Assembly (NCBI GenBank): GCA_046758745.1
Contig: JBHIAV010000030.1
Span: 1 to 36,575, forward strand
Length of the DNA stretch: 36,575 nucleotides
From: Gemmatimonadota bacterium
GTDB taxonomy: Bacteria; Gemmatimonadota; Gemmatimonadetes; Palauibacterales; Palauibacteraceae
Direction of reading: 5' to 3'
The translations under genes were made by a program, and so were the position numbers. The notes under the pieces are model-generated. The model was not told where the DNA came from and made no database searches. It was given only the letters and a program-made list of their open reading frames with translations. Of this stretch, positions 1 to 36,575 are shown in pieces. Within the stretch, counting starts at the first letter, position 1. Every line of letters starts with the position of its first letter.

Positions 1-70
1 CGGCACCGAGCTCCGGCGTTGAGGCGGCCAGCCTACTAGCCGGCCCACGGGCGTCAGGACACGCTGTCTC

Positions 71-1519
71 ATGAGACGCAACGGGATCGGGCCAGCCGCG
101 CTGGCGATCGGACTCGGCATGACGGCCGCCGGCTGCGGAAGCGGCGCGGCGGAGGAGCTGTCGAACGGCCTCGCCACGGTCACGGTGGAGCGGCGGAGCA
201 TCGTGTCCAGCGTCGCGGCGACGGGGACGGTCGAGCCGATCCGGGTGATCGAGGTGAAGTCCCAGGCTTCCGGTGAGGTGCTCGAGGTGGCGGCGGAGCT
301 CGGAGACCGCGTCGCGCGCGGCGACATGCTCGTCCGCATCGATCCGCGCGATGTGCGGAACGCCTTCGAGCAGGCGGAGGCCGACCTCGAGGTGGCGCGG
401 GCACGCCTGGGCATCGCCGAGCGTCAGCTCGAGCGAACGCGGGCGCTGAGGGACTCGGCCGTCGTGACCGAGGAGGAGCTCGAAAACGCCATCCTGGAGC
501 ACGCGAACGCCAGGGCCAGCCTGGTGAAGGCCGAGACGAACCTCGAGCTCGCCCAGGACAAGCTCCACGACGTGACGGTCCGCGCGCCGATCACGGGCAC
601 GGTGATCGAGCACAACGTCGAAGAAGGGCAGATCGTCACCTCCACGCGCGAGGTGACGGGGGGAACGACCCTCCTCCGCATGGCGGATCTCGCCGAGGTG
701 CAGGTGCGAACCCTGGTGGACGAGACCGACATCGGCAAGATCGAGCCCGGGCTCCCCGCCACCATCCGGGTCGAGGCCTACCCAGACCGCGCCTTTGAGG
801 GGAGGGTCCTCAAGATCGAGCCGCAGGCAGTGGTCGAGCAGAACGTCACGCTCTTCGCCGTGCTGACGAGGATCCGTAACGAGGAGGACCTCCTCCGGCC
901 GGGGATGAACGCCGACGTCGAGGTCGTGGTGGGTCGCCGCGCGCAGGCGCTCGCTCTCCCCAACGGTGGCATCAAGACCCCGCCGGAGGCGCGCCAGCTC
1001 GTCCAGGCGCTCGGCCTCGATGCAGCGGCGCTCGAGGCGCGGCCACCCGGGCCGGAGGCTCGCGACGAGCCTCGGCCCGGCGGCGCTTCCGCCGGCGCCG
1101 GGCGGGCGGGTCCCGAAGCGGGCGAACCACGGGAGGCGGGGGCGTCCTCCCTTCCCTCCCGCGCCGAGATCCGGGCGATGTCGCAGGAGGAGCGGCGGCG
1201 CTTTGTCCAGCGACTCTCCCCCGCCGACCGGCAACGGCTGTTCACGGAGTTTCGGGCGCAGCGGGAGCGCGAGCAGCGGGAGGAGCGCGCCGACCCGGGT
1301 CGCCCGAAGCCGGCGTTCGCCTTCGTGACCGATGCGGAGGGCCGTCTGACCGTGAAGCCGATCCTGATCGGGTTGAGCAACTGGGAGTACACGGAGATTC
1401 TCGCCGGGCTCGAAGAGGGCGAGCGGGTGGTGGAGGTGCCCCTCTCGCTCGTCCAGCAGCAGGAGCTCCTGGAGCGGATCCGCAGCCGCAGCGGCGTTCC
1501 GGGAATCCGGCGCAACTGA
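71..1519 (+). CDS. Efflux periplasmic adaptor subunit (MacA/HlyD-like lipoprotein)
   Basis: Lipobox-like TAAGC; biotinyl-lipoyl halves (EVKSQASGEV, VRAPITGTV) around a coiled coil; DETDIGKI and LRPGM motifs; directly upstream of a MacB-type permease. Confidence 0.9.
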   Translation: MRRNGIGPAALAIGLGMTAAGCGSGAAEELSNGLATVTVERRSIVSSVAATGTVEPIRVIEVKSQASGEVLEVAAELGDRVARGDMLVRIDPRDVRNAFEQAEADLEVARARLGIAERQLERTRALRDSAVVTEEELENAILEHANARASLVKAETNLELAQDKLHDVTVRAPITGTVIEHNVEEGQIVTSTREVTGGTTLLRMADLAEVQVRTLVDETDIGKIEPGLPATIRVEAYPDRAFEGRVLKIEPQAVVEQNVTLFAVLTRIRNEEDLLRPGMNADVEVVVGRRAQALALPNGGIKTPPEARQLVQALGLDAAALEARPPGPEARDEPRPGGASAGAGRAGPEAGEPREAGASSLPSRAEIRAMSQEERRRFVQRLSPADRQRLFTEFRAQREREQREERADPGRPKPAFAFVTDAEGRLTVKPILIGLSNWEYTEILAGLEEGERVVEVPLSLVQQQELLERIRSRSGVPGIRRN

Positions 1520-1544
1520 TGGCCCGGTAACGGGGGACCCGGCC

Positions 1545-2753
1545 ATGCTGATCGTGGAGATCATCCGGGTGGCGCTCGATGCCATCCGCACGAACAAGCT
1601 CCGCTCCTTCCTCACCATGCTGGGAATCGTCATCGGGGTGGGAGCCGTGATCACCATGGTGGCGCTCGGCGAGGGTGCCCGACGGGCGGTGGAGGAGCAG
1701 ATCGCGGCGCTCGGCACCAACGTCCTCACGGTCCGTCCGGGGCAAGCCTGGTTCCACGGCGTGCGCTCGGCGGACGCCAAGCTGACGGTGGATGATGCCG
1801 AGGCGATCCGGCGCCGGGCAGGGGCCGTGAGCGCGGTGGCGCCGGAGATGCAGGCCAGCCTGCAGGTCGAGTTCGGCGCGACCAACGCGAACATCCGGAC
1901 CCTCGGCACCACCGCCAACTTCGCGGAGGTCAACAACTACAGGATCCAGGTTGGTCGCTTCTTCGAGGCGCGCGAGGATGAGGGACGACGCCGGGTGGCG
2001 GTGCTCGGGGGCGCCGTGCCCGCCGTGCTCGGCTCCACGGCTGAGCGGCTCGTCGGCCGCCGCATCAGCATCCGGAACATCGGCTTCGAGGTGGTCGGGG
2101 TGCTGGAGGAGAAGGGCGGCACGAGCTGGTTCAACCAGGACGAACAGATCTTCGTCCCCCTGCAGACGGCCCAGTTCCGGCTCATGGGGACGGATCGGCT
2201 GCGCGCCCTCAACGCCATCGTGGCGGACGGGGCACGGATCCCGACCGCCATGGCGCAGATCGAGAACGTGCTACGACGCGAGCACCGGGTGCGCGTGGGG
2301 GAGGAGAACGACTTCTGGATCACGGACCGCGCCGAGCTTCTCGGTACCCAGCAGGAGGCCACGCAGACGTTCACCTTCCTGCTGGCCTCCATCGCCGCGG
2401 TGAGCCTCCTGGTGGGCGGCATCGGCATCATGAACATCATGCTCGTTTCGGTTACCGAGCGGACCCGGGAGATCGGGGTGAGGATGGCGATGGGCGCCAC
2501 GCGCCGGGCCGTGCTTCTTCAGTTCCTGCTGGAGGCGCTCGTCCTGTGTCTGGTCGGCGGCCTCCTCGGCGTCGTCTTCGGCTTCGGCGCATCCACCCTC
2601 CTCTCCCGCCTCGCCAGTTGGAACACGTCCGTCTCCCCCGAGGCCGTCCTGCTGGCCGTGTTCTTCTCCGCCACGGTCGGTCTCTTCTTCGGTATTTGGC
2701 CGGCCCGCCGGGCAGCGCGGCTCGACCCGATCGTGGCCCTCCGGTACGAGTGA
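1545..2753 (+). CDS. ABC transporter permease, MacB/FtsX family (no fused ATPase)
   Basis: NKLRSFLTMLGIVIGV, GGIGIMNIMLVSVTERTREIGVRMAMGA and PARRAARLDPIVALRYE signatures. Confidence 0.93.
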   Translation: MLIVEIIRVALDAIRTNKLRSFLTMLGIVIGVGAVITMVALGEGARRAVEEQIAALGTNVLTVRPGQAWFHGVRSADAKLTVDDAEAIRRRAGAVSAVAPEMQASLQVEFGATNANIRTLGTTANFAEVNNYRIQVGRFFEAREDEGRRRVAVLGGAVPAVLGSTAERLVGRRISIRNIGFEVVGVLEEKGGTSWFNQDEQIFVPLQTAQFRLMGTDRLRALNAIVADGARIPTAMAQIENVLRREHRVRVGEENDFWITDRAELLGTQQEATQTFTFLLASIAAVSLLVGGIGIMNIMLVSVTERTREIGVRMAMGATRRAVLLQFLLEALVLCLVGGLLGVVFGFGASTLLSRLASWNTSVSPEAVLLAVFFSATVGLFFGIWPARRAARLDPIVALRYE

Positions 2754-2844
2754 GATGAACGGGCCGGTGTCGCCCGCCTGGCGCCTCCGAGCGAATCGGC
2801 GGCCGGCGATCACGAAGGAATTGGGGGCCTCCGGCGGCGGGACC

Positions 2845-2875
2845 TTGCCGGTCGGTCTCCGGTACCTGATATGAT
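2845..2875 (+). promoter_or_regulatory. Putative sigma70 promoter with extended -10
   Basis: TTGCCG at 2845-2850 and TGnTATGAT at 2867-2875, upstream of a GGAGG RBS and the ATG at 2906. Confidence 0.35.
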
Positions 2876-2905
2876 AGACGGACAATCGCCCCGCGTGGAG
2901 GACGC

Positions 2906-3448
2906 ATGAGCCTGGCCAACTTCGACTCGTTGCCGGATGACGCCCGGGTGTGGTGCTTCGGGGCGGAGCGGGCGCTCGATGGGGCCCGTACCGCGCAGCT
3001 GCTCGACAGCACGAACCGGTTCCTGGAGCGGTGGACGGCGCATCGACGGGAGCTCACGGCTGGCTTCGCGCTCCGGTACCAGCGCTTTCTCTTCGTCGCC
3101 GTGGACGAGAGCCGGGCCGGTGCCTCCGGCTGCTCGATCGATGCCCTCCTGCACTACCTCACGCGGCTCGAGACGGAGATCGGGGTGCGCCTTACCGACT
3201 CCGCCCCCGTGTGGTACCGGGACGCCGAGGGGCGCATCCGCTGCGTCGGCCGGGCCGAGTTCCGCCGGCTGGCGGAGCGGGGCGAGGTGAGCGGGGAGAC
3301 GATCGTGTTCGACCTTACGCTCACCCGACTGGGCGACGTGCGGGCGGGAAGATGGGAGGTGCCGGCGGCCGGGGCGTGGCACGCTCGTCTTCTACCGGAC
3401 CGCCCGGGAGCGGAGACCCGCAGCGCCCCCGTGGCCGGCCGCGGCTGA
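2906..3448 (+). CDS. Conserved hypothetical protein with W-x-AH and ASGCSID motifs
   Basis: GGAGG RBS; resembles an uncharacterised family with LPDDARVW...ASGCSID; no Walker motifs. Confidence 0.7.
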   Translation: MSLANFDSLPDDARVWCFGAERALDGARTAQLLDSTNRFLERWTAHRRELTAGFALRYQRFLFVAVDESRAGASGCSIDALLHYLTRLETEIGVRLTDSAPVWYRDAEGRIRCVGRAEFRRLAERGEVSGETIVFDLTLTRLGDVRAGRWEVPAAGAWHARLLPDRPGAETRSAPVAGRG

Positions 3449-3474
3449 CCCCGCACCGAAGCGTGGCGCGCCGC

Positions 3475-4680
3475 ATGGAGACCACCGCTCCGGCCGCACT
3501 CTCCCAGGCGCCCGCGGCACCACGGCTCTCCCTCGTCCTCTCGGGCGGCGGCGCGAGAGCGGCCTACCAGGTCGGGGTTCTCCGGTATCTCGGCCTGCGC
3601 CTCCCGCACACCCACGTCCCCGTCATCACCGGCGTGTCGGCGGGAGCGATCAATACGTTCTGCCTGGCGAGCCACACGGGGAACCTGCGGGAGGCGACGG
3701 GCACCCTCACCGACCGATGGCTCTCCCTGAGCACGAGCGATGTCTTCCGTACGGCGACCACGGCGATGGCGACGACCGCGGTGCGGTGGGTCGGTGCGCT
3801 CGCCTCCGGCGGAGCCCGGCTGGCGCCGAGCGTGCGGGGGTTAGTGGACACGGAGCCGCTCCGGCGCTTCCTGAACAACGTCGTCGACCCGTCGTGCATC
3901 GAGGAGAACCTGCGAAACGGCCGGCTCCGGGCCGTCGGAATCTCCGCCACCTCCTATCACACCGGCCAGACGGTGACCTGGGTGCAGGCGGAGGACACGG
4001 TGGAGATGTGGGAGCGCACCCGGCGCCGGTCGCTGCGGGCGAAGATCACCGTCGACCACGTGATGGCCTCCTCGGCCATTCCCCTCCTCTTCCCCGCGGT
4101 ACAGATCGGCGACGATTACTTCGGCGACGGAAGCATCCGCCAGTCGAACCCGCTGGCTCCGGCGGTGCATCTGGGAGCGGAGAAGATCCTCGCCATCTCG
4201 TCCCGATACGGGCGGACCGGGGTGGAGGCACGGGACCCGGTCATGCACGGCTATCCGCCTCCGGCGCACATCATCGGGCTCCTCTTGAACTCGATCTTCC
4301 TGGACAGTCTGGACGCGGACTCGGCCCGTCTGACCCGGATCAATCACCTGATCTCCCGCATCCCGGAAGCCACCCGAGAGAAGCTCGCCCTGCGCCAGGT
4401 GGGGCTCCTGGTGATCCGCCCTTCGCGCGACCTGGGCATGCTCGCCTCCGGCCACGAAGCCCGGCTGCCGCGTGCCCTTCGCTTCCTGGTTCGCGGCCTC
4501 GGCACCCGGGGGAGCAGGAGCTCCGATTTCCTGAGCTATCTCCTCTTCGAGCGAAGCTACATCGGAGAGCTGCTGCGGCTGGGGGAGCGGGACGCCGAGA
4601 GGCAGTGGCCGAGGATCGCCGAGTTCCTGGGCGTCGACGAGACGGTCGGCGCCGGAGCCCCCGGCCTCATGCGTGATTGA
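3475..4680 (+). CDS. Patatin-like phospholipase
   Basis: LSGGGAR oxyanion motif, GVSAG nucleophile elbow, DGS catalytic Asp. Start placed at ATG 3475 inside the long ORF 2950-4680. Confidence 0.9.
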   Translation: METTAPAALSQAPAAPRLSLVLSGGGARAAYQVGVLRYLGLRLPHTHVPVITGVSAGAINTFCLASHTGNLREATGTLTDRWLSLSTSDVFRTATTAMATTAVRWVGALASGGARLAPSVRGLVDTEPLRRFLNNVVDPSCIEENLRNGRLRAVGISATSYHTGQTVTWVQAEDTVEMWERTRRRSLRAKITVDHVMASSAIPLLFPAVQIGDDYFGDGSIRQSNPLAPAVHLGAEKILAISSRYGRTGVEARDPVMHGYPPPAHIIGLLLNSIFLDSLDADSARLTRINHLISRIPEATREKLALRQVGLLVIRPSRDLGMLASGHEARLPRALRFLVRGLGTRGSRSSDFLSYLLFERSYIGELLRLGERDAERQWPRIAEFLGVDETVGAGAPGLMRD

Positions 4681-4738
4681 GCGCCCGCAGCTCGCATCGG
4701 TGCGAGGCGTCGGATCCGAGCTTGTCCCCAGGGGCGCG

Positions 4739-5806
4739 CTATTCCATCCCCGGCTTCCGCGGCGGTTCCAGGTAGACCCGGTCCTTCAGGTACGTGATGT
4801 CGAGCTGGCGCGCATGGTGGCGCAGCAGGGTCAGGGGGACGATCAGGGGCGTGAGCCCCCGGCGATAGCCGCGGACCGCCTCCGCGAGTTCCGCGCGGTC
4901 ACCCGCATCGAGCCGATCCGACAGGTGCCCGGCGACGTGCTCCAGCACCGTCGCGTGCCCCTTCCGCGTCGGCACGCGGCTCATGACGGCCATGAACCGC
5001 GCCAAATACGTCTCGGCGAGGGCCGGCAGGTCGGTCGGCTTCGACGGCTGCGCGAGCAGACGCCCGAGGCGGCGCAGCCCGGCCTGGCTGCGCGCCATGC
5101 AGTGGAGCTCGTGGCGCCGGTGGAAGCGCATCAGTGAAGCCCGGCTGAGCCCTTTCGCCTCCATGGCCCGCCACCGATGAGCCGCGAACACCCGGCTGAT
5201 GAAGTTCTCGCGCAGCCGGGGGTCGTTCAGCCGATCCTCATCCTCGACGGGAAGGTACGGGAGGGCGTCCATCAGGCCCGCTGCGAACAGGCCGCGCCCG
5301 TCCCGCCGCGAGCGGCCTTTCCCGCGCCGGCGCGAGGGACCGCGGCCTCCCCCGTGCGGGCCGTCGTTCGCGTCGAAGACCTCGACCCGCGCCATCCCGC
5401 AGCTCGGCGAGTCGCTCTTCAGCACGTAGCCGCACAGCCCTAGCGAGGCCAGGAGGGCGACCCTGCCGTCGACGTAGCCCCGCATGCGCTCGGTGAGGTC
5501 CTCGCCCGTGGAGGGCATCACGAGGTGGATCTTCCCCCCGTCTCCGCGCTCGAGCCGGATGGGAGGGCGCGGCGTGCCGAGCCCGATCTCGACCTCCGGG
5601 CAGATGGGCACCCACTCGACGTACGGGCCGAGCACGTCCGTGAGGAACCGGTCCCGCTTGTGACCTCCATCGTAGCGGACCGCCTGCCCGAGCAGACAGG
5701 CCGAGATGCCGATGCGGGGCCGTCCTCCTTCTCCCGGCTCGGGGGGCGGCGAGCGATTCGCGGCGTGACTTCCGGGCTCTCCCCGCGCAACGTCGGACCG
5801 GGCCAT
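4739..5806 (-). CDS. DUF523/DUF1722 (YbgA-like, 2-thiouracil desulfurase domain) protein
   Basis: GISACLLGQAVRYDGGH, CPEVEIGLGTPR, LKSDSPSCG and RENF motifs; start inferred at ATG 5806. Confidence 0.85.
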   Translation of the reverse strand: MARSDVARGEPGSHAANRSPPPEPGEGGRPRIGISACLLGQAVRYDGGHKRDRFLTDVLGPYVEWVPICPEVEIGLGTPRPPIRLERGDGGKIHLVMPSTGEDLTERMRGYVDGRVALLASLGLCGYVLKSDSPSCGMARVEVFDANDGPHGGGRGPSRRRGKGRSRRDGRGLFAAGLMDALPYLPVEDEDRLNDPRLRENFISRVFAAHRWRAMEAKGLSRASLMRFHRRHELHCMARSQAGLRRLGRLLAQPSKPTDLPALAETYLARFMAVMSRVPTRKGHATVLEHVAGHLSDRLDAGDRAELAEAVRGYRRGLTPLIVPLTLLRHHARQLDITYLKDRVYLEPPRKPGME

Positions 5807-5823
5807 GTCCCGGCTCCGCCCGC

Positions 5824-6732
5824 TCACGACAGCATCCGACGGAGCGCCCCCTCGACCTCCGGATCGCGAAAGGTGAAGCCACTCTCCAAGAGCCGGACGG
5901 GCAGCACGCGGGCGCCTCCGAGCAGGGTGTCCCCAAGCTCGCCCAGGGCGAGGCGGAGCACCGGGGCGGGAACGCAGAGGACCGTGGGCCGGCGCAGCAC
6001 CCGTCCGAGCGCCCGTGTGAAGGCGATGTTTCGCACCGGGTTCGGCGCCGTCGCGTTCACCGGCCCGGCGAGGTCGGCCGCGTGCAGCGCGTACATCAGC
6101 GCGCTCACCGCGTCGTCGAGGCTCACCCAGCTGAGGACCTGCCGGCCATCCCCCAGCCGGCCTCCGAGGCCGAGACGGAAGACCGGAAGCATGCGGGCGA
6201 GCGCCCCGCCGCGCGGAGAGAGAACGACCCCGAAGCGGAGGTGGACGACCCGGATGCCCGCTACCCGCGCAGGGTCGGCGGCCGCCTCCCATTCGACGCA
6301 CGTCTCGGGGAGGAACCCCGTGCCGGCCGGGCTCTCTTCATCCAGCGGCTCGTCCCCGCGATCGCCGTAGAAGCCGATCGCCGAGGCGCATACCAGGACC
6401 TCGGGCGGCCGGGTGCGGGCGGCCAGCGTTTTGCTGAGCAGGCGGGTGCCCGCGACTCGGCTCTCCCGGATCCGGCGTTTCCGCTCCGCCGTCCACGTGC
6501 CGGAGGCGATGTTCTCTCCGGCGAGGTGCACTGCCGCATCGAGCCCCTCCAGCCGCTCCGCGTCGATCGATCCGCCGACCGGGTCCCACCAGACCGCCCC
6601 CTCGCCGACGGGGCGACGTCGCACGAGTCGGACGGCGTGGTGCCCCTCCGCCGTGAGCCGGGAGACGAGCGCGGACCCGATGAGGCCCGATGATCCTGTG
6701 ACCAGCACCCGAGGGGACTCCGAGACGCTCAA
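5824..6732 (-). CDS. TIGR01777 family NAD-dependent epimerase/oxidoreductase (YfcH-like)
   Basis: VTGSSGLIG Rossmann motif, HLAGENI, SAIGFYG, GLGGRLGDGRQVLSWV, GPVNATAPNPV. Confidence 0.9.
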   Translation of the reverse strand: MSVSESPRVLVTGSSGLIGSALVSRLTAEGHHAVRLVRRRPVGEGAVWWDPVGGSIDAERLEGLDAAVHLAGENIASGTWTAERKRRIRESRVAGTRLLSKTLAARTRPPEVLVCASAIGFYGDRGDEPLDEESPAGTGFLPETCVEWEAAADPARVAGIRVVHLRFGVVLSPRGGALARMLPVFRLGLGGRLGDGRQVLSWVSLDDAVSALMYALHAADLAGPVNATAPNPVRNIAFTRALGRVLRRPTVLCVPAPVLRLALGELGDTLLGGARVLPVRLLESGFTFRDPEVEGALRRMLS

Positions 6733-6898
6733 CGGGGATGGACCTCCTTCCGGGAGAGCGGCCTGCGCCGGACCGTGATCCGACGCGGCACCGCGCCTTC
6801 GCGCATTACGCCGTCAAGTTCCGGGCATTAGAATAGCGCCCGGACGTCACGAGGGAACGGGCCCTCGCGGCGGAGCCGCGGCCCTCAGCGATCGAGCG

Positions 6899-8026
6899 AT
6901 GATCCGACTCATCCATCTCGCCGATGTTCATCTCGACGCGCCGTACTCCGCGTTCGGGCCCCTGGCCGAGCGCCGGCGCGCCGACGTGGTGAAGGCGTTT
7001 TGCGACCTCCCGACGATCGCCGAGCGGGAGCACGCCGACGCGGTGCTCATCGCCGGGGACCTGTTCGACGGGCCGACACCCCGGGAGGCGACGCTGGCGG
7101 CCGTGCGGGAGACGTTCCGCCGCCTGCACGACGCGGGCTGCCCCGTCATGCTCGTCGCGGGGAACCACGATGCACTGACGCTGCGTCCTTCGCCGTACGA
7201 TGCGCCGCTGGGAGACATCCGGCTGTTTCGAGAGCCTGCGTTCGGGAGCCCCGTCTCCGTCGACACGCCGGGCGGGCCGCTTCACCTGTACGGGATCTCG
7301 TTCGACGCCGCCCGCGAGCCGGATCCGCTGGCTACCTTCCGGCGCTCGGAGGAGCCCGGGGCGCACGTCGTTCTCCTGCACGGCTCGGTCCCCGATGCGC
7401 CCCACTGGGAGGGCGGACGGTCGCTCCGGCTGCCGCTCGAGCGCCTCCGGGAGCTCGAGGTCGACTACCTCGCCCTCGGCGATCACCATCGCTTCCGGGC
7501 GCCCGAGGAGTTCGACCGCTCGGGGGCTCTTCCGGCCTGCTACAGCGGTTCCTTCGCCGCGGTCGACCTCACGGAGTGTGGCCCGCGCGGCTACGTCCTC
7601 GTGCAGCTCGCCCCGGGCGCGGTGCCCTCGGTCCGCCTGCTCGGATCGGGGGTGAGGGAGGTCGCAGACCTCGGACGCGTCGACGTGAGCGGGTGCAGCG
7701 ATGACCTCGAGGTCGCCGGGAGCGTGGCGGAGCGCGTGCCCGGCGACGCCGTGCCCGTCGTCACCCTGGCCGGGGAGCCCGACTTCCCGGTGAAAGCCTC
7801 CCGCGTGGCGAGTCAGCTGGTGGCGAGGTTCGGCTGCGCCCGGGTGATCGACGAGACGCGGTACTATGCCTCGCATCGCGTGCGGGAGCTGATGCGCGGG
7901 AGCACGATCGCCGCGCACGTGGCGCGGCTCGGCGTGCAGCGGATCGAGGGCGCGGCGGACGAGGAGGCACGCAGCTCCCGGGAGCGGGCGCTTCGCCTCG
8001 TCCTCTCCGCGCTGGATGTGGAGTGA
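6899..8026 (+). CDS. Mre11/SbcD-like metallophosphoesterase nuclease (YhaO-like)
   Basis: HLADVHLD, AGDLFD, AGNHD, LLHG, YLALGDHH and YSGS motifs. Confidence 0.9.
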   Translation: MIRLIHLADVHLDAPYSAFGPLAERRRADVVKAFCDLPTIAEREHADAVLIAGDLFDGPTPREATLAAVRETFRRLHDAGCPVMLVAGNHDALTLRPSPYDAPLGDIRLFREPAFGSPVSVDTPGGPLHLYGISFDAAREPDPLATFRRSEEPGAHVVLLHGSVPDAPHWEGGRSLRLPLERLRELEVDYLALGDHHRFRAPEEFDRSGALPACYSGSFAAVDLTECGPRGYVLVQLAPGAVPSVRLLGSGVREVADLGRVDVSGCSDDLEVAGSVAERVPGDAVPVVTLAGEPDFPVKASRVASQLVARFGCARVIDETRYYASHRVRELMRGSTIAAHVARLGVQRIEGAADEEARSSRERALRLVLSALDVE

Positions 8027-10343
8027 GCCGATCGTGAGCGCGGGCAGGCGCGCACGCTTCCGGTCGATCGAGCTGGCGTTCGGCGCGCACCGCCGCTCCT
8101 TCGACTTCCCCGGCGGGGCGCGACCGGTCGTGATCGCCGGCCCGAACGGCTCGGGCAAGACGACCCTGCTCGAGGGACTCGTCCGCACCCTGTACGGCTT
8201 CTACCTCCGCTCCGCGGCCGAGCGGCAGCGGCACGGCCTGCGCCGTCCGTGGGAAGGCGACGGCTTCCGCGCGAGCGTGACGCTCGAGACGGAGGGCGGC
8301 GAGCTTCTCGTCGTCACCCGGGACTTCGACACGGACGAGGTGACGGTCCGGCCGGGGGAGGGAGGAGCTCCGATCTTCCAGGGCGAGGCGAAGCCGGGGC
8401 TTCACCGGGAATCGCACCGGCGCTACCGGGAGCTCCTGGAGAGCCGGTTCGGCCTCGGGGAGCTCGAGTCGTACGAGCAGACCGCCTGTGTGCGGCAGGG
8501 CTCGCTCGCCGACACCCGCCTCGGCGATCACCTTCTCCGCATCGCGGCCGGCGGTCACGCCGCGGTGGACGCGGCGCGCGAGGCGATCCGCGAGGCCCAC
8601 TACCGGCTCACTCGCGAATCGATCGGCCCCGGGCAGGCCGGGAAGAGGAGCGACCAGGAGCGTGAACAACTTCAGGCCGCGGTGAGGGAGCTCGAGGCGA
8701 AGCTCGCGGCGGCCCGGGACGCGCGGGAGAGGCGCCGGCCGTTGGTGGAGGAGGAGCGGGCGACGCGCCTCGGGGTCGAGCAGCTCGACACCGAGATACG
8801 GGCCCTGGAGGCGGCTCTCGGCCCGCTCAACGAGCGGCGCGCGCTGCGCGAGCGAGCGGAATCGGCGCGCACGCGGCTCGAGCGGGCGGAGGAGCTTCTC
8901 GAGGAGCTGGAGGCCGCGCTCCGCGGGCTGGAGGAAGCGGAGGCGGAGGCGGCGGGTGCGGCGGCCGGCGAGGCGCCCTACCCGGAGGACTTCGAGGAGC
9001 GCGCCGGTGCGCTGCTGGTGCTGTGGCGTGACCGCGAGCGTCTCGGGGTGGAGCTGGCGAGCGTCACACGGGAGGCGGAGGAGCGCCGGCCGGCCGGGAG
9101 CGCGGTCGGCGTGGCCGCGGGAGGGTTCGGCGTGGCGGCCGGGATCGCGGCCGCCGTGTGGTGGAGCCCGTCGATCGGGAGCGTCCTGGCGACGGCAGGC
9201 CTCCTCGGGACGCTTGCCGCGGTGCTCTCGTGGGCGCGGGCCCGCGCGGCCCGGCGGGCCGCCACCGAACGGAGGTCCGAGCTCGAGGCCGACCTGGCCG
9301 ACGTCACCGCGGCGATCGAGACGCGGCTCCGGGGCGTGCCCGAGGCGGAGACGCTGACCCCGGCCACCTTTCCGGACCGGCGGCGCGTCTTTCGGCGACA
9401 GAAGGCCGCTCGCCATGAGCGCGAGCGGAGGCGGGCCCAGCTGACCGAGGCGGTGGCCCGTGCGCACGGGGCTGTACGGACCTTCCGGCAGCGACGCGGC
9501 GTGCCGGCCGCCGTCGAAGAGGGCGGCGAAGACCTGGCCCAAGAGGCGCGCCGGCTCCGTGCCCTGCTCGCGGAAGAGCGCCGGCGGGTCACGGAGGAGC
9601 TGGCGACCCTCAATCTCAGGATGGAGACTAGCGCCCCGGGCGACCTCGGTCTGCCCGGCGGCGTCGAGCCGGCGGCCGGCTCCGTGGAGGCAGCCCTCGC
9701 CGAACGTCGGCCGGAGCGCGAGCGCCTCGCTTCTCGCCTCTCCGGCCTGGAGGTGAAGCTCGCCACGGAAGGCAAGCCGACGGAGAGCCCGGTAGCGCTC
9801 GAGCGGCGTCTCGGAGAGCTGCGAGCGCGGCTAGAGGAGGTCGAGCGCGAGGTGCGGGCGCACCGTGACGCGTACCGCCTGCTCGACGACGCGTACGAGG
9901 AGTTCCGTGCCGGCGATCAGGAGCGACTCCTCGGCTGCATCTCCTCCCACCTCGGAGAGCTGGGCGGCGGCGAACTCGGCCCGCTCGAGGCTACCGATGG
10001 GCTGGACGCGGCTCGGCTCAGGGCGTTTGGACGCGTGATTCCCCTCACGTCGCCTCCGCTCAGCTTCGGCGAGCTGCACGCCGTCCTGTTCGCCATCCGT
10101 CTCGGAGCGGTGGACTTCCTGGCCGGAGCCGGCATCCACCTTCCCCTCCTCGTCGACGAGCCGTTCGCCCACCTGGATCCCCGGAGGGCGGCCGAGCTGT
10201 GGCGCCTGCTGTGCCGCGTGGCGCGCGACCGGCAGGTCCTCGTGGCCACTCAGGACACGCTCGTCCTCGAGCGGCTCGCCGTGGAGCCGGATATCATGCT
10301 TCCGGAACCGGTGCAGCGGGAGTTCGACTTCGCTCCGCCCTGA
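8016..10343 (+). CDS. Rad50/SbcC-like SMC ATPase (YhaN-like) with a central hydrophobic segment
   Basis: Walker A GPNGSGKT, long coiled coils, LSFGE signature, Walker B LLVDEPF; overlaps the nuclease gene. Alternative start GTG 8034. Confidence 0.85.
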   Translation: MWSEPIVSAGRRARFRSIELAFGAHRRSFDFPGGARPVVIAGPNGSGKTTLLEGLVRTLYGFYLRSAAERQRHGLRRPWEGDGFRASVTLETEGGELLVVTRDFDTDEVTVRPGEGGAPIFQGEAKPGLHRESHRRYRELLESRFGLGELESYEQTACVRQGSLADTRLGDHLLRIAAGGHAAVDAAREAIREAHYRLTRESIGPGQAGKRSDQEREQLQAAVRELEAKLAAARDARERRRPLVEEERATRLGVEQLDTEIRALEAALGPLNERRALRERAESARTRLERAEELLEELEAALRGLEEAEAEAAGAAAGEAPYPEDFEERAGALLVLWRDRERLGVELASVTREAEERRPAGSAVGVAAGGFGVAAGIAAAVWWSPSIGSVLATAGLLGTLAAVLSWARARAARRAATERRSELEADLADVTAAIETRLRGVPEAETLTPATFPDRRRVFRRQKAARHERERRRAQLTEAVARAHGAVRTFRQRRGVPAAVEEGGEDLAQEARRLRALLAEERRRVTEELATLNLRMETSAPGDLGLPGGVEPAAGSVEAALAERRPERERLASRLSGLEVKLATEGKPTESPVALERRLGELRARLEEVEREVRAHRDAYRLLDDAYEEFRAGDQERLLGCISSHLGELGGGELGPLEATDGLDAARLRAFGRVIPLTSPPLSFGELHAVLFAIRLGAVDFLAGAGIHLPLLVDEPFAHLDPRRAAELWRLLCRVARDRQVLVATQDTLVLERLAVEPDIMLPEPVQREFDFAPP

Positions 10344-10401
10344 TGGACCCGAAGGGCGAACGGCCGCTCGGCAGCGATCGGCGGTCGCGGACGGACCGGC
10401 G

Positions 10402-12390
10402 TCAGTCGAGCCCGATCAGCCTCACCAGCTTCAGGGCGTTGGTCGACGTGGCGACGCCGGGACGCAGGCGATAGTCGAAGGTCATGCGCGGGATCCCGTT
10501 CTCGTCCTCCTCGAAGGTCTCGGTGAAGTAGACGGGCCGGCACCTCTTCGCGAGGTCTTCCACGTCGGCGAGATCGAGATCATGCGTGGTGACGGCGCCG
10601 AAGGCTCGCTGCGCGAGCAGATGGCGCAGGACCTTGCGGGACGCCACCCGCCTCTCCGCCGTGTTGGTACCCTGCAGGATCTCGTCGAGCAGGTAGAGCG
10701 CGACCACGCCTCCGCGTCCCTCGATATAGCGGGCCGCCCGCACGATACCCTCCAGGCGATACAGCTCCGCCATGAATCGCGACAGACCAAGTGCCAGGGA
10801 GTCAGCCACTCGCATGCTCGTATGCAGCTCGACCGGCGGGAGCCGCATGCGGGAGGCACACACCGGACCACCGGCCTGCGCGAGGACCACGTTTACGCCG
10901 ATCGCTCGAAGCAACGTGCTCTTTCCCGACATGTTCGAGCCCGTGACCATGACGAAAGTACCGGGCGGTCCGAGGCGGACGTCGTTCGTCACCCGAACGG
11001 CGGGATCGAGGAGAGGGTGTCCGACATCGTCCGCCTCGAGGACCGGACTCTCGCCGTCCACGGCGAGGATCTCCGGGAAAGCCCAGCCCGGGTTGTCGTG
11101 ACGCAGGACGGCGAGCGCCGACAGCGCCTCCACCTCCCCGAGAGAGGTGAACCAGGCCCGCACGTGCCGCCCGGCCTCCCGCTGCCACCGCTCGAGGGCG
11201 CGGAGGACATGAATGTCCCACAGGCTGAGCGCCTGGATCGGCAGGTAGAGCTGGGAGAAGCGCAGGTCGGCCAGCTCCATGAGACGCTCGAGCCGTTGCA
11301 TGTGTCGGTGCGCGGCCGCACGTCCCACGGCGAGATCGGATTGGAGGCGACGCAGGCGGGGGGCGGCGAGCTCCGCCTCCGACACCAGCAGAAAGAGTCC
11401 GGAGTAGTGTCGGAACACGCCGGAGCGTGGGAATGCGCGCTCGTACGTCCGCCTGACCCTCCTGCCGACCAGCGCGGTGATGGCGATCCCCAGACCCAGG
11501 CCCACCGCCCACGGGTGGAAGGTCAGCACTCCCACGGCGTTCAGCGCCATGGACGACAGGGTCGCCACCGGGAGCACGCGGGCCACCCACACCAGGGCCG
11601 GCTGTCGCTCGAGCCACGATCCGGACTCCTCGGCCCAGGCCAGAAAGCGATCGAGCTCTTCCCAGCTCACGGCCGCGCTCTGCCGCCCGCGCACGGCTAG
11701 CTCGTCGCGCAGGTCGATGCGCCCGGTCAGCTCCTCCACCGCTCCCTGACGCGCCCGGATCTCCTCCGGCGGCGCGGCGGAGAGCAACCAGCGGCGCAGC
11801 GTGCGGCGGCCCGCCGGAGTACCCGGAAGGCCGAGGAGCTGGCTGAGGGAGGCGCTTCCGAGCAGGTCCAGATCGGCCGCGTACGGGTGGTCGACGCCTT
11901 CCTCCACCGGCTGCAGCGCCGGCAATCCGTCCCACTGGCGGGCGGCCCGTCTCCTTCCTTCGTCGTTCAGCAGCCACAGCTCGTGCAACCACGCGATGCG
12001 GCGCTTCACCCGGCGGTGGCGCCGCACGAGGACGAGAAAGACGCCGCCGAACAGGCTGGCGAGGGAGAGCGCGAGGACCGCCGTGGCGGGCCGGGCCTCC
12101 GCCCACACGAGCGCGCTCACCAGAACGAGGAAGGCTCCGATCCGGAAGGTGCCGAGCCGCACGGACCGAGATTGGAGATGGTCTCTGTCCGCACCGAACC
12201 GCGCGCAGCGCGCTTCGTACACCGCCCCCGCCGTGTCGGGCGGCCGGCCATCGTTCACCGACGGCTTCACGGCGGCGGCATGGCGCGCCCCGTCCTCCTC
12301 GGTGACCTCGGCGTCGGGCCCTTGACCGCGGGTGGCCGCCTTCTCCCCGGGCCGCCCGCCCGGGTCCGGGCGATCGGGATCCGCCTTCAT
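10402..12390 (-). CDS. MutS-related ATPase (MutS domain V with N-terminal transmembrane helices)
   Basis: TGSNMSGKST Walker A, SRFMAEL, LLDEILQGTN, TTHD and FDYRLRPG; no MutS1 mismatch domain. Start inferred at ATG 12390. Confidence 0.88.
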   Translation of the reverse strand: MKADPDRPDPGGRPGEKAATRGQGPDAEVTEEDGARHAAAVKPSVNDGRPPDTAGAVYEARCARFGADRDHLQSRSVRLGTFRIGAFLVLVSALVWAEARPATAVLALSLASLFGGVFLVLVRRHRRVKRRIAWLHELWLLNDEGRRRAARQWDGLPALQPVEEGVDHPYAADLDLLGSASLSQLLGLPGTPAGRRTLRRWLLSAAPPEEIRARQGAVEELTGRIDLRDELAVRGRQSAAVSWEELDRFLAWAEESGSWLERQPALVWVARVLPVATLSSMALNAVGVLTFHPWAVGLGLGIAITALVGRRVRRTYERAFPRSGVFRHYSGLFLLVSEAELAAPRLRRLQSDLAVGRAAAHRHMQRLERLMELADLRFSQLYLPIQALSLWDIHVLRALERWQREAGRHVRAWFTSLGEVEALSALAVLRHDNPGWAFPEILAVDGESPVLEADDVGHPLLDPAVRVTNDVRLGPPGTFVMVTGSNMSGKSTLLRAIGVNVVLAQAGGPVCASRMRLPPVELHTSMRVADSLALGLSRFMAELYRLEGIVRAARYIEGRGGVVALYLLDEILQGTNTAERRVASRKVLRHLLAQRAFGAVTTHDLDLADVEDLAKRCRPVYFTETFEEDENGIPRMTFDYRLRPGVATSTNALKLVRLIGLD

Positions 12391-12451
12391 CGCACCGGCC
12401 GCCACGGCCTCGAGGGGCGGACGCCGCCGGCGCCGCACCCTCTTGAAGCCC

Positions 12452-12630
12452 TCACTTGCCGGTGACGGCGGGAGAGCCGGTCGAGTGTCCCGGACCGACC
12501 GTCGCACTCCGGGTCACGTAGGTCCCGGCGTTGTTCACCGCGATGGCGGCCTCGCCGAAGGCGGTAGAGACGAGCTCCAGCTTCCTTCGTAGGTGACGAT
12601 GTCCCCCGCAGCCAAGACGCCCGATAGGTT
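12452..12630 (-). pseudogene. C-terminal remnant of ferredoxin/thioredoxin-NADP reductase (YumC/TrxB-like)
   Basis: Reads NLSGVLAAGDIVTYEG, then a 1-nt frameshift near 12584, then KLELVSTAFGEAAIAVNNA...PGHST. This matches the YumC-type C-terminus; no N-terminal part is present. Confidence 0.75.
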
Positions 12631-12666
12631 CCGGAGCGTGCGGAGCGGAACGGCGGCCGCGGACCA

Positions 12667-13218
12667 TCACACCGGCTGCCGCTCCTCCGCCTCCCGGGTT
12701 CCCGCCATGCCGTAGTCGATGATGGCGTACACGGAGGCGCACCCCACCAGAAGGATCAACAGGGGCACGGCTTCGGGCCGGACGATGAGCGCAAACAGGG
12801 TCAATACCTGTAGCGCCGTCGTCACCTTGCCGCCGAGCCGCGAGCGGAGCGGGACCAGATTCCCCGTCAACCGGCCCACCAGGTATACGCCGCTCGTGAA
12901 GATATCCCGCAGGATGAGGATCAGAAAGCCGGCCCAATCCAGGTACGGGCCGGGGATGAAGGAGGTCACGCCGAGTAGAACGAACAGCTTGTCGCAGAAC
13001 GGGTCGATGAGGATGCCGATCTCCGACATGGTTCCGGTGATCCGGGCGATCCAGCCGTCGAGGAGGTCGGTCACCGCGCCGAGGACCACGATGAGAACGA
13101 GCCAATCGCGGTCGCTGACCGCGAGGAACGACACTCCCAGCGGGATGCGTGTCAGGGAGATGATGTTGGCGACGGTGAGGAAGCCCGGGTCGTGTCGCGG
13201 CCCGCCCCTGTTCGTCAC
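12667..13218 (-). CDS. CDP-alcohol phosphatidyltransferase (PgsA-like)
   Basis: ANIISLTR and TDLLDGWIAR...G..IDPFCDK motif; several TM segments; GGAGGG RBS. Confidence 0.9.
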   Translation of the reverse strand: MTNRGGPRHDPGFLTVANIISLTRIPLGVSFLAVSDRDWLVLIVVLGAVTDLLDGWIARITGTMSEIGILIDPFCDKLFVLLGVTSFIPGPYLDWAGFLILILRDIFTSGVYLVGRLTGNLVPLRSRLGGKVTTALQVLTLFALIVRPEAVPLLILLVGCASVYAIIDYGMAGTREAEERQPV

Positions 13219-13315
13219 CTTCTCCCTCCGGATGGTATCCGTCGTTCCGCGTGCGCTTCGCGGTGTGCCCCGCCGAAGGGGTAGCCGCTCCGCCTCGTCG
13301 GCTCCCCGGATCCAA

Positions 13316-14308
13316 TCACAGATAATCGGCGAGCGCGTCTCGGAAGGGAAGCGGCATGACCTGGAACACGGAGCGAAGCGGGTTGTCGGACGTGCTCAGG
13401 ACGCTTCCCGAGCGAAGCATGTCGAGCTGAGCCGGTGTTATCGGCGCCGGGAGGCCGAGTCGGGACGACAGCCACAGCGCGGGTGTGGCCAGCCGTGGGG
13501 GAAGCGGCAGGATCGCCCGGCGCAGCCTGAGCACCCGAGCCACCATACGCACGATCTTTTTGAAACTCAATCGCTCGGGACCGGCCAGCTCGAACACGCG
13601 GTCCGCCACGTCGGGCCGCTCCACCGCCTGGCAGAGAGCGTCCGTGAGGTCCTCGATCGCGACGGGCTGGAGCTTGAAGGAGCCATCGCCCAGCATGGGG
13701 AAGACAGGGAGGGCGTGGAGGAGACGTGCGACCGCGCTCGTGAAGTGATCGCCCGGACCGTACACCACCGAGGGACGGAGAATCACGTACTCGGGACGCG
13801 CCCGTCGCACTTCCAGCTCGGCCTCGTACTTCGTACGAAAATAGGCGCTGCCGGTCGGCTTCGCCCCCAGGGCGCTGACGAAGATGAACCGCGCGACGCG
13901 GGCCTCCGTCGCCTCCGCGAGCAGGTTCCGCGTCCCCCCCACGTGCACCCGGTCGAACGTCTGACGCCCGTGCTCGGAGAGGATGCCGACCAGGTGCACG
14001 ATCGCATCACATCCATCGGCGATCCCCCGCAGCGTCGGCGGGATTGTCAGGTCGGCCCGTCGCCACTCCACGTCGGCGATCTCGGCGGGCGGGGCGGGCT
14101 TGCGGGACACCGCACGGACCCGGTGCCCCCTCGAGACGAGGCGGGGCAGCAGGTGACGGCCGATGAACCCTCTCGCCCCGGTCACCAGCACCGACCGCGG
14201 GCGGGCCGGGGTCACGCTGTACGGGTAAGGCTCTTCCGCTGTCGCGAGGCCGAAGGAGAGCTCGTCGCCCGAGTCGTCCGGATACGTCGGCGAGTTGCCC
14301 GGCGACAT
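13316..14308 (-). CDS. NAD(P)-binding SDR, complex I NDUFA9-like
   Basis: VTGARGFIG, HLVGI, VSALGA, YFRTK, LRPSVVYGPGD, QPVAIEDL; AGGAG RBS before ATG 14308. Confidence 0.88.
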   Translation of the reverse strand: MSPGNSPTYPDDSGDELSFGLATAEEPYPYSVTPARPRSVLVTGARGFIGRHLLPRLVSRGHRVRAVSRKPAPPAEIADVEWRRADLTIPPTLRGIADGCDAIVHLVGILSEHGRQTFDRVHVGGTRNLLAEATEARVARFIFVSALGAKPTGSAYFRTKYEAELEVRRARPEYVILRPSVVYGPGDHFTSAVARLLHALPVFPMLGDGSFKLQPVAIEDLTDALCQAVERPDVADRVFELAGPERLSFKKIVRMVARVLRLRRAILPLPPRLATPALWLSSRLGLPAPITPAQLDMLRSGSVLSTSDNPLRSVFQVMPLPFRDALADYL

Positions 14309-14406
14309 GGCCGCTCCTGTTTGCCAGGGAATCCGGAGTGAGAATGTGCCCTCCCCGACTGGAGGGCGCAACGCAGTCCGGACGGCGACCAGGGCCGGAC
14401 CTCGGG

Positions 14407-14508
14407 CTCACAACCCGCGCGCGGCGCGCGGTCAGCAGGTGGAGCATCCACTCTGCCCAGCTAAGGCGCGTACTCACAACCCGCGCGCGGCGCGCGGTCA
14501 GCAGGAGG
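14407..14508. repeat. Two 36-bp palindromic direct repeats separated by a 30-bp unique spacer (orphan mini-CRISPR-like unit)
   Basis: CTCACAACCCGCGCGCGGCGCGCGGTCAGCAGG(T/A)GG at 14407-14442 and 14473-14508; internal stem CCGCGCG/CGCGCGG; spacer 14443-14472; no cas genes in the window. Confidence 0.75.
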
Positions 14509-14523
14509 CCGCCGCGACCTCCT

Positions 14524-14907
14524 TCACACGAGCTCTTCCGAGGCGCCCTGCTCCTCTCCGTCCCAACCGTTTCCGGCCGGGCGTCCATCCAGAAACACGA
14601 AGTCCTGCACGACGACGTCGGTGGTCGGGATCGTGACCCCGTCTCGGTTGAAGGAGCCGTACTCGATGCGCCCTTCCACGTACAGACGACTCCCTTTGCG
14701 AAGGTATTTCTCGACCGTCTCCGCCGCTCCTCCCCAGAAGGTCAGCCGATGCCAGTCCGTCTTGCGCTGGAGCTGGCCGTTCAGCGTGAACACGCGGTTC
14801 GTTGCCAGGGACACGTGCGCGACCGTGGCGCCGTTCCCAGTCTGTCGCACATCGGGGTCCGAGCCGGCGTTCCCCACCAGGATGACGCGATTCACCGAGC
14901 GACTCAT
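14524..14907 (-). CDS. ssb: Single-stranded DNA-binding protein
   Basis: SVNRVILVGNAGSDP, SLATN, TDWHR and YLRKGSRLYVEGRI OB-fold motifs; GGGAGGG RBS; 127 aa. Confidence 0.93.
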   Translation of the reverse strand: MSRSVNRVILVGNAGSDPDVRQTGNGATVAHVSLATNRVFTLNGQLQRKTDWHRLTFWGGAAETVEKYLRKGSRLYVEGRIEYGSFNRDGVTIPTTDVVVQDFVFLDGRPAGNGWDGEEQGASEELV

Positions 14908-15177
14908 TCCGGTTCCCTCCCTGATCGAATGCCCGGCGGCTGCCGGTCGTGGCGGCCGCACCCGCCCGCCAGGATGCTCCCGCAGGGAGGAAGGGAGGAG
15001 AGTGCCTGTGACAGTTCGTCGGTCGTCCGTCGGGCCGCGTGCGCTCGGAACCACCTGGAGGGTGTGGGGGAGGCGGGTCGCCGCCCCGGCTCCGGGATCT
15101 CCTGCCGCGCGTAGTCACCCCGCGAAAGCCGTCGATCGCAATCGAGTCGAAAAGCGCCGCCCGGGCATGGTGCGGCG

Positions 15178-15990
15178 TCAGCCCCACATTCGAACCCGCG
15201 GTACGGCGGCCACCTCGTCCAGATCGGCGGCCAGCTCGTAGAAGCGGGTTAAACCCCGCAAGGCCGGCGGGTCCAGGGTGTAGCGGATGCCCCGCCAGTA
15301 GGCGGCGAGTCGCGACGCGGCGATGCCGAAGCGACCCGCCGCACGTCGGGCCAGCGCGTCGGCCGATCGCGACAGCCCATCGCGCGCCGCCAGCATCCGC
15401 CGGTGCAGCTCGGGAAGGTGCGGTTCGCTTCGCGCTTCGTCACGAAGCTGCCAGAGGGCGAAGACGAACGGGAGGCCGGTCCAGTGGAACCACTCGGAGC
15501 CGAGGTCCGTTCGCCGCTCCCCCTCGCCGGGCAGCCGACGAAGGGCGATGTCGCCGATAAAGAGCGCCGCGGCCACATCGGAGTCCATGAGCGGGTCCTC
15601 CGCCTCCTGGTCGAAGTCCTCCCACCGGGGAGCGATGCCGTGGCGGAGCTCGAGAAGGATCCGCAGGAGCACGCGCGCCGTGGCCGATGCCGTCGGGAGG
15701 GCGACCCTCGAGCCCGCGAGCCCCTCCAGCGGGGCGCGCGACACCACCGCGATGCTCTCCACCGCCTCGTCGCTCGCGATGCACAGCCCGCGCAGTGCCC
15801 GGTACTCGCCCGGATGGCGGGCCAGCTCGATGCTCGAGCACGGAGCCACATCCAGCTCCGCCCGCGCCAACAGCTCGTTGAGGAAAGCCGGCGACCCCTC
15901 CACGAGCTGCAGCCACTCGGCCCGTCCGCCGAGGAAGGGCTCGTGAATCGGATAGCAGTTGCTGTAGCGGATATGTCCCAGCCGGATCAC
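15178..15990 (-). CDS. mqnA: Chorismate dehydratase, futalosine menaquinone pathway
   Basis: RLGHIRYSNCYP, SATARVLL, ALFIGDIAL, DLGSEWFHWTGLPFVFALW; start GTG 15990. Confidence 0.85.
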   Translation of the reverse strand: MIRLGHIRYSNCYPIHEPFLGGRAEWLQLVEGSPAFLNELLARAELDVAPCSSIELARHPGEYRALRGLCIASDEAVESIAVVSRAPLEGLAGSRVALPTASATARVLLRILLELRHGIAPRWEDFDQEAEDPLMDSDVAAALFIGDIALRRLPGEGERRTDLGSEWFHWTGLPFVFALWQLRDEARSEPHLPELHRRMLAARDGLSRSADALARRAAGRFGIAASRLAAYWRGIRYTLDPPALRGLTRFYELAADLDEVAAVPRVRMWG

Positions 15991-16056
15991 GCCCCACAAG
16001 GCTCCCGCTCGGGCGGGCTGACGACGGGCGCCGCCTCCCTTAGCTTCCATGCCGGA

Positions 16057-17022
16057 ATGGCCAAACGAGACGCGTTCGGTGTCGGCTGGGGAGAGGTGCG
16101 ACGTGGAGCCCTGTACCTCGCGGTGCTGGCGGCCGCCGCGACCACCGTGTTCTTCGTGGACGCGGTGCGGCGCCGCTTCCTCGAGGGACCTTCCCTGATC
16201 GTGACTACGGGGGAAGCCCGTCGTCTGACTCGGGGGGCGCAGGTTTGGATCGCTGGCGTGCCCGCCGGTCGCGTCCTGTCCATCCGCTTCGACGAGCCCT
16301 CGGCAGTGGATGACCAACGCGTGGTCGTGCGCGCCGTGCTGCATCGCGGGCCTGCTTCTTTCATGCGCCGCGACGCGACGGTTCGTATCGTCCCTTCGGC
16401 CCTTTTGGCCCCGGTCATCCTCGCGATCGACCCGGGATCAGCTGACGCGGCCCCGTTTCGCTTCGGCGACACGCTGCGCGTCGGTGGGGTGCTCACCCCG
16501 GACAGTTTCGTCGCCCGCGGTGCGGTCGCCCGGGCCGAGCTGGATACGCTCAGGACCATGAGAGAGCGGCTGGCGGCCCGGCTGGACGCCGGGCCCGGAA
16601 GCGCGGCGGCGCTGCTTCGCGACCGATCCCTGATCGACAATCTCTCCTCCTCGCTCCATCGGCTGGCCGCGCTGGCCGGTCCCTCTACGACGACCGGCTC
16701 ATTGCGGCGGATTCTGGACGACGATTCGTTGCGGGCGGAAGCACGCCGCGCTGCCTCCCGCCTCGGCGGTTTTCTGGCGGAGCGGCGCGCACGCACCGGC
16801 CACGCCGAGCCGCTCACGCAGCTCCTCGAGGCGCTGGAGCAGCTCGACTCTCGCCTCGAGCGAAGCCGAGACGATCTGGCTGCCGGGCGAGGCACGGCCG
16901 GTCGCGCCGTGAACGACGACGAGATCCGGATCCAGCTCGAGCACCTCCGGGCGGCCATCGACAGCGCGAAAGCCGAGCTCATCGCCGAGCCGTTGCGCTG
17001 GCTGCGGGTGCGGCCGTTTTGA
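16057..17022 (+). CDS. MlaD/MCE domain protein with helical C-terminus
   Basis: N-terminal TM helix, LTRGAQVWIAGVPAGRV MCE motif, GTAGRAVNDD, and a P.RWLRVRPF ending. Confidence 0.75.
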   Translation: MAKRDAFGVGWGEVRRGALYLAVLAAAATTVFFVDAVRRRFLEGPSLIVTTGEARRLTRGAQVWIAGVPAGRVLSIRFDEPSAVDDQRVVVRAVLHRGPASFMRRDATVRIVPSALLAPVILAIDPGSADAAPFRFGDTLRVGGVLTPDSFVARGAVARAELDTLRTMRERLAARLDAGPGSAAALLRDRSLIDNLSSSLHRLAALAGPSTTTGSLRRILDDDSLRAEARRAASRLGGFLAERRARTGHAEPLTQLLEALEQLDSRLERSRDDLAAGRGTAGRAVNDDEIRIQLEHLRAAIDSAKAELIAEPLRWLRVRPF

Positions 17023-17052
17023 CGGCCGGCGGGGGCCGGGAAAGGCGGACCG

Positions 17053-17406
17053 CTAGCGGGGAGGCGGGAGCTTCGCTTCCAGCGCGAACTTCACTACCTC
17101 GGCGCGTCTCCCGCGCCTGCGTCGGGTGACCACGACGATGGACTCGATGAGATCACCCGGATCCTCCACCGCGATCTGGAAGTCAGCCGATCCGTCGAGC
17201 GCGGAGACGCGGGTCCTCACCATTCTTCCGGGCGGAGCCTCGGCACGGCGGGCGGGGTTCCGGAAGAGCGTCTGACTGGAACGCCGACGGTTGCCGGGCA
17301 GCTCGCGAGAGATCTTCACGCGGCTCAACCAGTCGGGCTGGTAGCTGATCAGCCAGAGCTGGCCCTGCTGATCGACGCCGCGAGCCTCTCTGTTGTGTCG
17401 CGCCAT
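17053..17406 (-). CDS. Hypothetical basic protein (117 aa)
   Basis: Strong AAGGAGG RBS; fills the gap divergent from rho; no recognised motif. Confidence 0.6.
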   Translation of the reverse strand: MARHNREARGVDQQGQLWLISYQPDWLSRVKISRELPGNRRRSSQTLFRNPARRAEAPPGRMVRTRVSALDGSADFQIAVEDPGDLIESIVVVTRRRRGRRAEVVKFALEAKLPPPR

Positions 17407-17513
17407 GCCCGGCCTCCTTCGCTTCCGTGTTCTCCCGACTCGGAACTCCTGGCCCCGGGCAACGTATAGCGATGCGTCTCCTGCGAGAAGACCGTCCGTG
17501 CCTTCGCGCCCGC

Positions 17514-17542
17514 TTGACCCGGCTACAGTGAACGTTTATCGT
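17514..17542 (+). promoter_or_regulatory. Putative sigma70 promoter of rho
   Basis: TTGACC (17514-17519), 17-bp spacer, TATCGT (17537-17542). Confidence 0.55.
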
Positions 17543-17698
17543 TATCGGGCCACCGGATTCCTCGCCCTGACTCGAATAGTCGTTCGAACCCCAAGGCAAC
17601 ACGGCGATCCGATCCATCGAAATCTTCCGTAACGCCCCCGGGCTCCCGTGGCTCGGGTGGCCGTGGTGAACCAAGCTCTCAATATCGGAGGGTCCTTC

Positions 17699-18952
17699 GT
17701 GGACATTGCGGAACTGAAATCCAAGTCGATCGGCGAACTGCACGAGATGGCGGAAGACCTGAGCATTCACAACTACTCCGGGCTCCGGAAGCAGGATCTG
17801 ATCTTCCGCATCGAACAAAATCTCCTTGACTCCGAAGTCGTTCTGCGGGGAGAAGGTGTGCTGGAGATCCTCCCGGAAGGATATGGCTTCCTGCGAAGCC
17901 AGGACTGGAACTATCTGTACGGTCCCGACGACATCTACGTCTCTCCGTCGCAGATCAAGCGCTTCGATCTTCGCACCGGGGACACGGTTCTCGGGCAGGT
18001 GCGCCCCCCGAAGGAGGGCGAGCGCTACCTCGCCCTCCTCAAGGTCGAGTCGGTCAACGGCGAGGATCCCGAGAAGGCGAGACACCGGATCGGCTTCGAC
18101 AACCTGCGCCCGCGCTATCCGGAGGAGCGGCTCAACCTCGAGACCGCCGCCGGTGACATCTCGATGCGCGTCCTCAATCTCATCGCCCCGGTCGGGAAGG
18201 GGCAGCGCATGTTGATCACCTCGCCGCCGAAGGCGGGCAAGACGATCCTTCTTCAGAAGGTGGCCAACGCGATCCTCGAGAACCATCCCGACGTGAAGCT
18301 CATCGTGCTGCTCATCGACGAGCGGCCCGAAGAGGTGACGGACATGGAGGAGCACGTGGACGCCGAGATCATCGCCTCCACGTTCGACGAGCCGGCGGAC
18401 CGGCACACGCAGGTGGCGGAGATGGTGCTCGACAAGGCCAAACGGCTGGTCGAGTACAGGCAGGACGTCGTCATCCTTCTCGACTCGATCACGCGGCTGG
18501 CGCGGGCCTACAACACCACCGTGCCACACTCCGGAAAGATTCTCTCCGGAGGGGTGGACGCGAACGCCCTGCACAAGCCGAAGCGCTTCTTCGGCGCGGC
18601 GCGCAACATCGAGGAAGGAGGAAGCCTCACGATCGTCGCCACGGCCCTGGTGGAGACCGGAAGCCGAATGGACGAGGTGATCTTCGAGGAGTTCAAGGGC
18701 ACCGGGAACAGCGAGGTCGTGCTCGACCGGCAGATCTCCGACAAGCGCATCTACCCGGCGATCGACCTCAATCGATCCGGGACCCGCAGGGAGGAGCTTC
18801 TGCTCGACGAGACGGAGCTCAACCGCATGTACCTCCTCCGGAACTTCCTCGCCGACATGCCGCCGGCTGAGGCGATCCAGTTTCTCATCGAGCGCCTGAA
18901 GCGCACGAAGTCGAACGAGGAGTTCCTCGACTCGATGAAGGGCGGCGACTAG
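17699..18952 (+). CDS. rho: Transcription termination factor Rho
   Basis: [59 protein letters not shown] start after GGAGGG. Confidence 0.98.
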
Positions 18953-18977
18953 CGAGCAAGGGGAGCTCGTCACGCCG

Positions 18978-19415
18978 ATGGCAGACCCCGGGGCCGAGGG
19001 CCTGACCGACCGGGCCATCCTGGCGTACGAGGCGTCGCTCGAGAAGCACGCCATGGCCGATCTTCGGCCCCCGCTCCGCCACCTTCTGGTTCGCCTGAAG
19101 AAGCGGGATCCGGCGGCGTATGAGGAGGCCGTCCGCCGCTACGAGGAGGAGCTGGTGCGGGCCGTCGCGCGGGAGGCCTCGGAACCGCTCACCGCGTGGA
19201 TCTCCTTCGGGATGTGGCTCGCCGAGCGACTCGAGCCGGGCCGTGCGGTGATGATCGACGCGTCGGGCCGCGCCTACCCGGTCCCGGCACCTCCGCGGCC
19301 CGGCCACCTCGTGCTGCACCTCCCGACCGGCCGAGGCTCCGCCGCCCTTCTGCTCGCGGCGCCGCGCAGCATGAGCGAGTTCCAGCGCGCAACAGCCGAG
19401 CTCCTGGTGCGGTGA
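18978..19415 (+). CDS. Hypothetical protein (145 aa)
   Basis: GGGAG RBS, host-like codon usage, directly after rho. Confidence 0.65.
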   Translation: MADPGAEGLTDRAILAYEASLEKHAMADLRPPLRHLLVRLKKRDPAAYEEAVRRYEEELVRAVAREASEPLTAWISFGMWLAERLEPGRAVMIDASGRAYPVPAPPRPGHLVLHLPTGRGSAALLLAAPRSMSEFQRATAELLVR

Positions 19416-19652
19416 GCCGGCCGGACGCACGAGCGTCCGGCGCCTCGCCTCCGTCCCCTTCCCTCCTCCGAGCTTTCCTCGCCGCACGGCGGCGAGCTGA
19501 GACTCGGCGGCCCGTCCTTCTCAAATCTCGGCCGGCCTTGTGCCCGCCGGGGCGTCCTGCAAGAATACCGAAGGTGAACCGAAGAAGCGGTGCGCCGCGA
19601 GCGGAGGCCGTGAAGCGGCGCCTCTTACCACCGGGAGGGCGAAGCGACCGCG

Positions 19653-22157
19653 ATGAAGCCGAGCGCCCAGCAGGAGAGGATCATCCCCCGCTACATCGAG
19701 CAGGAGATGCGCGAGTCGTTCATCGACTACTCGATGAGCGTGATCGTGCAGCGCGCTCTCCCGGACGCCCGGGACGGCCTCAAGCCCGTCCATCGGCGAA
19801 TACTGCACGCCATGCAGGAGCTCGGCCTTCGTCCCGAACGCGAGTACAAGAAGAGCGCGACGGTCGTCGGCGACGTGCTCGGCAAGTACCATCCGCACGG
19901 GGACGCGGCCGTGTACGACACCCTCGTGCGCATGGTGCAGGACTTCTCTCTCCGCTATCCGCTGATCGACGGGCAGGGGAACTTCGGCTCCATCGACGGG
20001 GACAGCGCGGCGGCGTATCGCTACACGGAGACCCGGCTGGCGCCGATCGCGCTCGAGCTGCTGGCCGACATCGACCTGGAGACGGTCGACTTCAGCCCGA
20101 ACTTCGACGGGCGGCTCACGGAGCCGAGCGTCCTCCCGGCACGGCTCCCGCACCTTCTCCTCAACGGCTCGGACGGCATCGCGGTCGGCATGGCGACGAA
20201 GATTCCGCCGCACAACCTCCGGGAGCTGTTGTCGGCCACGATCCACCTGGTGCGAGAGCCGGGCTGCGACGTGGAGGAGCTGATCGCACGCCTGCCCGGC
20301 CCTGATTTTCCGACCGGCGGTTACATCTGGGGGCGGGAGGGCGTCCAGGAGGCGTATCGCTCGGGTCGGGGACTGATCGAGATGCGCGCGCGAATGCATC
20401 TCGAGGAGGGAAGCTACGGGAAGAGCTCGCTCGTCGTGACCGAGCTTCCGTACCAGGTCAACAAGACCCGCATCATCGAGCAGATCACCAAGCTGGTTCG
20501 CAGCGGAAAGGGGGACGCGATCACCGATCTGCGCGACGAGTCGGACCGCGACGGCGTGCGTCTGGTGATCGAGCTCAAGCGAGATGCCGATGCACGCGAG
20601 CTGGTAAAGACGCTCTTCCGCAAGACCCAGCTTCGCTGCACCTTCGGCGTGATCATGCTCGCTCTGGTAGAGGGGCGACCGAAGCAGCTCCACCTCAAGG
20701 GGGCGCTCACCTGCTTCGTGCAGCACCGCCTCGAGGTGATCCGGCGACGGGCCGCTTTCGAGTTCGGACGCTCCGAGGAGCGCGCACACGTCATCGAGGG
20801 ACTCCTACTGGCGCTCGATCACATCGACCGCGTGATCGAGCTGATCCGGGGCTCGCGCAATCCGGCGAGCGCGTCCCGCAAGCTGCGGAGGGAGCTGAAG
20901 CTCAGCGAGCGCCAGGCGGAGGCGATCCTGGCGATGCGACTCTCGCGCCTCACGGCCCTGGAGCGTCGGAAGCTCGCCGACGAGCTGGAGGAGCTACGCG
21001 GCAGGATCCGCGAGCTGCGAGTGCTGCTGGACGACGAAGGCGCGCGACGGGAGCATCTGGAGCGCGAGCTCCGGGAGCTCATCGCGCGATACGGCGACGA
21101 CCGGCGAACCGAGCTTCTCGACGGGAGCCAGAAGTTTCCGCTTCCGGCCGGATCCGGCGCCGGAGCGTCGCTCGTACTGCTCAGCCGTCTCGGCTACATG
21201 AAGGCCGTTCCGGTGCGCGCCGGCTCGGGCATGGCGGGAGCGGATGCACTCGCCGCTCGCACGGGAGATTTCGTGAGGCAGTCGTTCCTGGCCCGCGGCT
21301 CCGATCTGCTTCTCGTATTCACCGCTCGTGGCACGGTGCACGGGATCACGGTAGGAGACCTCCCTCGCGGAACGCGGAGCTCTCGCGGGCGTTCGCTGGC
21401 GGAGCACGTCGGCCTCGCGCGAGGCGATCGCGTCGTCTCGGCCGTCCCCGTCGAGCGGTTCAATGCCGGCCGGTTCATCCTGATCGCTACGCGAACCGGA
21501 CACGTGAAGCGGACGGAGCTCGGCGAGTACGCGAACGCGCGTGCGGGAGGGATCATCGCGACCGGTCTCGCGGACGAGGACGAGGTCGTTGCGGCCATGC
21601 TGACGGATGGGATGGCGGAAGTCCTCCTGGCCTCACGAAGCGGACAGGTGATCCGCTTCGCGGAGTCCGAGATCCGTCCCATGGGTCGTACGGCACGCGG
21701 CGTGCAGGGAATCGATCTTGCGGACGGAGACGAAATCGTCGCCGCACTGACGCCGCGGCGCGACAGCGATCTGATCGCCGGAACAGCCGGAGGCTATGGA
21801 AAGCGAATTCCTTTCACCGAGTTCCGCGTGCAAGGGCGCGCCGGAAAAGGAACCGCGATGCTCCCCGAGCGGGAAACGACGGGCGAGCTGGTCGGACTGC
21901 TCGAGGTGCATCCAGGCGACCGGGTGATGTGGGAGCTGGAGTCGGGTGAGCTCGTGACGACGAGCGCCAGCGACATCCTCACGCGCGCCCGTCGGGACGT
22001 GAGCGTGCGCATCCGCGAGCTCCAGGATGCGGAAGGCGCGGTCGCAGCGGTCCATCCCCTCCGCGCCGCGCCGGAGCCGATCGCCACCTCGCACCGCGAC
22101 ATCGCGAGCGCGGAGCGTGGTGTCTCGCAAGGAGAGCTGGAGCTGGCGACCCGTTGA
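19653..22157 (+). CDS. Type IIA topoisomerase subunit A (GyrA family; GyrA-box absent, so ParC-like)
   Basis: [31 protein letters not shown] catalytic Tyr, PDFPTGG, C-terminal beta-pinwheel repeats. Confidence 0.92.
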
Positions 22158-22304
22158 GCCACGCCGATCTTCGACGCGGGTCTTCCCTCCTCCCGACGTC
22201 CGTGGCGTGATTCGACGCCAGCATACTTCTCGAGCGACGGACCTCACTCGCTTGAGCGACCCCGATCATTCCCTTGGGCCACCCCAGTCGAAAGGAGGAG
22301 GGTG

Positions 22305-22769
22305 ATGACCGAGCCACGGTACCTCTCCATGGTCCGCATCGAAAAGCTCACCGGTCCACATCGCAGGGCGTACATCGAACCTTTCGAGGATCCGCTCGAG
22401 TTCGGCGTGCATGGTGAGATCGCCGAGTTCTATGGCGCGACCACCGAACGACCCCTCCCGACGACACTCGACCACATCGTCGCCGCAGCCGGCGGGTGAC
22501 TGACCGGAACCCTGGGCGGAGCCCTGGGCGCCAGAGGAATTCCGAGCGACGATGGCCAGTTGCGCTCGCTCGTCGTCGGGGAGATCGGCGAGCGTGACGG
22601 TACACTCCGTATCATGCGCATCCGAGTCCGATACGAGATCGAGATCCCTGCGGGAAAGCGTTCGGAGGCCGAGCGGGCTCTCGAGCATCACGTGTCGCAC
22701 TGTCCGGTCGCGCAAACACTGACGCCGTGCGTCGAGATCGAATGGGAGGCGGAGATAAAGGAAGTGTGA
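22305..22769 (+). CDS. OsmC/Ohr-like protein with in-frame UGA (probable selenocysteine) at 22497-22499
   Basis: AAAGGAGG RBS. ORFs 22302-22499 and 22560-22769 share one frame, giving PTTLDHIVAAAGG-U-LTGTLGGAL...HCPVAQTL; UGA sits at the OsmC first-Cys position. Confidence 0.82.
22510..22528 (+). promoter_or_regulatory. Candidate bacterial SECIS hairpin
   Basis: CCCTGGGC-GGA-GCCCTGGG; G-starting apical loop 18 nt after the UGA. Confidence 0.55.
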
Positions 22770-22794
22770 GAGTCGCATCGTGCGCGCGATTGTC

Positions 22795-22822
22795 TTGCGT
22801 GCATCGAACGATTTCTTATAAT
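22795..22822 (+). promoter_or_regulatory. sigma70 promoter of the ATP-grasp/KamA operon
   Basis: TTGCGT (22795-22800), 16-bp spacer, perfect TATAAT (22817-22822) in an AT-rich intergenic region. Confidence 0.7.
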
Positions 22823-22885
22823 GAGTTGATTGTGTTCGTTTGCAGAGTCGTAAACGAACACGCAAACTTCGAAGTGAAAGGTGTA

Positions 22886-22924
22886 GTGTCCCGGCGCGTT
22901 GAGCATATTCGACTCGGACGATAG
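22886..22924 (+). CDS. Putative Arg-rich leader peptide MSRRVEHIRLGR
   Basis: AAAGG at 22877-22881, GTG start, four Arg codons (CGG, CGC, CGA, CGA); the stop lies in a hairpin loop just before a terminator. Confidence 0.4.
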   Translation: MSRRVEHIRLGR

Positions 22925-22931
22925 CTCCGAG

Positions 22932-22955
22932 CCGCCCGGCAGAGGCGGATTTTTT
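22932..22955 (+). terminator. Intrinsic terminator/attenuator in the operon leader
   Basis: CCGCC-CGGCAGA-GGCGG followed by A and six T, ~30 nt before ATG 22985. Confidence 0.65.
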
Positions 22956-22984
22956 GTTGTCCTCCACATTCCCGGAGGCCACGA

Positions 22985-24070
22985 ATGCGGATCGGGTTCG
23001 CGTTCAACCTCAAACCGGCACTCGCGGGAATGTCGCCTTCGGGATCGCCGCTCAGCTCGTCGAACGATGCAGGGCGCTCTCCGCCCGGCGAGGCGTCGTC
23101 CTCCTGCGTCAGTCAGCATGAGGCGGGCTTCGCCGAGTGGGACACCGAAGACACGATCGAAGCGGTGGCGGCCGCGCTCTCGCAGGTGGGCGACGTAGTG
23201 CTCCTCGAGGCTAACGGAAGCTTTCCCAACCGGCTCCGACGCGCGCGACCCGATCTGGTCTTCAACATGGCGGAGAGTCGGGGCGGGCGTGCCCGCGAGG
23301 CGCATGTGCCGGCCATCCTCGAGTACTTCGGTTTCCGGTACACGGGCAGTGACCCTCTCACCCTCGCCATCACACTGGACAAGGTGATGACCAAGACGGT
23401 CCTGGCGGCATCGGGGATTCGTACGCCGGCCTTTCGCGTTTGTGAGCCGGGCGTACGGCCGAAGAAGCGCGACGTGGATCCGCCGGTCATCGTCAAGCCC
23501 CTCCACGAGGGCTCGAGCATCGGCGTGCGGAACGGGTCGCTGTGTCATAGCTACGGCGAGGCCGTGAAGCGAGTCCGCGAGATCCATGCGTCGTGGGCGC
23601 AGCCGGCACTGATCGAGACCTTTCTGCCGGGCCGCGAGTTCACCTGCGCCCTCGTCGGCAACGGATCGGCGCTGCGAGCTTACCCGCTCGTGGAGATGGA
23701 CTTCGCCGCTTTCCCGGAGGACGCGAACCCGATCTACAGCTACGAGGCGAAATGGGTCTGGGACCGACCGTCGGATCCGCTGCCCGCGTTCCGCTGCCCG
23801 GCCCGCGTGGACGAGCGGCTCGAGCGGGAGATCACGCAGACGGCGATGGTCGCGTATCGCGCCCTCGGGTGCCGCGATTGGGCGCGGATCGATCTCCGTC
23901 TCGACGAGCGGGAGCGCGTGCACGTTCTCGAGGTGAACGCGCTGCCAGGCGTGCTGCCGGATCCGAATCAGAACTCTTCCTACCCCAAGGCGGCGCGTGC
24001 CGCCGGACTCGATTTCGACGGGACGATCCTCGCCGTCGTGGAGGCGGCTCGTGTCCGGTATCGAATCTGA
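22985..24070 (+). CDS. D-Ala-D-Ala ligase-like ATP-grasp protein 1
   Basis: DLVFNMAE, YTGS...LDK, IVKPLHEGSSIG, ETFLPGREFT, ARIDLR, LEVNALPG; lacks the GGxSxEH N-terminal motif of true Ddl. Confidence 0.85.
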   Translation: MRIGFAFNLKPALAGMSPSGSPLSSSNDAGRSPPGEASSSCVSQHEAGFAEWDTEDTIEAVAAALSQVGDVVLLEANGSFPNRLRRARPDLVFNMAESRGGRAREAHVPAILEYFGFRYTGSDPLTLAITLDKVMTKTVLAASGIRTPAFRVCEPGVRPKKRDVDPPVIVKPLHEGSSIGVRNGSLCHSYGEAVKRVREIHASWAQPALIETFLPGREFTCALVGNGSALRAYPLVEMDFAAFPEDANPIYSYEAKWVWDRPSDPLPAFRCPARVDERLEREITQTAMVAYRALGCRDWARIDLRLDERERVHVLEVNALPGVLPDPNQNSSYPKAARAAGLDFDGTILAVVEAARVRYRI

Positions 24071-24083
24071 GCCTCTCCCCCCG

Positions 24084-25622
24084 ATGACGGTCGGAGTGCT
24101 GTACGAGGAGATGCACCGCCCTCCTCGCCGACCGGAACGGCTCGCCGTGCTGGACGCGGTGGACGCGACCGAGGGTGCGCTGGCCGGCTTCGGTCATCGG
24201 GTTCTGCGACTGCCCGTTCGCGCCAGCGACTTCGAATGGCTGGAGAGGCTTCGGTCCGCCGACCTCGACCTCATCTTCAACCTGTGTGAAGGGGTCGATG
24301 GCGATGGGATCGGAGAGTTCCGGGTCAGCGCCGCCGCGGAGCTGCTCGGCATACCGATGACGGGGTGCAGCGCGGACGTGCTCTCGTTCGCGCTGCGCAA
24401 GGATCGGGTGAACGGGCTGCTCGTCGGCCGGCGGTTGCCGATCCCGCCGTACACGCTGGTCGAGCTGGGACGCGTGTCACTCGAGTGGAGCCATTTCCCG
24501 GCGATCGTAAAGCCGGCCGCGCAGGACGGCTCTCTCGGTATCGACGAGCAGGCGGTGGTGCAGACGCCGGCCGAGCTCCGCGCCAAGATCGATGAGCTGC
24601 TCCCGATCTTCGAGCTCCTTCTCGTACAGCGGTTCGTGGAAGGACGCGAGTTCAACGTCGGATTCGTCGGAACCTCGCGGCTGCCGCTGGCCGAGATCGA
24701 CTTCGCGTCGATGCCGGATGGGATGGCGAGGATCGTCTCGTACAGTGCGAAGTGGGAGAGTGGCTCTCCGGCCGACCGCGGCACCATCCCCATCTGCCCG
24801 GCCGAAGTGGAACCCGAGTTGGAGGCGCGGATCGTCGAGGTCGCGGAGAGGGCGTGGCTCGCCGTCTCCTCCGGCAGCGGATACGGGAGGGTCGACGTGC
24901 GCCTGGACGTCCACGGCAGACCGTACGTGCTGGAGGTGAATCCGAATCCCGACCTCACGCCGCAGGCCGGCCTGGCGCGAATGGCAGGTGTGGCGGGGCT
25001 CGATTATCCGGCCCTGGTGGCCGCCGTGTGTCGCGAAGCTTTCGGCGGCGCCGCGAACGACGAGGGGAGGGACAAGGAACCAGCGCCCGAGCCGCAGAGG
25101 CGGCGCGCGGGCACCGTTACCCTCGCGGCGGTCGAGGCGAGCCACCGCGAGCGAATCCGCCAGATCCTGGAGGACACGGGGGTGTTCCGGTACGACGAGG
25201 TCAACGTCGCGCTCGAGGTGCTCGACGTGTACCTCAGCCAGGCCGGTCAGACCGACTACTACATCATCGGAGCGTTCAGCGAGAAGGGGGAGCTCGTCGG
25301 TTATGCCTGTTATGGACCGACACCGTGCACGGTGGGCACGTGGGACCTCTACTGGATCGCCGTCGACCCGACGCATCACGGACAGGGCGTCGGGCGCAGG
25401 TTGCTCAACCGGGTCGAGAGCGAGATCGCCGCGCGAGACGGACGTATGATTCTTGCTGAGACGTCGTCCCAACCGAGCTACAGGCCGACCCGCGAGTTCT
25501 ACGCGCATCGCGGATACGAGATGGTTTCGCGCGTAATGGACTTCTACGCTCCCGGCGACGATCGGATGATCTTCGCCAAGCGCCTCTCTGGCCCCTTCGG
25601 AGGAGCCGGGTCCGATGAATGA
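24084..25622 (+). CDS. Ddl-like ATP-grasp protein 2 fused to a C-terminal GNAT acetyltransferase
   Basis: FNLCEG, IVKPAAQDGSLGI, GREFNV, GRVDVR, EVNPNPDL; after a linker, WDLYWIAVDPTHHGQGVGRRLL (acetyl-CoA motif A) and ETSS...FY. Start ATG 24084. Confidence 0.85.
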   Translation: MTVGVLYEEMHRPPRRPERLAVLDAVDATEGALAGFGHRVLRLPVRASDFEWLERLRSADLDLIFNLCEGVDGDGIGEFRVSAAAELLGIPMTGCSADVLSFALRKDRVNGLLVGRRLPIPPYTLVELGRVSLEWSHFPAIVKPAAQDGSLGIDEQAVVQTPAELRAKIDELLPIFELLLVQRFVEGREFNVGFVGTSRLPLAEIDFASMPDGMARIVSYSAKWESGSPADRGTIPICPAEVEPELEARIVEVAERAWLAVSSGSGYGRVDVRLDVHGRPYVLEVNPNPDLTPQAGLARMAGVAGLDYPALVAAVCREAFGGAANDEGRDKEPAPEPQRRRAGTVTLAAVEASHRERIRQILEDTGVFRYDEVNVALEVLDVYLSQAGQTDYYIIGAFSEKGELVGYACYGPTPCTVGTWDLYWIAVDPTHHGQGVGRRLLNRVESEIAARDGRMILAETSSQPSYRPTREFYAHRGYEMVSRVMDFYAPGDDRMIFAKRLSGPFGGAGSDE

Positions 25623-26877
25623 ATGGCAGCAGGTACTGAAAGGGAGCATCACGACGGTCGACGAGCTGGTTGAGCGGTTCGGCGAAGAGAACGTCGACCG
25701 CGAAGCGGTCCAGCAGGCGATCGACAACTTCAACCTGCGGATCACGCCAGAAGTCCTTCAGTTCATCGAACGGGCGGGGGATGCGTTCTGGAGACAATAC
25801 ATACCGACGGCCGAGGAACTGGACGTGCGCGACGGTCTGGTCGATGCCCTCTCCGAGGACGATGACTCTCCCGTACCCAACCTCACCCATCGGTACCCCG
25901 ATCGCGTGCTCTTCCTGGTCAGCCCGGTGTGCGCCACCTACTGCCGGTTCTGCACCCGCCGGCGCAAGGTGGGCGATCCGGAGAAGATTCCGCTCAACCA
26001 GTTCGACGCGGCGTTCGCATACCTACGAGAGCACACCGAGGTTCGGGATGTGATTCTGTCTGGCGGCGATCCCTTCATGCTGTCGGATCGTCGGGTCGAC
26101 TACTTTCTCAAGACCCTGCGGGCGATCCCGCACATCGAGATCATCCGCATCCACACCCGGATCCCCTCGCACCTCCCGGAGCGGGTCACGCCCGAGCTGT
26201 GCGCGATCCTCAAGAGATATCATCCGGTGTACGTGAACCTACACTTCAACCATCCGCTCGAGCTCACCCCGAAGGCGTGCGAGGCGCTGGCGCTGCTCGC
26301 CGATGCCGGTTGCCCGCTCGGCTCCCAGACCGTGCTGATGAAGGGGGTGAACGACGACCCGGCCGTGATGAAGGAGCTGATGCTGGAGCTGGTGAAGAAC
26401 CGCGTGCGTCCGTATTACCTGTACCAGGCGGACCAGATCGCCGGCGCCGAACACTTTCGCACCACGGTGGCGAAGGGGATCGAGATCATCCGCGCACTTC
26501 GTGGATGGACCTCGGGCCTCGCCGTGCCGCACTTCGTGATCGACGCACCGGGTGGCGGCGGGAAGATCCCGATCCTCCCGGAGTACGTCGAGAAGATGAC
26601 CGATGAAGAGGTCGTGGTCCGAAACTATGCCGGGAAGCGGTTCGTCTACCGTCAGGCGGCCCCCACGCAGGTGGCCGCCCCCGCCGTGGCCACGGCCGCC
26701 GCGAACGGCAAGCGGGTTGCCGCGAGCGCCGGCACGAAGGCATCGAAGGGCTCCTCGGCCCGTCGAAACGGCAAGAGCGGGGGAAAGAAGAGAAAGGTGA
26801 GCGGAACGAGGAACGGTCGGGCCGCGCACAGCCTCGCCGAAGCGGAGGAAGAGCTGGCTGTCTCCCGAAGCCGGTGA
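25615..26877 (+). CDS. KamA-family radical SAM/PLP 2,3-aminomutase (lysine 2,3-aminomutase-like)
   Basis: HRYPDRVL, CATYCRFCTRRR (CxxxCxxC), SGGDP, HFNHP, RPYYLYQAD, DAPGGGGK PLP lysine; overlaps the upstream gene. Confidence 0.92.
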   Translation: MNEWQQVLKGSITTVDELVERFGEENVDREAVQQAIDNFNLRITPEVLQFIERAGDAFWRQYIPTAEELDVRDGLVDALSEDDDSPVPNLTHRYPDRVLFLVSPVCATYCRFCTRRRKVGDPEKIPLNQFDAAFAYLREHTEVRDVILSGGDPFMLSDRRVDYFLKTLRAIPHIEIIRIHTRIPSHLPERVTPELCAILKRYHPVYVNLHFNHPLELTPKACEALALLADAGCPLGSQTVLMKGVNDDPAVMKELMLELVKNRVRPYYLYQADQIAGAEHFRTTVAKGIEIIRALRGWTSGLAVPHFVIDAPGGGGKIPILPEYVEKMTDEEVVVRNYAGKRFVYRQAAPTQVAAPAVATAAANGKRVAASAGTKASKGSSARRNGKSGGKKRKVSGTRNGRAAHSLAEAEEELAVSRSR

Positions 26878-27023
26878 GCGCCGCCCCGGCGCCCCTGGCC
26901 GCTCCGGCAGTCGGACTCCCACCCGCCGCTGCGGGCGGTCGGCTTCCTACCTGACCTGCCCGGGCAGCGGGCACCCCGCTCGTGACCGTTTGAGCCGGGC
27001 ACGCGCACGCGGGCTGCGGAGGT

Positions 27024-27077
27024 CGACGTGAGCGTGTTCGCTCCGAAGGCCGACGTGAGCCTGTTCGCTCCGGAGGC
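27024..27077 (+). repeat. 27-bp imperfect tandem duplication spanning a start codon
   Basis: CGACGTGAGCGTGTTCGCTCCGAAGGC / CGACGTGAGCCTGTTCGCTCCGGAGGC (2 mismatches). Confidence 0.8.
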
Positions 27078-28767
27078 CGAGGGACGTCGGTACCGGCAAG
27101 GCGTCTTTCTGCCCCTCGACGCCGCGACTTTACCGGAAGCGCCGGAGGATGACCGCTTCCCCGCTCGCGGATGGGGGCCGCCGTTCCGGCGCTGCGACGA
27201 AGTGCCGCGAGTGCCCCGGCTGAAGCATCTCGTCGGCCCTTCCATCATCGCCCTCGCCATGGGACTCGGTGCCGGCGAGTTCCTGTTGTGGCCGAACCTG
27301 GTCACCGTCAACGGCTACTCGATCTGGTGGCTGTTCTGGGTGGGCGTCCTGACGCAGTTCGTGGTGATCGGCGAGATCGAGCGCTGGACGATCGCCACCG
27401 GCGAGTCGGTCTTCGCGGGAATGGCCAGGCTCGATCGGCTCGCCTTCTGGCCCTGGTTCTTCCTCGCGGCCACTCTGGTGAGCTTCTTCTGGCCGGGATG
27501 GGCGTCACAGTCCGCCGAGTACGTAGGAGAGATCGTCGAGGCGGTAACCGGAGCGCGGGTCGCCTGGCAGCCCCTCGCCCTCCTCATGCTGGCCGTCATC
27601 TGGTTCGGCCTCGCCGTCTCGCGGATCGTGTACAACGCACTGGAACGCTTCGAGATCGCCCTCGTTCTCGGCTTCTTCCCGCTTCTGGGCGTGACGTTGA
27701 TCCTCGTCGGAGTTCTTCCTTCCGACGTCCTCGCGCTCCTCGAGGGCGCGGTGTCGATCGGCTCGGCTCCACCCGAGCTCCTCACGGGAGACCAGTTCCC
27801 CACCTTGCTCATCGCCGTCGCCTACGCCGGGTCGGGCGGCACCCTCCTGCTGGCCCAGTCCCTGTGGCTGCGTGACAAGGGGTTCGGCATGGCGGTGTAC
27901 CAGGGGCGCATCGCGGGAATCCGGGGCCGCAACGAGGAGATCAGCGAGACGGGCTTCGTCTTCGATCCGGAGGGCGGGCCCGGCGCGCTCGACCGTTTCC
28001 GGGCATGGGTACGGACCGCGCACCGGGAGCTCCTCGTCACCTTCGTGCTGCTGATCCTGGCCAGCGTGGTCATCACCAGCATGCTCGTCACATCGACCCT
28101 CGGCACGGGGAACTCGGAGCTGGCGGGCGACCTGAGCGGTATGGTAGCTCGGCAGTCCGCGGTGCTCGAGCGGATGGGCGGCACCTGGTTGAAGGTGGCG
28201 TTCCTGCTCGGCGGCTCGTTCGTGCTCTTCTCCACGCAGGTCGGGATCGTGGATACCGTCACCCGGATCGCGGGCAGCATCTTCTTCGAGCGGTACGGGC
28301 GCCGCACCCGTTTTTGGACCCTGAAGCGTACCTTCCTCTTCTTCCTCACCCTGTTCGTCCTCGCCTCGATGGCCATCATCACGGTCTCCTGGGTCGGTGA
28401 GAGGTCGGTCGAACGGCTACAGCCGAACTTTCTCGTCCTCATCGCCGGCCCCTTCACCATTGCGAGCATGTATCTGTTCGCCATGGTGGTCGGTGTGGTG
28501 AACGTGCGGCGGCTTCCGCCGGCGCTGAGACCGGCCGCGTGGCGACGCTGGGCGATGGTGTGGGCGGCCGCTCTGTGGGGCTGGTTCACGGCCGAGCAGC
28601 TGAGCCGCGTGGTGCTGGCACGCCTCGGCGCTCCTACAGAGGTCATCGAATCCGTTGCCCTCGAGCCGGTACGCACCATCCTGTACGGCGCCTGGCTCCT
28701 CTCCCTCGCCTGGTTCGGCTGGCGGATCCTCGGCCCCGGCGTGCGCTCGACGAAGCGGCCGGCTTGA
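27028..28767 (+). CDS. Nramp-like/APC-superfamily membrane transporter
   Basis: VGPSIIALAMGLGAGEFLLWP, ERWTIATGES, AYAGSGG; about 12 hydrophobic segments; GGAGG RBS. Confidence 0.8.
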   Translation: MSVFAPKADVSLFAPEAEGRRYRQGVFLPLDAATLPEAPEDDRFPARGWGPPFRRCDEVPRVPRLKHLVGPSIIALAMGLGAGEFLLWPNLVTVNGYSIWWLFWVGVLTQFVVIGEIERWTIATGESVFAGMARLDRLAFWPWFFLAATLVSFFWPGWASQSAEYVGEIVEAVTGARVAWQPLALLMLAVIWFGLAVSRIVYNALERFEIALVLGFFPLLGVTLILVGVLPSDVLALLEGAVSIGSAPPELLTGDQFPTLLIAVAYAGSGGTLLLAQSLWLRDKGFGMAVYQGRIAGIRGRNEEISETGFVFDPEGGPGALDRFRAWVRTAHRELLVTFVLLILASVVITSMLVTSTLGTGNSELAGDLSGMVARQSAVLERMGGTWLKVAFLLGGSFVLFSTQVGIVDTVTRIAGSIFFERYGRRTRFWTLKRTFLFFLTLFVLASMAIITVSWVGERSVERLQPNFLVLIAGPFTIASMYLFAMVVGVVNVRRLPPALRPAAWRRWAMVWAAALWGWFTAEQLSRVVLARLGAPTEVIESVALEPVRTILYGAWLLSLAWFGWRILGPGVRSTKRPA

Positions 28768-28836
28768 GGTAGCTTTCTCGCCCTCACACCAGACCTGGCC
28801 ACGCGGAAGGCGATTGACACAGAGAAGAATGGAGCC

Positions 28837-29625
28837 GTGCTGAGGGGATATGCGGGCGGACTGGCGGCGATCCTGCTCACGGCGGGAGCGCTCGATGCTC
28901 AGCTCGCCTCGCAGAGCGACAGCGTCATCCGCCACGCCGAGGAGGAGGGGCGGCGCATCGCCGAGTACGACAACGCAGTGCACCAGGCCACCGAGGCCCT
29001 GCTGGCCGCCCGGCCGGAGCAGCATCGGATCAGCCTCTACGTGGCCCGCCAGCAGGACGCACGGTGGCACGTCTTCTTCGGCTCCATCAACATCGTCTCG
29101 TCCGAGTTCACCACCGCGTACGAGGTCACCCAGGAGGAGCCCGACGGCGACCGCTACGTGGTATCCCGTCTTACCGGGCGCGAGCCGGCCGACCCGGAGC
29201 TCTCCCGCGCCGCGACCGCTCTCGTCACCGCCCTCGGGGCGTTCGAGCCGAAGTGGGAGCGCTACCAGACCTACGTGTGGAGAGACTTCCGCGGTCGGTG
29301 GGTCACCTACTTTCTGCCGGGCCCGACCGCCGAGGGGCAGTGGCCGATCGGCGCGGACATGCGAGTCCTGGTGAGCTTCGACGGCCAGCGAATCCTCGAG
29401 GCCACGACCTTCCACGCCGATCTCACCGTGGTCGAGCCGAGCCGTGAAGCGGCGATCGCGACGCACCATCGCCACCTGGCGGGGGAGAACCCCGCGCCCA
29501 CCGATTTCGCCTACGTGCTGATCACCCCGCAGCTCGCGCCGATGGCGCTGGTGGCGAGCGACTACACTTGCACGGTAACGCGGCAGGGTCGCATGGGCCC
29601 GTGCCGGCCTAGCGAGGAAAAGTAG
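28837..29625 (+). CDS. Hypothetical secreted protein
   Basis: Signal-peptide-like N-terminus (ALDA|Q); host-like codon usage. Confidence 0.7.
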   Translation: MLRGYAGGLAAILLTAGALDAQLASQSDSVIRHAEEEGRRIAEYDNAVHQATEALLAARPEQHRISLYVARQQDARWHVFFGSINIVSSEFTTAYEVTQEEPDGDRYVVSRLTGREPADPELSRAATALVTALGAFEPKWERYQTYVWRDFRGRWVTYFLPGPTAEGQWPIGADMRVLVSFDGQRILEATTFHADLTVVEPSREAAIATHHRHLAGENPAPTDFAYVLITPQLAPMALVASDYTCTVTRQGRMGPCRPSEEK

Positions 29626-29656
29626 AGGCCGGAAACTCCGAGGAAAACTACGCTAT

Positions 29657-30235
29657 TCACCTTACCGCCAGAACGTGGCGGGGCCCTTCTGTGGTGTTCG
29701 TCAAGATCGTTCGCCGGATTGCCCGATCGAGTCCGTCCAGGTCATGAGCGCCGAACAACGCCAAGCGTACGATCCCTGCTCCATCAATGACGAGCGTTAG
29801 CGGGATCCCATTGGCGCCCCAGAGACTCTTGAGCGTCCGCATGTCGAGACCAGTCGCGTTGACGTAGTCCGCGCCCCAACGTGCAGCCCAGGCTTGCGCT
29901 TCCTCTTCGGGCACCCCGCTCACCTCCACACCGACGGCTCGCAGCCCTCGGCCGGCCCACCGGCGGTGCGCTGTGGCCAGGTCCTGCGCCTCACGACGGC
30001 AAGGTACGCACCAAGTTGCCCAAAAGTTGAGCAAGGTTCCCCTGGGGCCAAGGAGATCAACCAGTCGTGTCTCAGTTCCGTCCACTACGACTGTCAGGTC
30101 GGGCAGAGGCTCCGACATCGGAAGTGCTGGGGGACGCCGAACTTGCGCTATGAACCTGTTCTCACCGCAGCCGAGCAGGAGTAGGCCGATTACAGCTATC
30201 CCAGCCCGATGATGGTGAAGCGCGGCGCCCCTCAT
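29657..30235 (-). CDS. TlpA/ResA-like thiol-disulfide oxidoreductase lipoprotein
   Basis: Lipobox LLGC, LLNFWATWCVPC, cis-Pro GIPLTLVID; ATGA overlap with the upstream gene. Confidence 0.88.
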   Translation of the reverse strand: MRGAALHHHRAGIAVIGLLLLGCGENRFIAQVRRPPALPMSEPLPDLTVVVDGTETRLVDLLGPRGTLLNFWATWCVPCRREAQDLATAHRRWAGRGLRAVGVEVSGVPEEEAQAWAARWGADYVNATGLDMRTLKSLWGANGIPLTLVIDGAGIVRLALFGAHDLDGLDRAIRRTILTNTTEGPRHVLAVR

Positions 30236-31476
30236 AGGTCGACCTCGTAAACGCTCGCGTACTGGACGTTGAGCTCGTCCCGTTCCCTGCCGTAGATCAG
30301 CGATCCGACAACGCTGTTCGGAATGAAAACGCCAGGAAGCGCCACTCTCCCGCGTGGCCGGCCGTCCGGTTCGTAAACATGCCAGATGACACGCTCGGGA
30401 GTGAGTCTGGGGCCACGATACTCACCTGTGGGTTGAACCCAAACGGCTCCGTCTCCTCCGACCAGAAGTCTCCGGAGGGCAGGAACTCTCTCGGGAATTG
30501 GAAGTTCGGCGCGGTTCGCTCGGATTCTGCGGATCCGTTCCTCGGAGGCCTCCGACACGTCGGCGGCCGTTCGGAAGTCACGACGCTCTGTATCCGAGGC
30601 CGGCCGCAGCTTGTGCTCCACCATGAGACGGCAGGTGATCCGCCCGTCGGCGCCGACCCTCTCAAGGGTGTATTCGCCGCTGTCGGCGTACCAGAAGCCA
30701 CCATCCGGTGCGGGGGACCAGAGCGGGCTGCGGCCGAAGGGGATGTCTCTGAGCCCGCCCGCGGCGAAGAACACCTCAACGCTCGGCACGTCGCGGATCG
30801 CTTCCCATGCCTTGGCTTCACGATCCCACCGACTGACGGTGTTCAAAGCCCGGACCACTCCGCTGATACGTGAGCCAAGGTCTTCGAGCAGGCTCTCTCG
30901 AAATTTCTCGAAGCCGAGGTTGAGGAGGCCCCCTCGAGGATCGAACCGCACCTCGGGAAACTGACCGTAATTCGGACCAAGTACCGGAGACGTCGTACCG
31001 ACAAGTTGCCCGGCTGAGTCGTAGACGGTCTCGCGCCAGAGTCGCTGGTCGAAGACCCGGAGAGAGTCACCTAGGACGACTCGTAGCGTCAGCAGACCTT
31101 GGAACTCACCGGGCCCCTCACCCTGCCTGCCGAGCCTCCGGATGGGGGACCCGGTCGAATCAAAGACCGCGACCTGGTGGAGTCGGCTATCGGCGACGTA
31201 GATCCGACGTTTGCTATCAGCGTCCACAGACGTTATGAGGTCGAACATCTCGCCGCTGTCCAAGTGAACCGTCCCAATCCGCAGGGCGAGGCGTCCGTCG
31301 GACGGGCGGCTGCGGGCATTCCAATCGGGGTTGGGAATGGTCAGCTGGATGGTGCCGCCGATGTCGGACGCCTCACATCTCTCGGCCACCGCGGAGACGA
31401 CAAGATCGCCGCCGCAGGCAGCAGCGGCGAGCATAGATGCCACGGCTGCAACTGATCGGGCAGTTGAGCTACGCAT
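30232..31476 (-). CDS. 6-bladed beta-propeller (NHL-like) lipoprotein
   Basis: Lipobox AAAC, IYVADSRLHQVAVFD, GRQGEGPGEF, repeated beta-blade pattern; GGAGG RBS. Confidence 0.8.
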   Translation of the reverse strand: MRSSTARSVAAVASMLAAAACGGDLVVSAVAERCEASDIGGTIQLTIPNPDWNARSRPSDGRLALRIGTVHLDSGEMFDLITSVDADSKRRIYVADSRLHQVAVFDSTGSPIRRLGRQGEGPGEFQGLLTLRVVLGDSLRVFDQRLWRETVYDSAGQLVGTTSPVLGPNYGQFPEVRFDPRGGLLNLGFEKFRESLLEDLGSRISGVVRALNTVSRWDREAKAWEAIRDVPSVEVFFAAGGLRDIPFGRSPLWSPAPDGGFWYADSGEYTLERVGADGRITCRLMVEHKLRPASDTERRDFRTAADVSEASEERIRRIRANRAELPIPERVPALRRLLVGGDGAVWVQPTGEYRGPRLTPERVIWHVYEPDGRPRGRVALPGVFIPNSVVGSLIYGRERDELNVQYASVYEVDL

Positions 31477-32046
31477 CGTCCACCTCCGCGGTCACGGGAC
31501 ACCAAGAGAGATCCGCTGTTAACGCCTCCGGACTAGTTGCGGATGCCCCCCGCCGGAAGAAGGCGATTACGGAATCGAGGCCCCCCAGACGCTTGGAACG
31601 GCAGCAACACGGATCTCGGACATGCTCCGCCCGCCTTCTACGTAGTAGGCGGGGAAGCGGATAGCGAACAGCTCGGTGAAGGCCTTCACCGAATGGGGCT
31701 CTCCGACAACTGACACCCAATACACTAGGACGGCCTTGCCGTCGGAAAGAGTCTCTCGGTATCGCCACGGCTCTGCACCGCGCTGACACGCTTCGCAGTC
31801 TGGATCAAAGAGGTAGAAGACGGTGCAACCCGACTGCGAGAGGTCGAGAAAGCTGCTTCGACGGCCAGGGTCATCGACCGCGACCAGTGTAGCGTCCGGC
31901 AGTTGTTCGCCGACCCTGAGAGGTGGATCGAACTGCAGCATTGGATTTGCGTTAAATTGACTGGCTACCTGCCAGCCCGCAAGCGCAATGAGGACGAAGA
32001 CCACGACGGCCTTGAGCGCGAACTCGCGCAGCTTCATCTGAACCAT
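31469..32046 (-). CDS. Membrane-anchored thioredoxin-fold CxxC protein, apparently frameshifted at a G6 run (31581-31586)
   Basis: N-terminal TM, VGEQLPDATL, FDPDCEAC, AVPSV cis-Pro loop. The ORF stops at 31567; one extra G extends it to 31469, overlapping the next ATG. Alternative start ATG 32037. Confidence 0.7.
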
Positions 32047-32108
32047 TCCCTATTGACGGGTGAGAGCACGCTGAGAGGTGGAGGTCGGGCCAGCCGTTCA
32101 AGGATGCC

Positions 32109-32363
32109 TCAGCAGCCGACCTGCTGCGTTGTGAAGACCGAGGATCCGCTGCAGCTACCACCGCAGTCGCGACCGCACGCCCAACAGATGCAGCCACTGC
32201 AGAACGTGCATACTTCGACGCCGCTGGAGCAGTCGCTTCGCTCGGTCGGGCACTGCTGCGCGATTGCGGGCTCTGGGGTCTGAAACGCCAGACCCACGTT
32301 CAGCATGGCGAACGCCAAGACGAGACCCAGGAACTTCTTGTGGTTCTTCACGGCCCTACGCAT
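32109..32363 (-). CDS. Secreted cysteine-rich peptide precursor (84 aa; 10 Cys in a 49-aa mature region)
   Basis: Strong GAAAGGAGG RBS; basic n-region, hydrophobic h-region, AIA|QQ cleavage site; mature QQCPTERSDCSSGVEVCTFCSGCICWACGRDCGGSCSGSSVFTTQQVGC. Confidence 0.82.
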   Translation of the reverse strand: MRRAVKNHKKFLGLVLAFAMLNVGLAFQTPEPAIAQQCPTERSDCSSGVEVCTFCSGCICWACGRDCGGSCSGSSVFTTQQVGC

Positions 32364-32791
32364 GGACACTTCCTCCTTTCGGTCGTGACGACCGTCCCGA
32401 CCCAAACACACCTCTCAGTCTCACCGGAGCGTGAACGACCGCTCCTCCAGTTCCCTAGAGCTCGAGCCCCGCGGCGGTAGCCGCCGTGCGGCAGTTGCGG
32501 ACCATCAGGTCCGTCCGCAACAGGCCAGACTCCGAGCCTTGCGATGGTGACCAAGAAAGGCGGGCAGCCCAGTGGAGAGGGAAGCGATGGGAAAAGGGTG
32601 GACAGAACGTGAAACCTTCTTCAGTCCGGTAAAGACCTGCCGGTCCGATTCCATATCGCCAACCCCCTGACCGTAGGGCGATGCTCGGACCCGCGTTTTC
32701 TTACTACCCTTCACGTATGAGATGCCGCTCGACGGCAAAACCTTTCATCCAGTTGGAAAAGTCGGTCGCGGGAGGCAGCCCGGCGGAGACA

Positions 32792-33365
32792 TTAGCGCTC
32801 TAATCCGAGGGTCCCGGCGGTGGCGATCAGGCATAACGGCCGGAGTCCGCGCTCGCGGTTGGCGGTGACTGCCCTGCTCACGGCTTCCGGCTCGAGGTTC
32901 CCGTGCCCGTGGCCGGCAGCACCCGGAGCCGGTCCAGAGAGAAGCCGAGAACTCGGAAGGCCCGGTGCACCGCCGTGTGCGTCTGATCCGAGCAGCACGC
33001 GCGCCCTCGCCCGGCCGGCTGTCCAGCCTCTCCTTACGTGCTACGGCGAGGCCAATGAGGTTGGCGACCAACCCACCACTGGTGAGAAGGCCGGCCCCCT
33101 GATCAGGGAATCTGAAGCAGTCCTTCAGCCAGTGGACCACGAGCTCGACCTGGCTCGGTCGGCCGACTCGATCCACGTCCCCTGGAAGAAATTGCACCGG
33201 GTGGCGAGCCAGTCGCCAAGCATGCTGGCGAACGTCGGAGAGCTCGGGATAAAGGCGAAGAAGCGCGGGTGGTCGATCTTGCCGGCGAAGGGCTCGATGT
33301 CCGTCCAGAAGCGTTCGAGCACGCGCTCCAGCAGTTCTCCCTCACACGGGGAAGCGGCTCGCAGA
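32792..33365 (-). pseudogene. Degraded group II PLP-dependent decarboxylase (aromatic amino acid decarboxylase-like)
   Basis: Fragments across several frames: DHPRFFAFIPSS, PSQVELVVHWL, GLLTSGGLVANLIGLAVAR, SVHRAFRVLG, GLRPLCLIATAGT; truncated before the PLP lysine. Confidence 0.8.
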
Positions 33366-33449
33366 GCGGCAGGTCTCGTTACGCTGGGTCGGCGGACCGG
33401 TGCGAAGCGACGGCTCGTCCCTCAGCCCGCCGCAGCCGTCGAGCGGTTC

Positions 33450-35477
33450 TCACCCCTTCTGCTCGGAGGCCTCCACGACGAGATCGGTCGTGTACGGAAG
33501 GGTGGAAAGACCGGAGTCCCGATCCTCCACGGTGACGGACATGCGGTAGGCGCCCGGCTCGGTGCCGCGCAGATCGAGCCTCAGATACCGCCGCGTGGCA
33601 GCTCCGCCGAACTGCGCCTCGCCCGGGAAAGTGAGTTCGAACGGCGCTCCGTCCCTCTTCGGTTCGAGCCGAACCCGCGTGACGTAGTCGCCGCCGGGAG
33701 TGAGGTTGTACGCCTCGTAGTAGACGTAGGCGATGCCATCCGGGCCGGTGGCGTGGGCCGGCGTGAGTCGCAGGAAGATGCCCCCACCGGGCGACCATGT
33801 GCCCCCGGAGTCGGCCGCCACCGCGATGTCGGAGAGCAGCGGCCGATCACCGGCGAAATCACGTACGATCAGGGCGTCACGCAGGTAATTGCCGGCGTGC
33901 ACCCCCGCCCGCGTCCGGTCCTGGGCATCCCGGACGGCCACCGTGTACCGATAGCGCCCGGGGCGCAGCGCCGTCACCATGCGGACGGGTATGCTCTCAT
34001 CCCGGTCGAGGCGATGGTCGGTGATCGTCTCGAACTCCGACCGGAGCCGGCGGAACTCGGCGTCCTCATCGAGGACCGCCCACACCGCGTCCACCCGATA
34101 ACGGAACCGACCGTCCTCGAGCGGATCGGCCAGGAGCTTCTCCGCCTCGATGACGCCGTTCAGCCACACCCGCGTCGACGTCGGGCTGGTCGCCCGATAC
34201 TGGAGAGCCTCGAAGAGCAGGCGCGGCTCCATGTCCACCGCGGGTCTTTCAGGCACGTCCCGGATCGCGAACTCCGCATCCGCGTGGGTCCAGTGCCGCT
34301 CTTCCTGCAGGAGCTGTAGCGCCAGGAACGAGCTCTGACGCGACCGGAATCCCATCTGGTAGTAGCGCGTGTCGAGTCCGCCTCGCGACGCGTACAGGTC
34401 GCCCAGCACCACCGGGGCCGAGAGAGCGATCGGAGCCAGCCGACCCTCGCCCAGCGGGGAGAGGACCAGGGTCCCGTTCGGCGTCCCGCACCGGTACACC
34501 TCAGCCAGGTTGTCGACCAGCCACCAGTCGTCCAGCCCGTTGCCGGTGGTGAAGTGATACACCCGCGTTCCGTCTGGATAGTCGTACGCCCAGCTCTCGT
34601 TCGGCTCGAAGCATTCGGGGCCCGCCACCGCCGACGGACCGCTGCCGCCGCCCGCGAAGCCGGTCTTCCGATCCGGCTCGCCCATCCTGAGGTAGATGAG
34701 CCCTCGGTCATCGAAGGTAGCGTTGCGGGGTCGGCCCATCTCGGTGGAGAACGTCGGTCCCTTCTTGCCGGAGCGGCGGGTGTAGTTGTCCAGGGCGTAG
34801 CGGAGGCGCTCGTAATGCTGGCTGATCCGCTGCCCGACGGTCACCGTAGAGGCCAGCGCCCGCTCGGACCAGAAGACGCGGAGAAAGGCGCACAGATCGC
34901 GCTGGTTGGAGGGTAGCGTGCGGAAGCGATCCCATTCGTCGGCTTCGTCCGGCGTGGCGAGCGGCCCGATGTCGAGCCAGTACTCCAGCGACCCCGCGTC
35001 GTCCGCCACCTCGCACCCTTTCCAATACGCCTCCTCGCCGAGCGCAGGGTGCTTCGCCAGGAATGCGACGCGAGCCTGGTCCAGAAGGAGCTGACCGGGA
35101 GCGACGCCGCCCTCCGCCCTGTGCAGCGCCATCTCGGCCTCGGCCGCCCGTCCCGCGCGAAGCCACAGCCGGGTGACGGCGAGCCAATCGTACCCGCTGT
35201 CCGGACCCCCTTCCTCCTCCACCCAGCGGTCGAGGAGCTCCCGTACGTCGTCGCCGTCCGGGTGAGCTCGATGATCGAGCTTCTTCGCGATCCTCTCGGC
35301 CAGCTTCTGGTGCCCGCTGGCGAGCAGCTCGTGGTAGACGGGCCCCGGCATGGTCTGAGCCTTCGCGGGTCGTGAACCCGCCCCGGGTAGCGTCGCCAGA
35401 GCCACGCCGATCACCCACCAGCGCGGGCCGCGGCGAAGACCCCGCCCCAGGGCACCCGTGCCCATCACCCTCTCCAC
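33450..35477 (-). CDS. GWxTD-domain-like secreted protein
   Basis: Signal peptide; FLRVFWSER...HYERLRYA...DDRGLIYLRMGEPD...ESWAYDY core; Ig-like C-terminus. Start GTG 35477 or ATG 35465. Confidence 0.72.
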   Translation of the reverse strand: MERVMGTGALGRGLRRGPRWWVIGVALATLPGAGSRPAKAQTMPGPVYHELLASGHQKLAERIAKKLDHRAHPDGDDVRELLDRWVEEEGGPDSGYDWLAVTRLWLRAGRAAEAEMALHRAEGGVAPGQLLLDQARVAFLAKHPALGEEAYWKGCEVADDAGSLEYWLDIGPLATPDEADEWDRFRTLPSNQRDLCAFLRVFWSERALASTVTVGQRISQHYERLRYALDNYTRRSGKKGPTFSTEMGRPRNATFDDRGLIYLRMGEPDRKTGFAGGGSGPSAVAGPECFEPNESWAYDYPDGTRVYHFTTGNGLDDWWLVDNLAEVYRCGTPNGTLVLSPLGEGRLAPIALSAPVVLGDLYASRGGLDTRYYQMGFRSRQSSFLALQLLQEERHWTHADAEFAIRDVPERPAVDMEPRLLFEALQYRATSPTSTRVWLNGVIEAEKLLADPLEDGRFRYRVDAVWAVLDEDAEFRRLRSEFETITDHRLDRDESIPVRMVTALRPGRYRYTVAVRDAQDRTRAGVHAGNYLRDALIVRDFAGDRPLLSDIAVAADSGGTWSPGGGIFLRLTPAHATGPDGIAYVYYEAYNLTPGGDYVTRVRLEPKRDGAPFELTFPGEAQFGGAATRRYLRLDLRGTEPGAYRMSVTVEDRDSGLSTLPYTTDLVVEASEQKG

Positions 35478-35478
35478 C

Positions 35479-35520
35479 CTCCGGGACTCGATCGCCCGAC
35501 TCCGGGACTCAATTGCCCAC
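35479..35520. repeat. 21-bp imperfect tandem repeat at a gene junction
   Basis: CTCCGGGACTCGATCGCCCGA / CTCCGGGACTCAATTGCCCAC. Confidence 0.6.
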
Positions 35521-36534
35521 GCCCCTGGAACGCACTTCTCGGATCTGAAGCGGCGGACCGCGACTCTTCTCGGTCCGGACCTTGAGCTCCACCCGCCGCG
35601 TGTCGCTCGTCCGCCCGGTCGCCAGGTCCGTGATCTTCACCGTGACCACGTACGGTCCCGGCTCCGTCTTGCTGAGATCGAGGCGCAGGGCCGACCGGAT
35701 GGGCTCGTTCGGATCGGTCGGCGCCGTCCCTCGATACTGGAGCTGAAACGGGCGGCGCGAGCCGCGGAACGTCTCGCCCTGTCCGGTCGAAGCCCAGGTG
35801 GAGATGAGCTTGACCTCCCCCCGGTAGACCGCCCCGGGTGTGACGCCGTACGCCTCGAAGTAGATGAACGGACGAGACTCCTTCCGTACGATGCGCGCCG
35901 CGTTCAGCTTGAGGCTGACGTGCTTCGCCGGCAGCCATGTGCCGCCGGAGTCGGCCGCGACGGCGATGGAGCTCACCACGGGACCCGGATAGGCGAGGCT
36001 CGGGATCGTGACCTCGCCGGTCTTCTCGTTGACGGCGGGAAACGCCTCCCAGTTGTGATCCGTGACCGCGATCCGGTAGCGGTACTTCCCGGGGGGCACC
36101 CGGACGCGAGCCTGGAGCGGGAAGCCGTCGCTGGTACTCTCCGGAACGAGGGCGTTCAGCGTGTGCTCGACGCGGGTTGTCTCCGAGGCGACGAGGGCGT
36201 CGTCCCGCAGGAGGTCGAAGCGCAATCCGAGGGAGTACTTCCAGCCCCCTTCGAACACGCCACGAACGCGGCCGGCGTGCACGCTCACCGCCGCCCACAC
36301 ATCCACCAGATCGTCGCTCGGGCCGGAGAACACCAGGTACTGGTAGTCGAACGGAAACGCCCCCGTCGCCTTGAGGCCGCCGCTCTCGGCCAGTCGGGTG
36401 AAGTCGGCGCCGCCCGCGCCGCCGGTGTCCTGCGCGGCGGGGAGAGCCGGGGGAGCGGTCGGAGCTAGGAGAAGGAGAGGCAGGAGGACGGGCGTGAGCT
36501 TTCCGGGCGTCTCGTACCACCGCCGGTGACGCAT
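35509..36534 (-). CDS. Secreted protein paralogous to the C-terminal half of the adjacent GWxTD-like protein
   Basis: Signal peptide; shares IAVAADSGGTW, Y(F/Y)EAY, LRLDL..TEPG.Y and PG(K/R)YRY motifs with 33450-35477. ATG 36534 has the better RBS spacing. Confidence 0.72.
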   Translation of the reverse strand: MRHRRWYETPGKLTPVLLPLLLLAPTAPPALPAAQDTGGAGGADFTRLAESGGLKATGAFPFDYQYLVFSGPSDDLVDVWAAVSVHAGRVRGVFEGGWKYSLGLRFDLLRDDALVASETTRVEHTLNALVPESTSDGFPLQARVRVPPGKYRYRIAVTDHNWEAFPAVNEKTGEVTIPSLAYPGPVVSSIAVAADSGGTWLPAKHVSLKLNAARIVRKESRPFIYFEAYGVTPGAVYRGEVKLISTWASTGQGETFRGSRRPFQLQYRGTAPTDPNEPIRSALRLDLSKTEPGPYVVTVKITDLATGRTSDTRRVELKVRTEKSRGPPLQIREVRSRGVGN

Positions 36535-36575
36535 ACGCTCCAACCTCCCGTTGGGTTCCGGCTTCGCTGCCCAAA

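Follow-up and report, generated by a model that had tools for sequence, protein, structure and literature searches.

A conserved cassette of two Ddl-like ligases, a GNAT domain and a lysine 2,3-aminomutase homologue that may produce a small beta-lysine amide

The window, i.e. the whole stretch of 36,575 nucleotides that was analysed, belongs to contig JBHIAV010000030.1 of a Gemmatimonadota bacterium (assembly GCA_046758745.1). Positions 22985-26877 hold three packed open reading frames, overlapping or 13 nt apart, that encode an ATP-grasp ligase (Lig1), a second ligase fused to a GNAT acetyltransferase domain (Lig2-GNAT) and an aminomutase of the KamA family. They are listed here with the leader that precedes them.

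22826 to 22984, plus strand: candidate regulatory leader, with a putative function (RNA fold, terminator, hairpins)
22985 to 24070, plus strand: Lig1, Ddl-like ATP-grasp ligase, 361 aa (Pfam, TIGR01205 score, residues, tree)
24084 to 25622, plus strand: Lig2-GNAT fusion, 512 aa (Pfam, gene call, residues, match to 2R7H)
about 24084 to 25100, plus strand: Ddl-like ATP-grasp domain of Lig2, followed by a linker
about 25150 to 25580, plus strand: GNAT domain of Lig2-GNAT (Pfam Acetyltransf_1)
25615 to 26877, plus strand: KamA, radical-SAM/PLP lysine 2,3-aminomutase family, 420 aa (TIGR00238, 2A5H, key residues)

The first-pass annotation of this DNA had proposed open reading frames at 22985-24070 (361 aa), 23997-25622 (541 aa, starting with GTG) and 25615-26877 (420 aa). 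All three are found there, with a GC3 of 0.81-0.83, as is usual for the coding frames of the window. The second one is indeed a fusion, but its start was probably placed too far upstream. The ATG at 24084, located 13 nt beyond the Lig1 stop (24068-24070), is backed by relatives and by the database gene call (512 aa, P0244), and translation probably begins there, not at the GTG at 23997. The ATG of KamA (25615) overlaps the stop of Lig2-GNAT by 8 nt. The neighbours of the cassette in the window are housekeeping genes, without any transporter.

In this genome, a leader RNA combining a terminator with a hairpin that masks the ribosome-binding site seems to gate expression of the cassette. A perfect TATAAT box, accompanied by a weak -35 box, lies at about 22811-22816; an automatic scan called no promoter. 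The leader contains a 12-bp hairpin, an intrinsic terminator (stem at 22932-22948 and a T-run) that is the sole terminator-like site within 22100-27100, and, ending 3 nt before the Lig1 ATG, a hairpin in which the GGAGG ribosome-binding site is paired with CCUCC. Its fold reaches -59.7 kcal/mol (z -2.67), and 2 of 200 shuffles fold equally well. The same arrangement of terminator and anti-SD is seen in the nearest relative (L001). No Rfam family matches the leader. More generally, consensus CTTGACA -35 boxes lie upstream of the cassette at 26 of 78 loci.

Both ligases match the Pfam family Dala_Dala_lig_C (PF07478), Lig1 at 3.1e-31 and Lig2-GNAT at 2.3e-24 (residues 162-343 of the 541-aa frame). 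Their nearest solved structures are Ddl (1.8e-41), and the sources annotate them as D-alanine-D-alanine ligase. The cassette ligases share with the Ddl/Van family the fold and the full set of ATP/Mg catalytic residues: K97, K144, E187, K215, R255, D257 and N272 (numbering of E. coli DdlB, used here for all ligases) are kept in 81 of 81 Lig1 and 70 of 70 Lig2, while the E270 column holds E in all 81 Lig1, and E (56/70) or D (14/70) in Lig2. They differ from this family by their location outside a cell-wall gene cluster, by changed substrate residues and by scores below all family cut-offs. Lig1 and Lig2 reach 135.9 and 101.5 bits on TIGR01205 (cut-off 245.65 bits), and 180 and 111.1 bits on NF002378 (cut-off 243 bits).

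The residues of DdlB that presumably bind D-Ala are E15 (in GG.S.E), S150, Y216 and S281/L282. In both ligases, Y216 is replaced by W and H63 by E in all members. At other substrate positions, Lig1 and Lig2 differ from each other as well as from Ddl: S150, G276 and S281 are retained in Lig1, whereas Lig2 carries A or G at S150, D at G276 (68/70) and A at S281 (63/70), L282 being also changed. The canonical GGxSxEH motif had been described as missing from both ligases. Its GG and S are gone from the aligned N-terminus, but its Glu may persist in Lig1, where, given a one-column ambiguity of the alignment, E51 of an invariant AEWD is a candidate equivalent of E15. The N-terminus of Lig2 is not conserved.

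In the tree, six Ddl sequences form one clade, split from the cassette ligases by a branch of support 100, and Lig1 forms its own clade apart from Ddl. Furthermore, a canonical Ddl above the cut-off (274-341 bits) is encoded elsewhere in the genome of five out of five relatives, four of which carry the cassette; the 87.4%-complete assembly to which the window belongs (G000) yielded none. The below-cut-off scores, the changed substrate residues and the separate clade support the earlier view that Lig1 and Lig2 are not cell-wall Ddl.

KamA matches the Pfam families Radical_SAM and LAM_C, scores 288.2 bits on TIGR00238 (cut-off 199.2) and matches the lysine 2,3-aminomutase of Clostridium (PDB 2A5H) at 8.3e-113. 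The top-scoring named model is AblA (TIGR03820), with 446 bits in the window, below its cut-off of 525.4 and over profile positions 8-362 of 417, and with 437-513 bits in eight other cassette KamAs. The Glu and Arg models give 374 and 309 bits, and the EpmB model 233.2 bits, below its cut-off of 369.3. The acidic residues noticed at first pass in YQAD and VIDAPGGGGK do align with D293 and D330 of 2A5H and, like CxxxCxxC, R134 and K337 (2A5H numbering), they are kept in 69 of 69 cassette KamAs. We take D293 and D330 to hold the side-chain amine and R134 the carboxylate, K337 being the PLP lysine and the three motif cysteines those of the Fe-S centre. These residues support a lysine-type pocket, which, of the two products initially considered, beta-Lys and beta-Arg, would favour beta-Lys; the higher score on the AblA model than on the Arg model points in the same direction. 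In the window KamA, the zinc-binding C-terminal part is replaced by a basic low-complexity tail without cysteines, and C268 of 2A5H corresponds to D. Such Lys/Arg-rich tails are present on many cassette KamAs.

The GNAT domain matches Pfam Acetyltransf_1 (1.8e-12, residues 416-507 of the 541-aa frame). Over about 140 residues, it also matches PDB 2R7H (121 bits, 4.8e-34), at the level of an orthologue; 2R7H is a stand-alone protein of 177 aa, whereas the GNAT of the window is fused to Lig2. This structure was deposited as 'Putative D-alanine N-acetyltransferase of GNAT family', a name apparently guessed from the gene neighbourhood, and a literature search by its code found no functional study. 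The nearest named family of the cassette GNAT is RimI, although the scores on TIGR01575 (31.8 bits in the window, 37-52 in six other cassette GNATs) are all below the cut-off of 86.4 bits. In a published figure legend, 2R7H is placed among the structural neighbours of RimI and of the tRNA-acetylating toxin TacT. Considering this likeness, acetylation of an alpha-amine on a macromolecule fits as well as acetylation of a small molecule. The AblB model TIGR03827 has no match in the window GNAT, in the six other cassette GNATs or in G000.

Fusion of Lig2 and GNAT is found in 92 of the best 120 long GNAT matches. The GNAT is missing at 9 of the 80 best loci, so that acetylation is not universal. 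A 575-aa gene of the HDAC family lies within the cassette at 6 of the 10 Desulfobacterota loci examined, and 27 of the best 120 long GNAT matches carry an HDAC-family domain joined to the cassette GNAT. The 575-aa protein, which has an extra N-terminal GNAT-like domain, is nearest to acetylpolyamine amidohydrolases among solved structures (6PHR, 6e-76; 3Q9B); such a gene is absent from the window's own cassette. Its presence in Desulfobacterota cassettes suggests that the acetyl is carried by an alkyl amine, from which it is removable. Paired in this way with a deacetylase, acetylation could be a removable step rather than a final decoration.

A synteny survey bears out the expectation that these genes co-occur in other genomes: at least 595 loci of species-representative genomes hold the cassette, confirmed out of 600 pattern matches. 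Among the best 80 loci, 58 have all four parts together, and in 54 of these the order is Lig-Lig-GNAT-KamA; the ligases accompany KamA at 67 of the 74 loci uncut by a contig end. The four parts are retained over at least 14 phylum labels, and the cassette trees mostly follow phyla. The distances between sequences in the Lig1, Lig2 and KamA trees are correlated (r 0.77-0.84), none of 999 permutations being as high. The cassette lies among housekeeping genes, e.g. ThyX, RecG and EF-G; no flanking gene is common across phyla, the commonest being found at 18 of the best 80 loci. The joint presence of the four parts, the unrelated flanks and the correlated trees support the view that these genes are a conserved functional unit. 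Its presence is patchy, as for an accessory trait: it occurs in 2 of 24 genomes from the family of the window, compared with 14 of 16 from the sister family.

Reduced loci also exist. Three of them in Nitrospinota (L011, L021 and L023) have KamA and Lig1 only, which points to a beta-Lys/Lig1 core. In the complete 3.0-Mb chromosome G041 (locus L008), Lig1 and Lig2 are intact and no KamA-family gene was found at E <= 1e-20, which suggests that beta-lysine produced by the cell itself may not be an absolute requirement of the ligases. Judging by record titles, most carriers come from soil and groundwater rather than from salty habitats, and this weakens an osmolyte reading.

Parts of the cassette resemble known systems. 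As for AblA/AblB, an aminomutase of the KamA type adjoins a GNAT in one operon. However, the cassette has two attached ATP-grasp ligases, its GNAT is a small RimI-like domain instead, and its KamA lacks the C-terminal zinc-cysteine part. The Ngg/AsnO pathway makes N-acetylglutaminylglutamine amide (NAGGN), a small cytoplasmic solute, Ngg being made of a GNAT, which acetylates, and an ATP-grasp ligase, which forms a peptide bond. Lig2-GNAT likewise combines both domains in one protein. Unlike Ngg/AsnO, the cassette has no amidotransferase partner; it has a radical-SAM aminomutase and a second ligase, and its ligases are of the Ddl type.

Considering the enzyme classes, the intact catalytic residues, the lysine-type pocket, the co-inheritance and the separation from Ddl, the reading that we favour, with a probability of roughly 0.55, is that the cassette would be a self-contained biosynthetic operon for a small amide compound containing beta-lysine. 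The substrates, order of steps, acetyl position and physiological role that follow are those suggested by sequence comparison. KamA would convert L-lysine into beta-lysine, Lig1 and Lig2 would each form one ATP-dependent amide bond via an acyl-phosphate, and the GNAT, fused to Lig2 in the window, would transfer an acetyl onto a free amine. Lig1 would act directly on beta-lysine and join a carboxylate-bearing partner, i.e. an amino acid, while Lig2 and the GNAT would form a second module acylating an alkyl amine without carboxylate, e.g., that at the epsilon or beta position of the beta-lysyl moiety. The acetyl may be a protecting or switch group that the amidohydrolase-like enzyme of Desulfobacterota could remove. 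The product would be retained within the cell, where a role as osmolyte or stress solute, or as polyamine-like cation, would be the leading guess; nothing in the analysis supports the envelope-modifying role that had also been put forward. As previously noticed, the searchable literature assigns no product to this gene combination, and no paper on the cassette or its product was found in the literature searched.

A bolder version of this reading can be advanced only tentatively. The compounds could represent an undescribed class of beta-lysine oligo-amides, built by two Ddl-derived ligases with an acetyl protecting-group logic (GNAT on, amidohydrolase off where present). Free or acetylated, they might serve hundreds of bacteria from soils, sediments and vents as stress solute or in place of a polyamine, and the new leader RNA might sense the product or stress in this lineage.

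The cassette could, alternatively, modify a macromolecule or make a polymer, through protein beta-lysylation or peptide-tailing (as in RimK, EpmA and LysX), poly-beta-lysine or a cyanophycin-like polyamide, the GNAT capping the N-terminal amine. Cyanophycin synthetase makes a backbone plus a side chain, and two ligases could share this work. The proximity of the GNAT to RimI-type N-alpha-acetyltransferases, the place given to 2R7H beside RimI and TacT, the basic tails of many KamAs and the housekeeping neighbours without transporter would agree with such a function. Nevertheless, no conserved substrate or carrier gene adjoins the cassette, its low frequency in its own family (2/24) counts against a core role in translation, the ligases are not of the RimK or LysX type, and the deacetylase linked to the cassette belongs to the acetylpolyamine type, which acts on small molecules. 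We consider this function unlikely.

That the cassette makes a specialised or secreted natural product, for instance a chelator or an antibiotic-like peptide of beta-lysine, seems quite improbable. Beta-lysine is found in streptothricin-type antibiotics, whose acetyltransferases act on its beta-amine, and the GNAT could similarly provide self-protection; the patchy distribution and the pairing of an acetylating with a deacetylating enzyme would fit. However, no gene for an exporter, a regulator, an NRPS or a tailoring step is found repeatedly alongside the cassette, which is located among housekeeping genes and keeps four constant parts over at least 14 phylum labels, with trees mostly following phyla, unlike a mobile biosynthetic island.

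It is very improbable that the cassette is an analogue of AblA/AblB making N-epsilon-acetyl-beta-lysine, a known osmolyte, next to ligases that serve an unrelated purpose. AblA is the top named model for KamA, and in the Pelobacter genome paper an ablA/ablB pair is annotated for Desulfuromonadales, an order to which some cassette carriers belong. Against this, the GNAT does not match TIGR03827, the ligases stay with KamA at 67 of 74 uncut loci and share its evolutionary history, and 92 of the best 120 long GNAT matches show the Lig2-GNAT fusion seen here. Lastly, although the sources name them so and no canonical Ddl was found in the 87.4%-complete assembly, it is scarcely credible that the ligases are the organism's own cell-wall D-Ala-D-Ala ligases, given scores far under the Ddl cut-offs, the Y216W and H63E replacements in all members, their separate clade and the true Ddl of all five relatives, four with the cassette too.

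If the favoured reading of a small beta-lysine amide is true, an undescribed metabolite would be made by a gene set that several hundred bacterial species or more, from many phyla, carry, and the operon is small enough for direct expression and assay. To our knowledge, beta-lysine chemistry has so far comprised only N-acetyl-beta-lysine, the modification of EF-P and antibiotics of the streptothricin type, to which the cassette would add a new branch. A large clade of proteins annotated 'D-alanine--D-alanine ligase' and the solved GNAT 2R7H would also receive their first function, and the routine metagenome annotation of these genes as cell-wall or AblA/AblB genes would be corrected.

The first-pass annotation had placed a coupled three-gene operon at 22985-26877, and this region is indeed occupied by three co-directional ORFs with a high third-position G+C (0.81-0.83, in a window of about 68% G+C), only the gene start of the second one being revised. 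With the gene that follows, they are:

22985-24070, + strand: ORF1, the ligase Lig1, 361 aa, D-Ala-D-Ala ligase C-terminal ATP-grasp domain (Pfam 3.1e-31)
Listed start GTG 23997, inside Lig1, + strand: ORF2, Lig2-GNAT, D-Ala-D-Ala ligase C-terminal ATP-grasp domain (162-343) and GNAT domain (416-507)
25615-26877, + strand: ORF3, KamA-family radical-SAM enzyme, 420 aa, assigned by Pfam domains
27028-28767, + strand: Nramp-family transporter, 150 nt 3' of KamA

For ORF2, we favour the ATG at 24084, 13 nt past the Lig1 stop, which would give a 512-aa protein, because the N-terminus of its relatives, the public annotation (P0244, 512 aa) and the sequence itself all point to it. The ATG of KamA lies in an 8-nt overlap with the ORF2 stop. 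No terminator was found between KamA and the Nramp-family gene, a neighbour common only to the closest relative, L001, and absent from more distant loci. On the 5' side, the operon is preceded by Rho, a small ORF, a GyrA/ParC-type gene and then an OsmC-like ORF (22305-22769, + strand; Pfam OsmC 6.3e-12 on read-through) with one in-frame TGA at codon 65. The first conserved Cys of OsmC/Ohr proteins sits in a context like that of this TGA, and SelA is encoded in the genome (523 bits, above cut-off); the ORF may encode a selenocysteine-containing OsmC or be a pseudogene. No SECIS was shown in it, the 64 nt from the TGA onward folding like shuffles (z 0.01).

A pattern scan with the Lig1 alignment, using one genome per species, matched at least 600 stretches, 595 of them confirmed among the matches listed. 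The four parts (Lig1, Lig2, GNAT and KamA) were then mapped in the best 80 of these at least 595 loci:

58/80: the complete set in one place, with 54 loci reading Lig-Lig-GNAT-KamA and 4 in other orders or as split hits
9/80: both ligases and KamA without GNAT (5 Rokubacteria/Methylomirabilota, 4 Gemmatimonadaceae)
6/80: loci ended by a contig edge
7/80: partial loci not at a contig edge, namely KamA-Lig1 only (three Nitrospinota loci), Lig1-Lig2 only (L008, L047), Lig1 only (L013) and a locus without KamA (L078)

These genes form a conserved unit across the genomes compared. A GNAT profile search of the gap between Lig2 and KamA in the 9 GNAT-less loci gave no match. Two of the partial loci have their missing parts elsewhere: in the Wallbacteria genome of L013 the second ligase and KamA are on another contig, and in that of L078 KamA is located elsewhere. 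The locus L008 encodes intact Lig1 and Lig2 of 376 aa each, and the next gene is that of a 2-oxoacid:ferredoxin oxidoreductase. No GNAT lies near these ligases, and the complete chromosome, G041, has no KamA-family gene (E <= 1e-20). Pairwise tree distances of Lig1, Lig2 and KamA are correlated (r 0.77-0.84, with 0/999 permutations as high), a correlation to which species history contributes. Comparison of the loci thus establishes, at the level of gene content, that a predicted 2,3-aminomutase of the lysine type, a pair of different and intact ATP-grasp ligases and a GNAT are inherited as one unit.

The Lig1 tree mostly tracks phyla, with a few exceptions that cross phyla, for example Rokubacteria placed within Gemmatimonadota; the window pairs with L001, within Gemmatimonadota. 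The Lig1 of L058, from a MAG titled Synechococcus sp., sits in the Bacteroidota/Ignavibacteria clade. With branch lengths of 0.047 and 0.048, it is almost the same protein as the Lig1 of an Ignavibacteria MAG, and mis-binning of the L058 contig is probable. No flanking gene is common to several phyla, the commonest neighbour family being found in 18/80 loci; recurrent neighbours are ThyX, RecG, FAD oxidase, DHQ synthase, EF-G and similar. Neighbour analysis of the 80 loci likewise revealed no transporter, regulator or carrier gene travelling with the cassette across phyla. By record titles, the carriers come mostly from soil and groundwater. DNA of the window is present in runs from a single hydrothermal-vent metagenome study, possibly its source.

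The nearest solved structures to the cassette ligases are Ddl enzymes (1.8e-41). Both proteins score far under the cut-off of every curated Ddl/Van model, for example TIGR01205 (Lig1 135.9 and Lig2 101.5 bits, cut-off 245.65) and NF002378 (180 and 111 bits, cut-off 243). When E. coli DdlB was aligned with 81 Lig1 and 70 Lig2, K97, K144, E187, K215, R255, D257 and N272 were invariant in 81/81 Lig1 and 70/70 Lig2; E270 is invariant in Lig1 (n=81), and in Lig2 this position holds either E (56 sequences) or D (14). Since the ATP-grasp catalytic residues are kept, both ligases look catalytically competent. The positions of H63, Y216, S150, G276, S281 and L282, which we take to be those that bind D-alanine in Ddl, have a different fate. 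H63 is replaced by Glu and Y216 by Trp in all members of both groups. Lig1 retains S150, G276 and S281, and L282 is Cys in 77/81. In Lig2, S150 is A or G, G276 is Asp (68/70), S281 is Ala (63/70) and L282 is Gly (66/70). The GG.S.E motif of Ddl had been described as missing from both ligases; this stands for the glycines and the serine but perhaps not for the Glu in Lig1, where the Glu of an invariant AEWD may equal E15, the alignment being ambiguous by one column. The N-terminus of Lig2 has no conservation.

In a tree of 42 ligase sequences, the six true Ddl (E. coli and five relatives of the window's genome) are split off by a branch with a support of 100; the other side holds Lig1, which forms a single group (support 93), together with Lig2 and additional stand-alone paralogues. 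Furthermore, 5/5 relatives encode elsewhere a canonical Ddl that passes the cut-off (274-341 bits), and 4 of these relatives also have the cassette. The window's own genome yielded none above cut-off, its best match being Lig1 at 135.8 bits; this absence can be read as an assembly gap because the assembly is 87.4% complete, and it stays a caveat. On these alignments and trees, the cassette ligases are to be regarded as Ddl-derived, yet not Ddl. The same genome encodes a third Ddl-like ATP-grasp paralogue outside the cassette (contig C32, 27685-30060; L109, 7685-10060), which groups with the Lig2-like clade; the gene that follows it encodes zinc ribbons and a Peptidase_Mx metallopeptidase domain, and such stand-alone paralogues are also present in relatives. 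No Lig1-Lig2 fusion was found among 71 loci. The database protein P0014 (607 aa), in which Lig1 is joined to an N-terminally cut Lig2, was treated as unreliable, since it ends in an artefact-like peptide that we take to be a known assembly artefact.

The aminomutase of the window passes the KamA subfamily model (288 bits, cut-off 199) and fails all four equivalog models: AblA (446 bits, cut-off 525.4), glutamate 2,3-aminomutase (374, cut-off 650), arginine 2,3-aminomutase (309, cut-off 600) and EpmB (233, cut-off 369). Eight cassette KamAs of other phyla give the same ranking (AblA 437-513 bits). Alignment with 2A5H, the solved Clostridium lysine 2,3-aminomutase (8.3e-113), matches the three Fe-S cysteines, R134, D293, D330 and the PLP lysine K337, all present in 69/69 cassette KamAs. 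The acidic residues noticed at first reading are therefore real counterparts of D293 and D330 throughout the family. This pair holds the epsilon-ammonium group in the lysine 2,3-aminomutase structure; as both Asp are kept, lysine fits as substrate, and the cassette enzyme would be of the lysine type. The zinc ligand C268 is Asp in the window's KamA and in 55/69 overall, and the C-terminal cysteine cluster is absent from cassette KamA. Many cassette KamAs, including the window's, end in a Lys/Arg/Gly-rich tail. Such low-complexity tails, rich in Lys/Arg/Gly/Asn and 40-130 residues long, occur in several phyla (window 26560-26877, L001, L005, L012, L026, L030 and others).

The GNAT domain (ACETYLTRANSFERASE) does not match the AblB model, nor do six other cassette GNATs, and no AblB was found in the genome. 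The nearest named family is RimI, far under cut-off (31.8 bits for the window, 37-52 for six other cassette GNATs). Lig2 and GNAT are joined in the window and in only 2/59 loci with both matches (L001, L032). A database search for long proteins matching the GNAT region listed its 120 best matches. Among them, 92 also bear a Ddl domain and belong to several phyla, so the Lig2-GNAT fusion arose or spread widely; 1 bears a SET domain, and 27, of about 750 aa, bear an HDAC-family domain (PF00850). P0291, for example, begins with a weak GNAT-like region at its N-terminus, continues with an HDAC-family domain (266-570), whose nearest solved structures are acetylpolyamine amidohydrolases (6PHR 6e-76, then 9GKZ, 3MEN and 3Q9B), and ends in the cassette GNAT (600-750). 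An unfused 575-aa deacetylase-type form adjoins the cassette in L038 and L076 and is found neither in the window nor in the other 78 loci. In the phylum of L038, Desulfobacterota, 16/251 genomes have the 575-aa protein or the fused form; in 10 loci fetched from it, the 575-aa gene lies inside a KamA/ligase/ligase/GNAT cluster in 6, with varying gene order, and alone in 4. The only two PF00850 genes of the window's genome are ordinary and both elsewhere.

Three known systems come closest to the cassette. AblA/AblB share the aminomutase type, but their acetyltransferase differs and they work without ligases. The Ngg protein of the NAGGN pathway unites a GNAT and an ATP-grasp ligase in a single protein, as in Lig2-GNAT. 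Ddl has its fold and chemistry in common with the cassette ligases but acts on other substrates. A full-text literature search found no paper on this gene combination. Iyer et al. 2009 reportedly surveyed ATP-grasp amidoligases, which could bear on the cassette ligases. In a Pelobacter genome paper, from an order carrying the cassette, an ablA/ablB pair is annotated as the N-acetyl-beta-lysine pathway. The cassette is a conserved and uncharacterised set of known enzyme families.

The region 5' of Lig1 contains several putative regulatory features:

Between the OsmC-like ORF and Lig1: a perfect TATAAT box with a weak -35, by sequence
Between the OsmC-like ORF and Lig1: a 12-bp hairpin
22932-22948: a terminator-like stem and T-run, the only such site in 22100-27100
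Directly 5' of the Lig1 ATG: a hairpin pairing CCUCC with the GGAGG ribosome-binding site

The 165-nt leader folds at -59.7 kcal/mol (z -2.67) and looks like an attenuator or the expression platform of a riboswitch. L001 has the same terminator and anti-SD layout, with a different promoter-to-terminator sequence. A terminator-like hairpin 21-36 nt 5' of the Lig1 start occurs in 8/78 upstream regions including the window, all from Gemmatimonadota, and no Rfam family matched the window, the leader or 7 related loci. In the sister family, a conserved 'CNATAGGAAG' stretch 5' of Lig1 was dropped as a riboswitch candidate, its changes being mostly at third codon positions; a short ORF 5' of Lig1 or a misplaced start may account for it. 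A conserved stretch starting ATGAACTCC/ATGGACTCC, with AGGAGG and CAATAGGAAG, lies about 60-100 nt 5' of Lig1 in this family (L084-L092, L002, L003, L007, L008, L010, L018) and, with differences mostly at third codon positions, may be a short upstream ORF. Several sister-family genomes have no obvious in-frame ATG for Lig1, and that of L008 starts with TTG.

Strong consensus -35 boxes (CTTGACA) are found 5' of the cassette in 26/78 loci and would fit a high-flux product. The near-perfect sigma-70 promoter in these 26/78 loci (CTTGACAA, about 17 nt, TATATT/TATAAT) was seen in Bacteroidota, Ignavibacteria, Acidobacteriota, Nitrospinota and Planctomycetota (L021, L022, L026, L028, L035-L037, L041, L044, L046 and L048 among others). 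In Bacteroidota and Ignavibacteria it is followed by leaders of 100-190 nt with common GTTCATTGA and TGAAAGG motifs.

We consider it somewhat better than an even bet (about 0.55) that the cassette makes a small molecule. Beta-lysine would be the committed building block and Lig1 the partner handling it, as Lig1 is the sole companion of KamA in Nitrospinota, keeps S281, G276 and R255, which in Ddl bind the incoming amino acid by its carboxylate, and has new invariant acidic residues (in AEWD, and the Glu that replaces H63) that could accommodate a diamine. Lig2 and GNAT would form a second module. In Lig2 the serine that binds the carboxylate is gone and an Asp has appeared, a change that suggests an alkyl amine with no adjoining carboxylate as the nucleophile of Lig2. 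The acetyl group would be placed on an alkyl amine, perhaps as a protecting or switch group; it is dispensable in 9/80 loci and paired with an acetylpolyamine-type deacetylase in Desulfobacterota. On chemical grounds, blocking the epsilon-amine before carboxylate activation would prevent lactam formation. As there is no exporter, the product is probably intracellular. Two observations count against this model: in the G041 chromosome, which lacks KamA, the ligases persist without beta-lysine made in the cell, and the origin of most carriers in soil and groundwater weakens an osmolyte role. Alternatively, the cassette could possibly act on a macromolecular target, in line with the resemblance of the GNAT to RimI and TacT and with the basic tails of cassette KamA.

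If the product is indeed a small molecule, a role as an osmolyte or stress solute is possible, though less likely than not. A search of 40 related genomes found Lig1 in 2/24 from the window's own family and in 14/16 from the sister family; given this patchy presence, the cassette is an accessory trait of these bacteria and not part of their core.

What the first reader, a model, noticed from the sequence alone, without database searches (positions are those of the whole stretch)
29657..32363. Cassette for a secreted disulfide-rich peptide with its own thiol-disulfide enzymes and a beta-propeller lipoprotein
Seen: four co-oriented genes, the last three tightly coupled. The first is an 84-aa precursor with a strong RBS, Sec signal peptide and a 49-aa mature part holding 10 Cys (spacing C-6-C-6-C-2-C-2-C-1-C-2-C-3-C-3-C-12-C, N-terminal Gln, C-terminal Cys). 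It is followed by a CxxC thioredoxin-fold membrane protein, a 6-bladed propeller lipoprotein and a TlpA lipoprotein (WCVPC). Codon usage looks less GC-biased than the flanks (by eye). Known: TlpA/ResA proteins catalyse periplasmic thiol-disulfide exchange. Inference: a ribosomal peptide system producing a 5-disulfide, possibly pyroglutamyl, mini-protein (defensin/toxin-like, signal or metal chelator), folded by dedicated oxidoreductases, with the propeller as receptor or immunity factor. I recognise no described family for the peptide.
Basis: partly seen in the sequence, partly recalled or inferred. Interest (0 to 1): 0.82.

Follow-up and report, generated by a model that had tools for sequence, protein, structure and literature searches.

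The report
Exported cysteine-rich peptide with thioredoxin–propeller partners
A horizontally acquired four-gene block in a hydrothermal-vent Gemmatimonadota genome encodes a small exported ten-cysteine peptide, two envelope thioredoxin-type enzymes and a six-bladed propeller lipoprotein, and the same peptide / membrane-thioredoxin / propeller layout recurs with unrelated peptides in other genomes of the phylum, pointing to an undescribed kind of envelope peptide system.

Summary
Four co-oriented minus-strand genes (29657-32363) encode an 84-aa Sec-type precursor (49-aa mature part, 10 Cys), a membrane-anchored CxxC redoxin-fold protein, an NHL-type six-bladed propeller lipoprotein and a TlpA-like lipoprotein. 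GC3 is 0.66-0.80 against 0.85-0.89 in the flanks.

The peptide is a real gene of a rare family: 9 other representatives among 1.84 billion proteins. Cys counts are even in 11 of 11 members and all are acidic.

Synteny shows the block is a roughly 3.1-kb insertion that replaced the 3' part of a PLP-decarboxylase gene.

Comparative evidence is mixed:
- The closest propeller relative (G266) keeps an adjacent TlpA-like gene but has no peptide and no membrane thioredoxin.
- The contexts of the peptide's own relatives could not be fetched.
- The order peptide, membrane CxxC thioredoxin, propeller lipoprotein recurs with non-homologous Cys-rich peptides in five other genomes. A cysteine-free variant occurs in nine more loci.

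Best reading, at about 0.5: an exported disulfide-knotted peptide whose redox state is handled by dedicated thioredoxin-fold proteins, with the propeller as its binding partner. Function, transcription and binding are untested. I file it as a new variant of peptide loci that carry their own thiol-disulfide enzymes.

The parts
32109..32363 (-). Precursor of an exported Cys-rich peptide (84 aa). Residues 1-35 are a Sec-type signal peptide with an invariant Asn in its hydrophobic core. Residues 36-84 are the mature part, with 10 Cys.
   Evidence: ORF and RBS. One relative in the 5.8-billion database and 9 more among 1.84 billion representatives. Alignment A2. Cys counts and charges.
32112..32258 (-). 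Predicted mature peptide, 49 aa. It has the family core of 8 Cys (C-x6-C-x5/6-C-x2-C-x2-C-x-C-W-x-C-x3-C) plus a 17-residue tail with 2 more Cys that is unique to this member.
   Evidence: Alignment A2. The cleavage site is inferred from the A-x-A rule and was not tested. AlphaFold2 gave pLDDT under 50 for this part.
31567..32046 (-). Membrane-anchored redoxin/TlpA-fold protein with a C-E-A-C motif, predicted to face the periplasm.
   Evidence: No word-sharing relative in the 5.8-billion database. No close relative in 60 related genomes. The CEAC motif aligns with the CAYC of the G390 cassette protein.
30232..31476 (-). Lipoprotein with an NHL-type six-bladed beta-propeller (DUF5128).
   Evidence: Pfam, AlphaFold2 model, Foldseek and VIA-align, lipobox conservation.
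29657..30235 (-). TlpA/ResA/DsbE-like thiol-disulfide oxidoreductase lipoprotein (W-C-V-P-C). Its start overlaps the propeller stop by 4 nt.
   Evidence: alignment A5.
32364..32809 (-). Upstream non-coding stretch of the inserted block, presumed to hold the promoter. No element was identified in it.
   Evidence: No sigma-70-like site, no Rfam match, no unusual RNA fold. It lies between the peptide start and the last decarboxylase homology.
32810..33364 (-). Frameshifted N-terminal remnant of a PLP-dependent decarboxylase gene. It marks the right-hand edge of the insertion.
   Evidence: Pyridoxal_deC E 6.5e-4. tblastn to the full-length G004 gene, E 2e-36. In G021 the intact 3' end of this gene abuts the 262-aa gene.

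Best explanation
The block is a horizontally acquired envelope cassette.

Its first gene gives a small acidic protein that is exported through Sec. The signal peptide is cut after A-I-A, and the protein folds into a compact structure held by up to five disulfides.

The next gene gives a thioredoxin-fold protein tethered to the inner membrane by one helix, with its CEAC site in the periplasm. It acts on the peptide's cysteines as the peptide emerges, forming, checking or reshuffling disulfides.

The propeller lipoprotein binds the peptide, either as a folding or presentation platform or as a cognate receptor or immunity protein. The translationally coupled TlpA-like lipoprotein is an accessory redox partner of the propeller, probably fed by the cell's DsbD/CcdA pathway.

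Shown: the genes, their folds, motifs and anchors; the peptide family and its even Cys counts; the insertion; the recurrence of the layout. Inferred: export and cleavage, disulfide formation, who acts on whom, the direction of electron flow, the propeller's role, and what the peptide does outside the cell.
For: - Gene anatomy and folds.
- The peptide family is conserved in its Cys framework and one Trp. Cys counts are 6, 8 or 10, even in 11 of 11, with pairs gained or lost together in three members.
- The four genes share a GC3 of 0.66-0.80 against 0.85-0.89 in the flanks. Together they replace the 3' part of a decarboxylase gene that is intact in G004 and G021. Both junctions are bridged by contigs from several runs of one study.
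- The genome has a DsbA-like/VKOR pair, a second DsbA-like gene and a DsbD-type membrane protein, so both oxidising and reducing routes exist.
- The same order recurs in G390, G354, G179, G402 and twice in G215: an exported 8-Cys peptide, a membrane-anchored AhpC/TSA-fold CxxC protein, then a lipoprotein with the propeller family's G-x-G-P-G-E-F signature, often with a 4-nt overlap. That peptide family is not detectably homologous to this one (hhalign probability 9%).
- G145 interleaves DUF5128 propellers with three further exported Cys-rich peptides.
- A propeller signature follows the membrane thioredoxin in 18 of 30 loci.
- In the window's own genome (contig C50) and in 9 of 9 fetched loci of relatives, another small exported peptide sits directly upstream of a TolB-like propeller. 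A thioredoxin-like domain protein lies upstream in 6 of 9 by tblastn.
- Precedents for peptide loci with their own thiol-disulfide enzymes: sublancin bdbA/bdbB (PMC4336743, passages), PedC and BlpG (PMC4919988, passages), TMcin TmcD (PMC13712780, abstract and section 8).
Against: - G266, the only genome of 400 sampled in the phylum with a close propeller relative (E 2.4e-70), has the propeller next to a TlpA-like lipoprotein but no peptide and no membrane thioredoxin.
- 24 of 30 loci of the G390-type membrane thioredoxin show no upstream signal-peptide Cys ORF with my filter.
- In 19 loci around propeller paralogs, with 1.5-kb flanks, no Cys-rich ORF was found.
- In five complete genomes only 1 of 64 propeller matches lies within 5 kb of any of 18 TlpA matches, and that one is not an adjacent pair.
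Co-location elsewhere is therefore not shown.
- The thioredoxin-like domain of the C50-type triad has no CxxC, and its peptides have odd Cys counts in 10 of 10. The recurring theme is therefore not always redox chemistry.
- A tree does not show the TlpA genes of the window and of G266 to be sisters.
- The mature peptide could not be modelled.
- No promoter, terminator or RNA evidence was found.
Confidence: 0.5

Rival explanations
1. The thioredoxin-fold proteins and the propeller are a self-contained envelope redox or repair unit, a split counterpart of the fused Trx-NHL proteins NHLRC2 and SOQ1. They act on many envelope proteins. The peptide is a passenger, or at most one client or a regulator.
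For: - The propeller and TlpA-like genes are adjacent without any peptide in G266.
- A propeller follows the membrane thioredoxin in 18 of 30 loci, but a peptide precedes it in only 6 of 30.
- The propeller model is NHL-type.
- Fused TlpA-like Trx plus NHL propeller proteins are known from bacteria to humans. In SOQ1 the Trx domain sits on the propeller (PMC6107167, passages; bioRxiv 10.1101/2021.03.16.435614, passages).
- Helicobacter DsbI couples a DsbB-like protein to a propeller (PMC4460558, passages).
Against: - Three or more unrelated Cys-rich peptide families occupy the same position directly upstream of such pairs. That is hard to explain by chance.
- The peptide shares the cassette's atypical GC3 and arrived in the same insertion.
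- NHLRC2 and SOQ1 chains were not among the 50 listed structural matches.
- Their CC(I/V)NC motif is absent.
Confidence: 0.22
2. The peptide is an exported thiolate-type metal binder, with its cysteines kept reduced. The two TlpA-type proteins are reductases that keep it reduced in an oxidising periplasm, as TlpA does for ScoI and CoxB before copper insertion. This would be useful in a metal-rich vent habitat.
For: - 20% of the mature peptide is Cys, with CxxC and CxC motifs.
- The cassette carries TlpA/ResA-like rather than DsbA-like proteins.
- A DsbD-type electron supplier is present.
- The runs that hold this DNA are labelled hydrothermal vent metagenome.
- TlpA's reductase role for ScoI and CoxB is cited only from the reference list of PMC6107167, and the paper itself was not read.
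Against: - Even Cys counts in 11 of 11 members, with pairwise gain and loss, are expected for disulfides and are not required for metal clusters.
- There are no conserved His residues.
- The TlpA-like fold does not fix the direction of action. That mycobacterial DsbE/DsbF of this fold act as oxidases is recalled and not checked here.
- Sec export gives an unfolded chain in a compartment that has a DsbA-like/VKOR pair.
Confidence: 0.13
3. The N-terminal hydrophobic segment is not cleaved. The product is then a small single-pass membrane protein with a Cys-rich ectodomain that works at the membrane together with the anchored thioredoxin and the lipoproteins.
For: - The hydrophobic core has an invariant Asn and a conserved L-N-V-G motif across 11 members, more conservation than an ordinary signal peptide needs.
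- The other three cassette proteins are all membrane-tethered.
- A bacteriocin class that matures in the membrane with its own DsbA-like enzyme is known (PMC13712780, abstract and section 8).
Against: - A small-x-small site precedes the first Cys in 11 of 11 members, and Gln follows it in 8 of 11.
- The n-h-c layout is textbook Sec.
Confidence: 0.1

Closest known systems
Bacteriocin loci of Gram-positive bacteria that encode their own thiol-disulfide oxidoreductase: sublancin sunA-sunT-bdbA-sunS-bdbB, pediocin PedC, thermophilin BlpG, TMcin TmcD
   Same: A small ribosomal peptide gene comes first, followed in the same transcription direction by thioredoxin-superfamily CxxC proteins that secure its disulfides (PMC4336743, PMC4919988, PMC13712780).
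   Different: Here there are 8-10 Cys instead of 2-4, and a Sec signal peptide instead of a double-glycine leader with a dedicated ABC exporter. No glycosyltransferase or recognised immunity gene is present. The host is diderm, there are two TlpA-fold proteins, and there is a propeller lipoprotein with no counterpart in those loci. The peptide is acidic, and no antimicrobial activity is known.
NHLRC2 / SOQ1: TlpA-like thioredoxin domain fused to an NHL six-bladed propeller
   Same: A TlpA-family thioredoxin fold works beside an NHL-type six-bladed propeller in an extracytoplasmic compartment. In SOQ1 the propeller is thought to be a scaffold (PMC6107167; bioRxiv 10.1101/2021.03.16.435614).
   Different: Here they are separate, translationally coupled genes in the opposite order. 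The motif is WCVPC, not CC(I/V)NC. Both products are lipoproteins and there is no C-terminal beta domain. The propeller belongs to DUF5128. Binding of the two proteins was not tested, because the complex job never ran.
TlpA / ResA / CcmG (DsbE) periplasmic thiol-disulfide oxidoreductases
   Same: The fold, the W-C-x-x-C site and the membrane or lipid anchor.
   Different: Scores are far below the equivalog cut-offs (49.6 against 230 bits for TlpA). There are no cytochrome c maturation or Sco/Cox genes nearby. The second protein has an unusual D-x-D-C-E-A-C site and no close relatives.
Helicobacter DsbI and cysteine-rich Hcp proteins
   Same: A Dsb-system component carries a periplasmic beta-propeller of unknown role, and a dedicated Dsb protein folds secreted proteins with many disulfides (PMC4460558, passages).
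   Different: DsbI is a DsbB-like membrane enzyme fused to its propeller, and Hcp proteins are large Sel1-repeat proteins. No sequence relation was seen or sought.
Bacteroidota DUF5128 / TolB-like 'six-bladed beta-propeller' proteins and neighbouring small NVEALA proteins. The association is recalled from genome annotations, not taken from any call.
   Same: The same Pfam propeller families occur (PF17170 in the window, PF15869 on contig C50). BF0058 and BVU_1028 are among the structural matches.
   Different: Neither peptide family hit any Pfam model, NVEALA included, at E up to 0.1 or 10. The recalled neighbourhood was not checked. 'NVEALA' and 'DUF5128' each returned 0 papers.

Membership tests
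TlpA/ResA/DsbE thiol-disulfide oxidoreductases (gene 29657-30235) | Thioredoxin/redoxin fold recognised by the family models | tested here: met
   AhpC-TSA 46.7 bits (cut-off 26) and Redoxin 33.5 bits (cut-off 26.6). TlpA, DsbE and ResA models at E 4e-13 to 5e-12, all below their equivalog or subfamily cut-offs.
TlpA/ResA/DsbE thiol-disulfide oxidoreductases (gene 29657-30235) | W-C-x-x-C active site and an extracytoplasmic anchor | tested here: met
   W-C-V-P-C lies in the invariant W, C, P, C columns of alignment A5. The L-L-L-G-C lipobox is read.
TlpA/ResA/DsbE thiol-disulfide oxidoreductases (gene 29657-30235) | Reductase activity fed by DsbD/CcdA, with a defined client (cytochrome c, Sco, CoxB) | not testable with these tools
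   A DsbD_TM gene exists on contig C16. No client genes are in the window.
Redoxin/TlpA-like fold (gene 31567-32046) | Thioredoxin fold with CxxC at the N-terminus of helix 1 | tested here: met
   HMM hits are below cut-off and the PDB phmmer search gave CcmG at E 0.28. Atlas feature score 0.95 to AhpC-TSA/Redoxin clusters, and TM 0.60-0.69 with 'meets the bar' for Redoxin in 10 of 10 rows. This rests on predicted models only.
DUF5128 / NHL-type six-bladed beta-propeller (gene 30232-31476) | Pfam model above the gathering score | tested here: met
   PF17170 scores 28.1 bits against 22.9, but only over residues 88-126. PF17170 is precomputed for many relatives.
DUF5128 / NHL-type six-bladed beta-propeller (gene 30232-31476) | Six-bladed propeller fold | tested here: met
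   Model pLDDT 86.2, pTM 0.85. NHL domains give Foldseek E 7e-15 to 1e-12. VIA Z is 21.0-17.2 over about 255-261 residues.
NHLRC2 / SOQ1 | Thioredoxin-like and NHL domains in one chain, Trx first | tested here: not met
   The genes are separate, with the propeller first and TlpA second.
NHLRC2 / SOQ1 | CC(I/V)NC motif | tested here: not met
   The motifs here are WCVPC and CEAC. The family motif is taken from PMC6107167 (passages).
NHLRC2 / SOQ1 | Propeller closest in structure to the NHLRC2/SOQ1 NHL domain | tested here: inconclusive
   Neither protein is among the 50 rows listed. Lower ranks were not shown.
Bacteriocin loci with a dedicated thiol-disulfide oxidoreductase | Precursor peptide gene and CxxC thioredoxin-superfamily gene in one co-oriented cluster | tested here: met
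   The same holds in G390, G354, G179, G402 and G215.
Bacteriocin loci with a dedicated thiol-disulfide oxidoreductase | Dedicated exporter or leader peptidase, and an immunity gene | tested here: not met
   There is none in the 3.1-kb block, and export is predicted through Sec. The G390/G354 cassette does lie beside a divergent ABC ATPase plus ABC-2 permease.
Bacteriocin loci with a dedicated thiol-disulfide oxidoreductase | Antimicrobial activity of the peptide | not testable with these tools
   No assay was possible. The peptides are acidic, net -2 to -8.
NVEALA small proteins (PF14055; the link to propellers is recalled) | Match to the Pfam model | tested here: not met
   No Pfam family for the window peptide at E up to 0.1. 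None for 10 of 10 C50-type peptides at E up to 10.

The most novel reading that the evidence does not exclude
Gemmatimonadota carry an undescribed class of envelope peptide systems. Fast-diverging exported Cys-rich mini-proteins are each encoded with a membrane thioredoxin that matures them and a cognate six-bladed propeller lipoprotein that recognises them. The large tandem arrays of propeller paralogs (up to 32 matches per genome) would then be repertoires of receptors or immunity proteins against neighbours' peptides, comparable to the toxin-immunity arrays of other bacterial warfare systems. The window's cassette would be one such unit, caught just after horizontal transfer.
Probability: 0.2. 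Interest if true: 0.85.

Novelty: new variant of a known kind. Interest (0 to 1): 0.62.

Why it matters
If the link is real, it gives a first function to two large 'unknown' groups. One is the DUF5128/TolB-like propeller lipoproteins, which are strongly expanded in Gemmatimonadota (58 of 61 related genomes, up to 32 matches each). The other is several families of exported Cys-rich mini-proteins that no database names.

It would extend the idea of a peptide with its own disulfide machinery from a few Gram-positive bacteriocins to a diderm phylum with almost no genetics. It would also offer a bacterial model for how a thioredoxin domain and an NHL propeller cooperate, which is still an open question for human NHLRC2 and plant SOQ1.

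Compact 8-10-Cys scaffolds from a vent organism are of practical interest as stable peptide frameworks.

If the link is not real, the finding reduces to a rare secreted peptide lying next to ordinary envelope redox genes.

Tried and rejected
- Structure of the peptide. AlphaFold2 with the 11-row alignment gave pLDDT under 50 for residues 56-84 and a mean of 57.4. No fold search was made with it.
- Atlas search for the peptide. Best score 0.79, below the level of a lead.
- PDB profile search with the family. Only Ribonuclease 7 at E 0.05, treated as chance.
- Context of the peptide's relatives.
  - With the closer set A3 it returned 1 metagenome locus and 4 genome loci. All 5 were out-of-frame matches in GC-rich DNA and not relatives.
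- Earlier findings of the scan: none.
- Plasmid collection, tblastn of the peptide: no match.
- Expression: no RNA holder listed.
- Promoter, terminator and attenuator. 0 sigma-70-like sites; 5 terminator-like sites against 2.8 expected, none between the genes. Intergenic folds were no better than shuffles. Rfam: 0 matches.
- Mobile-element ends: no convincing direct or inverted repeats at the edges.
- Homology between peptide families. A2 against A6 gave probability 15%, and A2 against A7 gave 9%. I treat them as unrelated. The shared Asn in the hydrophobic leader is noted only as a resemblance.
- An intermolecular disulfide between the odd-Cys peptides and their TolB-like propellers. Rejected, because the propellers have no conserved Cys.
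- Orthology of the two TlpA genes: the tree is unresolved.
- Complex prediction of propeller with TlpA. Each time it was not accepted because the queue was full, so there is no result.
- A contig in run X4 that seems to join 28717 to 33160 (36 letters on the short side, about 90% alike). It may be a relative that lacks the block, but it is too weak to use.
- Literature. 'DUF5128' 0 papers. 'NVEALA' 0 papers. Gemmatimonadota + cysteine-rich + peptide gave 6 listings, none on such peptides by title or abstract. '6-bladed beta-propeller' + thioredoxin + gene cluster + peptide gave 0.

Full report
**What is there**

On the minus strand of the window lie four co-oriented genes.
- 32109-32363: an 84-aa precursor. 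AAAGGAGGA ends 7 nt before its ATG.
- 31567-32046: a 159-aa protein with one N-terminal hydrophobic helix and a C-E-A-C motif.
- 30232-31476: a 414-aa lipoprotein.
- 29657-30235: a 192-aa lipoprotein with W-C-V-P-C.

The gaps are 62 nt and 90 nt. The last two genes overlap by 4 nt (ATGA).

It starts with Gln and ends with Cys. The cleavage site is read from the sequence by rule and was not predicted by a program.

**Identity of the three larger proteins**

The last gene is a TlpA/ResA/DsbE-type protein. AhpC-TSA scores 46.7 bits, and the TlpA, DsbE and ResA models give E 4e-13 to 5e-12, all below their equivalog cut-offs.

The second gene is only weakly recognised by HMMs (Redoxin E 0.082, ResA E 0.0013, CcmG in the PDB at E 0.28). 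The ESM Atlas places it among AhpC-TSA/Redoxin/Thioredoxin clusters, with a feature score of 0.95 and TM 0.60-0.69 over residues 35-159. I accept it as a membrane-anchored redoxin fold, on predicted models only.

The third gene passes the DUF5128 model (28.1 against 22.9 bits) and folds with pLDDT 86.2. Its model matches NHL six-bladed propellers best: Foldseek E 7e-15 to Thin, and VIA Z 21.0, rmsd 3.2 A over 261 residues to Brat. Bacteroides BF0058 and BVU_1028 are further down the lists. The lipobox Cys is conserved in 24 of 30 aligned relatives.

**The peptide is a real gene of a rare family**

- The word-based search of 5.8 billion proteins found one relative, at 63% identity.
- A profile search of 1.84 billion representatives found 10 proteins at E up to 0.001, one of them the window's own.
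- All come from metagenome assemblies, on contigs of 791 to 11,012 bases.

The 11 sequences share three features:
- a signal peptide with an invariant Asn in its hydrophobic core;
- a small-x-small site;
- a core of about 32-41 residues with the framework C-x6-C-x5/6-C-x2-C-x2-C-x-C-W-x-C-x3-C.

The window's member has a 17-residue tail with two more Cys.

Mature Cys counts are 6, 8 or 10, even in 11 of 11, and the three departures from 8 each add or remove a pair. Net charge is -2 to -8. The parity argues for full disulfide pairing. The sequences are related, so it is not a statistical test.

No Pfam, NCBIfam, PDB or Atlas family fits. AlphaFold2 did not model the mature part.

A crude genome-wide filter for signal-peptide ORFs with at least 6 Cys passed only 3 ORFs in 3.08 Mb.

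**The block is an insertion**

GC3 is 0.80, 0.69, 0.70 and 0.66 in the four genes, against 0.88, 0.89 and 0.85 in flanking genes.

Upstream of the peptide gene lies a frameshifted N-terminal remnant of a PLP-dependent decarboxylase, at 32810-33364.
- In relative G004 the full-length decarboxylase sits between the 675-aa gene array and gyrA.
- In G021 the intact 3' end of the decarboxylase meets the 262-aa gene tail to tail.

In the window, exactly that interval holds the four genes instead. About 3.1 kb (29626 to about 32800) has replaced the 3' two thirds of the decarboxylase.

Contigs from several runs of one vent study bridge both junctions. Three of the four runs may be the source of this DNA, so this only argues against a mis-assembly.

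Searches elsewhere in the phylum:
- The family profile of the peptide found no other member in 400 sampled genomes.
- The membrane thioredoxin has no close relative in 60 related genomes, nor by word search.
- The propeller's best match among 400 genomes is a single gene in G266, at E 2.4e-70.

Names given by sources to related propellers identify the phylum as Gemmatimonadetes. The runs holding the DNA are labelled hydrothermal vent metagenome.

No claim here rests on the genomes flagged as unpublished (G211, G236, G116).

**Is the association more than neighbourhood? Evidence against**

- In G266 the propeller relative is directly followed by a TlpA-like lipoprotein (W-C-I-P-C). There is no peptide and no membrane thioredoxin, and the pair lies downstream of ORFs that by eye look like arginine-pathway genes (not checked by any family search).
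- The two TlpA genes are not shown to be sisters.
- In five complete genomes, 64 propeller matches and 18 TlpA matches give only one pair within 5 kb. That pair is separated by three other ORFs.
- Nineteen loci around propeller paralogs, with 1.5-kb flanks, hold no Cys-rich ORF.
- The contig lengths recorded for the peptide's relatives do not coincide with any listed for propeller relatives.

**Evidence for**

Two of the weak, seemingly chance matches of the peptide search turned out to be cassettes of the same design.

G390 and G354:
- a 73-aa signal-peptide precursor with 8 Cys;
- then a 192-aa membrane-anchored AhpC/TSA-fold protein with C-A-Y-C (PF00578, 27.5 against 26 bits);
- then, with a 4-nt overlap, a 429-aa lipoprotein carrying the propeller family's G-x-G-P-G-E-F signature.

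An ABC ATPase with an ABC-2 permease lies divergently on one side, and a PAS histidine kinase on the other.

The CEAC of the window's protein aligns with this CAYC (E 0.029). The propellers align at E 1e-4.

This membrane thioredoxin family occurs in 19 of 401 sampled genomes, 18 of them among the 70 genomes of one family, and gave 48 listed matches. In the 30 loci delivered:
- a propeller signature follows on the same strand in 18;
- a signal-peptide Cys-rich ORF precedes in 6 (G390, G354, G179, G402 and twice in G215), all of one peptide family;
- the other 24 show none with my filter.

That peptide family is not detectably related to the window's (hhalign probability 9%).

G145 interleaves several DUF5128 propellers with three further exported Cys-rich peptides.

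**A third variant in the window's own genome**

Contig C50 carries three genes in a row:
- the end of a thioredoxin-like gene;
- a 68-aa signal-peptide ORF with a strong Shine-Dalgarno site;
- a TolB-like six-bladed propeller (PF15869, E 4e-19).

The small ORF has matches in 13 of 60 related genomes.

In 9 of 9 loci fetched, the propeller follows directly. A thioredoxin-like domain precedes in 6 of 9 by tblastn. Of the other three:
- one has only 250 nt of upstream sequence;
- one shows an ORF of the same build by eye;
- one shows none.

Here the thioredoxin-like domain is the C-terminal part of a protein of more than 400 residues whose N-terminal part looks helical-repeat-like by eye. It is ResA/DsbE-like (E 2.6e-8) but has no CxxC. 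The peptides have 3 or 5 Cys, odd in 10 of 10.

The recurring theme is therefore thioredoxin fold plus small exported peptide plus six-bladed propeller. Only some versions are equipped for thiol chemistry.

**Most likely mechanism**

The genome has a DsbA-like/VKOR pair, a second DsbA-like gene and a DsbD-type membrane protein. Exported cysteines therefore meet both an oxidising and a reducing route.

I propose the following.
- The peptide is exported by Sec and cleaved.
- Its 10 Cys are brought to the right five disulfides with the help of the membrane-anchored CEAC protein.
- The propeller lipoprotein binds the peptide.
- The coupled TlpA-like lipoprotein works on or beside the propeller.

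The genes, folds, motifs, anchors, family, parity, insertion and recurrence are shown. Every step of action is inferred.

I put this at about 0.5. The rivals are:
- a self-contained Trx-propeller redox unit with the peptide as passenger, 0.22;
- a thiolate-type metal binder with its cysteines kept reduced, 0.13;
- an uncleaved membrane-anchored mini-protein, 0.10.

**Comparison with what is known**

Peptide loci with their own thiol-disulfide enzymes are known in Gram-positive bacteria:
- sublancin with bdbA/bdbB (PMC4336743, passages read);
- pediocin PedC and thermophilin BlpG (PMC4919988, passages);
- TMcin with the DsbA-like TmcD (PMC13712780, abstract and section 8).

A TlpA-like thioredoxin domain joined to an NHL propeller is known as NHLRC2 and SOQ1 (PMC6107167 and bioRxiv 10.1101/2021.03.16.435614, passages). 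A Dsb protein with a propeller is known as Helicobacter DsbI (PMC4460558, passages).

The window's cassette works like a combination of these but is a member of none. It has no dedicated exporter or immunity gene, no fusion and no CC(I/V)NC motif.

I found no paper on DUF5128, on NVEALA, or on such cassettes. Supplements were closed.

**Verdict**

The cassette is a new variant of a known kind, and may be the visible tip of an undescribed, phylum-wide class.

The decisive missing data are the neighbourhoods of the peptide's own relatives, any expression evidence, and biochemistry.

The complex prediction for propeller and TlpA was never accepted by the queue, so it gives no evidence either way.

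Noticed in passing
G000 contig C50:1-1885 (locus L062) and loci L064-L072: A second, conserved three-gene unit: a long protein ending in a cysteine-free ResA/DsbE-like domain, a 68-77-aa exported peptide with 3 or 5 Cys (odd in 10 of 10), and a TolB-like six-bladed propeller. The peptide is found in 13 of 60 related genomes.
   Followed up: partly
L074 (G390:C1:59000-69500), L076 (G354), L077-L081, L096: Cassettes of the same design as the window's, but with an unrelated 8-Cys acidic peptide (paired Cys-Cys doublets). In G390 and G354 they lie beside a divergent ABC ATPase plus ABC-2 permease and a PAS histidine kinase.
   Followed up: partly
L075 (G145:C66:1-10000): A cluster in which four or more DUF5128-type propeller genes are interleaved with three exported Cys-rich small ORFs (79, 79 and 141 aa) and a 219-aa membrane protein of no known family.
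   Followed up: partly
G000 contig C2:80738-81055: A 105-aa predicted lipoprotein made largely of about a dozen tandem five-residue repeats, each with one Cys (12 Cys in all). It may be a surface thiol or metal-binding protein.
   Followed up: no
window 32810-33364 (-): Frameshifted N-terminal remnant of a PLP-dependent decarboxylase. The gene is full length in G004, and its 3' end is intact in G021.
   Followed up: yes
window 22200-29625: A block that includes a D-Ala-D-Ala-ligase-like ATP-grasp fused to a GNAT acetyltransferase, a lysine-2,3-aminomutase-type radical SAM enzyme, a 579-aa multi-pass membrane protein and a 262-aa protein. In G011 and G004 this block is absent between gyrA and the 675-aa gene array. 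In G021 it is present, without the 579-aa gene by tblastn.
   Followed up: partly
window 33450-36573 (-) and relatives G004, G011, G016, G006, G010, G022: Tandem paralogs of a roughly 675-aa secreted protein with no Pfam family, conserved at 42-62% identity in 9 of 22 genomes of the same family.
   Followed up: no
related genomes G001-G060: The DUF5128-type propeller lipoproteins are strongly expanded: 58 of 61 genomes have a match, and there are up to 32 matches in one genome, often in tandem runs of three to five genes.
   Followed up: partly
window 28717 / 33160 (run X4): One contig of a more abundant, roughly 90%-alike organism matches the decarboxylase remnant and seems to join to 28717. 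That would skip the 262-aa gene and the whole cassette. Only 36 letters lie on the short side, so it is a lead only.
   Followed up: no
window 30232-31476, residue 282: A Cys inside the propeller is shared by only 3 of the 30 aligned sequences (not identified individually).
   Followed up: no
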